NCBI GenBank assembly: GCA_041750915.1
Contig: JBGSYJ010000241.1
Coordinates: forward strand, 1,067-65,066
Direction: 5' to 3'
From: Thermoanaerobaculia bacterium
GTDB taxonomy: Bacteria > Acidobacteriota > Thermoanaerobaculia > Gp7-AA8
Length of the DNA: 64,000 nt
Shown: one piece after another, positions 1-64,000 of the stretch
Layout of the letters: the number at the start of each line of letters is the position of its first letter
Position numbering within the stretch: the first letter of the stretch is position 1
Translations under genes and position numbers: made by a program
Notes under the pieces: generated by a model
What the model was told of the DNA's origin: nothing
Seen by the model: only the letters and a program-made list of their open reading frames with translations
The model's database searches: none

Positions 1-492
1 TCGAGCCGTCGTCACGAAGCAGCGGCGTCCACATCTTGACCGGCACACGGCCGCGGTCGAGCACGGAATGAATGGGCATGGTTTGGTCTCGTCAGATCAG
101 AACACCAAAAACGCGTCAGCCGGGATCGTTATGCCGCTGCCCCGCGCCGATGTGAACTTCTCGTGCACATTCCGCTTCGCGCGCAACTATCTACGTCTCG
201 CTTCGTAGCCCAGTGTGTGGAGGGAGCAAGATGCCGATATCCGAGGTAGACAGACAGGACTGGCAGAAATGTATTGGGGACGAGCGCTTCACGTCGCTCG
301 AAGCGATGAGGCGCGATCTCGTAAGCGGACCCGGCGGCCATGAGAACTACCACGCCTGGGAGTGTCTCAATTGCGGATCGTGGCATCTCGAGACGACCCA
401 GGCGCCCGCGATCCGGTCGCACTGAGTGCAGAAGAATTGGCCGCGGCGGTTAGAGTCTTGATCAGCTCCAGCTGTCCGCCGCGAAACAACCT

Positions 493-840
493 CCCCCTCT
501 CCCCAGGGAGAGGGGTGGCGAGCGCCAGCGAGCCGGGGTGAGGGCTCAGGTGGCTTTGCGGGACTGGATCTCTCTGATCATCTGTCGATCCGGATCGCGG
601 CTTGATTGAGATCATCCAGCTCTTTCGTTGCGAAGTCGCAGAACGGTCAGGCCGCGTGCTTCGAGGAATGTCGTGCGTTCGTTGTCGTGCGCGATCTGCT
701 TTTCATCGAGGTGCTGTATTCCGTCGCGCTCGATGACGAGATTCAGCTCTTCGCAGAAGAAGTCAGGGTAGAGCAGGGTTTCATTTAGCTGGGCCCTCAC
801 CCCGGCTCGCTGCGCTCGCCACCCCTCTCCCTCGGGGAGA
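493..840. repeat. Pair of ~45-bp GC-rich inverted repeats (each with an internal cccctctcccc/ggggagagggg palindrome) flanking a ~250-bp segment that carries a DUF559 remnant
   Basis: Read directly: 493-537 cctccccctctccccagggagaggggtggcgagcgccagcgagccggggtgaggg matches the reverse complement of 793-840 with 1-2 indels. Confidence 0.7.
612..770 (-). pseudogene. DUF559 (Vsr-like endonuclease fold) C-terminal fragment; the N-terminal ~40 aa are replaced by translated repeat sequence (PLPEGEGW)
   Basis: ORF 612..908 contains YPDFFCEELNLVIERDGIQHLDEKQIAHDNERTTFLEARGLTVLRL, which matches the DUF559 C-terminal consensus. The upstream part of the ORF is the translated inverted repeat and overlaps the vapC 3' end. 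Confidence 0.5.
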
Positions 841-858
841 GGGGAATTGTGTCTCGTG

Positions 859-1260
859 TCAATGGAACCAGTTTTCCACCTGCAGCCCGGGGACGCGCCG
901 GAATTCACGTTCGTTGTTCGTCACGAGCACCAGTTTCCGCGAAACCGCCTGGGAGGCGATTAGCGTATCGAGCGGGCCGATTGGAGTGCCGGCGCGTTCA
1001 AGCTTCGCTCTTATCTGGGCGTACGCGATTGCATCGACCGACGTGAACTCGACGATCGTAAGAGGCTTGAGAAAATTCTCGATGAGCCGAAGGGTCTTGA
1101 TCGGTGAGGAGCTCTTCGCCCCACCGGTTCTGAGCTCGGCTTCCGACACGACACTGATGGCAGTTTCATCCCGGCTCGTCGAGAGAAGCCGGTCGAGAAC
1201 GGCTGGATTGTGTTTGAGCGCGTAGATGCATGTGTCCGTGTCGAGCAGGAACCTCATCTC
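859..1260 (-). CDS. vapC: VapC PIN-domain toxin
   Basis: MRFLLDTDTCIY...VTNNEREFRRVPGLQVENW has PIN-domain acidic residues. The start overlaps the vapB stop (ATGA). The listed ORF start at 1356 is an upstream in-frame extension. Confidence 0.8.
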   Translation of the reverse strand, partial: EMRFLLDTDTCIYALKHNPAVLDRLLSTSRDETAISVVSEAELRTGGAKSSSPIKTLRLIENFLKPLTIVEFTSVDAIAYAQIRAKLERAGTPIGPLDTLIASQAVSRKLVLVTNNEREFRRVPGLQVENWFH

Positions 1261-1501
1261 ACAGCTTTCGCCGCGTCTCGACCTCGCCCTGAGGCGGCCG
1301 CTCGAAGTCTTCCGGCAAGCCGGCAAACGACTCGGCATAACCTTCAGGCCAGGCATCGCTGGGTTCGAGAATGATCGACGAACCCTCCCGTCGCACGAGA
1401 ACCGTATCGCCGTCGAAGCGGAACTCTTTCGGCAGGCGAACTGCCTGACTTCGTCCGGTCCAGAATACGCTTGCCTTCTTCGGTTTCATGTCATTCACCA
1501 A
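1259..1501 (-). CDS. vapB: VapB/AbrB-MazE-type antitoxin
   Basis: 80-aa protein. SVFWTGRSQAVRLPKEFRFDGDTVLVRREGSSIILEP is a SpoVT/AbrB swapped-hairpin motif. It lies immediately upstream of vapC and is translationally coupled to it. Confidence 0.75.
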   Translation of the reverse strand: MVNDMKPKKASVFWTGRSQAVRLPKEFRFDGDTVLVRREGSSIILEPSDAWPEGYAESFAGLPEDFERPPQGEVETRRKL

Positions 1502-1734
1502 TGGTACCTACTCATGATAGGTATCAACGGTGGATCCGTCAAGGCGCCTGTCCGAATAAAGTCATCACGGAGAAACAAATGGAAGGCGCGGAAGTGGAGA
1601 TTGGCTGGGGCTGGTGGACGATTTTCGAACAGCTGTTTTGGCCTCACTTGGGTAGATGCGCGAGCCGTCCGGTGTGGGGCAAACCATTGAAACGAAGACT
1701 ATTTTTGGACGCTGCGCACCCCAGCAGTCGGAAT

Positions 1735-1862
1735 GGCTTCGTTTCGAAAAATGCCAGGGTCGATGACCGGTTTGGCTTCGTTTCGAAATCTCAGGGTCAA
1801 TGACCAGTTTGGCTTCGTTTCGAAATCCCAAGGTCAATGACCAGTTTGGCTTCGTTTCGTAA
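1735..1862. repeat. Tandem direct repeat, 37-39 bp unit x ~3.4 (ggcttcgtttcgaaatc[tc/cc]a[ag]ggtcaatgaccagttt)
   Basis: Read directly. Copies start at 1735, 1774, 1811 and 1848. Both halves of each unit are conserved, so this is not a CRISPR array. Confidence 0.8.
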
Positions 1863-1965
1863 TTGGGCCACTGCACGATAGCTCCATTGCCCTCAATCTC
1901 GCTTCGATCGAAGAGTCGGCCCTGTGCCACGGCTAAAGTCCGTGACACAGGGGGCCGCCCCCCCG

Positions 1966-2718
1966 CTATGAGGCGGGTTCACCCTCGCCGGCACCGTGGA
2001 CCGTTAAGTCCATAGCGATCGGGGCAGTTACTGAACGATCTCCAGCACGAATTCGCTTGAGGCGCTCGAGCTCGTGCAGGGCCTTGTACATCGAATTCTC
2101 GAGTTGAGTCTCGTAACGGAGCATCTTCGAGTGAGGCACTTCCGCAGCCAGCGCCGCGGCTGGATCCACTGCATGTCCACCGCTGTCCTCTCCGAAAAAC
2201 GACTCCATGTTCGTTGAGAACCTATCGAGAAGCCCGGACAAAGCATCCATGTCGACGGTGGTTTTGAAGCCGTCTGCCGTCGTCAGTTCGCGAATGATTT
2301 CCGGCAGCGTCCGTACAGCGCCGCGCAGGTCGCCCGGGTTGAGCTTGTTGCCATCTGAATTCATATCCGGAAAAGTGATCTTGTAAAGGTCCAGGGGCGA
2401 AAGACCCTTCGTCCTTATGCTCCCCACGGTCTGCTGCGGCGCATCCAGACTGGCACCCTGTAACTTGACGAGACGTTGAAGACGTGTCGCAGCGAGAGCC
2501 GCCCGCTGAACATACAGACTCTCAATCAATCCAGCGGGTCTCACCTCGGCCATCAGTCCGGCGAGCATTTCGTTGTAGCCGGTGTGAAAATCTACTTTGT
2601 TGGGTTGAGCGGACGTCAACCCATGCTTGAGTGCATTCTGGCTTGTAGTTTCGGTGGCCTTTGGCCCCGTTGAAAGAGCCGCATTTCTTCTATTCGCTGC
2701 AGTTTTTTTCTTGGTCAT
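1966..2718 (-). CDS. Hypothetical protein (250 aa), no recognisable domain
   Basis: Long ORF in a plausible coding frame. The low-complexity Thr/Ala N-terminus is followed by a globular part. Confidence 0.4.
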   Translation of the reverse strand: MTKKKTAANRRNAALSTGPKATETTSQNALKHGLTSAQPNKVDFHTGYNEMLAGLMAEVRPAGLIESLYVQRAALAATRLQRLVKLQGASLDAPQQTVGSIRTKGLSPLDLYKITFPDMNSDGNKLNPGDLRGAVRTLPEIIRELTTADGFKTTVDMDALSGLLDRFSTNMESFFGEDSGGHAVDPAAALAAEVPHSKMLRYETQLENSMYKALHELERLKRIRAGDRSVTAPIAMDLTVHGAGEGEPAS

Positions 2719-4049
2719 AATATCCTCGATAGTGCTGGAGTCGACGCCGCCCTGACCTATGTGCCGGGAACGCCAACGCAGCTGTTTGATGGTTATTGTT
2801 CTGCGAGAAGCTTTTCAACGATTGAAACTTGCTGAAGTCTTTTCGCGTGGTCGCAAATTAACGAGAGGCTGGAACCTCTGATCGCAAAAGAGACGGGGCT
2901 CTTGTCACGGCGATCTGGATCTCGCCTTTGGGACCTGAACCCAATACCAACGGGTCGTTCTTGCTTTGGATGTGATTGTCATCGTGTTCTCTCCTTGGTC
3001 TAACGAGGGGGTTCAGAGTCGGCGAAAGCACTCAAACGCTGAGTTGTCAGACCGGACTCGCCTATGAATTGGGAAAACCAGAACCCCGTGGGGTCTCACT
3101 CTTCGAAGTGAAGAGTTCGTCCAGTGCGATAGTTCAGGCTCCTCTACAGATACAAAGAGTTTCGGACCTGTCGAAACCACGAAAACGCTGACTTGAGAGT
3201 TCGGACTCTTGCTGATAGGTGGGCAGCCGGGTCCCCGGTGGATCCGTTGGACTTCAACCGGCGCTATATGCGGGCGCGGGATAGGACGAACTGGCGATTC
3301 TACTGAGGTCAGACGACGCACAACTTGGTACGTCGAACAGACGGCTCATCTCTGATGGTTCGAAGGGACTTTCCGCAAACACCCCACCTCTGCTGGTCCC
3401 GCAGTCCGCGCCATAGTGGGACGCTCTCCCCGAGTGCGTCGATCGTTGGTCAACGTGGCTGACCGACCCGATCCCGTAGCCATCGAAACCGATCTGACCG
3501 GCGATTACCCGCCGAATTGCCCCTTCAGCAGCGGGGATCGAGAACACTCGCAAATGGGGACTCAACCCCGACTCTCTACGCCATCCTCACTCCGGCACCG
3601 GCTAATGGCGTATTCGCGTGCGGCGCGCTCAGCGAGCACACTTTCAAACCGCAGTACGTTGCTAGCGCTGGCATCTGCTAGTCGGTATTCCAACCGTGGT
3701 CGCTCAGTCGAACTCGAACCGACTGAGGAGCCAAGAGCACACACTTTCGAGACCCTGCGGTCGATCCTGTCCAACCGTCTTTGTTGGTTAGTAAGGGATG
3801 ATTCTGACGGGCAAAAACCTCATTCGAAAGGATGACGCGGTGGGCGATTGAATCGAGGCAGAGTTTTGCTTCCCCCGCAGATGCTGACGCTCAGACGATG
3901 GGGGACAATGATGAGTGATCACTTTTCTCGGGCGACCCACGAGCTATGACGTGAGGTACCCCAGAGAATCCGCCAGTGTTACCCTAGGCCCGCCGTCCGA
4001 TTTGCAGCAGGTTCTGAACCGTTTCCGCACCCTGCTCGAACCTCCGTCA

Positions 4050-6503
4050 ATGAACAAGAAAGACCTAACCGAACGCGACATCTGCACCAAGTACATCACT
4101 CCCGCCCTCGCAACCGCCGGCTGGGATGTGATGACGCAGGTACGCGAGCAGGTGCACTTCACGAAGGGCCGCATCATCGTGCGCGGTAAGCTCGTCACGC
4201 GTGCCAAATCCAGCTTTGCGGACTACATTCTTTATCACAAGCCGAATCTGCCCATCGCGATCATTGAGGCGAAGGACAACAGCTACCCTGTGGGCGGGGG
4301 CATGCAGCAGGGACTGCGCTACGCGGAGACGCTCGATATTCCTTTCGTTTTCTCCAGCAATGGAGACGGCTTCGTCTTTCATGACCGCACTGGGCTCTCT
4401 CAGAAGATCGAGACAGAGCTCCCGCTGGATCAGTTTCCGTCACCGCAGGAGCTCTGGGAGCGATACCGTCGCTGGAAGGGCTTCGCGCCATCTGAAGAAG
4501 AGACCGTTCTGCAGAAGTACTACGACGTTCCGGGCGGCAAAGAGCCCCGCTACTACCAGCGCGTTGCGATCAACAAGACCGTCGAGGCCATCGCTCGCGG
4601 GCAGAACCGCATCCTGCTCGTAATGGCAACGGGCACGGGCAAGACCTTCACTGCCTTCCAGACGATCTGGCGTCTCTGGAAGGCAGGAAAGAAAAGGCGA
4701 ATCCTCTTTCTCACAGACCGCAACATCCTCGCTGATCAGACGATGGTCAACGACTTCCGGCCCTTCGGAGGGGCGATGGCGAAGCTCAGCACCTCTTCGA
4801 AGACCATCGAGCGCGAAGACGGCACGAAGGTCGAACTCACGACCGCACTCGACAAGAATCGCCGCATCGACACATCGTATGAGATCTACCTCGCGCTGTA
4901 TCAGGCGATCACAGGACCTCTCGAGAGCCAGAAGCTCTATCGCGAGCTCTCGCGCGACTTCTTTGATCTCATCGTCATCGACGAGTGTCACCGCGGCAGC
5001 GCCGCAGAGGACTCCGCGTGGCGCGAGATCCTCGACTACTTTTCTGCCGCAACCCAGATCGGGCTGACCGCCACCCCGAAGGAAACCGAGTATGTCTCGA
5101 ACATCGAGTACTTCGGGGAGCCGCTCTACACCTATTCGCTGAAGCAGGGAATCCATGACGGCTTCCTCGCGCCCTACAAGGTCATCAAGGTTCATCTCGA
5201 TGTCGATGTCGAGGGCTATCGCCCCACGCCCGGCGAGAAGGACAAGTACGGCGAGGAGATCACCGACCAGATCTACAACCAGAAGGACTTCGACCGTACG
5301 TTCGTCATTGACGAGAGGACGAAGCGTGCTGCCCGGAAGGTCACAGAGTTTCTTAAACAGTCAGGCGATCCGTATCAGAAGACTATCGTCTTCTGTGTAG
5401 ATACCGAACACGCCGCGCGCATGCGACAGGCGCTGATCAACGAGAACGCCGCAGAGGTTATGAAGAATGAAAAATACGTCATGCGGATCACCGGCGACGA
5501 TCCCGTAGGGTCCGCCGAGGTGAGTAACTTCATCGATCCGGAATCGCGGTATCCGGTGATCGTCACAACTTCACGGCTCCTGTCGACCGGCGTCGACGCC
5601 CAGACCTGCCGGCTCATCGTGCTGGAGCGCGAGGTCGGATCCATGACCGAGTTCAAGCAGATCCTCGGGCGCGGCACACGCGTCCACGAAGATTCGAAAA
5701 AGTACTACTTCACGCTGATGGACTTCCGCAAAGCGACGAACCACTTCGCCGATCCCGACTTCGACGGCGAGCCTGTGCAGATCTACACGCCGGGCAAGAG
5801 CGATCCCATGACACCGCCGGACGTCGCTCCTTCTCCCGATGGAGAGCGCATCCCTCCGACACCAGGCGAGGATGAAACCGTCCTGATCACACCGGAGAGT
5901 CCCAACGTCGACATCCTCGACTCTCCCGACGCTGCTCGCAAGTACTACGTGGACGGCCGTCCCGTAAAGGTCATCGCGGAACGCGTTGAGTATCTCGACG
6001 AGAACGGGAAGCTGGTTACCGAGAGCCTGCGCGATTACTCGAAGAAGACCATCCGCAAGTGCTTCAGAAGCCTCGATGCGTTTCTCCGACGGTGGCGCTC
6101 CGATGAGCTGAAGGAAGCAATCATCACCGAGCTCGAGAGCGAAGGTTTGCTCCTCGAGCCGCTCGCCGAGGAAGTCGGGACGAACCTCGATCCATTCGAC
6201 CTGATCTGCCACGTCGCCTTCGACCAGCCGCCGCTCAGTCGCCGCGAGCGCGCAAGAAACGTAGAGAAGCGTGACATCTTCACAAAGTACGGTCCGCAGG
6301 CGCGCGCCGTCCTCGAGGCGCTCGTGCAAAAATACGAGGACGAGGGCATCATCGACATGCGCGACGCCCGCATTCTGAAGATCCCGCCGTTCGCCTCGAT
6401 GGGAACACCGCTGGAGCTGTTGAAAGAGTTTGGAGGGCTGCCCAATTACGAGGCGGCAGTCCGCGAGATTCAGTCCGCACTCTATGAAAAGGAAGTCTCC
6501 TGA
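4050..6503 (+). CDS. hsdR: Type I restriction enzyme R subunit (HsdR), SF2 helicase/endonuclease
   Basis: N-terminal MNKKDLTERDICTKYITPALATAGWD. Nuclease motif QQGLRYAETLDIPFVFSSNGDGFVFHD. Helicase motif I LVMATGTGKTFTAFQ. Motif II IDECHRGS. The start was moved to the internal Met at 4050. The stop abuts hsdM. Confidence 0.9.
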   Translation: MNKKDLTERDICTKYITPALATAGWDVMTQVREQVHFTKGRIIVRGKLVTRAKSSFADYILYHKPNLPIAIIEAKDNSYPVGGGMQQGLRYAETLDIPFVFSSNGDGFVFHDRTGLSQKIETELPLDQFPSPQELWERYRRWKGFAPSEEETVLQKYYDVPGGKEPRYYQRVAINKTVEAIARGQNRILLVMATGTGKTFTAFQTIWRLWKAGKKRRILFLTDRNILADQTMVNDFRPFGGAMAKLSTSSKTIEREDGTKVELTTALDKNRRIDTSYEIYLALYQAITGPLESQKLYRELSRDFFDLIVIDECHRGSAAEDSAWREILDYFSAATQIGLTATPKETEYVSNIEYFGEPLYTYSLKQGIHDGFLAPYKVIKVHLDVDVEGYRPTPGEKDKYGEEITDQIYNQKDFDRTFVIDERTKRAARKVTEFLKQSGDPYQKTIVFCVDTEHAARMRQALINENAAEVMKNEKYVMRITGDDPVGSAEVSNFIDPESRYPVIVTTSRLLSTGVDAQTCRLIVLEREVGSMTEFKQILGRGTRVHEDSKKYYFTLMDFRKATNHFADPDFDGEPVQIYTPGKSDPMTPPDVAPSPDGERIPPTPGEDETVLITPESPNVDILDSPDAARKYYVDGRPVKVIAERVEYLDENGKLVTESLRDYSKKTIRKCFRSLDAFLRRWRSDELKEAIITELESEGLLLEPLAEEVGTNLDPFDLICHVAFDQPPLSRRERARNVEKRDIFTKYGPQARAVLEALVQKYEDEGIIDMRDARILKIPPFASMGTPLELLKEFGGLPNYEAAVREIQSALYEKEVS

Positions 6504-6505
6504 CC

Positions 6506-7939
6506 ATGTCCGTTCGCGCCGCCGTCAAGTCGATTCAGGACATCATGCGGAAAGATTCAGGTGTCGACGGCGACGCCCAGCGCATCTCGCAGCTCTCCTG
6601 GATGTTCTTTCTCAAGATCATCGACGACCAGGACCAGGAGCTGGGGCTGATGCAGAAAGGCTACGACTCTCCCATTCCTCCGAGTCTCCAGTGGCGCGCC
6701 TGGGCCGCCGACCCGGAGGGAATGACCGGTGAGCAACTCCTCGGGTTTGTCAACGGCGAGCTCTTTCCCGCGTTGAAGGAGTTGACGGGCACCGACGGCC
6801 GTTCGCGCGTGGTCCGCAGCGTCTTCGAGGATGCGTACAACTACATGAAGTCCGGCCAGTTGATGCGCCAGATGATCAACAAGATCACGACCATCGACTT
6901 CAACAACCTCGCGGAGAAGCAGCACTTCGGCGAGATCTATGAGCAGATCCTCAACGACCTCCAGAGCGCCGGGAATGCCGGGGAGTACTACACGCCGCGG
7001 GCGGTCACGGCATTCATGGCCAATCGCATCGATCCGAGGCCGGGCGAGATCCTCTTCGATCCCGCGTGCGGCACCGGCGGCTTCCTCACCTGCGCCATCC
7101 GCCACATGCGCGAGCGCTACGTCAAGACAGCGAATGATGAGCACACGATGCAGAACGCGCTGCGGGCGACGGAGAAAAAGCAGCTCCCGCACATGCTCTG
7201 CGTGACGAACATGCTGCTTCACGGCATCGACGATCCATCGTTCGTCAAGCATGACAACACCCTGGCGCGCCCGTACACGAGCTACACGCAGGCCGACCGC
7301 GTGGACATCGTCCTCACCAATCCGCCGTTCGGAGGGAAGGAAGAGGATGGGATCGAGAGCAACTTCCCGAAACACTTCCAGACGCGAGAGACGGCGGACC
7401 TCTTCCTCGCGCTGATCGTGCGCCTGCTGAAGAGCGGAGGCCGCGCCGCAATGGTTCTTCCGGATGGAACGCTCTTCGGCGAGGGAGTAAAGACCCGGCT
7501 CAAGCAGCACCTGCTAGAGGAATGCAACCTACACACGATCGTCCGCCTGCCGAACAGCGTGTTCAAGCCATACGCCTCGATCGGCACGAATCTGCTCTTC
7601 TTCGAGAAAGGCACGCCGACGAGGGAGATCTGGTACTACGAGCATCGAGTGCCTGAAGGGCAGAAGGCGTACTCGATGACGAAGCCAATCCGTCTCGAGC
7701 ATCTCCAGCCATGCATCGACTGGTGGGACGCACGCGAGGAGAGCGAACTCGCCTGGAAGGTGACGATCGAAGAAATCAAGGGGCGCAACTACAACCTCGA
7801 CATCAAGAACCCGCACGAAGTCGAGGACGTCCACGGAGATCCGGAAGAGTTACTCGCGAGGCTCGAGGAGTCCGAGCAGCAAGCGGTGGCAATTCGAAGT
7901 GAGCTTAAAGCGATTCTCGAAGAGGCTTTGCGGCGATGA
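6506..7939 (+). CDS. hsdM: Type I R-M N6-adenine DNA methyltransferase subunit (HsdM)
   Basis: N-terminal HsdM_N-like region. AdoMet motif FDPACGTGGFL. Catalytic NPPFGG motif. There is a 4-nt overlap with hsdS. Confidence 0.9.
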   Translation: MSVRAAVKSIQDIMRKDSGVDGDAQRISQLSWMFFLKIIDDQDQELGLMQKGYDSPIPPSLQWRAWAADPEGMTGEQLLGFVNGELFPALKELTGTDGRSRVVRSVFEDAYNYMKSGQLMRQMINKITTIDFNNLAEKQHFGEIYEQILNDLQSAGNAGEYYTPRAVTAFMANRIDPRPGEILFDPACGTGGFLTCAIRHMRERYVKTANDEHTMQNALRATEKKQLPHMLCVTNMLLHGIDDPSFVKHDNTLARPYTSYTQADRVDIVLTNPPFGGKEEDGIESNFPKHFQTRETADLFLALIVRLLKSGGRAAMVLPDGTLFGEGVKTRLKQHLLEECNLHTIVRLPNSVFKPYASIGTNLLFFEKGTPTREIWYYEHRVPEGQKAYSMTKPIRLEHLQPCIDWWDAREESELAWKVTIEEIKGRNYNLDIKNPHEVEDVHGDPEELLARLEESEQQAVAIRSELKAILEEALRR

Positions 7940-8775
7940 ACGCTTCACAACTGCTTGAGCAATTTGATCGAATCAGCGAGGCCCCGGATGCGGTGCAGAG
8001 CATCAGAGCTTTTGTTTTGGATCTCGCGGTTCGCGGAAAGCTTGTAGGGCAGAGCAGCAGCGAAGAGCCCGCCTCTCAGCTCTTGAAACGCATTCGAAAA
8101 GAGCGTTTCACGCGCGTGCCACAATCACGACCAGTGACCCCGGTTGGCCGCGAGGAAATTCCATTCGAAGTGCCACCGAATTGGGAGTGGACGCGTTTAC
8201 TAGAGTTGCTCGTAAAGCTCACAGACGGTACACACCACTCGCCGCCGAATGGCCCCGAAGGTGCGTTCAGGTACATCACCGCAAAAAACATCAAGACTGA
8301 TGGAGTGCTGCTGGCAAATGTCTCGTATGTGACGGCAGAGGTTCATCGTGAGATCTATGCACGTTGCAATCCCGAGAAGGGAGATATCCTTTACATCAAA
8401 GACGGCGCGACGACGGGAGTGGCGACGATAAACGACCTCGATGAGCCGTTCAGTATGCTTTCGAGCGTCGCGCTTCTGAAGTTGACGTCGGGTGTTTACA
8501 ATCGCCTCCTGCTTTGCTTCTTGCGATCACCGTTTTTCTATTCGCAGATGCGGGAGCTAATGAAAGGAGCCGCGATAACGCGAGTCACCCTCAAACGTAT
8601 GTCGCCTGCGCTGGTTCCTTTGCCGCCGTTGGCCGAACAGCACCGAATCGTCGCCAGAGTGGATGAAGTAATGGCGCTCTGCGATCAGTTGGAATCGGCG
8701 CAGAGAAATAGAGCAACACTGCTTGCCAACCTTCTTGAATCGACTCTGCATCGTTTGTTGGCCGATTCTAGCTAG
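7936..8775 (+). CDS. hsdS: Type I R-M specificity subunit, half-size (single TRD flanked by conserved N- and C-terminal helices)
   Basis: 279 aa. N-terminal conserved region LDLAVRGKLV, one target-recognition domain, and C-terminal conserved helix LPPLAEQHRIVARVDEVMALCDQLE. Typical HsdS proteins are ~400-450 aa with two TRDs. Confidence 0.75.
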   Translation: MNASQLLEQFDRISEAPDAVQSIRAFVLDLAVRGKLVGQSSSEEPASQLLKRIRKERFTRVPQSRPVTPVGREEIPFEVPPNWEWTRLLELLVKLTDGTHHSPPNGPEGAFRYITAKNIKTDGVLLANVSYVTAEVHREIYARCNPEKGDILYIKDGATTGVATINDLDEPFSMLSSVALLKLTSGVYNRLLLCFLRSPFFYSQMRELMKGAAITRVTLKRMSPALVPLPPLAEQHRIVARVDEVMALCDQLESAQRNRATLLANLLESTLHRLLADSS

Positions 8776-8909
8776 CTAAGCCGGTGAGCTTCCGCTCCAG
8801 TTCTGGCTAACGGACTATGGAGCATCGGCGGTCCTTCTTGATGATTGGGCTTTGGACTGAGACAGAGTCACCAAGATAGTTCCGTCTTCTTAGAACTCAA
8901 TCCGAAGAC

Positions 8910-9731
8910 TTATTCCCGCACAACAGGGAAAATAGGTGCAGCGTCGCTGCGCACAGCAAATCTGACAAGAAGGCGTCGATCCGCAAGTTCGAGCACTATG
9001 CGCTGAATGTCCCGCTTGTCGTGCAGCAGAGCCGGTACCACACTATCGAGCAGATGGAGCCCTTCTTCGAGGAAGTGTTCGATGTCTTCGTCGGTAGGAT
9101 TTGTAATCACTAAATCGATCTCGAGATATTCGTCGCTATTTCTCAAGAAAGCCTTGAAAAGAAAGAGAACCTCGCGCTGGGGCTCGTTCTCCTTCTTCCT
9201 ACGAAGAAGCTGCTTCACTTGTTCTTTCAATGCGCCGTAAGCATCTGAACCGATCTGACCAAAAAACCCGCTGGCAATCGCTCCCGCGAGGAAAGTACCC
9301 CCTAGTGTGAGAATAGTGAGCGGCTCGAGCGCCTTCTTCACTTCCGGTTGCGGCTCGCACCCAAGCGTCGCTTCGATCTTCCGCAAGGTCGTCTGACTTT
9401 GCTCATCACAAAATCCGCGATCGAAAGCGGCGAAAAGCCTTTCGTGACCCGGCTTCCCTAGGGGCATCCTGCGATCACATATAAACGGGACAGGGTCGCC
9501 GTGTGCCCAACACTCAATCTCGGCCTCGACGGCCAACTCTCCGTCGTCAATTTGCTTCACTTCACCCTTCAACACACGGCCTACGGGAGGCAACCTCGGA
9601 TCGTGCTGGACCCAAACGGGCAGCAGTATCCGACTAAGATCGTCAGCCATGAGTCGCAGGCCTTCAGGGGAAATCGACTCGTTATGCGCATCGACGTGAG
9701 TCGTCGCCATGATGATTCTCTGTTTTCTCAT
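8910..9731 (-). CDS. Hypothetical protein with one predicted TM segment (ILTLGGTFLAGAIASGFFGQI)
   Basis: 273-aa ORF convergent with hsdS. No recognisable motif. Confidence 0.4.
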   Translation of the reverse strand: MRKQRIIMATTHVDAHNESISPEGLRLMADDLSRILLPVWVQHDPRLPPVGRVLKGEVKQIDDGELAVEAEIECWAHGDPVPFICDRRMPLGKPGHERLFAAFDRGFCDEQSQTTLRKIEATLGCEPQPEVKKALEPLTILTLGGTFLAGAIASGFFGQIGSDAYGALKEQVKQLLRRKKENEPQREVLFLFKAFLRNSDEYLEIDLVITNPTDEDIEHFLEEGLHLLDSVVPALLHDKRDIQRIVLELADRRLLVRFAVRSDAAPIFPVVRE

Positions 9732-9912
9732 CGCTGATCTCTTGGCTCAACCATTCCATCAACTCTCTCAGGGCTAAGTCCAGAAGGCACTGTTATATTT
9801 CTTGCATCATCTCAAAACAATCCGAGAGCGCTTACCTTGTCGGCCGGCGCCCCCGCTCTATTCGTATCAAGATCGTTGCACTCCAGATCAGACGGAGACA
9901 TGGTAGACAGCG

Positions 9913-10755
9913 ATGACAGAACTCGCTTGTGATCACAGCGCGCTCACCGAGATTTTCGAACTGAGGCCCGCCGACCGCGAAGCCGTCGTAGCCGGCCTTC
10001 GCCTTATGGGACGCTTCCGACTCACAACGGTCAATGTCCTCGAGGCGTATGGGCATGGACGCGCACGAATTCGCAAAGAAAAACTCGCCTTCTACAGGAA
10101 TCTTACAGGTGATCTCAACCCTATCGATGCGCCGAACGATCTCTTGCGAAAAAGCGGCATCGCCTACCATGAAGGCAGGAATGAGATCGAAGTCGGCAGC
10201 GCCGAGGCAAGGGCATTGCTTTACGAAACGAAGCTTCCCGAGGACCTCTACCACGAGTCATTCGCCTGGAACAAAGAGCGAAAAGCAGAATTCAAAAAGA
10301 TGCATCAGGAGCTACGACAGGTCTATCAGAAGCATTTCGAGAGCGTCCCCGCCGATCGCGCCAAGACAGTGGGAGACCTCACTAGATACTTTTGCGAGCG
10401 AGTCGACACATATCTCGAATTCCTGATCATTCCATTCTACGAAAGAGCCACGAATCTGACGATCACAAGGGAGAGAGCCTTAGACTTTACGAATAGGAGC
10501 ATGCCTTGGAGGCTCTTTTGGGTCAGCCGGATTCATGCTCTCTTTACTCGAAGCATTCAAGAACAGGGAAGCAGTGATCGGAAAAACGCCGGACAAGTAG
10601 ACCTCGAGTCCGCGATCTATCTTAGCTTGACACACATCTTCGTCACCGCCGACAAGGCGCAGTACGATGCCTTCATCGACATTAACGAATTCAATCCCAC
10701 AAACGCGAGAATTTACTGGTGGCCGGACATCAGGAAAGGCTTCCTAGGTATTTAG
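9913..10755 (+). CDS. Hypothetical protein (280 aa)
   Basis: ORF divergent from the previous gene and convergent with the RT gene. No recognisable motif. Confidence 0.4.
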   Translation: MTELACDHSALTEIFELRPADREAVVAGLRLMGRFRLTTVNVLEAYGHGRARIRKEKLAFYRNLTGDLNPIDAPNDLLRKSGIAYHEGRNEIEVGSAEARALLYETKLPEDLYHESFAWNKERKAEFKKMHQELRQVYQKHFESVPADRAKTVGDLTRYFCERVDTYLEFLIIPFYERATNLTITRERALDFTNRSMPWRLFWVSRIHALFTRSIQEQGSSDRKNAGQVDLESAIYLSLTHIFVTADKAQYDAFIDINEFNPTNARIYWWPDIRKGFLGI

Positions 10756-11004
10756 GCAACAGTCAATGCCGCAACTATTCAAGGGGGTTCTTCGATCGCA
10801 CCTCACAAGTCGGGGCGATAGACTTCGCGACCTTCATATCCGGCAGTGCCATCCTGGGCATACGCACGAAGACTGCCCCTCGGTGGGCGGGTGAAGAGGC
10901 GCGAGTTGACATTGTCCAGCGACGGATGCCGCAGCCCAAAGGGGTAACCCAGTGAGTGCTTCTCGCTTCCTCGTTGCGAAAGCGGCGAGGCCTCTCTACC
11001 CCAC

Positions 11005-12054
11005 TTACCCCAGCGTCCTTTGATCATCAGGTCGCACGACCCGTCGAGATGGTAACCGCTGCTCAGGTTGCCGGTAACGATGTCGGCTCATTCGGTGGCA
11101 CTTTCGACTCTCGCCGCGGGTGGCGCGCGTTCCATGAACCGTAGCAGTGGGCAGCACTGCCGACGCCAGGCATCGAAGCGAAGCACCTTGGGCGCGATTC
11201 ACGCTCGTGACATAGCTGATCTTCCCGTTCAGCGACGCGATTTCGTAATCAAACACGGCATTCTGGCGATTTGCAAGTTCGAGTATGGAGTCGCGGATCG
11301 TGCATATCAGTTCGCGTCCAGCGGAGATTTTGCGATTGACGATGATCCCGGTCAGCTTCTGCTGCTCGCCAGCCGTCATAACGGTTACTTTTGCCGCGCG
11401 TACAGAGTGTCCCATTCTTTTCAGAGCGGCGACAGTCGGTTCGATTGCTTCCCGGGCATGTTGTCCCGAGAATGCAATGTCATCAACGTACATCGTCCAG
11501 TCAAGACCGTAGACGGAGGCGATCTTGGCGATCTCCCGATGGAGAGGAAGCAACACAAGATTCGCGAGCACGGAACTGGTCGGCGCGCCCTGGGGCAGAC
11601 GATGTTGAAATGTCGTGAGCTTCGTCATCAGATCCGCAATCTCACCTGAATACAACAAGGTGTTCCGAAAGACGTCATAGATCGCGCGGTCGTTGATGTT
11701 TGGGAAACAGCTCTTTATGTCAATCGTGACGAGCGTGGGTGCATCCACGTGCACCGCAGCATTGTCCCGTGTCGAACGCCCCTTGATTCCGCCGAGGACT
11801 TGTTCGTCGAAAGGGAGTGTTTGAAGGATCGCGTGATAAATGCGTGACTGGAGGCTTTTGAGTGCGTCAGTGGGGTTATCGATGTGGCGCCATTTGTCGC
11901 GTTCGTGGCGCCGACGATCGAAGGGTTTGTAGTACGAGCCAGCCCGTGCCGCCACTCGGCGAATGTCGGAGCGGTTCCAGTGAAGCAGGCTTTCAAGGCG
12001 TCGCATCGACACCATTGGCTCGAATTGGAAAGCCTTCGTCCGGACAAACTTCAC
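11005..12054 (-). CDS. Reverse transcriptase, retron-like clade
   Basis: NAxxH-like RDNAAVHV before motif 1. IDIKSCFPNI (motifs 1-2). LPQGAPTSSVLANLVL (motif 4, retron-type QGxPTS). YVDDIAFSG (motif 5, YxDD). QKLTGIIVN (motif 7, VTG-like). ~350 aa, with no X/maturase or endonuclease domain and no DGR TR/VR repeats nearby. Confidence 0.75.
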   Translation of the reverse strand: MKFVRTKAFQFEPMVSMRRLESLLHWNRSDIRRVAARAGSYYKPFDRRRHERDKWRHIDNPTDALKSLQSRIYHAILQTLPFDEQVLGGIKGRSTRDNAAVHVDAPTLVTIDIKSCFPNINDRAIYDVFRNTLLYSGEIADLMTKLTTFQHRLPQGAPTSSVLANLVLLPLHREIAKIASVYGLDWTMYVDDIAFSGQHAREAIEPTVAALKRMGHSVRAAKVTVMTAGEQQKLTGIIVNRKISAGRELICTIRDSILELANRQNAVFDYEIASLNGKISYVTSVNRAQGASLRCLASAVLPTATVHGTRATRGESRKCHRMSRHRYRQPEQRLPSRRVVRPDDQRTLG

Positions 12055-12347
12055 TTTGCCGCCGAGTTCTCTTCGAGGATGACTGCGAGCAATTGGCTTC
12101 CGAGCTTTCCGGCTTCGGCTTCGGAAATGCCGTGCAGATCACGCCTTTCCGAGGCGAGAAGCGTGATGAGGTAGATCGGAACCATGAGTGCCTTCGCGAG
12201 AGCTTGTAGTGAAGCAGCGCTCGGTACTCGACGGTTCGCCTCAAGGAGCGAGATGTAACTCGCGTTCAGCTTGGAGCGACGCGCCAGCTCTTTCTGGTCG
12301 AGGTTCTTCGCGGCTCGGATAGTTCTTATCGCTTTACCGTAGTTCAT
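12051..12347 (-). CDS. XRE-family HTH DNA-binding protein, translationally coupled to the RT
   Basis: LDQKELARRSKLNASYISLLEANRRVPSAASLQALAKAL is a Cro/CI-type HTH. Its stop overlaps the RT start. Confidence 0.7.
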   Translation of the reverse strand: MNYGKAIRTIRAAKNLDQKELARRSKLNASYISLLEANRRVPSAASLQALAKALMVPIYLITLLASERRDLHGISEAEAGKLGSQLLAVILEENSAAK

Positions 12348-12424
12348 TCAGCCTTCCCGTGAAGCTGATCAGAGCCTCCGAACATTCGGAAGCTCAAAAC
12401 AGTCAACAGTTCGTTCGAAGCCAA

Positions 12425-12661
12425 TCACTCGCCGCTTACAACGAACGCCAGACACAACTCTCGTGCAAGGTCGTTCCACGCTTTTCGCGTCTTCCGTCGA
12501 TCGCCCACCGCTACCGCGTGGTCGACTTTCTGGAAGAGCGTTTCGAGCCTCTCCATTCGCTTCGGTTCCAATCCTCCGCGGCGGGTGATCTCCCGAAGAG
12601 AGGAGAGCATCGCCTTTGACGTCTTCTTGCTCTTCATAAAACCTCCATTTGGTTGTTTCAC
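12425..12661 (-). CDS. Small basic hypothetical protein (78 aa) upstream of the HTH-RT pair
   Basis: ORF on the same strand as the HTH and RT genes. Lys/Arg-rich. The region could alternatively be non-coding RNA. Confidence 0.25.
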   Translation of the reverse strand: MKQPNGGFMKSKKTSKAMLSSLREITRRGGLEPKRMERLETLFQKVDHAVAVGDRRKTRKAWNDLARELCLAFVVSGE

Positions 12662-13400
12662 CTGATCGCTCCGCGGCGTAATGCCGGCGGCACACAGGTC
12701 TCCCTATTGCTGTGTGGGCTTTCAGGGGCGGAGGTGGAACCGAACTGTTCTGTTCGCTGACTGGTGTCTCCCTCTTCAACGCAGCAGCTTTCACTGTCAC
12801 GACATGAAAGGGATAGACGAGACAACTGTCGTGGCATGCAGCGCGAACGCTGATGCCCACGATGGGCAGGACTCGGATGAATCCTGCGGCAACCCGAAAG
12901 TTGCCCTCAGTAGCCGGCCGTTAGGCCGACCGTGGCAACGGGCTGCAATGCAGCGCGCGCCATTACCCGACACATTCTGGGAGATGAAGAGCTTCAAAGA
13001 ACGCTACCGCGTCGCGCGGCCAAGAGAATTATCATCATCAGTTGATTAAATGTCAAGTGAGATGACTATGAGTAATGTCGCCAAGCTTGGTATTCCGGTT
13101 CCCATCGAGGGAAAGATTTGACGCAACCAGACTCTAAGTCCTGTAGAAAGTTGGGGCCTACAGAGGCCCTCGGCGACACACCGGCCGGCGCCTGGACCCT
13201 AGACTTTGAGGCTCAGTCTGGATGATCTGCGCGGGACTTCATGGGGAGTTCCAAGGCGACTCGTCAAAGATTCGCAGCGGTCCCTGTGCAGTGGTATACC
13301 GGAAGAGGATGTAAGGAACTCCGACATAAGAATGTGGTCTGAGTAGGTCGAGAGCTGGAGTGTGCAAACAGCGATCTTCCCGGATTTCGGTAGGGGGACG
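12662..13400. ncRNA. Highly structured intergenic region (multiple hairpins, 10-bp direct repeat atgcagcgcg at 12835 and 12948); candidate location for an RT-associated ncRNA (msr/msd-like) and a divergent promoter
   Basis: Hairpins read directly: cacacagg..ctgtgtg (12691-12716), cacgaca..tgtcgtg (12797-12830), ggcaac-ccgaaa-gttgcc (12888-12906), ctgtag..ctacag (13141-13163). Confidence 0.25.
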
Positions 13401-13405
13401 ACACC

Positions 13406-15355
13406 ATGGCTTCTAGAGGAGGACGGAAAGTAGGGGCTCCATCTGCAAGGCTTCCGAATAGACCTCGACAACATCAGCTCGAAACCGAGTCACGAAACGC
13501 GTTTCGTAGTGCTATACCCTCTGTGTGGGTGTTTCGAGACCTCGATCAGGATTATGGGATAGACGGCGAGGTCGAGATCTTTGAAGACTCTGGTGAAACA
13601 ACTGGTCTCAAGTTTCTCGTTCAGCTCAAGGCGACCGATCAAATTCTATCTCGTGCTCTTCGCCTTAGAGTGCGCGACTCAGCTGCCGGTTACTATTGGT
13701 CGCTGCAGCTTCCCGTTCTGATCGTTCGTTTCCACGCACCAAGTGAACGAATTTACTTTCGTTGGTTTCATTCGCTCGATCGGTACTACGGCAAAAAGTC
13801 GAAAGACGGGATGAGTTTCAAGCTGACAGATGCCGACGCGTGGGATTTACAGGCTCCTCCCAGAATTCGACGCGTAGTCAACGAATATCTCTCGGTAAAA
13901 TCCTCCCGTCTTCAGTTGCCGTTGATGATTTCCGTGTCAGTCGATGACGCCGGTATTCTAGGTATCCCGGCGCCCGGGATCATTTCGTTTTTGCAACGCC
14001 TCGCTTCAACGGTACGAGAGGTAATACGCTTCAGATGGGACGAGGAAGGCTCGAACTCCCTGATCCTTTCTAAGGAATCCCTCAGGGTCCGACTCGCGGG
14101 TGCCGATGTCTTCACGCTCCACTGGAACAATCAGAAACTGGGGCATTCCAAAGAGTCTCTTGCAAAGGATTCGTTGCTCGCCATTGCACTCTCTCTCGAC
14201 TTTTACGGCCATAGCACGTACGCGGCAACCCTGATCGCAAAGTTCGCTCACGGCTCCATTTTCGTGAGACAACTCGATATGGCCGTTGCCCTCGCCTCAG
14301 TCCTCGGAAGAGCTGGTCACACCTCATCGGCGCTCGAGATCGCTGCAGTTCTGTTCAAAGACGACCAAACGGTCGCGTCCGCACAGGCATTCACCCTGAC
14401 GTTTGTCGTCAATCAACGTGATCTCTCAGACTCGCAACTGAGTCACGGCATCCAGTTTATGCAGTTCCACGCGCAGTGCTTAGAGGATCGGGGTGTGCTG
14501 CGCGATGCAGCTGTTCTTCGCTATAACTGCGGTAGCACTCTTCGAGTCGCGAGTCGGTACCGTGAAGCCATTCGTGAATACCGCGCCGCCGCGAGGCTTG
14601 AGCCTCAGTACCTGCAGAGAAGCTATTTCTGGCGCGAGCTGGCTGGGATGTTGTTCTTGAACAGGCGATTTAATAGAGCAGTATGGGCTTACGAAAAAGC
14701 GCTTGGGCTAGAAGATGAACCGCTAGTTCGGTGTCTGCGGGCGGATGCGCAAATGTTTGCGGGTAAGTACGCGATCGCACTGCAAGCGTTCGAAGAGTGG
14801 GGCCCCCAATGTGACTCACCCGCAGATCTTGAATGGAGATTAAAAGCGATTGCCTTGAAAACGTTGATAGGGGTAGTGGGGCTTTCAGAGCAGCGCAGAT
14901 TCCCCTTGGCGGCTCAGGAAGAGTTCCAAGACAATGACACGTGCGAAGAGGCACTCGCCGATCTCGCCGGAGACGCGTTGTCGGCAAGCGCCTGGGAGCA
15001 TCTGGGTACATGCCGTGTAGATCGGCCAACTGAGGCCGGTCTGAGCCTACTCATCGTCGGACTAATCCACCCTCAACATATCCCGGCGCTAATCTCAGCA
15101 AGCTCACTCTTGAGGGACGTGAATATGGATTTGTCTTGTGAAATACTCTCATTTGCACTTCTGAAAAACCGCGAAGAAGTGAGCGACTTTCTGATTGCGC
15201 TTGGCATCACAACTGAAGAGGGGTCTGCTGATCTAAGTCGAAAGCTGGCAGAGATCATAAGAGTACTACCGGCCTTAGATGACAAGGATGTGCTTCGTTT
15301 TCACCATGATGATTTGTCATTCGATGAGATTGTGAGATATCTCGAGAAAGATTGA
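13406..15355 (+). CDS. DUF4365-like N-terminal (restriction-endonuclease-fold) domain protein with C-terminal TPR-like repeats
   Basis: N-terminal GIDGEVEIFEDSGETTGLKFLVQLKAT matches the DUF4365 pattern. The C-terminal half has TPR-like helical repeats (AIREYRAAARLEPQY..., AVWAYEKALGLEDEP). Confidence 0.45.
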   Translation: MASRGGRKVGAPSARLPNRPRQHQLETESRNAFRSAIPSVWVFRDLDQDYGIDGEVEIFEDSGETTGLKFLVQLKATDQILSRALRLRVRDSAAGYYWSLQLPVLIVRFHAPSERIYFRWFHSLDRYYGKKSKDGMSFKLTDADAWDLQAPPRIRRVVNEYLSVKSSRLQLPLMISVSVDDAGILGIPAPGIISFLQRLASTVREVIRFRWDEEGSNSLILSKESLRVRLAGADVFTLHWNNQKLGHSKESLAKDSLLAIALSLDFYGHSTYAATLIAKFAHGSIFVRQLDMAVALASVLGRAGHTSSALEIAAVLFKDDQTVASAQAFTLTFVVNQRDLSDSQLSHGIQFMQFHAQCLEDRGVLRDAAVLRYNCGSTLRVASRYREAIREYRAAARLEPQYLQRSYFWRELAGMLFLNRRFNRAVWAYEKALGLEDEPLVRCLRADAQMFAGKYAIALQAFEEWGPQCDSPADLEWRLKAIALKTLIGVVGLSEQRRFPLAAQEEFQDNDTCEEALADLAGDALSASAWEHLGTCRVDRPTEAGLSLLIVGLIHPQHIPALISASSLLRDVNMDLSCEILSFALLKNREEVSDFLIALGITTEEGSADLSRKLAEIIRVLPALDDKDVLRFHHDDLSFDEIVRYLEKD

Positions 15356-15410
15356 GAGTAGAGACAACTCTCGACATTAGACTGCTCGCAGGCAAGATTC
15401 CAAGGAACAG

Positions 15411-16226
15411 TTGCCAACAACAATGATTGATTATTCCGAGCCTGGGGCGGTTCTCTGGGCCGTTGATGATTCGGAGCTGACGATCGAAGGGAAGGCCCAC
15501 ACGCTTCTCGGCGCTGTTAGCTTCAGTCACCCGTGGCCGGTGTGCAACGGGATGGCCGAATTGCGGAACCACCTGAACCTTCCGGACGATTTTGAGTTCA
15601 AATGGAACAGCCGAATTGCGAGACCTGCAGACCGAGAGAAAGTGAGCGAGATGTTTCTCCGCATTCTGGCTCGCTCCGTCGGGGTAGTGACTGTCGTTGA
15701 AGGCCGTGACCATCAGAAAGGAGCTGAATTGCTGGCGCAGCAGATCGCCGATTTTCAGCAGCCAAGGACTGCGTCCCTGGCATTAATGGACAACGGGATC
15801 GTCAAGAAGCCGTTCGAGTTTCGTCGATTTCTTAATCAGTCCACAGACGACAACCTTCGCTACTTTCAGTTTGCGAGCGTCGACTCGTCACTCAACGACC
15901 TGATCCAATGTGCAGATATTTTTGCGGGCTTCCTCGCACTCAAAATCAAACTCGCGCTCAACATTGTGAAAGACCGCACGATCACCGACGATGAAGGGGA
16001 GCTATCCCTCTCTTCAGTGATTGAATTCTCTCTACGATACGTCATCTGGGGGGCTCGTAACGAGGTCGCGTTTGATTGGGATAATCAGACCGAGTCGCCT
16101 CCACCCGAGTTTTGGATTAAATATGCGAAGGGTTTCGGCCTGAGAATTCACTCTTCCGTCTCGGAGCACGTGCTCGAAAGGGTTTACTCGCAGGCAGGAA
16201 CCTTCTACATGGGCTGCTTGCATTAG
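15411..16226 (+). CDS. DUF3800-like protein
   Basis: 271 aa. The N-terminal acidic motif WAVDDSE and the C-terminal LIQCADIFAGF (QxxD) resemble the two DUF3800 signature motifs. Confidence 0.4.
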   Translation: MPTTMIDYSEPGAVLWAVDDSELTIEGKAHTLLGAVSFSHPWPVCNGMAELRNHLNLPDDFEFKWNSRIARPADREKVSEMFLRILARSVGVVTVVEGRDHQKGAELLAQQIADFQQPRTASLALMDNGIVKKPFEFRRFLNQSTDDNLRYFQFASVDSSLNDLIQCADIFAGFLALKIKLALNIVKDRTITDDEGELSLSSVIEFSLRYVIWGARNEVAFDWDNQTESPPPEFWIKYAKGFGLRIHSSVSEHVLERVYSQAGTFYMGCLH

Positions 16227-16347
16227 CATCGGCTTACCACTCTGCTACAAGCCTCCACATAACCGCAAACCTTTACGTTGAACAAGTCGCTGATTACGTG
16301 CGCTAGTAAGTAGAAACGTTTCGCACGATACGAAGTACCATGGACAC

Positions 16348-17310
16348 ATGGCAAAACGAGACTTCGTTGCCGAAATTCTCCAACGTCGCGGTAGGTCGAA
16401 ACATAGCTTTGCGGTAGGCAACCTGTTCCGCCGAATGCTTCGACTGGAGATCGCTTTCGATCAGTCAGGCACGATTGATCCCGAAATGATGCGTTATTTT
16501 CCGATAGCGATCGTGGCTTGTATGGAGAGCTTCTTTCGTGCCACGATCAGCGAGTTGATCGACGCGGGCGAGCCGTACACTAACCGACTCGACGAGTTCG
16601 AAAATATGAAGGTGGAGCCCTCGGTGATCAGGGCGATCCACGGGCAGAGGATCACTGCAGGAGAATTTGTCAGCCACCTGGTTCCGATAAACTCGCTGGA
16701 AGATATAGATCGTTCGATCTCGGTTCTAGTAAACGATGACTTCATAAAACGCGTGAAGACTGTTCGGGACCGCTGGGCGATCGAGGTCGAGGGTCAGTTG
16801 GATGCGCCGATTATTGTGGATCCGGGGAAGATAATCGCGGGAGTGAAAGAGGCGTTTCGGATTCGGCACATTCTTGCCCATGAGTTTTCGAATGACGAGA
16901 CGTTGTTCGACCGGACAATGATCGAAGAATCCTTTCGATGTTCGACGACATTCCTGCGCGCAGCGTCTGCGGTCATAAACGAGATTCGCTTTCCCGGCTC
17001 ACCACTCACGCAACTTGCGATGAACGAAAAATCCGCCGATGACTTTGCAACCGCTGATGCTGCGCTAAACGACGCCGTATCAGCACTGAATGAGCTGCTT
17101 GAGAGTGAAGAGCAAAAACTTTTGGCTACAGGGCAGTCAGCGTGGGAAATCACTCGGAACACCACCGCTACCATTGGCGCCAATCTACAAGGGAAGGGAG
17201 GCACAATCTGGCCAGTGCTCTACTATAGTCTCGCTCGAAGTCTCACCGCTACTCGGATGGAAGAGATTCGACACGTGATCGGCATCCATGAGTCGATGCG
17301 GCAGAACTGA
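16348..17310 (+). CDS. Two-domain hypothetical: N-terminal region with a possible HEPN-like Rx6H motif (RIRHILAH), C-terminal DUF1311 (LprI-like) domain
   Basis: The C-terminal segment ADAALNDAVSALNELL...QSAWEITRN...GGTIWPV...LTATRMEEI follows the DUF1311 pattern (ADxxLNxxY, QxAWxxxR, GGS/T). The N-terminal HEPN call is weak. Confidence 0.4.
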   Translation: MAKRDFVAEILQRRGRSKHSFAVGNLFRRMLRLEIAFDQSGTIDPEMMRYFPIAIVACMESFFRATISELIDAGEPYTNRLDEFENMKVEPSVIRAIHGQRITAGEFVSHLVPINSLEDIDRSISVLVNDDFIKRVKTVRDRWAIEVEGQLDAPIIVDPGKIIAGVKEAFRIRHILAHEFSNDETLFDRTMIEESFRCSTTFLRAASAVINEIRFPGSPLTQLAMNEKSADDFATADAALNDAVSALNELLESEEQKLLATGQSAWEITRNTTATIGANLQGKGGTIWPVLYYSLARSLTATRMEEIRHVIGIHESMRQN

Positions 17311-17665
17311 CGCGTCGGCCGAGGATCCGAACTATCGGCGCTGTAAATGAAACTCGACTGCTAACGATTCAGTTCGGTGGACTGATGATGGGCTTGTCTC
17401 GCAATAGCAAAGCTCCAGCTATCCGCGATGCTATTACCTACAACGCGATAATCTGGTGGCCGGGGTAGGCTTGGTCCCAAAAGTCTAGGCGAGCGGCATG
17501 TTTACCGATGTTCAGTTTCAAGTCGAAGTGTCGGACATCCCCCCATCGGTCGCGAATCGTCATCGTGAACTCGAACTGGCTAGGGTGTGGCGTTGGAATA
17601 CTTGTGGGCGCAACAAATGTGTCGCCCGATGGCAAAGTACTCGGGTGCCACGTTGAACCGGGCAT

Positions 17666-17885
17666 CGGGGTCAGACGCGTCTTTCCCAGTGACTTACTCG
17701 CTAATCCAGCAGAGCGTGACGGGTCATGGAGTATATGCGGCTCGCGACATACCTCGCCGAGCGAAGAGCATTTTGTAGTTCGAAGGCGATCTCATTCCGT
17801 CGATCATGACCGCACCGCAGTGTGCGCGACAAGGCGGATCAGCTGTCGGATACAGTAAGTCACTGGGAAAGACGCGTCTGACCCC
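17666..17885. repeat. Perfect 31-bp inverted repeat (ggggtcagacgcgtctttcccagtgacttac / gtaagtcactgggaaagacgcgtctgacccc) flanking 158 bp
   Basis: Read directly. The arms are at 17666-17696 and 17855-17885. Confidence 0.85.
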
Positions 17886-18014
17886 AACGTCCTCCGCTTC
17901 GCCGTGGCGCGCCGGTCGCTGTACGTCCTCCGCCGCCAGGCCCGCAGCGAGTAACAGCGCAAGCTGACAGCGAAAGAGCTTCGCTTCTAAATCGCTCCGA
18001 CCGGTCGCTATCGA

Positions 18015-19760
18015 CTAATCGAAAGCTATCCCGAGCAGACGGCCAGATGGCTCCAGGTCAGTTAGGCGAGTCGGGATCCGCCCTTCCAGGAAGTCCCCGC
18101 CGAGGAGCGCGGTCGGGAATTCGTCAGAGTTCATTGCGCACAGGTACTGAAATCCAAATCTCGCCGATTTGGCGGCCGCCAGCTCGAGCGCGAGCGCCTT
18201 CTGCCTCTCATCAACACCCTCAAAGATGGTGCTGTCGTGAATGAGCATGCCCGGCGCCTGGCTGTGGTCGGACCACAGTTCAGCGAGCATCAAATCGAAG
18301 CAGAACATGGCCATGTTCTCGACGCCGGCAGCATCCTTCCGGGGCATTTGCCAGCCGAAGAAGAAGCCATTGCTTCGGCTCTCGATGATGAATGACCCCG
18401 CCTGGCCGTAAAGATATTGGGTGTTCTCGAAAAAAATGCCGAGGATCTTCTCCCTTTGCAGGCGCAATTCAGAGAGGCTGAGTCGTGTCAGCTGTTGGAG
18501 GCGTGCTTCATCGACCTTCAGTGCGTCACGGCCCTCCGTGAACTTACGAATGTTCTCAAGCCGCTGCTCGACGTCCTTTAGCTGCGTGACTGTAGCGACA
18601 TGAAGCTGCTGCAGCTTCATGTACTCGTCCAGGGCGCCGTGGCTCTGCAACACTGTGAGGAGTTCCGCGCGCTCATCGCTCAGCCGCCGAATCTCCGCAG
18701 TACGCTCCGCGACTGACGCCTTCAAGCGCGCCATTTCGGTTGACAGAAACGCCCGTCGATCCTCGATGACACCTCGGTGGAAGTCTCGGACCTCATCGAA
18801 GCGCTTCAGGACGACGTCTGGAAGTTCGACGGACGCTGCCTCGTAGGCGCGTCGAATTTCCGTTTCACCGGGGTCCACTTCGATTTTCAGACTCTCCGCG
18901 TAATTCTGCAGGAGCCTCGTCTCGGTGAAGTTCGTGTCCGTGAGCTTCTGCAATGAGGCGGTGATGACGTTCGCTCGCCGCTCGATGTCTTCATACTGAG
19001 GATGAACCTTGAACGACTTGAGCCCAGATTCTTCGTCGCGAAGTCGCATCTGGAGTTTCACCCGGTCTGCCTCAAGTTGACCCTCTGATCCGAGTACGTT
19101 GTTGAGAAGCCCTGCGCCAGCCGCTTTTCTCAACTTTTGCAGGAGGGCTTCCTGCTCTTTGTGGAGCTTCCACTCGACTGCGGTCTGCCACGAGAGGCCA
19201 AGAAGGAATGCGATGTTGATGCGTGACTCGTACGATCCCTGCTTTCTATGCGTCTCAAACGGGCTTGCATACGCGTCTTTACCGACACGCACGAAGTAAG
19301 GGAACAGATTCCGAAAGGTCGGCTGATGAGCGACCGGATCGTCTACCGACAGCCCGAACATTAGCTGCCCGAGGACCCGCACCCATTCGTCGATCTTCAG
19401 AAAAGGGCCGTGCAAGAGGGTGTCCGCATGCGGTCGAATCGGAAACCACGAGGTGTCACCCGCAAAAATGACTTTGGCTGGCTCCGAGGTCGCGCGCGTG
19501 ACCGAGAACGTCCGTCCGCGGAGAACGACATCGAGTGTGAACTCCCAGCCTTCCAGCGCAAACTTCAGCAATCCCTTGTCCTTTGTCGTACTCGCGCCGA
19601 GGCAAAAGTGAATGATCTGGAGCAAGGTCGTCTTGCCCAAGCCATTGCGCGAGTCCTTTTCGGTGGACCTTTCGGTCCGATCCGCTAGGAGGACGTTGAA
19701 ATCTCCGCGAAGGGCGACCGTCCGGAATCCCGCGTTATTCGCCCTGATCTTGGCGATCAC
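18015..19760 (-). CDS. ABC/SMC-like ATPase with long coiled coil (Lamassu LmuB / ABC-3C ATPase-like)
   Basis: N-terminal Walker A NGLGKTTLLQII. ~300-aa coiled-coil middle rich in E/R/L heptads. C-terminal Walker B/D-loop region MLIHDSTIFEGVD. Its start overlaps the upstream small ORF. Confidence 0.6.
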   Translation of the reverse strand: MIAKIRANNAGFRTVALRGDFNVLLADRTERSTEKDSRNGLGKTTLLQIIHFCLGASTTKDKGLLKFALEGWEFTLDVVLRGRTFSVTRATSEPAKVIFAGDTSWFPIRPHADTLLHGPFLKIDEWVRVLGQLMFGLSVDDPVAHQPTFRNLFPYFVRVGKDAYASPFETHRKQGSYESRINIAFLLGLSWQTAVEWKLHKEQEALLQKLRKAAGAGLLNNVLGSEGQLEADRVKLQMRLRDEESGLKSFKVHPQYEDIERRANVITASLQKLTDTNFTETRLLQNYAESLKIEVDPGETEIRRAYEAASVELPDVVLKRFDEVRDFHRGVIEDRRAFLSTEMARLKASVAERTAEIRRLSDERAELLTVLQSHGALDEYMKLQQLHVATVTQLKDVEQRLENIRKFTEGRDALKVDEARLQQLTRLSLSELRLQREKILGIFFENTQYLYGQAGSFIIESRSNGFFFGWQMPRKDAAGVENMAMFCFDLMLAELWSDHSQAPGMLIHDSTIFEGVDERQKALALELAAAKSARFGFQYLCAMNSDEFPTALLGGDFLEGRIPTRLTDLEPSGRLLGIAFD

Positions 19761-19986
19761 GTGCCGAGGCCCTCTGAAGCTTCCCGTTCAACAACTCGAC
19801 GGCACCAACGGCGAAGAGAAAACTGACCGCCACCGTGAACCGGTTGAAGTTCTCTAGTTCGTGAATTTTTCGCGCGCTCTCCCAGAGCGATGAGACCGTT
19901 CGGGGCTGAGAAAGCTGCTTCAAGATCAGCGCTCCCATCCCAACAACAGATCGACGCGGCGTAATGTGCTTGTCGGGCAGAATCAC
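19735..19986 (-). CDS. Small middle-component-like protein (83 aa) between the effector and the ATPase
   Basis: Start overlaps the stop of the HNH gene (ATGA at 19983-19986). The end overlaps the ATPase start. Confidence 0.45.
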   Translation of the reverse strand: MILPDKHITPRRSVVGMGALILKQLSQPRTVSSLWESARKIHELENFNRFTVAVSFLFAVGAVELLNGKLQRASARDRQDQGE

Positions 19987-20753
19987 GGCTCGAAGACCTC
20001 ACACAGTTCAAACAAGTAGGAAAGAACCGCCTGGCCGGCTGCACGCCGAGAGCTGCCCGCCAATACTCCACCCGACGCGATCACCGAGAGTCGTTCGAAC
20101 AGATCGTCACCCTTCACTCCATCGTGCAGGAGTGCGTAATAGTGCTTACGGAAACCAAATTTCAGCCGGTCGGGGAAGGTCGAATCATTCGAGGTCTCCG
20201 CCGACACATAGTCCCGGACCCTTGAAGCGATGGAGATTCCATTCGTGAGTGCGAGCCGTGTGATACCTGAGAGCTCGTTCTTCAACATCTTCGCGTCGAT
20301 CTCGGTCCGTGTCAGCGTTCCTGGTGCCTGCTCGACCGCGGGATCGGCAACGAAACGCTCGCAGACGGCATCGAGTTCCGCGAAGGTCACGTCGGCTGTC
20401 GCCAAGTTTCGGACCGCCGCGATCTTTTCCTCCATCGCGCGCTTCATCACCCTCAGCGAATCAACGGGATGGGACTTGGGTGCCTTGTCTACTTGGGTGT
20501 GGTGATTTGGGCACAGCAGAATCAGATTCTCAGGTGCGTTCTTCTTCGCGATGGGGATCTTGGCGCCCTTCACGCCCCGCGGGCCCTCATCCGCGAGAGG
20601 GTAGACGTGCGCAGTCTCGTAAAGGTGAATGTCGCCGTCGGCGGGCGTCGGTTGGTCGAGGATCTTGTTGCACCCACCGAAGTTGCATATCCCTGCCGAA
20701 CGCGCGATCACGATCAGCTTTATCTTGGTTGGAACCTCGGCTTGTCTTGTCAT
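19983..20753 (-). CDS. HNH endonuclease-domain protein with C-terminal helical domain (candidate effector of the ABC ATPase system)
   Basis: GICNFGGCNK...AHVYPLADEGPRG...NLILLCPNHHTQVD has the CxxC...H...N...CPNHH HNH zinc-finger nuclease signature. It is the first gene of a three-gene overlapping operon. Confidence 0.65.
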   Translation of the reverse strand: MTRQAEVPTKIKLIVIARSAGICNFGGCNKILDQPTPADGDIHLYETAHVYPLADEGPRGVKGAKIPIAKKNAPENLILLCPNHHTQVDKAPKSHPVDSLRVMKRAMEEKIAAVRNLATADVTFAELDAVCERFVADPAVEQAPGTLTRTEIDAKMLKNELSGITRLALTNGISIASRVRDYVSAETSNDSTFPDRLKFGFRKHYYALLHDGVKGDDLFERLSVIASGGVLAGSSRRAAGQAVLSYLFELCEVFEP

Positions 20754-21631
20754 TTAGGGGTGAAGCCGCCTCAATATTATCCTGCCTGCCCTATGTTACT
20801 TGAAACTTCGCGAACCGCGCTGATTGCCGCGGTGATTTCCGGCAGATCTCTCCCGGAGACTGCCACTGTGCGACGGAAGCTTGCTCACATTGCTGCGGGT
20901 GACATGGTGACAGGACGGGGAGACTACGGCTCTCGCGCACGCCGCGCACTGGCCGTCCGGCTCTGATCCAGGACTCAACGGCGTATACACGACGGCGGCG
21001 GATGAGCGGCAGGAGATCTGTCAGTGCCGACGCATCGGCGGCTTCCGCTGCCCGACCCGTGTGCATACGGCGGTTCGGGAGCAAGTCTCGGATCGACGAA
21101 CGACCCTTGGGCAAGTTGTGTTGGTGCCATCTGGTCTCCGCTCATCGTTCTTTCCTTCGGCATCCAATTGTCTGGCGGAGAACGCGCTCCGACGTAGCGA
21201 ATGTGCGTAAGAGACCTCATCGGAGAAGCCACCGATAGTCCAAGTTCTCGTAAGAGGGACGCTATGACTTGATCTTGTTACAGATGCGGACACGTACTTC
21301 GGCTCGGGTGACTACGTTTCCACTTGGACTTCTTTCCTATCTCGCGTAACATTCACGGTGCATCAGGAATGAACGCGGTCTCGCGTTCAGCCAGACGGCG
21401 CCTTCGCGGGCGCCCGTTGGAGCCGGCAATCAAGCCGCGATGCGCGGGAAATATCCCGTAGGAGAAATTCGCGATGCAAAATCTCGCCGCACCCTGGAAC
21501 CGCTGTCTCCATTCCTCTCGCGGTAGCCCCTCGATCCACCTGCATGAACACCTAGCCGTTTATTCGCATCCGGAGAGAGGCTCGTTCAGAAAGAACTTCC
21601 GGAGCGCCGGCCGGCGTAGAAGGAGACACTC

Positions 21632-22207
21632 ATGAAATCAACCAGACCTCAGCGTATCTCTACCGTCGTCGATGGCCACGAGATTATCGGAGAAATCATT
21701 CTGCGCACGCGGAACGATATCGAAGTGCGGTTGTCGGGACCTCTTCCCCTGGTTACGGGGATGCACATCCCCTACTTCGCAATGCAGTTTCAGAACTACC
21801 AGAGCGAACTTGGAGACCGGACGGCCCGCACTCTTCTCGCCGAGCTGCACCGACGGGCACGACTCATTGAAGAGAATCGGGAACGTATCACGAGCTTACG
21901 GCTGACCCAGAGAGAAGAACTCGAACGATTCGACAACCGACTCCGCGAACTGGAGCTCCAGCAGCGTAGCGATCGCACACTACTGCGCCGACGGTTCCGA
22001 TCAGGCGAATTGACGCAACGAGACTATCAGGCAGCGCTCGAGGCACACCGCAAGAACATCGCTGAGATCGAAGGCCTCAGAAGCCGAACAGAGAACGCAT
22101 TCTCTGAACTCATACCAGACATTCCGGCCGACGACTGGGAACAAGTGCTCTCGTTGCTTCAACTGGAAGACGCCCCGGCTAGGTTCAAGCCCGGAGAATC
22201 GATGTAG
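21632..22207 (+). CDS. Hypothetical coiled-coil protein (191 aa)
   Basis: ORF with R/E/L-rich heptad-like segments. Confidence 0.35.
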   Translation: MKSTRPQRISTVVDGHEIIGEIILRTRNDIEVRLSGPLPLVTGMHIPYFAMQFQNYQSELGDRTARTLLAELHRRARLIEENRERITSLRLTQREELERFDNRLRELELQQRSDRTLLRRRFRSGELTQRDYQAALEAHRKNIAEIEGLRSRTENAFSELIPDIPADDWEQVLSLLQLEDAPARFKPGESM

Positions 22208-22615
22208 TGCGATCAAAGATTCTGACCGCGCGAATCGCAAGCCGGATGTCCCGCGCTGCGGAGCGCGACTCGGTACTATTCTTTCAGCCTAGCGTGATCG
22301 GCTCGCGGTCGTTACACGATCGACGTGCCAGATCATAAGCGTGCAGCACTACGAAAAGAGCCTGACAGCCGGTTACCCCCGACCGCCCACCGTATCAGCC
22401 CGTGTCGCTTCGGACCGGCGTAGGGCGGCTGAGGGTCGCTGCGGGGGTCAATGAAAGGCGCGAACACGTCCATCAGGCAGTACTCCTCACGAGGATACGC
22501 GCTTTTTTCAGCTCGAGCGGATGGCGGATGAGCTGATAGCTCCCATCGCTAGAACTTGGTGACAGCAAGCAGTTCACTCCTAGGGATGCATCGGTCCCCA
22601 GCCGCGCGGCCTGGA

Positions 22616-23818
22616 GTTGACCCGGTTTCGTGGACACCTGACCATTAGGGAGAGGAGTCACGATGCCGAGGACACGAAAAGCGTATGCAGCAGAGGCGAC
22701 CCAGTTCCGAATCGACTGCGCCGACGGCTCGAACCTTCGACTTAGCTCTTCTGGCGTTTGACCCTTCCGAACCAACTCCAGGGTCGGCGGAGCGACGGGC
22801 TGACCAGCGACGAGCGGGACGAGCTCACGCGCCTGCGACGTGAGAACCGCCGGCTGGAAGAAGAGCGGGAGATAGTGTCAAAAGCCGCGGCCTGGTTCGC
22901 TCAGGAGACGCAGAAGAAGCCGAACGGATCTTCAGAGCAAATCAGGCCTTTCATTCGATCGCTGCGATGTGCCGTGTACTGGAAGTCTCCACCAGCGGGT
23001 ACTACGCATGGCGAGGTCGTCTCGAGTCGACCAGAGCAAAGGAAGACGAAAAGCTGCAGCAAAGGATCAAAGCAATTCACACGTGGTCCCGAGGAACCTA
23101 CGGGGCTCCACGCGTGCATGCGGAGTTGAAGGACGAAGGGACGCTAGTGGGATGCAAGCGCGTGGCTCGCCTGATGAAAGCGGGCGGGATTGTGGGCGTA
23201 AGCCGGCGAAAATGGACCGTAACGACGCGACGAGATCCGGCCGCACGTCCGGCTCCTGATCTGGTCGATCGCAGCTTCAAAGCCGAACGACCGAATCAGC
23301 TATGGGTGGCGGACATCACGTATGTCCCGACCCTGACGGGGTTCCTCTACCTGGCCGTAGTTCTGGATGTATCGAGCAGGAAGATCGTCGGCTGGGCGAT
23401 GCAGAGGCATCTTCGAACCTCGCTCGTGCTCGATGCGCTGGAAATGGCAGTGGAACAGCGTCGTCCGGATGCAGGGCTAATTCACCACTCGGATCAGGGC
23501 TGCCAGTACACCGCGATCGGCTTCGGACAACGATGCAAGCAAGCGGGCATCCGACCCTCGATGGGATCGGTTGGCGACTGCTACGACAACGCCATGTGCG
23601 AGAGCTTCTTCGCCACGCTCGAATGTGAGCTTATCGATCGAACGCGCTTCATGAATCACTCAGAAGCCCGTGCGGCGATCTTCGATTTCATTGAAGGCTG
23701 ATACAACCCGCATCGTCGTCACTCTAGTCTCGCATATCATTCGCCTGTGAATTTCGAACGGATCGAGCAGATGTCTGCCTGATCCCAAGCTGTGAACCGT
23801 CCACGAAACCGGGGTAGC
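22616..23818 (+). mobile_element. IS3-family insertion sequence, degenerate (OrfA internally deleted or frameshifted; OrfB has a premature TGA replacing the conserved Trp of the GWYNP motif)
   Basis: The OrfA start MPRTRKAYAAE at 22663 runs into a stop after ~32 aa, then resumes in another frame with the IS3 leucine-zipper LTRLRRENRRLEEEREIVSKAAAWFA. OrfB (22967..23701) has a DDE integrase core (WVADITYV...HHSDQGCQYT...DCYDNAMCESFF). Its terminal IEG-stop-YNPHRRHSSLAYHSPVNFE continues in frame. Terminal inverted repeats cccggtttcgtggac (22621-22635) and gtccacgaaaccggg (23800-23814). Confidence 0.8.
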
Positions 23819-24151
23819 CTCAGACACCGGCTACCATCAGCACGAAGATGCTTGGCTTATCTTCTGTACGATCGATTCGGCGGGGCGCACTGGTCACGAT
23901 TATCCGAACAGATTCGATGGAAACGATCTCCCCCTGACCACCTCGTAACACACCACCGCCGCCGGGGTCCGGGTTCCCGACCCCCTGCTACCCTTGCTGA
24001 TCTTCCATCTGAAACGAAGCTGGCAATTCGTAAACTTTCGTTCTAGAGTTCCACGAGCAGCGCAATTTTGTGCCGCACGTATGTCGCCTGGCGAGCGGTT
24101 TACGATCAGCGAATCATCGGGGCCAATGCTCTTATTGAGGAGGGAAAGAAT

Positions 24152-24706
24152 ATGGCGAACAATAATAAAAGCGCGTCACACGTCTCCATTGATACCACCA
24201 GCTTCCCTAATGCGCGCGCGATGGCGTTGAGCGCCGGTGACATCAACCAAGCGGTAAGACGACGAGTAGGGGACATCCTAACGGCCAATCGAAATAACAT
24301 TCTAAAGGCGTTCCCCCAAGGTTTAAAGGAACTCGTTGATATGGGTGCGATCTCCGCTAATGAATCCCAGACATTGAGCAAGATTCTGAAGCTCATCATC
24401 GACGTCGACAGAGATCGTGCCGATCCCGAAGATGCCTTTCTTGCAATCAGAACCCTGTACCACGAGCTGATAGTGGACCAGCGGTCCACTCCGGTTGCAT
24501 TGGCGATTGCGGGGGTTGCGAGCTCATCGTTCAGTCTCGAGAAGAATAGCCCTCTGAAAGTCAATAAGATTGCCGGCGCAGGAGGCGCAATAGCTGGTGC
24601 GGTAACTGGAGCCGGAATTGGATTCGGTATTGGGGGGCCCATCGGCGGAGCTATTGGTGGCGTCATCGGCGGAGCTGTGGGCGCCACAGTCGGACTGTGC
24701 GGTTAG
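24152..24706 (+). CDS. Glycine-zipper (GxxxG-repeat) C-terminal domain protein, bacteriocin/membrane-toxin-like
   Basis: Strong RBS (gaggagggaaag) before the ATG at 24152. C-terminal GAGGAIAGAVTGAGIGFGIGGPIGGAIGGVIGGAVGATVG is a glycine-zipper membrane motif. Confidence 0.5.
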   Translation: MANNNKSASHVSIDTTSFPNARAMALSAGDINQAVRRRVGDILTANRNNILKAFPQGLKELVDMGAISANESQTLSKILKLIIDVDRDRADPEDAFLAIRTLYHELIVDQRSTPVALAIAGVASSSFSLEKNSPLKVNKIAGAGGAIAGAVTGAGIGFGIGGPIGGAIGGVIGGAVGATVGLCG

Positions 24707-24754
24707 AAGGTAGAATCGGGCCTTAACGCAGCAGCGCCGTCATGGAGGAAATTC

Positions 24755-24988
24755 ATGAGTTTATGGTCGAGCGTCAAGAAAGCTGCAAAGAGAATCTGGA
24801 GGGCCGCTAAAGCGGTCGTTCGCGCCATTATCCGGATTGTAGTCGTAATCCTCACCTCCCCTACGAAGGTTTGGGATCTTGTTTTTGGATGGGTCGCTTG
24901 GCCAAGGAAAAAGCTGAAGTTACACATAGCGGAAAGTCGGTCAGGTCCGCGAACGCTGGCGCGTCCATCTCGGTGCAGAGCCTGCTGA
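24755..24988 (+). CDS. Small hydrophobic/amphipathic protein (77 aa), candidate immunity/partner of the glycine-zipper protein
   Basis: RBS ggagga before the ATG. A basic amphipathic N-terminus is followed by the TM segment IIRIVVVILTSP. Confidence 0.4.
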   Translation: MSLWSSVKKAAKRIWRAAKAVVRAIIRIVVVILTSPTKVWDLVFGWVAWPRKKLKLHIAESRSGPRTLARPSRCRAC

Positions 24989-25682
24989 GTTTCAGGCGTT
25001 CGCCCAAACATACCGTTTCCGTCTCGGCTTCGATCGCGTCGATGAAGTTGTCGAGCGTGTGTCGGAAAGGATGATGTTCTTGAAGCTGATCCGATTCTGC
25101 ATCGCTTCTCGTCGCGGTAGGGATCGTGAGTGCCTCATCAAGGCTGGGAATGCGTCGCTGACGCGGTCGGATCTCGACGCTCTCCTCATCCGATATGACC
25201 TCGCTCTTCCGCCGAGCGAAAACTCGGCGACCGTTATCTACCTGAAGGCGCAACAATTCGAGGTCGAACCGGACTTCCATCTCGACTGGCGCGACCTCTC
25301 CGACGGCGACCCTGCTGCCGTAATCATCGCGAGCATGACAAGAAACATCGTCGGCCTACTGGTCATCATCCGGCACCTCGATCGTCCGGTTGATGCCGAT
25401 CAGGCCACCAACGAATCCCATTCCTGATGCATCGTGGTGGTACAGAAGCTGTGGCGACTTACCGTCCTCGTACCTCCAAACCTCAAGTGCAGGAAAAGCC
25501 GTGTGTGTCCCGGTGACTTTCAAGCCGCCATCACCCTTAGGCTTCAAAGTGAGGTTGTACTCGAGATTCGGAAGAAAACCGTACCCCAAGCCCATCGCTC
25601 GCCTCAGCTTTGGCGACAATGCCCTTAGACGTAGTCGAGACCTCCTGTTTGGCGACTTCTGCCGATCGAGCCTTGCTCCCAA
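24861..25682 (-). pseudogene. Hypothetical ORF interrupted by an in-frame TAG (two ORFs, 25356..25682 and 24861..25280, share one frame)
   Basis: The coordinates differ by a multiple of 3 and the two ORFs are separated by a single stop codon. Confidence 0.3.
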
Positions 25683-25909
25683 GATCGACAGGCCGGGCTT
25701 AAACTTCTCATCACAGGCTGCCTGCTCTGCGATTCAATCCAGAAAGTTCCTCAGAATGGATTCGGGGTGATCGGTGAGCGCGCGTCTACCGAGAGTAGAC
25801 ACGGTGTTCAGCTCATGGCCGACTGAAGCTGCGACCCCCCAAGGACCCTTATTATCGTCTTTCGAACCTCGAATGGTGGGGTCGGGTCCGAGGCTTTCGG
25901 GAACAGCAA

Positions 25910-26107
25910 TCACTCTTCGTCGACGATCGCGGGTTTCTTGATTGCTTCCGAGTAGCGCTCAAGTTCTGCGGCGAGGTCTTCTATAGACTCAGCACGCGGG
26001 AACACCGGCGTCTCAGTCCATCCAGTGACACGTCCGGTGTCGTCGTAAAACACCTCATGTATCGCGAACTCTCCGGCTCGTTCAACTACCCTGTAGTTCC
26101 AGCTCAC
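25910..26107 (-). CDS. Small immunity candidate (65 aa) for the Rhs C-terminal toxin; HicB/UPF0150-like antitoxin fold suspected
   Basis: Immediately follows the Rhs gene (stop/start adjacent at 26104-26107). NYRVVERAGEFAIHEVFYDDTGRVTGWTETP...IEDLAAELERYSEAIKK resembles HicB-type small antitoxins. Confidence 0.45.
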   Translation of the reverse strand: MSWNYRVVERAGEFAIHEVFYDDTGRVTGWTETPVFPRAESIEDLAAELERYSEAIKKPAIVDEE

Positions 26108-27999
26108 TTATGGTAATCCTTGAATTCTTTGATGATGACTTGTTCGTTCTCAATCTTGTAGATGACCCGTACGGCCCCCCGACCTTTTCCCGATCCTGGC
26201 AAATCAACTGCGGACCAGCCCTTTAGGTCGCCCTTGAGGGCATGCTGATTCTTTCCGGAAAGTCCTGAAGCGAGCATACCCTTTATCTGCTCGTATCCTT
26301 CTCGCTGTTTCCCCCTTAGCGCATCACCTTGTTTGGCGGCACCCGCTTCTTCCACTACAGTCATCATCCTCCGGGTACCTGTCCCGGCTACACGCTGAAT
26401 GAGGCCGCCTACCGCTGGCACGGCGGGTAGAACCAACGCAGCACCGTCAAATGACGCTATGACAAACTTCGCGCCGGCGTCGACAACGTTCGGGAGTGTC
26501 GGCTGCTCTCTTGCTTTGAAAAACGCCGCCGTCCAGGCTTTCGACGAATGGTCATATGACATGACGTCGAGTGCTTCCCATGGAAACCCCCACCTGCCCG
26601 TCGGGTCGATCTTGTTGATCGGATTGTTACGGACATACGAATACATGTTCCAACTCTGCGGCTGGCTCATGTCCCAGTCTTTGCCCGGATCGACGGACAA
26701 AAACCGTCCCAGATTCGGGTTGTAGTACCTCGCGTGCATGTAGTCGAGGTAGTCGACGTTCTCCGCGTAGAGGCCGCCGTGGTAGTCGCGCTCGTGGCCG
26801 GTGAACTGGCGGTCCACCTTTTCGTAGTTCCGTACCGCCATCTGCGTGATCGCGCTCGCTTCCTGGCCGAACGGGTAGTAGTCGTTCTGCGAGAGCTGCT
26901 CGCGGTTCGCGTTCGTGATCTGCCGCGGCGTCCCGAGGTGGTCGAGGTGGTAGTGCAGCCGCCCTCCCTCATTCTCCTCCCGCTGCGCGGCCAACAGAGC
27001 GCTCCCGCGGTACATCGTGTCCTCGGTCCAGAACCAGATCATCGTTGCATGCGTACCGGCGAAGCTCTCGTACTTCCGCTGTACCTTGCCTTCGAGATCG
27101 CGCACCGTCCAGGTCCACAGGCCCTGTCCGTTGTCCTTCGTGCCGATCCGCTCGTCGTCCGCCGTGTAGATGTAGTAGATCTGCTGGCCCCACGCTCCCG
27201 TCAGCTCCCGCATCATGTTCACCGGGTCGAAGTGATAGCTCTTCGTCCCGTTGAACGTCATATTCCCCGCGCCGTCGTAGCTCACCGCGCCGCTGAGCCG
27301 GTTGTTCGCGCTGTTCACTCCGATCGCACCGGGCGACTTGGCACTGTTCGCAGTGCCGGTGCGGCTCGTCATATTGCCGAATGAGTCGTAGCCGTACGTC
27401 TCGGTGACCGGCCCGTTCATCGTCGGAAAGGTCGCTGTCTTCAAGCGGCTCATCCGGTCGTACGTGTAGGACTGCTGCGTCCCGATCGCCGTGATGTTCC
27501 CCACCCCGTCGTAGCTGTACGCGCCCGAGCTCCAGTTCGCGGGGCTCGAGGTCGGATCGATGTTGCTCGACGCCTGCACCGATGAGCTCTCCGACGCTCC
27601 GGAGCGCTGATGGATTGCAACCGCTTCGTCCACCGGCATGACCCGCTGGAGGTACTTTACGTTCGGGTTGTTTCGCAGTCCATTGACTGCCTGCTCCGGA
27701 ATCCGGATCGCGACGCGGTTGCCCCATTCGGCATCCACCGTCGCTCCCGAGGCCGCAAAGTCGGGCCGCTGCGTGCCCTTCTTCGTCTCGAGCACCACGA
27801 TGTACTTGGCTTGCCCGGGCGCTGCCTGTGGCTGGAGCTCGGTGGCAGGTGATGCGTCACTCGCTGACACTCCGGGCGCGAGCAGCCCTATGCACAGCAG
27901 GCACATCAGCATCACTCGCCCGAGTTTCCCACTCGAGGCTCCGGCTCTTCTGCCAGGCGTGTTCATCTTGTTCTTCTCATTCATGGCGGGGCTCCTCAT
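26104..27999 (-). CDS. Secreted Rhs/YD-repeat protein with Rhs core end (RYYNPNLGRFLSVDP...NNPINKIDPTGRW) and a C-terminal YoeB/RelE-fold toxin domain
   Basis: YD repeats (YTYDRMSRL, YGYDSFGNM, VSYDGAGNM). Conserved Rhs C-terminal motifs. The final ~60 aa, HALKGDLKGWSAVDL...GAVRVIYKIENEQVIIKEFKDYHK, align to the YoeB/Txe (RelE superfamily) C-terminus including the terminal YH. Signal-peptide-like MLMCLLCIGLLAPGVSA near the N-terminus. Alternative starts at 27984 and 28053. Confidence 0.7.
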   Translation of the reverse strand: MRSPAMNEKNKMNTPGRRAGASSGKLGRVMLMCLLCIGLLAPGVSASDASPATELQPQAAPGQAKYIVVLETKKGTQRPDFAASGATVDAEWGNRVAIRIPEQAVNGLRNNPNVKYLQRVMPVDEAVAIHQRSGASESSSVQASSNIDPTSSPANWSSGAYSYDGVGNITAIGTQQSYTYDRMSRLKTATFPTMNGPVTETYGYDSFGNMTSRTGTANSAKSPGAIGVNSANNRLSGAVSYDGAGNMTFNGTKSYHFDPVNMMRELTGAWGQQIYYIYTADDERIGTKDNGQGLWTWTVRDLEGKVQRKYESFAGTHATMIWFWTEDTMYRGSALLAAQREENEGGRLHYHLDHLGTPRQITNANREQLSQNDYYPFGQEASAITQMAVRNYEKVDRQFTGHERDYHGGLYAENVDYLDYMHARYYNPNLGRFLSVDPGKDWDMSQPQSWNMYSYVRNNPINKIDPTGRWGFPWEALDVMSYDHSSKAWTAAFFKAREQPTLPNVVDAGAKFVIASFDGAALVLPAVPAVGGLIQRVAGTGTRRMMTVVEEAGAAKQGDALRGKQREGYEQIKGMLASGLSGKNQHALKGDLKGWSAVDLPGSGKGRGAVRVIYKIENEQVIIKEFKDYHK

Positions 28000-30900
28000 C
28001 ACTGCACCTGGATCGCGAGGTTCGGCGTGTAGTCCCCGAACCAGGCCACCCACTCATGAATCATCAGCCACTGGAAATTGTAGCTGCCCGCCGTCGCCGG
28101 CGCCGTCACATTGAACGTGAACGTGTGGTTTGCTCCCGGTGCGACCGACACCCCGGACGGAACGTTCACGCGGTTCAGGCCCCACCTGGTGTTGTCCTGC
28201 GGGTTCATCGAACCGAGCCGGAACTCATTCGTCACCCAGGTACTCGTGCCGCTGTTGGTGAGCGTAATCGAAACCTGGTAGGTCTGCCCCCGCGTCATCG
28301 TCATCGGCACCGACTGCGACACGAATGTCGACCGGTCGATGTTCGGCGCGACGTTGATTACGAGGTTCGGCGTATAGGCACCAAACCAGGCTACCCACTC
28401 GTGGATCATCAGCCACTGGAAGTTGTAATCGCCCACGGTCGATGGCGCGGTGACGTTGAAATTGAACGTATGGTTCGATCCGGGCGGCACGGAGACTCCA
28501 GCCGGAACGTTCACCCGGTTCAGCCCCCATCTGGTATTGTCCTGCGGATTCATCGACCCGAGACGGAAGTCGTTCGTGACCCAGGTGCTCGTGCCGCTGT
28601 TGTTCAGTGTGATGGAGACCGGATACGTCTGCCCCGGAATCATCGCCGAAGGAACGGATTGCGAAACGAACGTCGACCCATCGACGGGAGCTGCTGGCGC
28701 GGAGACCGCCACCACGACATTTGGTGTGTAAGCGCCGAACCACGCGACCCACTCGTGAATCATGAGCCATTGAAAGTTGTAGTTTCCTGCCGTCGAGGGT
28801 GCGGTCACGTTGAACGTGAACGTATGGTTCGCGCCTGGCAGAACCGAGGTTCCCGCGGGCACGTTCACCCGATTGAGTCCCCATCTTGTATTGTCCTGAG
28901 GGTTCATCGAGCCGAGACGGTACTCGTTGGTCACCCAGGTGTTCGTACCGCTGTTCTTGAGCGTGACCGACACCGAGTAGGTCTGCCCGGCAACCATGGA
29001 GGTGGGCACCGATTGCGAAACGAAGGTCGAGTTGTCTGGTATTACTGCCTGCCATGAGAGCTTTGCCACCGCTCCGCCGGCAGCCTCGAAGTACTCCATC
29101 ACGACCGTGTGGTTACCTGCCGTCAGGCTGATGTCAGCGGTATAGCTCGTCGGAGCCTGCGGGATCCATTTATCGATTCTCAGCACCCCATCGACATACA
29201 GCCGTACTCCGTCGTCGGTGGTCGTCGTGAATCTGTACGTCCCCGCCGCGAACGAAATCGTTCGCGTCCAGCGCGCCGAGAAGTTGTCAGCGGGAATACC
29301 GCAGGCCGAACTCGGGCTTCCCACTCCCCAGTCGAAGTTCAGGTCGCCCGCACCATCGTCGCGAACCAACACAGGCGAACCGGTCAGTCCCGTGTTGTTG
29401 AAATAGTCACCCTTCCATCGATCTGCTGCGACAGAAGCGGTGCAGTTACTGCTCACGACATTCACGGGAACATTGGTGCTCGACGCCCCGAACCATTCTA
29501 TGAATTCCCGCACCATCCTCCACTGGAAGTTGTAGGTTCCGGGAGTCGTCGGTGCAGTGACGTTGAACGTAAACGTACGGTCGGTATTTGGCGGAACCGT
29601 TGTACCGTCAGGGATCAGAACTCGCTTGAGTCCCCAGGTCATATTATCGAGCGGGTTGGCGGATCCGAGTTTGTAATCCTCCGCCGCCGTCCAGGTCGAG
29701 CTTCCACTGTTTCTCATTGTCACAGAGACTGCGTACGTCTGTCCGGGTGTCATCGTCGCCGGCACGCTCTGCGAAATGAACGTCGCGCCGTTCGCAAGCG
29801 ACTGGGTAATGGTTGCGAGGTTGCTGAAGACGGATCCGGTCGTCGTCGTGCTCGAGGGCGAAACGAGCTCGTCTCCCATACTGGACTTCGCAACGCTGTT
29901 CCCGGATGTGGAGCCACAGGCATTCGTAATCCGGACCCAGTAACTCGTCGGTTGAGTAGGCGTGACATCGAGATAAGGAACATTCGTTCCAAGAGGAATC
30001 GTTCTGTCACCCAACGGGCCCTGATACCACTGATAGCTGAGTGTTCCATTGCCGGAAGCCGTGACGGTCAGCCGTGTCGTGGTGCCGGCAGGGACCGACT
30101 TGCTCTGCGGCTGCTGCGTGATGGTCGGCGGGGCGCACGCGAGGCCCCCAGAGAATGTGATCTGGGACGGGCGGGGCATCCCGTGAGGATCGGCGAACTG
30201 ATCCGTCCTCACACCATTGCCGTGGTCGATCGATTTGAGCATGCCGCTAGGGTGATAGCCGATGTCGGACGCGAGCGTTGGAACGATGCTGAAGCCGGCG
30301 TTCCCAGTGGCTGAAATGGACTTGAGAAGTCCCCGCTGATAGGTGTTTGATACTGAGGCGACCGAGCTCTGGCCGCACTCGACTCCTGGAAGAATGCAGG
30401 TGGGGTATGTGAGGCTCGTTGCTCCCCCGAGTGGATCATAGGCAAACGACTGCTGGAACTTCTGGACAACGGAGTTGTCCTTCTTCACTTCCGTGAGCTT
30501 GACTGTCGCACGGCCGGCATCGTCCTGATAGAGGTACTGTTCGGTGACGATCGCGGTTCCGAATGTGGGACCGTAGTTGTGACGGATTGCGTGCGTGAGT
30601 TTTCCGCGGCTGCGGTCGCCGGGGCCTGCGCCTGCCCCGAAAACAAACTGCTTGAGGTCGCGAAACGACGTTGGTGCATTCGGATTTCTGCTTCGAACAT
30701 TCGTGAGCCGTTCCGCCGAATCGTAGGCGTACTGAAGGTCGAAGGTAGCGTAGTTGTAGCCGGGAGGAGGAACGGTCACGTTCGGCCAGGGCGCGTTCGG
30801 AAAGGTTCGCGATCCGGCGTGTCCCCGAGCATCGTATGAACCGTGCTGAATCTGTCCCGTCTCGGGATGCGTTTCGCTGGTCAGGAATCCGCGAAGGTCG

Positions 30901-33605
30901 TAGGTGAAAAGCCGTGACTGCGAGCCGTCGGGACCTACCATGCCCACGCTCACCAGCCGGTCTCCAACATCGTAGCCGTACGTTGTGGTAATTGTGTTCG
31001 GCTCGTTTTCGATCACGTATTTGAGCCTTCCGAGGCTGTCGTTGAGATGCGTGACGACGGCATTGCTGCCACTGATGCTGCTCGTTTTCTTCGTCTCGCG
31101 CATTCCCTGGTATGTGAACGAGGTAACGGAGCTGTCCGGTGCCGTGATCGTACCCACACGCCCGAACGGATCATACCCGCCATAGATGGTCCAATGGCTG
31201 GACCCGCGTTCGGAGACCCGGTCGAGCCAGCCCATCGCGTTCCTTCTGGTCTCTCGAACGGGTAAGCTTCCATCAGGCATCAGTTGCCGTTCCTTCCACA
31301 CGCGCCCGAACGAATCGTATTGAACGTCAGCCTGCGTCAGCATGGTGTTGGAAGAATCGAACTGCTTGATCACGACCGTGGCCGGGGCGCTCGCGCCGTT
31401 TGCATTCAGGTATTCGTAGGTGGTGCGTGCGGCTCCCTGAGGTGTCACACTGGTCAGCCGTCCCATCGCATCGTACAGGTAGGACGTCGGCACGAGCGCG
31501 GTGTCTCTCGAGGACGAAGCGAGGCCGGTGTTCGGGTCGATCGTCAGGTCCAGTCCGAGGAAACCACTTCCATAGTGCTGGGACGTTGCGAGCGAGCCGA
31601 ACTGGTAAGTGTGATCGATTCGATACGTAGGCGACACGACGGTTGCGAGGCATCCGCCCGCCGTTGGAATGGGCCCGGTATCCCCTCCTGACCACTCCTC
31701 GCGGATCACATTACCGTTGGTGTGGTCGAAGCGGGTCAGAATATCCGTCCCGGTCGGGCTGGATCCATTGTGGAGCACACGACGCCCAGACAGGAAGCCA
31801 TTATTCGAGTCGAAACAGAAGAGGGTCTTTTCGGTCGAGGAGCCTTCGGTGCGGGTGACACTGTCATACCGGCCCAGGATCCATTTCGCGGGCGGAACGA
31901 TCGTGCCTACATTGTAGTTCGTGGTGGTGCTGCGCAGAACTGCGGAAGATTGGTCCGCTAGAATAGTCTGCCGATAGCGGCCGTAGCCTGCGTAGTCATG
32001 ATGAAGCGTATCGACGTACTTGCCGGCGTCGTCATGGAAGACCGTCCGCTCTCCTGCCAAACGCCAGTTGGCTTCGAGTTCCGGCGCGTCGCTGTCGTAT
32101 CGCACGTAACTCGATCTAAGCAGTTGCGGGGACGTGCATTGGCCTGTGGGGGGACAGTCGAACGATTCTGTCGAAAGGAATAGCGTTTCCGGACCCGCGG
32201 CAAGCATTCTGCTGACGGACGCTTGCCTCGTGAAGGGTTTGCCGTATTCGTGTGACAGCGATCCGTTACAAGAGGCAACATTGGTATCGGGCCAGGCTGA
32301 AAAGTGATGCCTCGTGCGGTCCCCCAGCGGGGTAGTAACGGTGTTGCTGAATTTATGGGTGCCCGGTGGAGCGGGGGCGGCGCAGGAGGTCGGACATGTG
32401 GACATCAGGTCCAAATCGGGTTGGTATGTCCATGTCGCCGCCGGCTCTCCATGCAGGCCAGTGAACGCTCTCGTCACAACCCCCGGCCCGGCACTTAGAA
32501 ATTGATCCTCAAAATCGCAGCTCCCCGACGGAAGCAGGTAATTGCCAAAAGTCCAAGCGACGGTTCCACCAGTGGGTACTGATGCACTGACCACGATTCC
32601 ACTGTCACAATTTGATCCTTGGTTATATTGGAAACTCCAGGATGAGCCGTCGGGCAGCCCGATTGAGTTGAGCAGGGCAACTTGGACGTTCCGCTGTTCC
32701 TGCGGTGTGAACTCCGTACACCCCCGAGCAATAAGAACCGCGTTGGAGGAGTAGTTGAAGTTGTACACCGCCGGCGCCGGCTGTCCCCCTCCCGGCGGAG
32801 AGAACCGCGGCACCGAGATCGAGCTCACAACGTCGGCCCATCCTGTCTCGAGGTAATTGAGTCTCTGGAACTGTACAGTTGTCACTCTCTGGAACTTGTC
32901 CGTGATCGTCCAGTTCAATGGACCGTACGTGATCGTCACTTCATTCCCGAATGCGTCCCTCATTTTTGTCAGCCGCATCGACGTACCTGCTGTCCCGCGC
33001 GTGAACGTATGGACATGGCCGTCCTGGTGATGAACCTCCGCGTGCAGGTCCGACACTACGTGAAGCCTGAGGAAGCTGCTGTTCTTGGTGTAAAAGTATC
33101 CTGACGCTCCCACCAGAAACATGTGATCGGCGCCGTCGGGACTTTCGTAAATCCAGGCAGCGGGATTATTCTCGGAGGTCAGGCCATCCATGATCGGATC
33201 GTCAGCCGCAATGAGTCGTCCAAGCGATACCATCCATCCGATACCGGCATTGGCGCGTCTGTTGGGAATCGCCCGCACGTAAGGATGTCCGTACTCATCC
33301 CCGTAGTAATCCATTTTGCAGCTTTCCGCGAGAGGGTTGCAGTACGCTTCTTCGTGATCCCATAGCTTGCTGTTGTAGACTAGGCTCAGCCCATAGGTCA
33401 TCCCTCCATCGTTCGGCAGAGACCCCCCGATGGGTATCGACAGTTGCAGATTCCCATTAAAGAGATTGACGCTGTCGATGTCGCCGAACTGGTAGACCTT
33501 GTCCGCTGCAAAGCCACGCTGCAGATTGGGGTGCTGTTGCGCATGAGCCATCCCCGCCGTTAGAGCGATCACAATGAGGCTGGCTGCGAGCGAGAGCCGT
33601 TTCAT
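27999..33605 (-). CDS. Giant secreted YD-repeat protein with Ig-like, four NBR1-like (N_BRCA1_IG, FW motif) domains and a PA14 domain
   Basis: Signal peptide MKRLSLAASLIVIALTAGMAHA. Many YD repeats (YGYDVGDRL, FTYDLRGFL, YAYDSAERL). Four ~110-aa repeats STFVSQSVP...NTRWGLNRV...YNFQWLMIHEWVAWFG. PA14-like DRWKGDYFNNTGL...DDGVRLYVDG...AGNHTVVMEY. Confidence 0.75.
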   Translation of the reverse strand: MKRLSLAASLIVIALTAGMAHAQQHPNLQRGFAADKVYQFGDIDSVNLFNGNLQLSIPIGGSLPNDGGMTYGLSLVYNSKLWDHEEAYCNPLAESCKMDYYGDEYGHPYVRAIPNRRANAGIGWMVSLGRLIAADDPIMDGLTSENNPAAWIYESPDGADHMFLVGASGYFYTKNSSFLRLHVVSDLHAEVHHQDGHVHTFTRGTAGTSMRLTKMRDAFGNEVTITYGPLNWTITDKFQRVTTVQFQRLNYLETGWADVVSSISVPRFSPPGGGQPAPAVYNFNYSSNAVLIARGCTEFTPQEQRNVQVALLNSIGLPDGSSWSFQYNQGSNCDSGIVVSASVPTGGTVAWTFGNYLLPSGSCDFEDQFLSAGPGVVTRAFTGLHGEPAATWTYQPDLDLMSTCPTSCAAPAPPGTHKFSNTVTTPLGDRTRHHFSAWPDTNVASCNGSLSHEYGKPFTRQASVSRMLAAGPETLFLSTESFDCPPTGQCTSPQLLRSSYVRYDSDAPELEANWRLAGERTVFHDDAGKYVDTLHHDYAGYGRYRQTILADQSSAVLRSTTTNYNVGTIVPPAKWILGRYDSVTRTEGSSTEKTLFCFDSNNGFLSGRRVLHNGSSPTGTDILTRFDHTNGNVIREEWSGGDTGPIPTAGGCLATVVSPTYRIDHTYQFGSLATSQHYGSGFLGLDLTIDPNTGLASSSRDTALVPTSYLYDAMGRLTSVTPQGAARTTYEYLNANGASAPATVVIKQFDSSNTMLTQADVQYDSFGRVWKERQLMPDGSLPVRETRRNAMGWLDRVSERGSSHWTIYGGYDPFGRVGTITAPDSSVTSFTYQGMRETKKTSSISGSNAVVTHLNDSLGRLKYVIENEPNTITTTYGYDVGDRLVSVGMVGPDGSQSRLFTYDLRGFLTSETHPETGQIQHGSYDARGHAGSRTFPNAPWPNVTVPPPGYNYATFDLQYAYDSAERLTNVRSRNPNAPTSFRDLKQFVFGAGAGPGDRSRGKLTHAIRHNYGPTFGTAIVTEQYLYQDDAGRATVKLTEVKKDNSVVQKFQQSFAYDPLGGATSLTYPTCILPGVECGQSSVASVSNTYQRGLLKSISATGNAGFSIVPTLASDIGYHPSGMLKSIDHGNGVRTDQFADPHGMPRPSQITFSGGLACAPPTITQQPQSKSVPAGTTTRLTVTASGNGTLSYQWYQGPLGDRTIPLGTNVPYLDVTPTQPTSYWVRITNACGSTSGNSVAKSSMGDELVSPSSTTTTGSVFSNLATITQSLANGATFISQSVPATMTPGQTYAVSVTMRNSGSSTWTAAEDYKLGSANPLDNMTWGLKRVLIPDGTTVPPNTDRTFTFNVTAPTTPGTYNFQWRMVREFIEWFGASSTNVPVNVVSSNCTASVAADRWKGDYFNNTGLTGSPVLVRDDGAGDLNFDWGVGSPSSACGIPADNFSARWTRTISFAAGTYRFTTTTDDGVRLYVDGVLRIDKWIPQAPTSYTADISLTAGNHTVVMEYFEAAGGAVAKLSWQAVIPDNSTFVSQSVPTSMVAGQTYSVSVTLKNSGTNTWVTNEYRLGSMNPQDNTRWGLNRVNVPAGTSVLPGANHTFTFNVTAPSTAGNYNFQWLMIHEWVAWFGAYTPNVVVAVSAPAAPVDGSTFVSQSVPSAMIPGQTYPVSITLNNSGTSTWVTNDFRLGSMNPQDNTRWGLNRVNVPAGVSVPPGSNHTFNFNVTAPSTVGDYNFQWLMIHEWVAWFGAYTPNLVINVAPNIDRSTFVSQSVPMTMTRGQTYQVSITLTNSGTSTWVTNEFRLGSMNPQDNTRWGLNRVNVPSGVSVAPGANHTFTFNVTAPATAGSYNFQWLMIHEWVAWFGDYTPNLAIQVQ
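28002..29060. repeat. Intragenic tandem DNA repeats (~350 bp x3, with a diverged fourth copy at ~29480-29830) encoding the NBR1-like domains
   Basis: Near-identical segments seen at 28050, 28396 and 28752 (ccactcgtg[ga]atcat[cg]agcca[ct]tg[ga]aa[ga]ttgta). Confidence 0.7.
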
Positions 33606-34249
33606 CGCTGACCTCCCACCGCAAACACTTCGAGGCTCGCCGTGTCGAAGACTACGACGATGTCCTGGCCCCGCACATGGTCCGGCGTCGGTCCACTCTG
33701 TCCGATCGCCACCATCCTATCGATCGGCATACTGAACCTGCCGTTCAACTCCCCGTCGGCGTCCACTTTCGATCCGTCGTACGCGGTGATGCTCCAGGCG
33801 CCGACTCCCGGACGAGCGAAGAACACTTCGACGAACCCACGCTGCAGCTCGAGCCGGTTCAGTTGGCCTGGAGTCCCGGCCCGTAACCCGTTGCCCGGGA
33901 ACTGGACCTCTTTGATGGCGAAACCCTCGGGCGCGGCGAGCCTCAGGCGTCCCGTGGCAAGATCGACGACCGCCCAGACCGATCGCAGTGGGACGTCTCC
34001 GTCAAGAGCGTAGCGGACGACCCCGTCAGAATCGGCGTCAGTCTCGATCGCTTCTCGTCTCACGATGCGCGAGCGGTAATTGCCATACTCCCGAGCCACG
34101 GAGAAGATCGCAATCTTCTCGCCGCGCGAGACTCCTGAAACCATGACTGCGCTCTGCTCAAAGAAAACATTCATCGGTGCCGAGGGAGGGCCCTGAGCAA
34201 GAAGACTTGTACTGAAAATGACGAAAAAGAGAAAAATGAATGGTCTCAA
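33602..34249 (-). CDS. Secreted hypothetical protein (215 aa), first gene of the Rhs operon
   Basis: N-terminal signal peptide MRPFIFLFFVIFSTSLLAQG. The stop overlaps the start of the giant YD protein. Confidence 0.5.
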   Translation of the reverse strand: MRPFIFLFFVIFSTSLLAQGPPSAPMNVFFEQSAVMVSGVSRGEKIAIFSVAREYGNYRSRIVRREAIETDADSDGVVRYALDGDVPLRSVWAVVDLATGRLRLAAPEGFAIKEVQFPGNGLRAGTPGQLNRLELQRGFVEVFFARPGVGAWSITAYDGSKVDADGELNGRFSMPIDRMVAIGQSGPTPDHVRGQDIVVVFDTASLEVFAVGGQR

Positions 34250-35158
34250 CGAAGACTCCTTGGCGGGTTCTCTGCTCGAGCCCGTAAGGACCCGGATCGA
34301 CGGATGTTGTTGTGTGGGGCGTTCCCGAGGACGACAAGATTGGTGGCACCTTACAGAACGAGGCTCGCGCTGGATACTGACAATGTTTGATAGTTGTGAA
34401 TGCGAAACGAGGCTGCGGCAGCACTAGTGAGTTATCGGAAGCGCGGACTACGAGGAAATCGATTCTTCTGAGTGACTCGTGTTCAACGACGGCCGCTTGC
34501 GGCTCAGGAGCGCCGCATGAATACCGGAAGCGAGAGGCGGAGGTACGTCCGATTCTCAAATGCGTAGAGCGCTGGTTCGAACTGATCCGCTCCCAAGCTC
34601 CTGACTGATCGGCAAACTCTTAGTACGTCGGAAGCCGTTCGAAAGTACTCGCCTCTCGGAGTCGTGAGAATCAGTGTGCCGCCCTCCGACAGAAGTGATC
34701 CTTAGGTGGGCAAGAGCTCCGCCCGGCACGCAACGTACTCGATCACTTCGCACGCGATCACGACATCGAACGCTCCTTTCTCGTCCGGCGAGATGTCGAA
34801 CAGGTTTCTGGGGAACAGCCTGAAGTTGTGCGAGTCCGCTGAGGGATGTCACGAACTCATCCGCTCGCAGGCATTCACGACGACTCCGCGCCATCCCCAT
34901 CGCGAGGCCCCACCCAGCGCCACATCCCCGACGGCAACCTCGAGGACACGGCGTGGCGCAAGGTTCTGCGTGGCCTCGACTGTCACCAGCGCACGAAGAC
35001 GCCCGTTGCCGTGATATGAAGGAACGCTCGCGCCCGCAGGTCCCCCCTTCCGGATAACCTCTCCCGCGAAAGCGATTCCCAAGCGCCGGAAGACCGAAAG
35101 GCCCTTCGCACAAACGGCTTCGAATTCTAACGCTCCGGGACCAGGCGCGGTGATTCTC

Positions 35159-35602
35159 TCACCGCCGCGCCTCGATGCGGTACTGGTCGGGGGTCATGCC
35201 GGTCCGCTGTTTGAAGGCGCGAAAGAACGTGCGCTCCGTGCCGAATCCGGACTTGCCAGCGATCCGGGTAACGCTATAACGCCGGGAACGAAGCAGTCGT
35301 TTGGCGCACGCGATCTGTTGATCCTTAAAGTAATCGGAGAGTTTCACTCCCGTCCGTGCACGAAACAGTCGTGAGAGACCACCGACGGAGTAGTCAAGCA
35401 TGACTGCCAGTTCGCTCACATGAGGCGGTGACTCTTCGCTGAAACAACGCCTGAGGTAATTATTGACGTTACGAAGGAGCGCTCGCCCGGCCTCATCATG
35501 TCGGGAAGCGACACCGCGCATGACGGCTCGCGCTTTAATCTCAAGGGGTTCACGTTGCATGCTCCGCCTTTCCGACTCGGTATCTAGCTCGCGACCAGGC
35601 AA
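35159..35602 (-). CDS. AraC-family HTH domain protein (stand-alone or N-terminally truncated)
   Basis: C-terminal RLLRSRRYSVTRIAGKSGFGTERTFFRAFKQRTGMTPDQYR is the AraC-type HTH signature. Confidence 0.65.
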   Translation of the reverse strand: MPGRELDTESERRSMQREPLEIKARAVMRGVASRHDEAGRALLRNVNNYLRRCFSEESPPHVSELAVMLDYSVGGLSRLFRARTGVKLSDYFKDQQIACAKRLLRSRRYSVTRIAGKSGFGTERTFFRAFKQRTGMTPDQYRIEARR

Positions 35603-36679
35603 TCTTCGTTCGTACGGTCTTTTCGAGTCACATGTAAAGCCGGTCCGATCAGACGATCAAAACTGGGGCCGTTCTTACATCCCAAGGGTCCGTGCCTGCA
35701 TGGGGCGGATCCAGTTTCTATTTATTGGTGTGACGTGGGGAAGGTTTCCCTTATACCGAATGCCTCGCCAACTCCGCCACAAGTAGAGTTGGTTCCATGA
35801 CTTGGGAGGGCGGTCGGTTGCCGAGCGAGTTTGTTGAACCGCGGCTCCGTGCAAGCACTATTAGATGCTACCTGCGGGGGCGCAGCTGCGCCTGACATGC
35901 GATGACCGGGGGGTTGCTCACCGTGGCGAATGGGATCAGCATCTCGTTTAACCTAGCCAAGAGTCAGCTGCAGGGCGAGATTCTTCTCAAGCACGAACCA
36001 GCGAATCTGGTCGCTTGCCGATCTGGTTGTCCGCGTCTTCTTTAGGACGGGCGGATGCCGCCATAAGACGATTGCTCGAGGGATTCTCGCACGAAGTAAC
36101 GAAGGCCTGTCCCAAAGCATGTTCAGAAACAAAACGGCCTCGCGCTTGGTGGGCAAGCTCCGTATCACCTGAAATGGCCGTGCATCAAGACGTTTGAGCC
36201 TCCTGATTGGCCATCAAATGACTCCAGGCGGATATTATTCTGTGTCCCTTCCGCCTTCCTCGCGTTCCGTTCATCGCGTCCGCTCCCGCAGTTCATGGAT
36301 GTGCGCTGCTTTGATCGCGGTGACGCCAGCCCTAATCGTGGGGTCAGTGCAATAGGCTCTCGAGGAGAGCTCGAGCGCAGTACGCGCCTCGTAAAGTCGG
36401 TCTCGCAACTCCATCAGATCGATTCGTTTGATCGTCTTTGATCAGCGACAATTAGATCTTCGCCTCGTGTTGCCTCACCCGAGAATGTTACCGGAATCGC
36501 TCCTGGTCGTCTGCCTCGTTTTACTCCTGCTTTCTGGTGTTCTTTCTCGTCGCTAGCAGGGGCTGTGGGAGCTGTGGGAAACGCGGCTGTTTGCGTTTTC
36601 CAAGTCCTGTGGGAAGGTGCGGAGCAGCTTTCCACAGGACGTCAGCTTCCATAGCCCAGTTCCCTGTTCATCGTCGCGA

Positions 36680-38286
36680 TTACGAGATCAAGGCCGACAC
36701 TGGCTCTTCGGGACTGTGGCTGAACGGTATCGAATGGAGATCGACAGAGGCGGGCATGGCCACGATGAGCCTGCGAGCGGCGGCTGAGCGCCAATCTCGT
36801 ACCCGCCGCTGAAGAGTCCGCAGCTGACCATCGACAAACATGCCCGGGTGTTCCTGCTGTACGCGGTCGAACAGATCCGCTCCGGTTCGATCGGGTTCTG
36901 CCTCGAGCCAGGCGAGGATCGTTGGCCAGACCGCTTCGAACGGATCCTTTCTCGTTCGCCAGTCTCGGCGAGACTTTGGTCGTGCGCGATGGGTCGGACG
37001 GACCTCGCCCTCCTTCCACGCCGTGGCAAGACTGTCGAAGAGCACCTTGAGGTCCTCGTTCAACTGGGGCACATGGGAAGTCTGACCTTCCGCCTGCAGC
37101 GCGACATGATGCTGGACTGCACGAATTTCTCCAAGCAAAGCAAGGGGATCGAGCGTTTGCTGAACGACCCGAAGCCGCTCCTTGACGACGTCAGGTACTT
37201 GTGGAGAGGCAAGCAAAGCGTGCGCAGGGAGTCTCCGGAGCGTGATAACTCTTCAGGACTCGAGAGCCGACTCGCGTCTTGGTTGCCAGCTTGAACGAGG
37301 GCTGAAAGAAATTTACGAAGAGCCGTGCCGCGGCGTAGAGTCGCCCAAGCGCTTCAGCTCCGGTCCGCCCTTCCAGCCGGCCGGAGCCGACGAGCTTTCG
37401 AACTACTGCACCGTTCTTCTGCTCGACCCACGCCTGATCATTCTTTCGATACGGACGCGACCGTGTGAACTTGATGCCTTGTTGCTCGCAGTAGCTGATC
37501 ATCAGCTCGTTCAACAACTCACTCCCGTCGTCGACATCGAATCCGAGCAATGGAAACGGCATCATCGCGCGCAATTGTTCGAGTCCTTCGATGACCAACC
37601 CGGCCTGGCGGACGACCAGGGGTACGCACTCAGTCCAGCCGGTCGCAATGTCTGTGAGTGTGAGCGTGTGAACGAAACTGCCCGCGGCAGGAGTGCCGCA
37701 ATGCGCGACCAGGTCCCCCTCGACGTAACCTGGCGGCGGAGCATCCCAGTCGGCGAAGGTGCGCACTGGCACCTGACGACGAACCAGTGCCGTACCCGGC
37801 CGATGCACCACACGCCTGCCCGACGCCAGAGTGAGCAGGTTTGCGAAGTCGATCGATCGTTGCGGCGCTGACCTTGAGCACATGGGCGCGGACAACGCTG
37901 TCAAGCCGGAGATGTCCGTGTCGTTCCAGCGCTTCAACGAGTATGGTCAGCAACGACTTTAGTCGCTTGCCGCACACACGATCGGATGCTTCCCATAAGA
38001 TCACGAGCGCCTGTCGCACAGCCTCGTCGTAGACTCGACGAATGGCTCGCGCTCGGCCTGCCGGTTCGATCCCTTTCTCTGCGCCCAACAACACTCGGAT
38101 CGCGTGCTTGCGATGGTAGCCGGTGACCGCGACGAACTCAGTCAGGATCACTTTCTTCTCGGAATATGAACCGTTGCGGTATCGGTCGCCGATGGCTCTC
38201 GTCAGTTCCCTTCGTGTGGCCATGCTGATTCGCCTCCCCATCTCGCCCTCCCGTCTGGGAGAACGGTAGCAAACTTGATGAGGCAA
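36680..38286 (-). mobile_element. rve-superfamily DDE transposase split into three overlapping frames (degenerate IS; family not assigned)
   Basis: N-terminal piece 37630..38286 (MATRRELTRAIGDRYRNGSYSEKKVILTEFVAVTGYHRKHAIRVLL). Core 37191..37937 with DDE residues (GDLVAHCG, LLGFDVDDGSEL, AWVEQKNGAVVRKLVG). C-terminal piece 36680..37216. The pieces are in different frames. Confidence 0.6.
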
Positions 38287-39176
38287 CGACCCGGCTTCGG
38301 TAACAGTTCCGTTGAGTCAATGCGGAACGCAGTTCTAGTTGACGCCAGACAGCCCTTTCCAGCCTTCGTGTCAGACGCGAACTGCACGCATCTCCGCGAC
38401 GGAGCGGACGCGCCTTTCCAAAGCAGGTCCGGCACCTCCTGGTGAAGGTGCGAGAAGAGAACTGAGATGAAGGTTCTCATTCGTTGTGCGGCCTGATGCC
38501 TCGCGCTTTCCCAAAAGCCGCTGGCCTTGCAAAGAAGCCAGGTGGGCGCCGAAGAACTGAATCTCAGAGACTCATCTCCTCTTACCTTTCCCGTTCTGGG
38601 ATCCCATGCTCGTGCATTTGGGTAATCTGCTGCGATCACTTCCCAGCTATCGATATCTTCAGTGTTCAAAAGGCTCACACCGTCAGCCTCGATGGGTGCA
38701 GTGGGCGCAGTGATTCGATAGAGCGGGTATACGACGAGCCAATCGACTGTTCGCGCCATTAAAGTTTCAAGCAAACCTTGCCAAAGAACCAAGGCGAAAT
38801 CTTGCACGTCTTCTATCGCACGCGCATCGAACAGAGAGTTAGCCCTTCTGAGGAATACCACGTCGCCATCAAAAAAATCTCGATTGAGTGCATTCGTCGC
38901 GAGGAAGCTGTGTAGCTTCCGTTCAAGCGATTCAAGGCGCTCAGTGGAAAGGGCAGGCTCGACGCTGACTGCCATCGTCAAGAACTCCCGACGCACGCGA
39001 AAGTAACGAGGTGACAAATACCATTCGAGCCCAATCCCGAGAGAGCCCGCAGATCTGGCGCCCGTAAAAAACTGCCACCTCAACGGAATGGCTTCTGGTT
39101 CGGGAGGTCCTGAGATATATATCAGTCGAGTAAGCTCAATCAGCTTCCCAAAAATTCGTTTAGTCGCTCTGGACAT
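38202..39176 (-). CDS. Hypothetical protein (324 aa); its 3' end reads into the degenerate transposase region
   Basis: Long ORF with no recognisable motif. The C-terminal ~30 aa overlap the transposase N-terminal piece. Confidence 0.35.
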   Translation of the reverse strand: MSRATKRIFGKLIELTRLIYISGPPEPEAIPLRWQFFTGARSAGSLGIGLEWYLSPRYFRVRREFLTMAVSVEPALSTERLESLERKLHSFLATNALNRDFFDGDVVFLRRANSLFDARAIEDVQDFALVLWQGLLETLMARTVDWLVVYPLYRITAPTAPIEADGVSLLNTEDIDSWEVIAADYPNARAWDPRTGKVRGDESLRFSSSAPTWLLCKASGFWESARHQAAQRMRTFISVLFSHLHQEVPDLLWKGASAPSRRCVQFASDTKAGKGCLASTRTAFRIDSTELLPKPGRCLIKFATVLPDGRARWGGESAWPHEGN

Positions 39177-39466
39177 AATTATTCAGGAGCTCGGGCCCGA
39201 GATCGTAAGCTGCTGACAGTAGGGCACGTCCCGATGTTCTGGCGTGGATGAGTGTGGGAAGGACTCGCGGAACCTCAAACAAACCTCCTAAACCTCTAAC
39301 CAGGCCTCACGCCACCCCCCAGATCCTCCAGAAACTCCGACCCCGGCTTCACCGCGCTTACAACCAGATGATCCCGCGCCCTCGTACAGGCCACATACAG
39401 CAGGTGCCGCTCCGTCTCATACACCTCATTAAGATCTGACTCGTCGGTGACGGACTCAATGCGTTC

Positions 39467-41405
39467 CTAGAGCGGGAGGGTCTCGTCGTCGCAGGCCATC
39501 ACGGCGACGGCTCGGAACTCCAGGCCTTTCGCCAGGTGCATTGTGGCGATGGAGAGGCGGTCGTGTCTCGTCTCCACGTTCTCATCGAGTGTGACGTATG
39601 GCACGCCTGCGGTTTTCGCGGCGGCTTCAGCGCGCGGGAGCTGAGCGCTCGAGCGGACGAAGATCGCGATCTCGTGCGGGCGCAGTTCCTCGTCGAGGCG
39701 CGATTTGACCCACGCGGCGATCGCTTTCTGCTCGGCCGCTTCATTCTTTTCCAACACGATCGTCGGCGGGACGCTGTTGAAAACGGAGATCCCGGTCCGC
39801 TCTTCCGTCAGGCCGTCAACGTCCGCGACTTTCGCGGCCAGCAGGCGGTCGGCGTGCTGGCGGATCTGGTGCGAGGTTCGGTAGTTGATGCGAAGCCGTG
39901 ATGAACGGCCTCGGACGTCGATGCCGAGGGATCTCCAGGAGAAAGGCTGCTGAAAGATGCGCTGCCCGAGGTCGCCGGCGAAGAAGAGAGCGTTCGGGCG
40001 CTTGCCGCCGAGAGCGGCGAAGAAGCGCAGCTCGGCGATGCTGACGTCCTGCGCTTCGTCGATCACGGCGCAGTCGAATACCGCCCGCGAGAGTGTCGCG
40101 AGTTTGGTCGCGAGACGCGTGAACATCTGCGATTCCGTAATGAGGTTCTGCGCTTCGAGTTCCGTTTTCACTCCCTCGAAGATCGACCAGAGAGTCCGTC
40201 GCTGATTCTCTGGCAGGCGCGTCTTTCGCCCGAGGCGCTTCACGTCGCGGTACAACTCCCAGGTGTCGAGCTGCCAGGCGTCGACGACGTTCGCCCATTC
40301 GGTCCAGAGAAAGAACGGCGTGAACTTCTGATTCTCGACAGCGGCCGCTGCTTCGCGCAGCGCATCCTGAATCTCACCATCCGCCGCGAGACGCACCTTG
40401 CCGAAAGGAACCTCGTACAGCCGCTTGCCGATCGAGGTCATCGAATGCACTTCCAGACGCTCCGCGATTCGGCGGCCCGTTTCCGATCAGCTGCCTCACA
40501 CGAGCTCTCAACGCGTTCGCCAGCGCCTCGGAGAATGTGGCAAACAGAACGCGCGCATCGCGATTTGTCCGGACGAGCTGCACAGCGCGATGCAGCGCGA
40601 CGATCGTCTTCCCTGTCCCGGCGGATCCGTACGTACGCGCCGGCCCGACAAAGTTCTTCTCGACGAGGTGACGTTGCGCGGGATGGAGGACGACGGCCCA
40701 CTTCTCCCACAGATACTCCAGCGCGCGGTCGAGCTCTTCGATGTTCTCGATGACGCGGAAGCGCCGCTGCGCGTCGGGATGCTCGAACGGATCGGCCGTC
40801 GCCGGCATCTGTGGCGTCTCCCCCACCGCCAGATCCAGAAGCGCCTCGGCCGCCTCATTCGGCAGATGCTCCGCGAGATCGAACAGAGTCGCCTCGGTCG
40901 CCTCGCGCACCTGGCTCACCCACTCGCGGGGCACGCCGTACTCCATGAGAATCTCTTCAGGAATGTCGAGGAACAACTGTTTCGGCGGTTCGACGGACGG
41001 CGGCGCCTCGACATACTTCGGAATGACGATCTCGCGAACCTTCTCCAGAATTTCGACGAGCTGCACGGCGCCGGTGGTCGGATGCCGCTCGATCTTCCGC
41101 CTCTCCGCCCAATCGTGATGACCGGCGTAACAGAGCAGGAGTCCCGCTCCCGAGCGATGAACGATGAGCCGTACGTCCTTGTTCACCCTCACCGACCAGA
41201 AGTTGGGATCCTTCGCACGATCGAGCTTGTGAAACTGCATCCCCGGATTCGCCGGGTCCATCTGCAGATCGAACGCAGTCGTCTTCACCGCCTTCTGTTC
41301 ATCTCCGGAGAGCTTTGTCAGGCTGTCCGTGAACGTGTCTGCAATTCGAAAGTCCATCAGGATCGACTGCGGAAAGCTCGGCTGGTGCGCTGTTCTCTCG
41401 ATCAC
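39467..41405 (-). pseudogene. UvrD/REP-family SF1 helicase disrupted by a frameshift near 40400 (two overlapping ORFs, 40374..41405 and 39467..40450)
   Basis: Motif I GSAGTGKT in the upstream ORF. Motif II VIDEAQDVS, motif III/IV region and TMHLAKGLEFRAV (motif VI) in the downstream ORF. The ORFs overlap by 77 nt in different frames. Confidence 0.65.
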
Positions 41406-41777
41406 TATTAGTTAGCTGTGATTACATTCGGCGGATGATCGAGGGAACCTATTTCTTTCATCCTGGCGCGCGTAGCCTTCCAGTGTCTCGAAGGGCTGTT
41501 TTGAGATAATTGTCGGCTCGACTTACTTCCCGTTCGCTGCTCGAGGCGAGTTCTCGATCGGCTGGTTGGGTCGATGCGAGACCTAATCCCGATTGTTCTC
41601 TCGTTCGCGCGCGACAGTCATCGTTTCACTGCCGAAGTCAGACTCCGGGTACGCCGCGTAGGCATACGTCCTCTTCCATTCATCCCAACTTTCTACGTCG
41701 GCCGAGGCTAGATCCACGACTTCCCAAAAACGGCTCGGTTCGGCGTTCTGATCATCTGCCATTTGCTTGTTCTCCCA

Positions 41778-43406
41778 TTAAATTATTTTTTCAGACGAGG
41801 CATCAACAGTTGGAAAAGGAAGGTCAGCCTGCTTCGCGTCGAAGTGTTTCTTGAACTTGTGAAGAGTACTCTTTTCGAGATCTAGGTACGAAACCGGCAA
41901 CATCGCGACACTTGGAGTCGACGATTCTGTCGTCCATCTGATTGTGTTCCCGTCGTGATCTTTCCTTTCCCTGCGGATTCCAGCGGCTGTCGTCATCGAA
42001 AACACGTCCGCGTACCGACGAGGCCCGATGCCAATGAAAGGTCGCAACTCCACACGGTGTAGATCGGTGCAAGCAGCGATCCCGCACTCCACGCCAGCTT
42101 CAGGGAACCCGATTGCGTCGGCGTGAAGCTCCAGCGCCTGACTCTTCGGGTATGGCTCGATAAACAGCACCTCTTTGATACCTGCCGTGATTATCAAACG
42201 AGCACATTCATGACACGGGAACGTCGTCGTGAACAACCTCGCTCCCCGGATTGACCAGCCGACTCTTCCCGCGGCTATGATCGCTTCCATCTCAGCATGC
42301 GTCGTGCGCCCAAATTCCAGCAAATGCATGATTCGTGTTTTTCGCAGGGCTAACCGGGCCTGATCAAGCGTAGGAGGTGGGTTGTCGCCAAACCAGTTCG
42401 CTGCGCCCGCACTAGTCAGAATCTCTTCGAGAATTCGATCTGCGTGCTCATTCGTAGAATCTCGCTCTCGGCAAATGTCCCTTTCGTCGTAGTGATCGTT
42501 TGCACGGTAAAGACCGCCGCCGCCCTTCGGGACGTCGTTCCACCCGACACCGAGAATCTCACCGGTAGGCGCGACCAGAATCGCACCCACTTGGCGACCG
42601 AGCGCTCCAGAGGCGAGCGAACATGCGAAGGCATGAAACATGTACTGCTCGTCGGGAAGCGGTGTCTTGGAAAGATCTCCCAAGATCAACCGAACAAATC
42701 GGTCGACATCATCGAAAAGTTGTCCGTCTTTCTCTTCGTTTGCGAAGGAGACGAAGAAATCAGCGAGTTGAAACACATCCCTGAGCTTTTGTCCAAAGTC
42801 CCCAGCTTCTTCATCATCTCGCTTCGCCAGCCTCTGCGCTTCGTGAAGATGCTCAGCAAAATGCTCCGATCTTGTCGTCTCGCCGTGTTCTTTGCTGAAT
42901 CGATTCGCCAGCTTTTGGATCCGATCCTTCTCGCTGGCGAAGAGACTGATTAGAAAGAAACCATCGCCATAGACATTGCGAAGCAGGTTCACTTCTTCTG
43001 GTCGCTTCAACGACCGCAGAACGTAAGCCCGGCGATGAGGCTGCCCGCCGACCGCTTCACGGCGAACACCGATTTCACCGATGGCTGCCGCAGCCATTGC
43101 CGCGGCGTCTTTGCAGTGACGGCGGATCGCGTTCCCACCGTTCATGAATGTTTCGATCCGAAGCTCTTCCGTCGATGAGTCGAGAACGACGGGGTCACCC
43201 GACTCGCCGCATATCTCGTGGCGTTTCACGATCTCGGATATCAACTCGCTGATCGTGATTTCCTCAACCTCGTACTGGTAGTTCTTAAGCACATCGGCGA
43301 GCGTTCTGCTCAGGAGCATCAAATCCGACCCGAGGGCGCCAGCAAGGCCGAAGACGAGCTCTGTGTTTCGATATCCTCGCGCCGCAGAATCTGGTTCAGA
43401 TGACAT
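41778..43406 (-). CDS. Two-domain protein: N-terminal nucleotide-kinase-like region plus C-terminal CMP/dCMP deaminase zinc-binding domain (anti-phage dCTP-deaminase-like)
   Basis: Deaminase signature TTHAEMEAI ... FPCHECARLIITAGIKEV (HxE...PCxxC). 542 aa, with a ~250-aa N-terminal domain starting LVFGLAGALGSD. Confidence 0.55.
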   Translation of the reverse strand: MSSEPDSAARGYRNTELVFGLAGALGSDLMLLSRTLADVLKNYQYEVEEITISELISEIVKRHEICGESGDPVVLDSSTEELRIETFMNGGNAIRRHCKDAAAMAAAAIGEIGVRREAVGGQPHRRAYVLRSLKRPEEVNLLRNVYGDGFFLISLFASEKDRIQKLANRFSKEHGETTRSEHFAEHLHEAQRLAKRDDEEAGDFGQKLRDVFQLADFFVSFANEEKDGQLFDDVDRFVRLILGDLSKTPLPDEQYMFHAFACSLASGALGRQVGAILVAPTGEILGVGWNDVPKGGGGLYRANDHYDERDICRERDSTNEHADRILEEILTSAGAANWFGDNPPPTLDQARLALRKTRIMHLLEFGRTTHAEMEAIIAAGRVGWSIRGARLFTTTFPCHECARLIITAGIKEVLFIEPYPKSQALELHADAIGFPEAGVECGIAACTDLHRVELRPFIGIGPRRYADVFSMTTAAGIRRERKDHDGNTIRWTTESSTPSVAMLPVSYLDLEKSTLHKFKKHFDAKQADLPFPTVDASSEKII

Positions 43407-43872
43407 GCTGGGAGCCCATCAAATGGTAGTCTAGCCGATTCCTAGTTCCCGATGCGTCCAATTTGAATTTAGCGAGACTCCGCCCCGAACGAGCATGCAA
43501 ACCTACACTCAATGGTAGGAGAGAGCGTTCAAGCTGATTCCCCGGGCGCTTCGCGGTCTCGCCGCAGCTGGACCGGAAGGAGTAGTGGTTGAACAGCCGG
43601 TTGAACTCGGTGAGGTAGATGTCTGCAACGCGCTGGTCACCACGGATGATAAGCATATTCTCGTCATTGCTATTCATCGAAGCTTTGCTGAAATTCGCCG
43701 AACCGGTGACAACGATCGGATCTTTGCTGAGAGGATCGCGGAGCCTTCGAATGGATATACGACACGTGCGTGCTGAACCGCATTCGTTTTCACGCACCCA
43801 CTGATAAACCGCGTCGTCAATGAATGCGCCGAAGGCCTGTTTCCGAGTGACAGAAGTCGCCCGGATGGACAA
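43396..43872 (-). pseudogene. Phospholipase D-like (HKD nuclease fold) fragment
   Basis: VVTGSANFSKASMNSNDENMLIIRGD matches the second half of the PLD HKD motif (GSxN...NDEN). The upstream His/Lys part is degenerate. Only 158 aa. Overlaps the start of the deaminase gene. Confidence 0.4.
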
Positions 43873-44306
43873 CCCTCTTCAGGGAACAACGTCCTGGAAC
43901 ATTCACACCTAACTAGGGTTGCACCGCACACGAACCGCTTGTTGCTATGTCGACAGTTTCATAGTATTCGGCGTGCGGTTCGCTCCGTCGGGACCGCGAT
44001 GAGCCAGGAAGTGCTTGCTGAAAAGGCTGGTCTGCACGAGAACTACATCCCGTCTGGAGGCCGGTCGACAAGAGCCTGGCCTGTTCGTGATCCTCCGCCT
44101 TGCGCGCGCTCTTGAAGTGGCGCCGGCCACCCTGCTCGAAAAGCTCTCCTGAAGGCGCGGCTAGGTTTGTCTGGAACAAGGGGCGCCCGGATCCGAGGTT
44201 ATCGGGTAAGGAAATGGGGCTGAGCGTCACTCCCCCACCTATGGGCCACTCGGGCTGTGGCACCGAGGAGTGATCGTCCCAAGGGGGGAAAGGAGCCGAA
44301 CTCTTT

Positions 44307-45422
44307 ATGGACAACGTGAAGGGACACGATGCATCCCGGGCATACGCCTCTCGCTTGCACAGGGAGCTTGCTGACCTGCACCGAGGCACTGTTGGCCGCG
44401 AAGAACCCGCGAGCGTGACGTCCTGGAATGATGCCTTGGATGCTGATGCGGAAATCCTTCGAGCGTTACCCGAGGAGCAATTGCGCCGTCGCGCCTGGGC
44501 AGTGCGAGAAGCTTTTCGTCGGTGCAGCACAGCAGCAACATGGGCGGCCTATGAGGCATCGCTGCCCCCGGATGCGGCACAAGCGCCCGTCGAGGCCTTG
44601 CGCGCGGACCTCGTCGAGTTGCAGCGCGAGATGAACCGGACCCGCCTCTTGACGAGCGAATTTGAGCGAACCCGCAGCGAGCTCTCAGCATGGCTGGCAT
44701 GGGTCGGGTTAGCAGCACTGGCGGCACTGATTGTCATGCTGACCTTGGATGTGATCGTGCGAGTCGTGGAGCGCCAGCCGCGCGAGGCGCTAATGGTCGG
44801 GCTGATCGTCCTCTTGCTACTCGGCGCATGGCTCATTCGTCGGTATCGCACCAAGAAAGGGGGCGTCGCCGGAGCGCTCCTCCTGTGTTTATTAGCGTCA
44901 TTCTCGGATGCTCAACAACCACCGGCCCCCACTCCCAGTTCCCCCACCACGCAGGAAGTAAAGACGGAGGAGGCTGGGCCGACCGGCAGAGACCGAGCGA
45001 GGTTTGGGGCGACAACGCTCACGATGGTCATGCTCGCAGGACTGCTTGGCGCACTTTTCAGCACGCTGCGGCGTGTCCAGACTGCCGCAATCAAAATCGA
45101 TCCGGTCACGGAGTTGATGCTCTTTGATTCTGCTCGAACCGGCGCGCTCCTCTCAGCGATCGCCGGGGTTGTCGCAGCACTCTTTCTCTATACGATTTTT
45201 GTGGGAGGTCTCCTCCAGGGAGCGCTCTTCCCCAATTTCGGACCGGCATGGGACAAAGAGACTCCCATGACGTTTCTGGAGTTCATCAAAGCTGTCGGTC
45301 CCAAAGGCCCAATCGACCATGGAAAGCTGCTCGTGTGGTCCTTCATCGCCGGGTTTGCCGAGCGGTTCGTTCCCGACTTGATTCAGCGACTCACGAATCG
45401 AGCCGACGAGGCCAAGCATTGA
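44307..45422 (+). CDS. Multi-pass membrane protein, hypothetical
   Basis: Several hydrophobic segments (LAWVGLAALAALIVMLTL, MVGLIVLLLLGAWLI, LSAIAGVVAALFLYTIFVGGLL). Confidence 0.45.
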   Translation: MDNVKGHDASRAYASRLHRELADLHRGTVGREEPASVTSWNDALDADAEILRALPEEQLRRRAWAVREAFRRCSTAATWAAYEASLPPDAAQAPVEALRADLVELQREMNRTRLLTSEFERTRSELSAWLAWVGLAALAALIVMLTLDVIVRVVERQPREALMVGLIVLLLLGAWLIRRYRTKKGGVAGALLLCLLASFSDAQQPPAPTPSSPTTQEVKTEEAGPTGRDRARFGATTLTMVMLAGLLGALFSTLRRVQTAAIKIDPVTELMLFDSARTGALLSAIAGVVAALFLYTIFVGGLLQGALFPNFGPAWDKETPMTFLEFIKAVGPKGPIDHGKLLVWSFIAGFAERFVPDLIQRLTNRADEAKH

Positions 45423-45955
45423 TGCAGATGAATCCGCCGCCACCACCGAAGAATGACCGGAGTGGTTTCGGTCAGCTCGTCGGTCAGGTAGTTACCGACG
45501 ATGGCTTGGTCTCTTTAGATCTGGCTGGATTCTTCGTTTTGTTTGTAGGCCTCGCCTTGATGGGTTTCTCTGGATACCTCTTCTTTGAAGCCCTTCAGCT
45601 TCAAAGGGCTAGCCATACGAGCGAACAATCGGGATACCGAGGCAACCCGTGGGCTCCGCCGCTCCTGTCGGGAGCTCTCCTCGTTGGTTGGAGTGCATTC
45701 GTCCTTTGGCTATCGCCTTTTTACGATGTTCTGACCGCAGTGATCGCCGCACCGCGACCCTTCACTCCGGGTATCTACGTTGCGGCCTCAGTCCTGGCGC
45801 TCGCAGCGATGTTTCACATGGCGGTTGCCACTGCCTTGTTGCGGCGGCCGGGACCTCCCTCGCCCAGTGTCGGACTAATAGGCCTTTCTCTGGCCACGAT
45901 TAATCTGACTGCGAGCATTGCCACATTGATAACGTTCTACTGGTCAGCTCGATAG
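45423..45955 (+). CDS. Small membrane protein, hypothetical
   Basis: The ATG directly follows the previous stop. 4 predicted TM helices. Confidence 0.4.
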
Positions 45956-45991
45956 GTTCTGTTGCGCACTTGTCACGCCGCCGGAGGGAAT

Positions 45992-46582
45992 TCAACGGCT
46001 AGTCCCTGGCTTGCCGACGTAGATGTGCTGCACGGCACCGAAGACGGGAGTTCCCTCGGCTGCCGCCTCTCGGAGATACGTTCCTTGCTCGTCGGTTTCG
46101 AAGTAGTAGGAGACAATCATCTCTCCGGGCGTGACGGTGATTGTTGGTGCTGAACCGATGACCCATTTACCTTCGTGAAGGCCGATCATCTGGTAGGGAA
46201 CGGCGCGCACGGAGGGCGGCCCGCGTCGGGTGACGTGCAGAGCGGGGTTAATTGCGAGTGCCCAATCCCCGTGATTTGTGATCTTCACGTCAATGATCAC
46301 TCCCGTCGTGCGCGTCATGCCGGGAACGACCCGCGCATCAATATGCGCGTCGGCGCGCGTGGTGCCGGTGAGTCGCTCATCGAGTGCTCGGGCTTCGAGC
46401 ACCGTCTTCGTGAGGTTCGCGCGCACCACAGGCATTTCGAGGAGGACAAAGCGGAATACGAGCCATGCGCCGGTCGCCAGGGTAGCGATAGCGCCGATAC
46501 CGGTGGTGAGGACAGTGAGGATCAGCAGTGCACCCTGGAGAATCCTCTTGACTGCTGGGCGCAACACTCTTGAAGGATACAA
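45992..46582 (-). CDS. Membrane-anchored hypothetical protein
   Basis: N-terminal TM segment LLILTVLTTGIGAIATLATGAWLVF. Confidence 0.35.
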   Translation of the reverse strand: MYPSRVLRPAVKRILQGALLILTVLTTGIGAIATLATGAWLVFRFVLLEMPVVRANLTKTVLEARALDERLTGTTRADAHIDARVVPGMTRTTGVIIDVKITNHGDWALAINPALHVTRRGPPSVRAVPYQMIGLHEGKWVIGSAPTITVTPGEMIVSYYFETDEQGTYLREAAAEGTPVFGAVQHIYVGKPGTSR

Positions 46583-46969
46583 CAGAGGCTAGAAAAGGAG
46601 GCGCACCCGGACATACGTGGATGACGCTATGGGACAACATCTTAAGCACAACAGGCCATAACCCGTACCGAAAGATACTGGGGACGCCGCTGCCGTTCGC
46701 GGCCGAACGGGCAGGCGAATACGCCCGCGGATCTTCACGCGTTGGCCCGTCAGATCCTCGCGCTGACGAAGCTAAACTGGTCATCATCATCCGATGCCCT
46801 CACCGGTGAGCCCATTACGACGAAGTACGCGGGCGATATCGCGGATCTAACGGCCTTGTTCCTTCGGCAGAAGAGCACATCCACGCTCCATCCCGTGCTC
46901 GAAATTGACGCCCTGGTTCTTGTAGGTCGTTCCCACGATCTACACCACGTGAGCCGTCCATAGTCTAGG

Positions 46970-47948
46970 TCAAGTCTTTCGGGCTGGACGTTTGCGAATT
47001 AGCCGTCGTGCGAAATAGCCCGAACTTTCCAGAAGCTTCACTTCTCCTGAGACGAGGATCGCGCGCATGAGCTCGGCCACTGCTTTGGGCTTGGCCACAC
47101 CACCGACGCCTTCCCGGACGACCCACGGCGATTTGAGAGCGTCATGGACAAACGAAAGTTCCCGAGCGGTCGCGTAAGTAGCGTCTGCCTGCGTCACCGT
47201 CATCTCCCGATCACTGCGGCACAGGACGCTGGTGGCGCGCGGCGGGAGAATCGCGAACCCATCCAGTGCTCCGGCGCCGAGCCAGTAGAGCTCACTCTTT
47301 CCGCTGTACGGCGCCACGACGAAGATCGTCTGGGGATAACGTCGAGGGAGCGCACGCTTTGCGTCTGCGAGGGCAGCATAGAAGAGGTCCCACCGATGGT
47401 CACCGCGATCACTTGCAATGGATTGCTCGTTCCACTTCGCCGCGACGAGCGTGCTCGGCGCGAGGACTGGCTGCAAACATCCTGAACGTCTGCGTCGTCT
47501 CTCGCACATACCAGTTGTAGACGCGCTCGAGTGCGGAGCTGAAATTCGCAATGCCCTCCTTCACGTCGGTGAAGAGGAGGTCGGAGGCGACGAGCATGAC
47601 CGGCACGACGGCCTTTCCGAGCGTGAAGAGGTTGAGTGCGCGCCAGTCGTCTTTGCCAAGGCCGATGTGCACCAGGTCCCACTCCGTGCAGTGTTCCTCG
47701 CGAACGGCGCGCTGCAAATCGAGGCCGCGCAACTCGCCATCAACGGTAGCGCGCCAGTCGTAGAGGTGATCGCCGAGCGTGACGGCCCTTGCTCCAGCGC
47801 CCCATTGCTTTGCCGCAGCCACCCTGATGTCCAGTTTTTTGGAATCCTTGCTTCTCGAACAGAATACTTTCCTTTCAATTTGCTGAGGAGGTTCTTGGAG
47901 GATTCCTGGGGGCGGTTCGCGACAGGAGCCGCCGCCGCCCCCCAACAA
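46970..47948 (-). pseudogene. Hypothetical gene apparently split by a frameshift (47409..47948 and 46970..47551 overlap in different frames)
   Basis: Two substantial ORFs overlap by ~140 nt. No confident domain assignment. Confidence 0.25.
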
Positions 47949-47953
47949 GTTCT

Positions 47954-49375
47954 TTAGTTTGGTTGGTCGATGGTGTCAATCGGTGCTCCGGAGATGGCGA
48001 TGATGTCCTTGATCTCGAGGTCCTTCCCATTGCCTCCGATCCAGGGCGTCCAGTCTGGTTGGACGTTGAGCCACGAGAGTGGGTCCGCTTTGAGGAGCCC
48101 CCAGAATACTTCTGCGACGATGTTCCCGCCGGTGGGCCCGACGTGCTCGCCCCCATTGTCCTCTGCTGACTCGTTGAGGATGTAGAACCACAGTGGGTCG
48201 TGTCGGTCGCTGTTGATGGGAGTGATCCCGAGTGCACGCGCAACGGATTGCCCGGAGGGGAGACCGAGTCGCCAGCCTCGGACCAGGTTGAGTATTGCGA
48301 GGGGGTTTTCTCCGCCTGGTCCTGCTGGGATGGCGCGGAGTGCCCGGGCGAGCTTGATGTCGATGCGCCGGCTGGGCTGCAGTTCGCCTGCGCCGAAGTC
48401 GAAGTATCGGTTCCACTCGATCGTCCACATCGTGGGGAGGGGGCGAAACCCGCGAAGATCATCAAGCGGCCCGGGATTGGCGCTTCGTGGTAGGAAGATC
48501 GGCAGTGGCTGACCCCCGCGAGCCTCTTTGAGTGGTGTGTTGAGGTGGTACGCACCACGGATCATGCTATGGCCGAGCCGGTACGCGGCACCGGAGAACT
48601 CGACCGGGATGAAGGCATTCTTGTGGGGCTTGTAGAAGCGCAACTGTGGCGAACCGAGATCATCCTTTTTTGGGGCGATGCGCTCCCAGAGCTTGCGCCC
48701 CACGATGCGCGGGAGAAAATCATGGACGACCGCCCATTGGTAGTGCCATCGAACCTCGCGCTGGACCCGCTCGAAATGCTCGCGCTCGTTGAGATCTCCC
48801 CGCGGCACTTCCGCCATCATGCGGTTGTGGAACTTGAGGAACATGAGTTGGAACTGGCTGACGATGATGTTTTCATCATTGCGCGGATCACCGATGAGTG
48901 CGCGTCCCTGACTGTTGCGCTGCAAGTCATCCTCACCACCGTTGCTCCCTAGGAGGAACTGCCACCCCCCGCTCGACTGATCGTAGAGATAGGGCTGGTC
49001 ATCAACGCCACGACCATAGATACAATCCAAATCAAAGCGCGGTGAGCGAAAATTCACCAGCCGATTCGGATCATTCTGCCGCTGCAGACTCGACGTCGGA
49101 TCAAACGTGATGTCGTGATCAATGAACTGGCCAAAATACGTGTACCCCGACGGGATCTTCCTGTTATCAAGACCAGGATCAAAGGGCTCCGGCTCACTCA
49201 TCACATTCGACAAAGTCTCCAACTGCTGCAGCTTCGCCACCTCATCCTGCCCCGGGGGGATGTACGGTGGAAGCTTGCGAAACAAACGACCAAACGGACC
49301 CTCAAAGAAGGGAGAATGCGGAACCACACGCGTCGCGTCCTGAACAAGATCACTCCGACCATGATGCATAAACAA
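47954..49375 (-). CDS. Animal-haem-peroxidase (peroxidase-cyclooxygenase superfamily) protein
   Basis: YTYFGQFIDHDITF (distal His motif GQFxDHD). RNDENIIVSQFQLMFLKFHNRMM. AAYRLGHSMI (proximal His). Confidence 0.75.
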   Translation of the reverse strand: MFMHHGRSDLVQDATRVVPHSPFFEGPFGRLFRKLPPYIPPGQDEVAKLQQLETLSNVMSEPEPFDPGLDNRKIPSGYTYFGQFIDHDITFDPTSSLQRQNDPNRLVNFRSPRFDLDCIYGRGVDDQPYLYDQSSGGWQFLLGSNGGEDDLQRNSQGRALIGDPRNDENIIVSQFQLMFLKFHNRMMAEVPRGDLNEREHFERVQREVRWHYQWAVVHDFLPRIVGRKLWERIAPKKDDLGSPQLRFYKPHKNAFIPVEFSGAAYRLGHSMIRGAYHLNTPLKEARGGQPLPIFLPRSANPGPLDDLRGFRPLPTMWTIEWNRYFDFGAGELQPSRRIDIKLARALRAIPAGPGGENPLAILNLVRGWRLGLPSGQSVARALGITPINSDRHDPLWFYILNESAEDNGGEHVGPTGGNIVAEVFWGLLKADPLSWLNVQPDWTPWIGGNGKDLEIKDIIAISGAPIDTIDQPN

Positions 49376-49843
49376 CCCTCCTCCAACTCTTTCTTGTACG
49401 GGAGTGACGCGGGAGGAGAATTCCTTACTCCGGTTTGCCAGATTCCTGGACGGGCCCGTACGCCAAAGAGCTTCACGCCTGGAGGACAGGCGCGCGCATA
49501 ACTGCTGAACTCCACTCCAAAGACCGTCGATCTTGGAACTTGACTAAGGACGGGCACAAGAACGCCGCCGAGGCAATTGTTCCCAGATCTTTGACAATCT
49601 GTTCCTTGAGCATGACGCTGTTCGATCGGTAAGCCCGGCGTTTGCGAGGGCCCCCAAAGGTTGAACACCGCCAGTGTCACACCCTCAAGTCATGCAAACA
49701 ACTATTCACAGTTCTGCCCGGTTGATCACGGGCGACTCACAGACGACCGCGATCTTCGGGATTTTTCGCATCAGAGGTAAGGAAACGAGCGGTTCTGTCA
49801 CTCCTCAAGTAGCAATTCCCAACACATCAAGGAGGGACGACTC

Positions 49844-51703
49844 ATGGCATCTAAGAAAAGAGTGTCACGAAGGTCTGTGAAGTCACGCGTAAAGGAGGTG
49901 GCTCCGACCTCCCGTAGGCAGGAAAAGCTCAGCAAGGATGATCTTCCCCGGAAAGTGTTTGCGCAAGCCTCACCGCGTTCGATGAGTGGGGTCTCGCTGT
50001 TTGGCGGGCAAGAACAGATCAACGCCGATACCGTTCTGAACTTCTTTTCTCAGACCGACGTGATTATGGCTGCCGCCGCCCGGCTGGAAGACGCTGGGTT
50101 CGAGATCCTGCAGATCTCACCGATGACGATCAACATCGCCGGATCCCCCACGACGTATCGCAAAGCGTTTAACACCCAGCTGGTCGTCCTGGACAAGCCG
50201 GTCATCAAGGAGTCTGCGAAAGAGGACATCGCGCAGTTCATCGACAGCCCGGACACCACAATGCCCGGGCTCATTGAAACACGAGGGACAACATTCGAAG
50301 ATGTCCTCGAAGGCGTCGCGCTTGAAGAACCCGTGTATTTCATGGCCGCCTCCGCCTTTGCCCCGACGAAGGCATACTGGCACCTCCGGGTGCCCGGCGA
50401 TATTTCCTTATGCTGCAACGCGGACCGAGCGCACCGAGCGGGGATCACGGGAAAGGGAGTCAGAGTAGCCATGGTGGACAGCGGTTGGTACAAGCACCCG
50501 TATTTCGTCGGTCGCGGATACCGTGCCGCGCCGGTCGTCCTCGGACCCGCCGCCGTAAACCCCCTCAACGATGAGAGTGGGCACGGCACGGGTGAGTCCG
50601 CGAATATTTTCGCAAACGCTCCGGACGTGGAACTCCTCCCGGTCAAGATCAATTTCGTGAATAGCATCGGGGCGTTCAATGCTGCGGTCGGCCTCAATCC
50701 GGACATCATCACATGCAGCTGGGGGAGCAGCGTGCAAAACGGACCGTTGAGCGCCGCAAACCAAGCCCTGGCAGCAGCGATCGCGGCCGCCGTGGCTAGC
50801 GGGATCACCGTTATCTTCTCGGCAGGCAACGGCCACTATGGTTTTCCCGGGCAACACCCCGACGTCATCTCCGCCGGCGGCACCTTCATGAACCCGGACG
50901 AGACCCTGCGCGCCTCTGACTACGCCAGCGGGTTCATGAGCACTATCTACGCAAATCGTCGCGTGCCCGACTTGTGCGGGCTGGTAGGGATGCGCCCCAG
51001 GGCGATCTACATTATGCTGCCCTTGGAACCCGGCGGTCAGATCGACGTCGGCAATGCCGGAGGAACCCACCCCAACGGCGACGAAACGACGAACAACGAT
51101 GGGTGGGCCGCCTTTAGCGGCACATCAGCGGCCGCACCGCAGCTGGCTGGCGTCGCGGCACTCATGAAACAGGCCTGCTCCTCGCTAACACCCGCGGATA
51201 TCAAGGACATCATGCGGAAGACCGCACGTGACGTGACACAGGGAACGTGCAGCCCGAGCACCGGCGGCAATGCAGCTGTCGTCGGACCGGACCTTGCGAC
51301 GGGCGACGGTCTCGTCGACGCGCATAAGGCGGTCATGGTGGCCAAGGTCAAGTGTCTGGGGCCGATCATCACGCCCATCCGGCCCCCGATCCGGCCACCA
51401 ATCCAACCAATCACGGGACCCGTACGACCCATCGTGGGACCACAGCCCATCGAGCCCGTACGACCGCCAATTCAACCCATACGTCCTATCGAACCCATCA
51501 CACCAATACAACCAGGACCCATTCGCCCGGTGGAACCGGTGCGGCCGATCGCGCCGATTGTGAACCCGGGCCCCATCCCCCAACGCGAAGCGCCAGAGCA
51601 ACCAGGACCGTCGCAACAGCAGGAACAATCCAAGCTGAGTGCCGAAGATGTCACCACTCTGAGCAACATGATCATCGACGCAGAACTGGACCTAGAGAAA
51701 TAG
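49844..51703 (+). CDS. Subtilisin-like S8 serine protease with C-terminal proline-rich PIxP repeat tail
   Basis: Catalytic triad contexts VAMVDSGW (Asp), HGTGES (His), GTSAAAPQLAGVAALM (Ser). The C-terminus PIRPPIRPPIQPITGPVRPIVGPQPIEPVRPPIQPIRPIEPITPIQPGPIRPVEPVRPIAPIVNPGPIP is low-complexity. Confidence 0.8.
   Translation: MASKKRVSRRSVKSRVKEVAPTSRRQEKLSKDDLPRKVFAQASPRSMSGVSLFGGQEQINADTVLNFFSQTDVIMAAAARLEDAGFEILQISPMTINIAGSPTTYRKAFNTQLVVLDKPVIKESAKEDIAQFIDSPDTTMPGLIETRGTTFEDVLEGVALEEPVYFMAASAFAPTKAYWHLRVPGDISLCCNADRAHRAGITGKGVRVAMVDSGWYKHPYFVGRGYRAAPVVLGPAAVNPLNDESGHGTGESANIFANAPDVELLPVKINFVNSIGAFNAAVGLNPDIITCSWGSSVQNGPLSAANQALAAAIAAAVASGITVIFSAGNGHYGFPGQHPDVISAGGTFMNPDETLRASDYASGFMSTIYANRRVPDLCGLVGMRPRAIYIMLPLEPGGQIDVGNAGGTHPNGDETTNNDGWAAFSGTSAAAPQLAGVAALMKQACSSLTPADIKDIMRKTARDVTQGTCSPSTGGNAAVVGPDLATGDGLVDAHKAVMVAKVKCLGPIITPIRPPIRPPIQPITGPVRPIVGPQPIEPVRPPIQPIRPIEPITPIQPGPIRPVEPVRPIAPIVNPGPIPQREAPEQPGPSQQQEQSKLSAEDVTTLSNMIIDAELDLEK
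51360..51590 (+). repeat. Proline-rich PIxP imperfect tandem repeats inside the S8 protease gene
   Basis: Read directly from the translated sequence and the DNA periodicity (ccgatccggcc / ccaatccaacc / cccatcgagccc). Confidence 0.7.
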
Positions 51704-51751
51704 AAGGGGGTCAGTACGGGACAATCGAAGAGCGTCGCGACGACCAGACGC

Positions 51752-53677
51752 ATGCCGCGGGTACTTCTCGTGAGCATGCCTTTTGGCGCGCTTGAGCGTC
51801 CAGCGCTGGGGCTCAGCCTCCTCAAGGCCCGCCTGACGCTGGACGGCGTGGTGTGTCACGTGCGCTATCTCAATTTTCCGTTCGCAGAACTCATCGGGCT
51901 GGAACACTATCAATGGGTGACGCACGAACTCCCCTATACGGCCTTTGCGGGTGACTGGGCCTTCACCTCCGTCCTCTACGGTGATCGGCCCGAGGTCGAA
52001 GCAGCCTACATCCAAGAGGTACTCCGCAAGACGTGGCGACTCGGCGACACGGAAATCAACCGACTGTTAAACGTGCGTGCGCGCACACCGCTCTTTCTGG
52101 ACCACTGCATGGCAGCGATCCCTTGGGCGTCGTATGACGTGGTGGGCTTCACGTCCACGTTTGAGCAGAACATCGCCTCACTCGCCCTCGCCCAGCGAGT
52201 CAAGCAATCGCACCCGGATATCCTGATCGTGTTTGGGGGCGCCAACTGGGAAACGGACATGGGCCATGAGCTGCACCGACAGTTCCCGTTCGTCGACTAC
52301 GTGTGCAGCGGCGAGGCGGATGACAGCTTCCCCGCACTCATCCGCCAACTACAGCACACACCACGGCCGGTGGTGCGCGGGATCGTACACCGCACTACCG
52401 CTGGCGCGTCCGTGTTTACAGGGCCGGCACCAGTGATCAGCAAGATGGACGACCTGCCACTGCCGGATTTTAGCGACTACCTGCACGACCTCCAAGAGTC
52501 TTCCGCGGCCACGCCGATCATCCCCACGCTGCTCTTTGAAAGTGCTCGCGGATGCTGGTGGGGCGCGAAATCTCACTGCACGTTCTGCGGCCTCAACGGC
52601 GGCAGCATGGCCTTTCGGAGCAAGAGCGCCCGACGCGTCGTGGAGGAACTCACCACCCTGCGCGCACAATGGCCCAACGATCTTGCGGAGGCCGTCGACA
52701 ATATCTTGGACGTAGCGTACTTCAAGGATCTGCTGCCGGCACTGGCGCGTGCCCGACTCTCCTTGCAACTCTTCTATGAGGTCAAAGCAAACCTAAGTCG
52801 AGCGCAGGTACGCTTGCTCAGCGAGGCAGGCGTTCACCGCATCCAGCCCGGTATCGAAAGCCTCAACGACCACATCCTCACGCTCATGCGCAAGGGCACG
52901 ACCGCACTGCGCAACATTCAACTGCTCAAGTGGGCACAGGAGTATGGCGTCACCGTCGAATGGAACCTTTTGTACGGGTTCCCCGGCGAGACAATTACTG
53001 ATTACGCGGACATGCTCCGACTCCTGCGCCCCATTCGGTTCTTACGACCACCCTGCGCATGCGGGCCGATTCGACTGGACCGATTCAGCCCGTACTACAA
53101 CACGCCCCAAGCGTTTGGCCTGACGAACGTCACACCGATCAACACCTACCGATACCTCTACCCCTGTGATGAAGCAAGCCTGGCGCGGATCGCGTACTAC
53201 TTCGACTTCACCTACGAGGATACCGTCGACCCCACCGGCCATGCGGCATCAGTGATCGCGTACATCAACGACTGGCAATCCCACCCCGAGCACGGCAGCC
53301 TCTGGGCGCTCTCCACGCCTGACGCACTCGTGCTGCTGGACCAACGCTCAAGCGCCAGTCTCCCCATGCTCCGCCTCGTCGGGCTGGAACGCACTGCGTA
53401 CGAGTTCTGCGACGAAGCCCACCGGCTGAGCAGCGTCGTCGCAGCACTCCGTCGCACCTTCCCACAGGTCGCGTTTACCGAGGACGACGTACTCACGTTC
53501 CTGAATTCTCTGGTCGCGAACAACCTCATGGTCACGGACGGCGCACTATACCTGAGCCTCGCCATCTACTCACCACCGCGAGATACAATACCCGGCCATC
53601 AGTATCAGGACCACCGGCACGACCAGATCATCACGCACACCAAGGCAAGGGCGACCGCGCATACGGCCGACGCTTAA
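51752..53677 (+). CDS. B12-binding-domain radical SAM enzyme (RiPP-maturase-like)
   Basis: N-terminal cobalamin-binding-like domain (LLVSMPFGALERPALGLSLLKA). Cys motif ARGCWWGAKSHCTFCGLNG (Cx7CxxC). ~640 aa. Confidence 0.65.
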   Translation: MPRVLLVSMPFGALERPALGLSLLKARLTLDGVVCHVRYLNFPFAELIGLEHYQWVTHELPYTAFAGDWAFTSVLYGDRPEVEAAYIQEVLRKTWRLGDTEINRLLNVRARTPLFLDHCMAAIPWASYDVVGFTSTFEQNIASLALAQRVKQSHPDILIVFGGANWETDMGHELHRQFPFVDYVCSGEADDSFPALIRQLQHTPRPVVRGIVHRTTAGASVFTGPAPVISKMDDLPLPDFSDYLHDLQESSAATPIIPTLLFESARGCWWGAKSHCTFCGLNGGSMAFRSKSARRVVEELTTLRAQWPNDLAEAVDNILDVAYFKDLLPALARARLSLQLFYEVKANLSRAQVRLLSEAGVHRIQPGIESLNDHILTLMRKGTTALRNIQLLKWAQEYGVTVEWNLLYGFPGETITDYADMLRLLRPIRFLRPPCACGPIRLDRFSPYYNTPQAFGLTNVTPINTYRYLYPCDEASLARIAYYFDFTYEDTVDPTGHAASVIAYINDWQSHPEHGSLWALSTPDALVLLDQRSSASLPMLRLVGLERTAYEFCDEAHRLSSVVAALRRTFPQVAFTEDDVLTFLNSLVANNLMVTDGALYLSLAIYSPPRDTIPGHQYQDHRHDQIITHTKARATAHTADA

Positions 53678-53692
53678 AAGGAGCAGAATAAA

Positions 53693-54073
53693 ATGGCGAT
53701 CGCCAAAACTATCTCCGCTCAAGTCATCATTAAACCGACTACGTCGGTCGCGGAGCCCGTGACCGCGGCAAACGTGCACGAACTCAACTCAGCACCGGAT
53801 GTGGTGACCAAGATCCAGGACGCTTTCGCAAAAAACGGCTTCGAGGTCGGCAACGTCGTCGCGAGCACTTTCAGCATCACCGCGCCGGTGTCGACCTTTA
53901 AGAAAATGTTCGGCGTAGGCTTCGCCCGTGATGAGCGCGGCGGCATGGTCGTGCGTGGCGTACGAGACGCGCCGCGCGAACTGCCCAGAACACGACTCCC
54001 CAAGGCACTCGCCCAAGCTATCGCAGCGATCACGTTTGGGGAACCCCCGGACTTCGGACCAACGAACTTCTGA
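53693..54073 (+). CDS. Small protein (126 aa) between the rSAM and oxygenase genes; possible precursor/leader-like peptide
   Basis: Starts 16 nt after the rSAM stop. The VVTKIQDAFAKNGFEVGNV segment loosely resembles Nif11-type leader helices. No Cys. Confidence 0.3.
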   Translation: MAIAKTISAQVIIKPTTSVAEPVTAANVHELNSAPDVVTKIQDAFAKNGFEVGNVVASTFSITAPVSTFKKMFGVGFARDERGGMVVRGVRDAPRELPRTRLPKALAQAIAAITFGEPPDFGPTNF

Positions 54074-54084
54074 CAACGTCGATC

Positions 54085-54759
54085 ATGCCCGTACAAGCTA
54101 CCGCAGCACGACACAAGACTCCTCCCGCGGAGCATCAACGATTCGCGAACACGGATCCTATTCGTGAGTCGCCGTTGATGCGCACCGGTGGTTGGGCCGT
54201 CTACGAAGGCCTCGTTGACCGCCTCTACCGGTCGGCAATGCTCGCGGAAGCGCTCACGCTCGCACCTGGTGCCAAGGATTGGTGGGTGCCCTCATCGGAC
54301 GGCGAAGAGCACCGCGGCGGAGTGCCGGCACGACGGTTCAAGAGCACGATCGGTGGGCCACTCCAGACGGCATTCTACGGGTCAGCCTGGACCCTCGAGT
54401 TTCTTGGTCAACTCACGACGCCGACGATTGTGCGCACTGGCGGCGCCGGCACGTACTCCTACTACACGCGCCCAGGTGATTTTCTTGCGCTGCACCGGGA
54501 CATCATCGCGTGTGATGTGGCGCTGATCACCTGCTTGCAGAACGATGATGGCATGGGGGGAGGCCTGTGCCTGTACCCGCATCGCATTGCAGAACCGCTC
54601 TCCGCTATCCGTGCCACACCAGAGCATGGAGCCGTCAGCGTCCAGCTTCAGGCCGGGCAAACGATCGTTCTCTACGGCGGCCTCCTCCCGCACGCACTGC
54701 TGCCGCTCACCCGTGGTCAAACACGAATCGTCTCGGTGCTCTGCTATCAAACCTCGTAA
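54085..54759 (+). CDS. 2OG-Fe(II)-oxygenase/cupin-like protein
   Basis: HxD...H facial-triad candidates ALHRDII and LLPHALLPL, followed by a conserved Arg (TRGQTRIV). Confidence 0.45.
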   Translation: MPVQATAARHKTPPAEHQRFANTDPIRESPLMRTGGWAVYEGLVDRLYRSAMLAEALTLAPGAKDWWVPSSDGEEHRGGVPARRFKSTIGGPLQTAFYGSAWTLEFLGQLTTPTIVRTGGAGTYSYYTRPGDFLALHRDIIACDVALITCLQNDDGMGGGLCLYPHRIAEPLSAIRATPEHGAVSVQLQAGQTIVLYGGLLPHALLPLTRGQTRIVSVLCYQTS

Positions 54760-55939
54760 GCCGCCGCGGTTCCGCCCCCCAGCATCACCCAGTTGACGGC
54801 ATTGAGAATCCGAGAGCGAAAACAGACGTTGTGGAAAATCGCCACGATCATCAGCGCAGCGCTGCCCTGCGTTGGGCGCGATGCTGGCAGCCGGGTACTT
54901 GGGAATGTACGAACTCGTGACCGAGTACCTGACGCTCGCGTACTTGTACCATCGTGCTGAGGACGAGATCGCGGCAACCGTCCGCTGTTATCTCAGGGAG
55001 TAGCTATCTAGCGAATTCTCAGCGCCCCGCAGCACGCCGAACGCCACGAGCGGGCTGTCTCGATCAAAGGATGTCTCAAAGCGTGTCTGGCCATGTGCCC
55101 CTGATGCAGGGTCCTTACACAATCTATTCTCATCCAACGATTTGCGTAGGTTGCCTAGCCGCTCGGCCTCCTGATTGGCCATCAGGTTCCGCCTAGCCCA
55201 GCGAAAACTGATTAAGCTGCACGTAGCCCGCATCACGACGTAGACGCCGATGATCCAGCGGTGGCGGCACGCAGCTTCACCGACGAGTTCGAAAAATTCT
55301 CGATGGCGGGTCATCGACGAAGGCGCTGCCTCCTCTTGCCGCGAGATGTGACAAAAAGAACACTCCGGGATATTCGACGCGAACTATTCGTGCCGTGCAC
55401 CGGAGAATCCCTCGGTTACGGAGGATCGCCAAACATCTCTACGAATTCAGCCGGAAAGTTCCTCAGAATGTAAGGTTCTGATGCCATGAGGGGCGGCGCA
55501 TCCACAGCGAGTAGAGGCAGCGTTCATCTCTTGCGCGACTGAGCCCTGATACGCATATAGCAGGCGAGGACCGACGCGGTGTTGAGGCATGGATTGTCGA
55601 GGAAAGGAGCCTGCCATGGAGAAGTACTACGCAGCATTCTATGCCTTCCCATTGGACGCGCGCTCGTTTATAGCGTCAGGGTCGGGTCCGCTCACTCCGG
55701 CTGCAGACTTGATTCTGATGCGGTGACTGGTGCGGATGATCTCGATCCGACGCCGCACGAACGAGACAATGGGACTGCTGACTCAGACGTTACACAGGAC
55801 CCCATCGATTAGCGGCGGCTAAACGCCGCAAGGAATTCGCTCGCCCATGTTGAAAATGCCTGCCAATGGGTGATCCGTTGGTTCACGCGAAGGGAGAAGG
55901 ACTCCCTCGCAGCGGTGGCCTGAACCCAGGCGGCCCTGA

Positions 55940-57410
55940 TCACAACGACGCTTGGCTCAGTCGCCGCAAAGCCGCCTGCGCCACCTGTCGGTCACTGTGA
56001 GGTATTCTTTGGCCTTGAATGAGTTGCACCGTTTCCGTGCCCTTCCCAAGCAAGACGACCACCCCGTCAGGACGCGCGGCCTGAATGGCTGCTTCGATCG
56101 CTGAACATCGGTCCAGAATGACGCGCACGCGACCCGACGTGGAGCCGGTCGTCACTCCCTTCATCATGTCGCTGATAATCGCAGCCGGATGCTCTGAGCC
56201 TGGATTATCGCTCGTGAGGATGCAATGCTCAGAACCTGCGACCGCCGCCCGGGCCATCAACGGCCGCTTTCCTTTGTCGCTGTTCTGGCTGCACCCCAAT
56301 ACCACGACGCGTCGGCGCCGCCCAGCCAATGGCGCCAATGCCTCCAGGACTGCTGTTACGCTCTCCGGGGTATGAGCGTAGTCGACGTACACGTCTATTC
56401 CACTATTACTGTCTAAATATTCAAGTCGTCCGAATCCGATTGGCATGCCGAAGGCCCTCGATTGCGACATCTACGCCGACGAGTTCCTGCGTCAGCGCGA
56501 ACGCCCCCAACAGGTTGTACAGATTGTGCTTGCCAAGTAATGGAGTGAGGAGTTCCCTGCCACAAAGCGAAAGACTCATGCCATGGGGAGTGAAGCGATA
56601 CTCATCAGGCCGAATATCGCCGTTATCGAGACCATACGTGATCACTCGCCCACGGACCATCTTTCGGATCTCACGACCGATCGGATCATCAATGTTCAAG
56701 ACAATGACGCAATCCGGGGTTTGAAGGGATGAGTCGATGAAGAGTCGCGCCTTCGCGGCTGCGTATGCTTCCCATCCACCGTGGTATTCCAGGTGATCGG
56801 AGCCAAGATTAGTAAATACCACTCCGGAAAATTTCAGGCCGTGCAGTCGGTTTTCGGCAATGCCAATCGAGCTGGCCTCCAGCACCACCTTGGTAGCACC
56901 GTTCCCGAGCATGTGGCGCAACAGACCATGAAGCTCGAAGGGTTCCGGTGTTGTATTGCTGCTGGGTCGATGCCCCTCCGGTGATTTGCGTATGAGGGAA
57001 CTTATCATGCCGATGCGAACGCCCGCATAGCGCAGGACATCGTGAATCAAATGGCAGACCGTGGTCTTTCCCTTTGTCCCAGTCACACCATACAGTGCCA
57101 GTGCATCGTGAGCGTTCTCAAAGAAATTCGCCGCCATCAACGCATATGCCTGTTGCGGGCACTGCACGATGATTCTGCACGCAGAAGGTTCGGATTGGGC
57201 ATCAGCGTCATCAGTCCCGACGAGAACACCGGACGCTCCTGCGCTGAGTGCCGCGTTCTCACTGCTCGTTGGCATCCACTTCAAGCCCAGCTTTCCGAAA
57301 ATCGCCCCCGGCCGAATATTGTTCGGATGCATTGCTAATGAGGACACTTCCAGTTCTTCGTCGATCTGTGCGAGAACATCAATGCCCGACATCAATTCGC
57401 GAAGCTTCAT
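55940..57410 (-). pseudogene. Mur ligase family protein (MurE-like; CapB/PgsB-like role possible) split by a frameshift near 56440
   Basis: Upstream ORF has the P-loop GVTGTKGKTT and the middle domain. Downstream ORF 55940..56470 has the C-terminal DYAHTP motif. The two ORFs overlap by 50 nt in different frames. Confidence 0.65.
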
Positions 57411-58234
57411 GCATCGAACTCCTCAACCCGCCCCTCCACCACCATTCCCTTCGAAGATGAGGCATGGATGATGCTCATGCCACCGCAAGGCAGTCGCAAG
57501 AGGAGCCCCACGTGCACGGTGTTTGGTAGGCCGGCGCTGCTAAACCGCAATCGTGGAATCGCAGCGGCCAGTTGATTAGTGGAGTGGCGTGGAATGATCC
57601 TGGCCGCAACCTCCCGGTACAGGCGCTGTGCGAGACCCGAACAATCCATTCCCGACTTCGTCGTCCCGCCGGCACAGTATGGCGTACCCAAAAATGACCG
57701 CGCTATGTCAAGCCACCGTCTGTCTGTTGGGTTGACGGCCTGGAAGGCACGCGGTTGCACATCGGCAAGCGGATCATTTGTCCAGCCCACAGTTCCATCG
57801 CTGGCACGGACTAACCAGGCCTCCTTGGTTAGTGCAATCAACCTGACTGGACCGTCGCCGGACACTATTTCCGACGCAAGGGTTACGCACGTGCGTTCGC
57901 GCCACAAACGCGTAACCGGACGAACCGCCGATCGCAGCTTGGCCTTCTCTTCCAGACATGAAAAACTAACGAGAAGGCGCCATCGTGGCCCGATGACCTC
58001 TCTGAGCCCGTTCGTGAGGCTGGCCCCAAGTTCCTTGAGTAATACACATCCTCGCACCCAAAGCACCCGGTTGTCCCGGTCCACGTCAAGGTCCCACTCC
58101 ATCCAGGTCCAGGGCGTACTGGCGGATGAGTCCGTCGCGTACGCGTTCAAGATAGGCCGTCGTAAGAGCAGAAATGAGCTCCACCTCGCCCGCCCCGACA
58201 CGAGAGATGCTGAGCGATGCCGGAACCGACGCAT
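57407..58234 (-). CDS. NlpC/P60-family cysteine peptidase domain protein
   Basis: GTPYCAGGTTKSGMDCSGLAQRLY (catalytic Cys) with a downstream His. The stop overlaps the Mur ligase start. Confidence 0.6.
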   Translation of the reverse strand: MRRFRHRSASLVSGRARWSSFLLLRRPILNAYATDSSASTPWTWMEWDLDVDRDNRVLWVRGCVLLKELGASLTNGLREVIGPRWRLLVSFSCLEEKAKLRSAVRPVTRLWRERTCVTLASEIVSGDGPVRLIALTKEAWLVRASDGTVGWTNDPLADVQPRAFQAVNPTDRRWLDIARSFLGTPYCAGGTTKSGMDCSGLAQRLYREVAARIIPRHSTNQLAAAIPRLRFSSAGLPNTVHVGLLLRLPCGGMSIIHASSSKGMVVEGRVEEFDA

Positions 58235-58264
58235 CGCGGTATCGAGGATGAAGAAAGTCTTCCA

Positions 58265-59392
58265 TCACGCTGCAGTCTGGATCACTCCACGGCCGCTTGA
58301 ATTCCTAATCACGGTTCCAAACGATCGGCTGATGGCGATGAGATGTTCCAGCAGGGCATCCGCGTCATGCCCGTAGAGAATTGCCGGCTGATAGCGACCA
58401 CGAACGGGAACAATCTCCACGGACCGCACATGATGGTTCGCGATCTTCAGCTTTACGAGCATGTTGTCCCCCCAGTAAGAATGATCATGACCAAAGATAA
58501 AGTTTCCGAGAGAATAGAAGATTGGGCGCTGCCGGTAAATCTCAATGCTCCCCGGAACATGCGGATGATGTCCAAGTATCACGTCGGCGCCGCAATCGAC
58601 GAAATCACGAGCGAGTTCAACGAGCCGGGGCCACGGAGTCGCACGGTTCTCTAGGCCCCAGTGGATGGACAAAACTAGAACATCCACGGACGCTCGAATA
58701 CGGCTAATATCCTGCCCGACGACGAGCGGATTGAGTGGCGCAACCCCGCAATCGCGAGTGCTGGCATAAATCCAGTCAGGGCCAACCATCGAATACCCCA
58801 GGAACCCGATGGTTTCGCTACCTATCGAGATGACGGCTGGCGACCGTGCATCCTCAAGGCAGACGCCAGCCCCTACGATTGCGATGCCGCTTTCGCGCAA
58901 CGCCTCTAAAGTATCGTGGAACGCTAGCTCTCCGTAGTCAAGCGCATGGTTGTTCGCAAACGAGAGTACGCGAAAGCCGGCGGTTGCCATCGCTTGTGCG
59001 TGGTTAGGGCTGGCCTGATAATTAATATCATTGGAAGCGGGACGTCCTCGACGGGAGAGGGGACACTCAAGATTGCCGAACACCATATCGGAGCCACGCA
59101 GTTCATCCGCCATAGCCCGAAACACGTAATTTGCGTCGTTCTCCACCGCCTTCGGAAGTTCGACTGGGAGGCTCGTTGCCGCATGCGACGTCGCGTGAAT
59201 ACCTTGAGTGGAACGATCAAGAGAAGCTAGCCATTGATGACTTTCTGACGAATTGATGAATGGGATCTTGTAGTTGGACTCTAAACCAATCACACACGAT
59301 GAGACTTCAGGATAGTGGTAGAAGACTCGCGGTGGTTGCAACCGACGATCCAACATGATGTCGCCCACTGCGGAAATCGTTACCGAGCTCAC
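58265..59392 (-). CDS. capA: CapA/PgsA-family poly-gamma-glutamate synthesis protein (metallophosphatase fold)
   Basis: ISAVGDIMLDR, FGNLECPL, SFANNHALDYG and ILGHHPHV are CapA family motifs. Confidence 0.7.
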   Translation of the reverse strand: MSSVTISAVGDIMLDRRLQPPRVFYHYPEVSSCVIGLESNYKIPFINSSESHQWLASLDRSTQGIHATSHAATSLPVELPKAVENDANYVFRAMADELRGSDMVFGNLECPLSRRGRPASNDINYQASPNHAQAMATAGFRVLSFANNHALDYGELAFHDTLEALRESGIAIVGAGVCLEDARSPAVISIGSETIGFLGYSMVGPDWIYASTRDCGVAPLNPLVVGQDISRIRASVDVLVLSIHWGLENRATPWPRLVELARDFVDCGADVILGHHPHVPGSIEIYRQRPIFYSLGNFIFGHDHSYWGDNMLVKLKIANHHVRSVEIVPVRGRYQPAILYGHDADALLEHLIAISRSFGTVIRNSSGRGVIQTAA

Positions 59393-62300
59393 TCCAGAGT
59401 CACCGAGGTCGACTGCTTAGCACCGATCGACGCCTGAACATGGCTGGTTCCAAGCGAGATCTGGTAAGACCCGGGCGGCAGGCCAGACAGGCTGAATGGA
59501 ACACCAGCCTTGACAGAAGGCCAACTTCCGATCCGTTGAAGCAACGCCGTCAGGTTCCAGCCGTTGGGGCCCAGAATCTGCGGCGTACCCTCGAACTTGG
59601 AGTTCACGAGTAATGCGCCACTGGGCCCCATGCGAACCATTATCCCCTTGAGCCATTGATCAGAGGTGAGCCAGGTTCCTAAAACCCAACCCTCTGTATG
59701 CATCACGGCGTAACGGAGTTGACGCGGTGGTATATCGCGAAACCGCATTTTCACCCAACCCGTCGAGTCGGTCGTAGCAATCATCATGTTACCGGTGTCA
59801 GTTTCTACAAACACGAATGCATTTGAGCCGGCACTGCCGCTAGCTGCCAGGACCTGCACGCGTATCTCATCGCGGTTAAGGTTTCCCAGCTCAAGCCTGA
59901 CCGGCTGCGACTCGCGTCCCAATTCGATCTGGACCTCGATAACATCGCTGAAGTCATCGCCGAGCCTAGCTCGCAATCGGTGGTTACCGGGAAGCAGTCC
60001 CCCCATCGCAAAGGTGCCGTCTGACTTTGTCACCGCGCTCCCTGGTCCACCTATCTCCTCGACCGTAGCGAATCGCGCTGGGCGCGAATCCCCGTCGACA
60101 ACCATACCCCGGATAGTAGACGCGTCGTACTGGAGCATGATCGACTGCTGCGACTGAGATTCCACCTTGACTGTCTTGGACGGGGTGGTTCCGTGCTCGG
60201 CACCGATCCACCGTACGTTCCAAATTGCAGGATTGATCTCGCTCGTCTCGAACGTGCCGTCAAGGGCAACCTGTGTGGAAACCTGACCGGAGCCGCCGAG
60301 GACGCGCTGTTGTGTCGCTCCAAGCGGCGAAGACTGATTGTAAATCACACCTGCAAGCGCCCCGGCGGCGGCAGGAGTCCAGACGAGCGTGCCGCCAGCT
60401 GCAGGGCGGTCACCGATCAGCACTCTGCCGCTAACGATGACGTCCTGCACTGAACACTCGACCTCAAAAATGTCATCTTGGCGAGGAATCTCAACGCTGT
60501 GTTCGCAAACGACGGTTCTGTCACGCGACAGGCTGACCCGCACGGGTCCAGGCGGTACTTGGCGGATGGTCGCGGATCCATCCTGCATGGCTGCGGATAA
60601 GCGGTCAATTTCACCCGTATTCTCGTCTATCGAGATGTTCGCGGTCCCAGTGAAATCCGAATTAGATGTAACTCGAACTGTCGTTCCCTTCTCGAGTCGA
60701 ATATCGCCAATGTCTGACAGCCCAGTGCTGCCGTCGACCGTGACGGAACGAAAGGCACGTGCATAACCGGGTAGATCAAAGCGCAGAAGCGAGGGCTGGG
60801 GCCCAATCCCTCGGAGAGTAAACATCCCTTCGTCTTCACTTAGTGTTCGCAACGTATTACCTGATGACCACGAGAGCAATGGTCCTCCGGTAATCGGTCG
60901 CGTTGTCCACACTGCCACGCCTTTCGCAGGCATTCCATCTTCGGTGACGACACGCCCGCGAATCCGGTTACCCGTTTCGGGGTGTAAGACTCCAAGGTCA
61001 AGATCTTCCCCTCGCCTTCCTTGGACTTCGCGCAGCAAGCTCAGAGTGGACGGCGAGACAAACTCAAGACGCAAGGCCTTATCCGGTTCCACCGCCACCT
61101 GGAAATCGCCACCAACGATCCGCTCCTCTCGCGAGTGCCCGCCATCGAGAATTCGGACTGCTGCGCCTTCGATCTGTTCGCCCGAAGCCTCAATGAATCG
61201 TCCAGTTACAACGAACGCGCGAGTGACTTCAACTGTCACCTCCCGCGACAGCGGCGCGCCAAGTGTTTTCTTAAAATCAAGGTACCCGCTTGCCTCGACA
61301 GCCACATCGAGGGGATTGGCAACTGACACGTCGTCCAGCACGGCCAATCCCTTTTTGTTTGAGATAGCCCTTCGGCCGAACTTCGCGCTAACCAGTGCGC
61401 CCACTACAGGCCTCAGGTCAGTGTCGTCAACAACACGAACGGTGAGCTGCTCGCCGCTCACGAGAACTATTGGCCCCAGGTCCATGTGCTGGTCGCCTAG
61501 GGACACCTCCGTGAGACGTGGCGCAAAGCCCTCCCGCCGCATCGCCAGAACGAACTTGCTTCGTGCTGGTAAGTTTTTCAGCATCCATCTGCCGTCCTCG
61601 GTCGTTTTTCCTCGACGCGCCGCGATCACGCTAGCTCCCGACAACCAGCCTTCGGCGGTGACTTCGACGCCCTCAAGTGGATGATCCTTTCCATCGACCA
61701 CCGTGCCCGTGATGGAGAACCCCTCGCTCATTGTGATTACGGCCGGGAATTCGCCGATTTTCAGAGGAACGGCTTTGGCCGCATGGTTAGCTTCAGTGAG
61801 TACCAGCGTGAGCGACGCGCGATTCGGAAGGGATTCAATCTGGGCAATTCCCTGTCGGCTGATATACTGCGCGGCAAGTTGCGGATTTCCTTTATCAAGG
61901 ATCGTCATGATCGCAATATTGGCGTCCAACGGCGTTCCATCTGCGCTTTCCACCCGAAAACTCTGGCTCGTCGCGGGCAAGATGACGAGCGGGCTCTTCG
62001 AGGCAAGCGACGGTGTTACACTCGCCCACCAAGTGCCTTCATCACGCCCCAGCACCCGCACCCTCCATTCCGCGTCTTGCGCGTATGGAACCTCGATCAC
62101 CCCATTTGCTGGAACAGGCCAAGAAGGCAACATCGATTCAGGAACCTCAAGCCACATGGCCTTTGGTGCTGCACGCAACCGGAAGGCCTCTGCGCTCCTT
62201 TTTGGCTCAACTTCAAGCCTCATTTTTCTGACATCATCATCCGGACTCATCTTCGGATCTAATGGGCGATTGGGCGAGAAGCGAAACGGCGGGATTTCGT

Positions 62301-62463
62301 CAGACCATGCCCATCCAAACGCTAGCTCTCCGGGAGCCGAGTCCGACATCGCCGTCCAAACCCCGTCCGCATAACTAACGACCTGGAGTCTCTCCGATTT
62401 CGGCCGATCGCCACCATGGGCCGAGGCCGCAACCAAGAGCGCGACCGCTGCGATCCATCTCAT
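59389..62463 (-). CDS. Large secreted protein with multiple carboxypeptidase-regulatory-like (transthyretin-fold) domains
   Basis: Signal peptide MRWIAAVALLVAASAHG at the internal Met (62463); the ORF extends upstream to 62808. Repeated motifs ITGTVVDGKDHPLEGVEV, IRGRVVTEDGMPAKGVAV, IRGMVVDGDSRPARFATV. Confidence 0.55.
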   Translation of the reverse strand: MRWIAAVALLVAASAHGGDRPKSERLQVVSYADGVWTAMSDSAPGELAFGWAWSDEIPPFRFSPNRPLDPKMSPDDDVRKMRLEVEPKRSAEAFRLRAAPKAMWLEVPESMLPSWPVPANGVIEVPYAQDAEWRVRVLGRDEGTWWASVTPSLASKSPLVILPATSQSFRVESADGTPLDANIAIMTILDKGNPQLAAQYISRQGIAQIESLPNRASLTLVLTEANHAAKAVPLKIGEFPAVITMSEGFSITGTVVDGKDHPLEGVEVTAEGWLSGASVIAARRGKTTEDGRWMLKNLPARSKFVLAMRREGFAPRLTEVSLGDQHMDLGPIVLVSGEQLTVRVVDDTDLRPVVGALVSAKFGRRAISNKKGLAVLDDVSVANPLDVAVEASGYLDFKKTLGAPLSREVTVEVTRAFVVTGRFIEASGEQIEGAAVRILDGGHSREERIVGGDFQVAVEPDKALRLEFVSPSTLSLLREVQGRRGEDLDLGVLHPETGNRIRGRVVTEDGMPAKGVAVWTTRPITGGPLLSWSSGNTLRTLSEDEGMFTLRGIGPQPSLLRFDLPGYARAFRSVTVDGSTGLSDIGDIRLEKGTTVRVTSNSDFTGTANISIDENTGEIDRLSAAMQDGSATIRQVPPGPVRVSLSRDRTVVCEHSVEIPRQDDIFEVECSVQDVIVSGRVLIGDRPAAGGTLVWTPAAAGALAGVIYNQSSPLGATQQRVLGGSGQVSTQVALDGTFETSEINPAIWNVRWIGAEHGTTPSKTVKVESQSQQSIMLQYDASTIRGMVVDGDSRPARFATVEEIGGPGSAVTKSDGTFAMGGLLPGNHRLRARLGDDFSDVIEVQIELGRESQPVRLELGNLNRDEIRVQVLAASGSAGSNAFVFVETDTGNMMIATTDSTGWVKMRFRDIPPRQLRYAVMHTEGWVLGTWLTSDQWLKGIMVRMGPSGALLVNSKFEGTPQILGPNGWNLTALLQRIGSWPSVKAGVPFSLSGLPPGSYQISLGTSHVQASIGAKQSTSVTLE

Positions 62464-63521
62464 TGCCACTCCGCCAATATGAGGCGTCCAGCGGTGGGAG
62501 CTCCATCGTTTCGCCAGCGGGCGGAGAGATTCATTAGAAACGCGACTTCCTTTTCCATTAGATCGGCTCGCAACGAGGCGACGTCGGTAGGTGCCGTAAA
62601 CGGGAGCCGCAGGACACTGGCCGGCCTGTCCCGATGCAGTACGACCATTGACCAGTGAGTAATGCCATCGATCACCTCCCGAACCACTAAGGCTGGCCCC
62701 TCGGGCATAGCGAGCACATCGTCGACGACACGCTTCTGCTTGAGCCACTGCATTCGAGCTTCTGGGTCCTTCATGTATAAGAGTTGCTGCGGCTGGGAAA
62801 GTTCGCACTCGTCAAAAACATTCAACGGTTCTGTCTGCCACACATGGGCTAATTTGCCGTCTTTTTGATAGAGAAAAACACCAGGCTCGACGCCCGGTAC
62901 GACAACATACGAGCCGTCCGGAAAAAACCGAACTGCCCCGTGACTGATAAACCCACACCGCCCCAAGATCTTCTTGTCGGGTCCGACTGAGGAAAAATGG
63001 ACGGGATGAAGATCCTTCAGTCCACTGCTCAGGGTTCCCGTCCAAGCGATCGCTCCATCCGGAGCCCACACTCCGTTTTCCCGCCGAGAACCGAGCAACA
63101 GGAGCTTGTCCCCATGGACGTCGATATCCACGACCATGTCAAAAGGGAGGAGATGACCGGACGACTCCGTGAGTTGCTTCCAAGCAACCCCGGCGACCGT
63201 GTGTGCCGTTACTAGGTAATCGGTAGAGAGCCCTAGCATGCTGCATTCGAGGCACTGGCCCCTAATCCCGCGTACGACATTCTTCAGCACGTGGAGGTCC
63301 TCGGTGCGAACTTTGACAACACTCTCCTCGAAGGACGTCATGTAAAGGATGCCTGGCGACTCCCACCGCAAGTCGAGTGCGTACGCAGCTTTGCCGGCAA
63401 GAGGACTGTCAGAAATGATGCGAAGCCTGTTCGCTTCCGGTGCACGGTTTCCAATCAGCACGATCCCACTTCCGATCAACAGGAGTGTGAAGGCTGATGC
63501 AAAAGCGTGCATTTTCATCAT
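62460..63521 (-). CDS. Secreted hypothetical protein (353 aa)
   Basis: Signal peptide MMKMHAFASAFTLLLIGSGIVLIG. The stop overlaps the downstream gene start. Confidence 0.45.
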   Translation of the reverse strand: MMKMHAFASAFTLLLIGSGIVLIGNRAPEANRLRIISDSPLAGKAAYALDLRWESPGILYMTSFEESVVKVRTEDLHVLKNVVRGIRGQCLECSMLGLSTDYLVTAHTVAGVAWKQLTESSGHLLPFDMVVDIDVHGDKLLLLGSRRENGVWAPDGAIAWTGTLSSGLKDLHPVHFSSVGPDKKILGRCGFISHGAVRFFPDGSYVVVPGVEPGVFLYQKDGKLAHVWQTEPLNVFDECELSQPQQLLYMKDPEARMQWLKQKRVVDDVLAMPEGPALVVREVIDGITHWSMVVLHRDRPASVLRLPFTAPTDVASLRADLMEKEVAFLMNLSARWRNDGAPTAGRLILAEWQ

Positions 63522-63597
63522 GATAGATAACTTAGTGCGACTAGCAAGCGTATCGACTGTCTATCTCGCTGACCGGGACGACTCCGCCTCAGAATGG

Positions 63598-63873
63598 CTA
63601 CTCTGCACACGTCACGGCCGGTTGTCCGGGCTCAGAACAACACCAGGCTGTACTCGGGCAGCACCAAGCCTCCATTGTGTAGCAGGACTCTCCTCCCTGT
63701 GTGTCCCAGCAGTACGTACACCCTGGACCATCCCCTCCGCACAGGTACCAGCCGCTGGTCATGTCGTATAATGGAGCTGTCTCCTCAGCATAATCACAAG
63801 AGTAGGCTTCAACCGGGGACGGAGTCAAAAGCGCGGCCGCAGACAACGGTAGCAATCCCTTGAGCACTCGCAT
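63598..63873 (-). CDS. Small secreted cysteine-rich protein (91 aa, 11 Cys in the mature part)
   Basis: Signal peptide MRVLKGLLPLSAAALLTPSPVEA. CDY...CGGDGPGCTYCWDTQGGESCYTMEAWCCPSTAWCC. Confidence 0.45.
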   Translation of the reverse strand: MRVLKGLLPLSAAALLTPSPVEAYSCDYAEETAPLYDMTSGWYLCGGDGPGCTYCWDTQGGESCYTMEAWCCPSTAWCCSEPGQPAVTCAE

Positions 63874-64000
63874 CGAGACTTCCTCCTTTGCATGATTTCA
63901 CCAACCTGATACAGCAATGCACGACACTGTGGTCGTGGAACCCGGATCCTTCACACCCCGCCCATAACGACCGAGAACCTTACGGAGTGAGCGAATTCTT

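Follow-up and report, generated by a model that had tools for sequence, protein, structure and literature searches.

A four-gene bacterial cassette with a PoyC-type radical SAM enzyme that probably tailors a Pro-Ile/Val-Xaa repeat on a subtilase

The window analysed here, 64,000 nucleotides of contig JBGSYJ010000241.1 from a Thermoanaerobaculia bacterium (Acidobacteriota), carries a self-contained, horizontally mobile four-gene operon that most likely tailors a (Pro-Ile/Val-Xaa)n repeat. Judging from sequence comparisons, we regard it as probable that this repeat is ribosomal and modified post-translationally; in this window, the S8 subtilase of the cassette itself carries it as its C-terminal tail. 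The gene for the S8 subtilase comes first, followed by those for a cobalamin-binding radical SAM enzyme (rSAM), a Cys-free protein of 126 aa (p126) and an Fe/2OG oxygenase (p224). The ORF list and translations bear out the description in the initial annotation of four co-directional genes with tiny gaps, which occupy positions 49844-54759 of the + strand and are separated by 48, 15 and 11 nt (Table 1). No prior description of the four-gene system was found in the literature or in family libraries, and among the described anti-phage defence systems of PADLOC-DB 2.0, S8 matches the generic 'subtilase' model alone (E 1.6e-9), with zero matches for rSAM, p126 and p224.

Table 1. Features of the cassette, with positions in the window
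Feature	Position	Strand	Description or basis
S8 subtilase gene	49844..51703	+	619 aa; Pfam Peptidase_S8, 81.7 bits
S8 N-terminal prodomain, ~residues 30-165	49931..50338	+	AF2 confident alpha/beta domain; p126 profile match
S8 catalytic domain, residues 196-505	50429..51358	+	Alignments; 75% mean column identity across phyla
(Pro-Ile/Val-Xaa)n repeat, S8 residues 506-580	51359..51583	+	Proposed core for rSAM and oxygenase
Terminal amphipathic helix motif LSAEDVTTLSNMIIDAELDLEK, S8 residues 598-619	51635..51700	+	Conserved C-terminus
rSAM gene, class B (cobalamin-dependent), PoyC type	51752..53677	+	641 aa; NCBIfam TIGR03975
Cobalamin-binding domain, rSAM residues 73-196	51968..52339	+	Pfam PF02310, 37.4 bits vs 32.1
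Cx7Cx2C [4Fe-4S] cluster motif, Cys268, Cys276, Cys279	52553..52588	+	Sequence
Weak PqqD/RRE-like stretch, rSAM residues 550-593	53399..53530	+	TIGR03859 PqqD, E 3.6e-4
p126 gene	53693..54073	+	126 aa, zero Cys; prodomain paralogue
p224 gene	54085..54759	+	224 aa; Fe(II)/2-oxoglutarate oxygenase, hydroxylase type

A cross-locus comparison of neighbourhoods identifies S8, rSAM, p126 and p224 as the conserved unit, with flanks that vary from locus to locus. Comparing the contexts of rSAM orthologues, as had been suggested, revealed the same four genes travelling together between unrelated flanks in many phyla. Beyond these four, zero conserved genes or small ORFs were found in the cassette or flanks of related loci. 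A short leader-type ORF, which the initial annotation had recommended looking for around 49500-55900, is likewise not conserved in the flanks of any related locus, and no exporter is conserved in the cassette loci. The Cys-rich peptide at 63598-63873, already described as far away, is indeed remote from the cassette; it lies on the opposite strand and is unrelated. One cultured strain with the cassette is Deinococcus sp. SM5_A1 (locus L018).

The rSAM matches TIGR03975, 'RiPP maturation radical SAM C-methyltransferase', along its full length (residues 4-605 on model positions 1-606 of 606) with 657.3 bits against a cut-off of 281.85 (E 2.2e-197). Its earlier assignment to the peptide maturases, for which a TIGRFAM model check had been proposed, is thereby confirmed, as is the N-terminal cobalamin-binding-like domain, which scores above the cut-off of Pfam PF02310; the match to Pfam PF04055 (Radical_SAM) reaches 55.8 bits. 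The cluster motif, CWWGAKSHCTFCG at residues 268-280, is present as annotated but is not peculiar to this gene: the Cx7Cx2C pattern is invariant in 81 of 81 family members examined and is the reported hallmark of PoyC. A review reports the motif as unique to PoyC, an enzyme that Cβ-methylates Ile3 and Val5/10/21 of its precursor (PMC11285071). By its family, the rSAM is predicted to C-methylate a ribosomal peptide. A stretch in its C-terminal domain is only suggestive of a PqqD/RRE-like element, scoring 20.4 bits against TIGR03859, below the cut-off of 46, and a region-wise comparison of this domain between clades gave zero co-adaptation signal; both points count against the tailoring model.

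Which molecule, then, could be the substrate? The S8 protein is composed, in order, of a basic N-terminus, a prodomain, the catalytic domain, the PIx repeat, a spacer and a terminal helix. Its tail contains 20 P[IV] dipeptides in 76 aa, compared with 8.2 ± 1.9 in composition-preserving shuffles, none of which reached 20 in 100,000 trials. The 'PIxP' tail of the initial annotation is therefore real and its wording fair; the main unit is the triplet P-[I/V]-x, accompanied by some PP[I/V]x and GP[I/V]x units. At the DNA level, tandem repetition in the tail does not exceed 12 nt x 2.3. Pro is encoded by all four of its codons, synonymous Ile, Val and Glu codons are mixed too, and P and I/V are preserved in a repeat whose length and x residue are otherwise free to vary. 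Together, these features suggest that the tail is under selection at the protein level, which counts in favour of the tailoring model.

AF2 yields no structure for the repeat region (pLDDT <50) and predicts a helix at residues 600-612, close to the C-terminus (pLDDT ~86). This conserved terminal helix after the repeat is a feature that the initial annotation did not contain. Its consensus, L[ST]xxD[VI]xxLxxM/L-I-I-x-S-E-x-D, can be read in the C-termini of ~119 of 120 S8 homologues, and the helix may serve as a recognition ('follower') element. Such recognition cannot be general, since stand-alone repeat proteins come without the terminal helix, as they do without a leader.

The association of enzyme and repeat extends far beyond this genome. 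A genome scan seeded with rSAM peptides alone gave 80 loci, and at ~60 related loci from many phyla a (P-[I/V]-x)n repeat always directly precedes the rSAM of this clade. This repeat can be the S8 tail, as in 42 of 42 S8-clade loci, a stand-alone, nearly-all-repeat protein of ~150 aa, or the tail of other proteins. A sister rSAM clade keeps rSAM, p224 and the repeat and has neither S8 nor p126; here the immediately upstream gene encodes a near-pure P-I/V-x repeat of 147-204 aa (L038, L042, L044, L049, L052), and the clade's other glycosyltransferase/SPASM loci have the repeat ORF further upstream where contigs reach far enough. Also in this clade, an unrelated 513-aa protein carries the repeat as its tail at L055, and a second S8 with only 29% identity does so at L058. 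The repeat is joined to at least three different host proteins, each beside this rSAM. A strict scan for at least 9 P[IV] per 40 aa in all six frames of 1.13 Mb of those loci matched 46 loci, always on the same strand and upstream of the rSAM, with zero matches elsewhere. The linkage is strict, specific and phylogenetically broad, and we infer from these arrangements that it joins an enzyme to its substrate. In distant TIGR03975 members (L072, L073, L074, L078), the same upstream slot is taken by a conserved short leader-type peptide, 'KKLSVKKQxIKDL...VKGG'; the slot that the repeat fills in the present clade appears to be the precursor position, which also counts for the tailoring model.

Gene identities and fold or family memberships are clear throughout the cassette, and the catalytic residues are intact. 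Pfam PF00082 (cut-off 21.8) upholds the annotation of the first gene as an S8 subtilase, homologues of which form at least 3196 clusters at E<=1e-30. Asp212, His247 and Ser428 of the catalytic site are invariant in both a 21-locus and a 36-protein alignment, and the oxyanion Asn329 is invariant in the former and at least 90% conserved in the latter. The accompanying label of leader peptidase is probably inadequate because the repeat tail is the best substrate candidate. Across loci, identity within the S8 catalytic domain (70-85%) is far higher than in rSAM (50-64%) or p224 (35-60%), suggesting that the protease may have a constrained target of its own, a feature unexplained by a model with the tail as substrate.

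The third gene product is free of Cys, as had been noted, and a role as candidate precursor was rejected: by profile comparison, p126 is a free-standing paralogue of the S8 prodomain, and it is confined to S8 loci. The p126 family profile aligns with that of the S8 prodomain in hhalign (97.9%, E 6e-13, 123 columns), and 11 of 24 p126 orthologues match Pfam Pro-kuma_activ (best E 8.6e-6), with the window's p126 alone at 17 bits, below the cut-off of 23.5. The protein is found in every S8 locus with downstream sequence and is absent from non-S8 loci, and the C-terminus, ...VTFxxPPDFGPxNF, is its most conserved part. We propose that p126 could act in trans as a chaperone or inhibitor of S8. As in zymogens, S8 has a cis prodomain and, in the AF2 model, a low-confidence linker (residues 166-194) ahead of its catalytic domain, and, as in subtilase/sedolisin propeptides (Pro-kuma_activ; I9-type intramolecular chaperones), kinship to the pro-kumamolisin activation domain is seen both in its N-terminal domain and in p126. 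What differs from these propeptides is the second prodomain copy in trans with its own PPDFGPxNF motif, which is unusual.

The description of the fourth gene as 2OG oxygenase-like also stands: p224 is an Fe/2OG oxygenase with a double-stranded beta-helix fold, an HxD/E...H facial triad and a basic 2OG-binding residue. The residues concerned are His137-x-Asp139, His203 and Arg214, and HxD...H...R is invariant in the p224 family. No family model covers p224: it scores 17.6 bits against PF13640 (2OG-FeII_Oxy_3; cut-off 27), it has no NCBIfam match, and its homologues carry no precomputed Pfam domain. Identity to prolyl 4-hydroxylases (HIF-PHD, Pseudomonas EF-Tu P4H, viral collagen P4H) and to the BesD/Hal family of amino-acid hydroxylases and halogenases is only 14-21%. 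By its conserved residues and fold, p224 is an Fe/2OG hydroxylase akin to the prolyl hydroxylases, its substrate being predicted. It accompanies the rSAM in most loci. Most of the S8 loci without it (L006, L007, L013, L017) have atypical tails; L039 and L058, with x-I-T repeats, are also atypical.

Could the rSAM instead act on a short precursor that is encoded elsewhere or was missed, with S8 as its leader peptidase and the tail as a linker or anchor common in subtilases? We consider such a conventional RiPP pathway unlikely. The rSAM family does normally modify short leader-bearing peptides, as in the outgroup loci, S8 proteases act as leader peptidases in other rSAM systems (S8 itself weakly matches the QhpE model, at 40.5 bits), and the scan of the window for NHLP/Nif11-type ORFs covered positions 49376-55960. 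However, the four genes stay together amid flanks that change from locus to locus, not one small ORF is conserved in the flanks of any related locus, and the stand-alone repeat gene of the sister clade fills the exact precursor position where S8 is absent. A mere linker would also have to be reconciled with a repeat that occurs nowhere else in 1.13 Mb and that sits on at least three host proteins, always beside this rSAM. That p126 is the precursor, with a prodomain-like leader and a PPDFGPxNF core that is modified by rSAM and oxygenase and freed by S8, strikes us as very improbable. Every S8-clade locus does have p126 next to the rSAM, no other part of the protein is as well conserved as its C-terminal motif, and proteusins do possess long structured leaders (PMC10858898). 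But its homology to the S8 prodomain and Pro-kuma_activ and its loss from every sister-clade locus that keeps rSAM, p224 and repeat speak against this role, and its near-invariant C-terminus aligns with the end of the cis-prodomain, at the point from which the latter continues into the mature protease, as would be expected of a product-like inhibitor tail more than of a core.

Alternatively, the repeat could be a scaffold, regulator or docking rod, with rSAM and oxygenase modifying the catalytic domain, another protein or a small molecule. Class B rSAMs are known to methylate folded proteins and small molecules as well (the MCR glutamine methyltransferase, PhpK), and the S8 catalytic domain is conserved so strongly that some special role suggests itself. 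We nevertheless judge this distinctly unlikely, as the sister clade retains rSAM, repeat and p224 without S8, the best family match is to peptide maturases and not to small-molecule families, and in canonical family members this upstream slot is occupied by the gene for the substrate. The initial annotation had further raised the possibility of a housekeeping enzyme of the HpnJ/HpnR or BchE type whose neighbourhood is coincidental. Matches to these models exist below threshold, as for any class B rSAM, but the scores are far below the cut-offs (HpnJ, 81.7 vs 577.6 bits; BchE, 57.1 vs 481.4; HpnR, 50.4 vs 650), in contrast to that for TIGR03975, and these scores refute the explanation. Four-gene synteny across many phyla with unrelated flanks also speaks against it, and its probability is practically negligible.

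In the tailoring model, S8 would be made in the cytoplasm, because no signal peptide is evident, as a zymogen with its cis prodomain and a tail of ~115 aa comprising repeat, spacer and terminal helix. The rSAM would methylate unactivated carbons of the repeat unit by unit, with Cβ of Ile/Val the likeliest target given the chemistry of PoyC and the fact that Ile/Val is the only residue common to all repeat variants. Hydroxylation of the repeat would fall to p224; Pro is a plausible target in view of the fold similarity to prolyl hydroxylases, and Ile/Val an alternative. The partner of p126 would be the protease and not the repeat, with p126 helping the enzyme to fold and/or inhibiting it. The product could be an S8 that bears, or cleaves off itself, a heavily alkylated and hydroxylated, protease-resistant rod of the polyproline-II type. 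The modified residue and atom are extrapolated solely from PoyC and from fold similarity, and we infer the roles of the terminal helix and p126 as well as the biological function.

Tentatively, we would go further and suggest that the cassette may belong to a very widespread new class of ribosomal protein or peptide modification, in which a PoyC-type B12 rSAM and an oxygenase resembling prolyl hydroxylases convert a leaderless, genetically encoded (Pro-Ile/Val-Xaa)n repeat, free-standing or grafted on proteases or other proteins, into a poly-C-methylated and hydroxylated rod of the polyproline-II type. Variants of this class would number in the thousands across soil and water metagenomes and come from Acidobacteriota, Chloroflexota, Deinococcota, Proteobacteria and others. 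Such a class would amount to repeat tailoring in the style of collagen, but in bacteria, and to the second case of rSAM-matured repeat-protein effectors after HXS. If true, iterative C-methylation of the PoyC type would extend from rare sponge-symbiont proteusins to thousands of environmental bacteria, and its substrate would be novel in kind, a leaderless triplet repeat forming either an entire protein or only its tail. Three families without annotation, namely the p224 oxygenase, the p126 trans-prodomain and the PIx repeat proteins, would receive a first function. Enzymes that install residues of the tert-leucine or beta-methyl-isoleucine type and hydroxy residues on simple, programmable repeats could, moreover, be used in rigid, protease-resistant rods.

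Finally, we would like to place the cassette beside the closest known systems. With the polytheonamide enzymes PoyB and PoyC, the rSAM shares B12-binding and rSAM domains with Cx7Cx2C, and the poy cluster also pairs O2-sensitive rSAMs with an Fe/2OG oxygenase, PoyI. PoyC iteratively Cβ-methylates Ile/Val (PMC11285071), the invariant residue of the repeat here. In contrast to polytheonamide biosynthesis, the cassette is without rSAM epimerase, dehydratase, N-methyltransferase and dedicated C1 peptidase or transporter, and what may be its core is a triplet repeat of low complexity and varying length, either protease-fused or leaderless and free-standing. It is not a proteusin system: the NHLP/Nif11 leader is absent, with no NHLP/Nif11 model matches among cassette and repeat proteins, and only four genes are conserved. 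Bottromycin biosynthesis employs the class B rSAM C-methyltransferases BotRMT1-3 on Val, Pro and Phe with recognition of a C-terminal follower in place of an N-terminal leader (PMC11285071), a role that the conserved C-terminal helix trailing the repeat may share; it differs in its 8-residue core, actinomycete multi-enzyme cluster and macroamidine/thiazole chemistry. In the poly-cyclopropylglycine precursor TigB, many TVGG copies have their Val modified repeatedly by one rSAM (PMC9062424). That enzyme, TigE, is an rSAM-SPASM protein forming C-C bonds and TigB a leader-bearing short precursor, whereas here a class B rSAM meets a P-I/V-x repeat in a protein tail.

The HXS system provides a precedent for a repeat borne by a protein: rSAM enzymes mature an effector with His-Xaa-Ser tripeptide repeats, so that, as in the cassette, an encoded tripeptide repeat lies beside rSAM enzymes and a small accessory protein (PMC13128918). 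HXS has five HxS repeats, compared with 20-40 P-I/V-x units here, includes no protease and no oxygenase, and its HxsA is a periplasmic protein that binds peptidoglycan. The rSAMs HxsB and HxsC are of the SPASM type and do not belong to the B12-dependent class B. The cassette, with its P-I/V-x repeat, a single class B rSAM and HxsB/C absent among the NCBIfam matches, resembles HXS in logic and not by membership; if the tailoring model is true, rSAM modification of protein-borne tripeptide repeats, as in HXS, would be a broader principle.

The cassette comprises four co-directional genes, encoding an S8 subtilase, a B12-binding radical SAM enzyme (rSAM), a 126-aa protein (p126) and a putative Fe/2OG oxygenase (p224). 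The layout given in the initial annotation holds, with all genes on one strand and intergenic gaps of 48, 15 and 11 nt, an operon-like spacing. Around the operon, an Rfam search for a riboswitch gave no match at E ≤ 1; convincing promoter or terminator consensus sites were likewise absent. No model in NCBIfam or Pfam reached its cut-off for the repeat proteins discussed below, for p126 or for p224.

Coordinates of the cassette genes and of other features in the window
Feature	Position	Strand	Description
S8 subtilase	49844-51703	+	ORF, 619 aa
Radical SAM enzyme	51752-53677	+	ORF, 641 aa
p126	53693-54073	+	ORF, 126 aa, no cysteine
p224	54085-54759	+	ORF, 224 aa
Deaminase-domain protein	41778-43406	-	542 aa
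Haem-peroxidase-domain protein	47954-49375	-	473 aa; PF03098, E 2e-18
murE (UDP-MurNAc-tripeptide synthetase)	55940-57410	-	two overlapping ORFs
murE, N-terminal ORF	57410-56421	-	329 aa, model positions 1-313
murE, C-terminal ORF	56470-55940	-	176 aa, model positions 331-483
CarboxypepD_reg/TonB-dependent-receptor-like protein	59389-62808	-	
Cys-rich peptide	63598-63873	-	91 aa

Judged by its profile match, the rSAM is a full-length member of TIGR03975, the NCBIfam family of RiPP maturation radical SAM C-methyltransferases (657.3 bits, cut-off 281.85, model positions 1-606 of 606). HpnJ (81.7 bits, cut-off 577.6) and BchE (57.1 bits, cut-off 481.4), the housekeeping alternatives named as possible refutations of a peptide maturase, miss their thresholds by a wide margin, and this part of the initial annotation stands. 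Besides the rSAM domain, Pfam places a cobalamin-binding domain at residues 73-196; a PqqD/RRE-like signal at residues 550-593 is weak and sub-threshold, and a sequence search against PDB chains gave no match. The cluster motif CWWGAKSHC-TF-C corresponds to Cx7Cx2C, which a review describes as distinctive of PoyC, the class B methyltransferase of polytheonamide maturation that Cβ-methylates Ile3 and Val5/10/21 (PMC11285071). It is unchanged in all 81 family members examined, a set partly picked with that peptide and thus not independent evidence.

The subtilase matches Pfam Peptidase_S8, with Asp212, His247 and Ser428 invariant and the oxyanion Asn329 conserved in alignments; neither the window sequence nor the family consensus shows an evident signal peptide. 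In its AlphaFold model, an N-terminal α/β prodomain (~30-165) and a terminal helix (600-612, pLDDT ~86) are predicted with confidence, the linker between prodomain and catalytic domain (166-194) has low confidence, and the repeat (510-594, pLDDT <50) is unstructured. The odd proline-rich tail pointed out initially is real: after Cys504-Leu-Gly-Pro, the 76 residues of 506-580 hold 20 P[I/V] dipeptides, a count reached by none of 100,000 composition-preserving shuffles (8.2 ± 1.9), and the main unit is a triplet, P-[I/V]-x. A search for DNA-level repeats as the cause of the tail detected nothing meaningful. Since the underlying DNA lacks tandem repetition beyond one 12-nt x 2.3 array, and codon usage is mixed, with all four codons used for Pro and several for Ile, Val and Glu, the periodicity is kept at the protein level and does not stem from recent slippage. 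The S8 belongs to a large family of at least 3196 clusters (E ≤ 1e-30), and 116 of the 118 nearest homologues having the junction motif carry the repeat tail. All S8 tails share one plan: the junction AKV[KR]CLGPI, a repeat of very variable length with variable x, a Gly/Ser/Glu/Gln-rich spacer and, almost without exception, the closing motif L-S-x-E-D-V-x-x-L-x-x-M/L-I-I-x-S-E-x-D.

One genome per species was scanned with rSAM peptides as the only seeds, which returned 80 related loci (handles beginning with L), and the gene order S8-rSAM-p126-p224 is kept in 42 of them. These stem from Acidobacteriota, Chloroflexota, Deinococcales, alpha-, beta- and gamma-proteobacteria, Thermoleophilia, Desulfobulbaceae and Nitrospiraceae MAGs, and one isolate, Deinococcus sp. 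SM5_A1; two more loci are truncated at the rSAM, yet contain p126 and p224. Compared with the window, the S8 catalytic domain is 70-85% identical, the rSAM 50-64%, p224 35-60% and p126 30-43%. All-versus-all ORF clustering found only these four genes to be common to the loci, apart from antisense shadow ORFs, and the cassette recurs on independent metagenome contigs, where its flanks are unrelated. An additional conserved transporter, epimerase or regulator was rejected on these grounds, and a conserved exporter is absent from the cassette loci.

Where, then, is the substrate? The initial annotation had suggested looking for a short leader-type ORF around the cassette and had listed the 126-aa small protein as part of a candidate RiPP-like cluster. 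Neither yielded a precursor. A tblastn comparison with the 80 related loci, run for every ORF of 25 aa or longer in 49376-49860 and 54740-55960, brought out no conserved short precursor ORF in these flanks. The p126 family profile matches that of the S8 N-terminal prodomain (97.9% probability, E 6e-13, 123 columns), 11 of 24 orthologues match Pfam Pro-kuma_activ (best E 8.6e-6), and p126 is absent from loci without S8; on these grounds it was rejected as a precursor. The best-conserved part of p126 is its extreme C-terminus, ...VTFxxPPDFGPxNF, and in subtilases propeptide C-termini occupy the active-site cleft. Because p126 copies the S8 prodomain and occurs only with S8, its simplest role would be that of a trans-acting chaperone or inhibitor of the protease, with the conserved C-terminus filling the cleft.

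The strongest pointer to the substrate is the linkage of rSAM and repeat beyond the S8-linked clade. Its sister cluster comprises rSAMs 42-46% identical to that of the window, whose loci lack S8 and p126 and mostly retain a p224 homologue directly downstream. In L038, L042, L044, L049 and L052, the rSAM gene is directly preceded by one for a protein of 147-204 aa that is nearly all repeat (for example, MPRPEPIEPVEPIEPIEP... and PPIEPPILPPIEPPIQ...); in L042, this repeat protein lies at 7500-7964, the rSAM at 8001-9836 and the p224 homologue at 9852-10511. Elsewhere, the repeat is carried as a tail by an unrelated protein of 513 aa (L055) or by a second S8, only 29% identical to the window's (L058), and where a locus encodes giant glycosyltransferase/SPASM-rSAM fusions, the repeat has an ORF of its own, a few kb upstream. 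A strict six-frame scan of the 1.13 Mb of loci, requiring 9 or more P[IV] in 40 residues without a stop codon, was positive in 46 loci, with all matches upstream of the rSAM and on its strand; nowhere else in the 1.13 Mb did it give a match. Such a linkage could mean a partnership instead of an enzyme-substrate relation. More distant TIGR03975 members lack P-[I/V]-x repeats, and in four of these loci the same upstream slot holds a conserved short peptide, KKLSVKKQxIKDL...VKGG, a predicted classic leader-GG precursor; in L045 the slot upstream of a related rSAM holds an (IDPKQ)n repeat protein. In the clade linked to the repeat, the repeat thus sits where canonical family members carry their substrate gene.

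Based on this linkage, we propose that the repeat would be the substrate of both the rSAM and p224. For the rSAM, the most likely site would be Cβ of Ile/Val, given the chemistry reported for PoyC and the fact that Ile/Val is the only residue common to every repeat version: the L058 and L039 repeats are built of x-[I/V]-T units, and Pro is often replaced. p224 may hydroxylate the Pro, as suggested by its fold similarity to P4H/PHD enzymes and its absence from L006, L007, L013, L039 and L058, whose repeats are atypical or Pro-poor; Ile/Val hydroxylation is an equal alternative. In a polyproline-II conformation with three residues per turn, Pro, Ile/Val and x would line up in three stripes, by geometric inference only; AF2 gives no confident prediction for the repeat. 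The terminal helix could be a follower-type recognition element, with precedent in bottromycin, and cannot be the general signal, since the stand-alone repeat proteins lack it. Comparing the C-terminal, RRE-like region of the rSAM between loci with and without the helix was uninformative on co-adaptation, as identity drops proportionally in all regions. A role of the helix as a microcompartment or encapsulin targeting (cargo-loading) peptide was dropped on the basis of gene lists only, no shell genes being linked. Conservation is much higher in the protease domain than in the tailoring enzymes, suggesting that the protease serves its own constrained target, for which this model does not account. 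Overall, the initial RiPP-like reading is upheld in its rSAM assignment and fails in its small protein, having overlooked the tail as the likely substrate: the cassette likely represents rSAM maturation of a ribosomal product, the substrate being an unusual, leaderless triplet repeat borne by a protein.

Several related loci show variations of their own. In a third architecture, (x-[I/V]-T)/(P-I-x) repeat proteins (L058, 1694-3742; ORFs at positions ~2.4-3.9 kb in L039, L046, L048, L050 and L057) are followed by the giant glycosyltransferase/rSAM-SPASM fusions (~1050-1140 aa), a second SPASM rSAM and the B12 rSAM; Thr-rich repeats together with glycosyltransferases suggest O-glycosylation. In L045, a Myxococcota MAG, the long pentapeptide-repeat protein (368 aa, 5860-6966) and a 343-aa ORF (6973-8004) precede the rSAM, and the former may be another repeat-substrate variant. 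The Lys-rich KKLSVKKQxIKDL...VKGG peptides (L072, 7813-7947; L073, 7836-7973; L074, ~600-698; L078, ~7556-7675), found immediately upstream of the more distant TIGR03975 rSAMs in Acidobacteriota, Rokubacteria and Methylomirabilota, look like an unannotated family of leader-GG precursors.

Further features of the window lie outside the cassette. The haem-peroxidase gene, of the animal type and divergent from the cassette, is not conserved beside it in other loci. The split of murE points to a frameshift, which could reflect a pseudogene or an assembly error. The deaminase protein combines a cytidine/deoxycytidylate deaminase domain with a MafB19-like deaminase match, a predicted toxin-like architecture. 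The Cys-rich peptide, which begins with a signal-like segment and has its 10 Cys in the C-terminal half, lies ~9 kb away on the opposite strand with no link to the cassette seen, in line with its initial description as far away. CarboxypepD_reg/TonB-dependent-receptor-like large outer-membrane proteins occur ~4.6 kb downstream in the window and near the cassette in ~10 Acidobacteriota loci (L003, L004, L021, L037, L040, L052, L054, L055, L057, L081); Acidobacteriota have many such genes, and their closeness to the cassette may thus be a coincidence.

Finally, we would like to place the cassette, which is of high interest as a widespread and unannotated system, among known ones. Full-text literature searches, with most subscription-journal papers outside their coverage, found no description of it, and a prior description is possible. 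Membership in a known defence system was rejected, as PADLOC gave a generic subtilase match only; defence-island-type neighbours occur in a few loci and not consistently, such as an AIPR abortive-infection protein (L042, 11665-13516) or a patatin and a C11 peptidase with a TPR-CHAT protein beside the cassette (L082/L083, 1-1365 and 10046-14900). The closest enzymology is that of the PoyB/PoyC proteusin system; having no NHLP/Nif11 leader and no epimerase, the cassette does not qualify as a proteusin cluster itself. Partial analogues are the poly-cyclopropylglycine peptide, a repeat-motif RiPP (PMC9062424), and the follower-dependent bottromycin, where a C-terminal follower goes together with class B rSAM methyltransferases whose targets are Val, Pro and Phe (PMC11285071). 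Closest in logic is the HXS system, in which rSAM enzymes mature an effector protein that has His-Xaa-Ser tripeptide repeats and keeps phage DNA from entering (PMC13128918), although its enzymes and its repeat are both different from those of the cassette.
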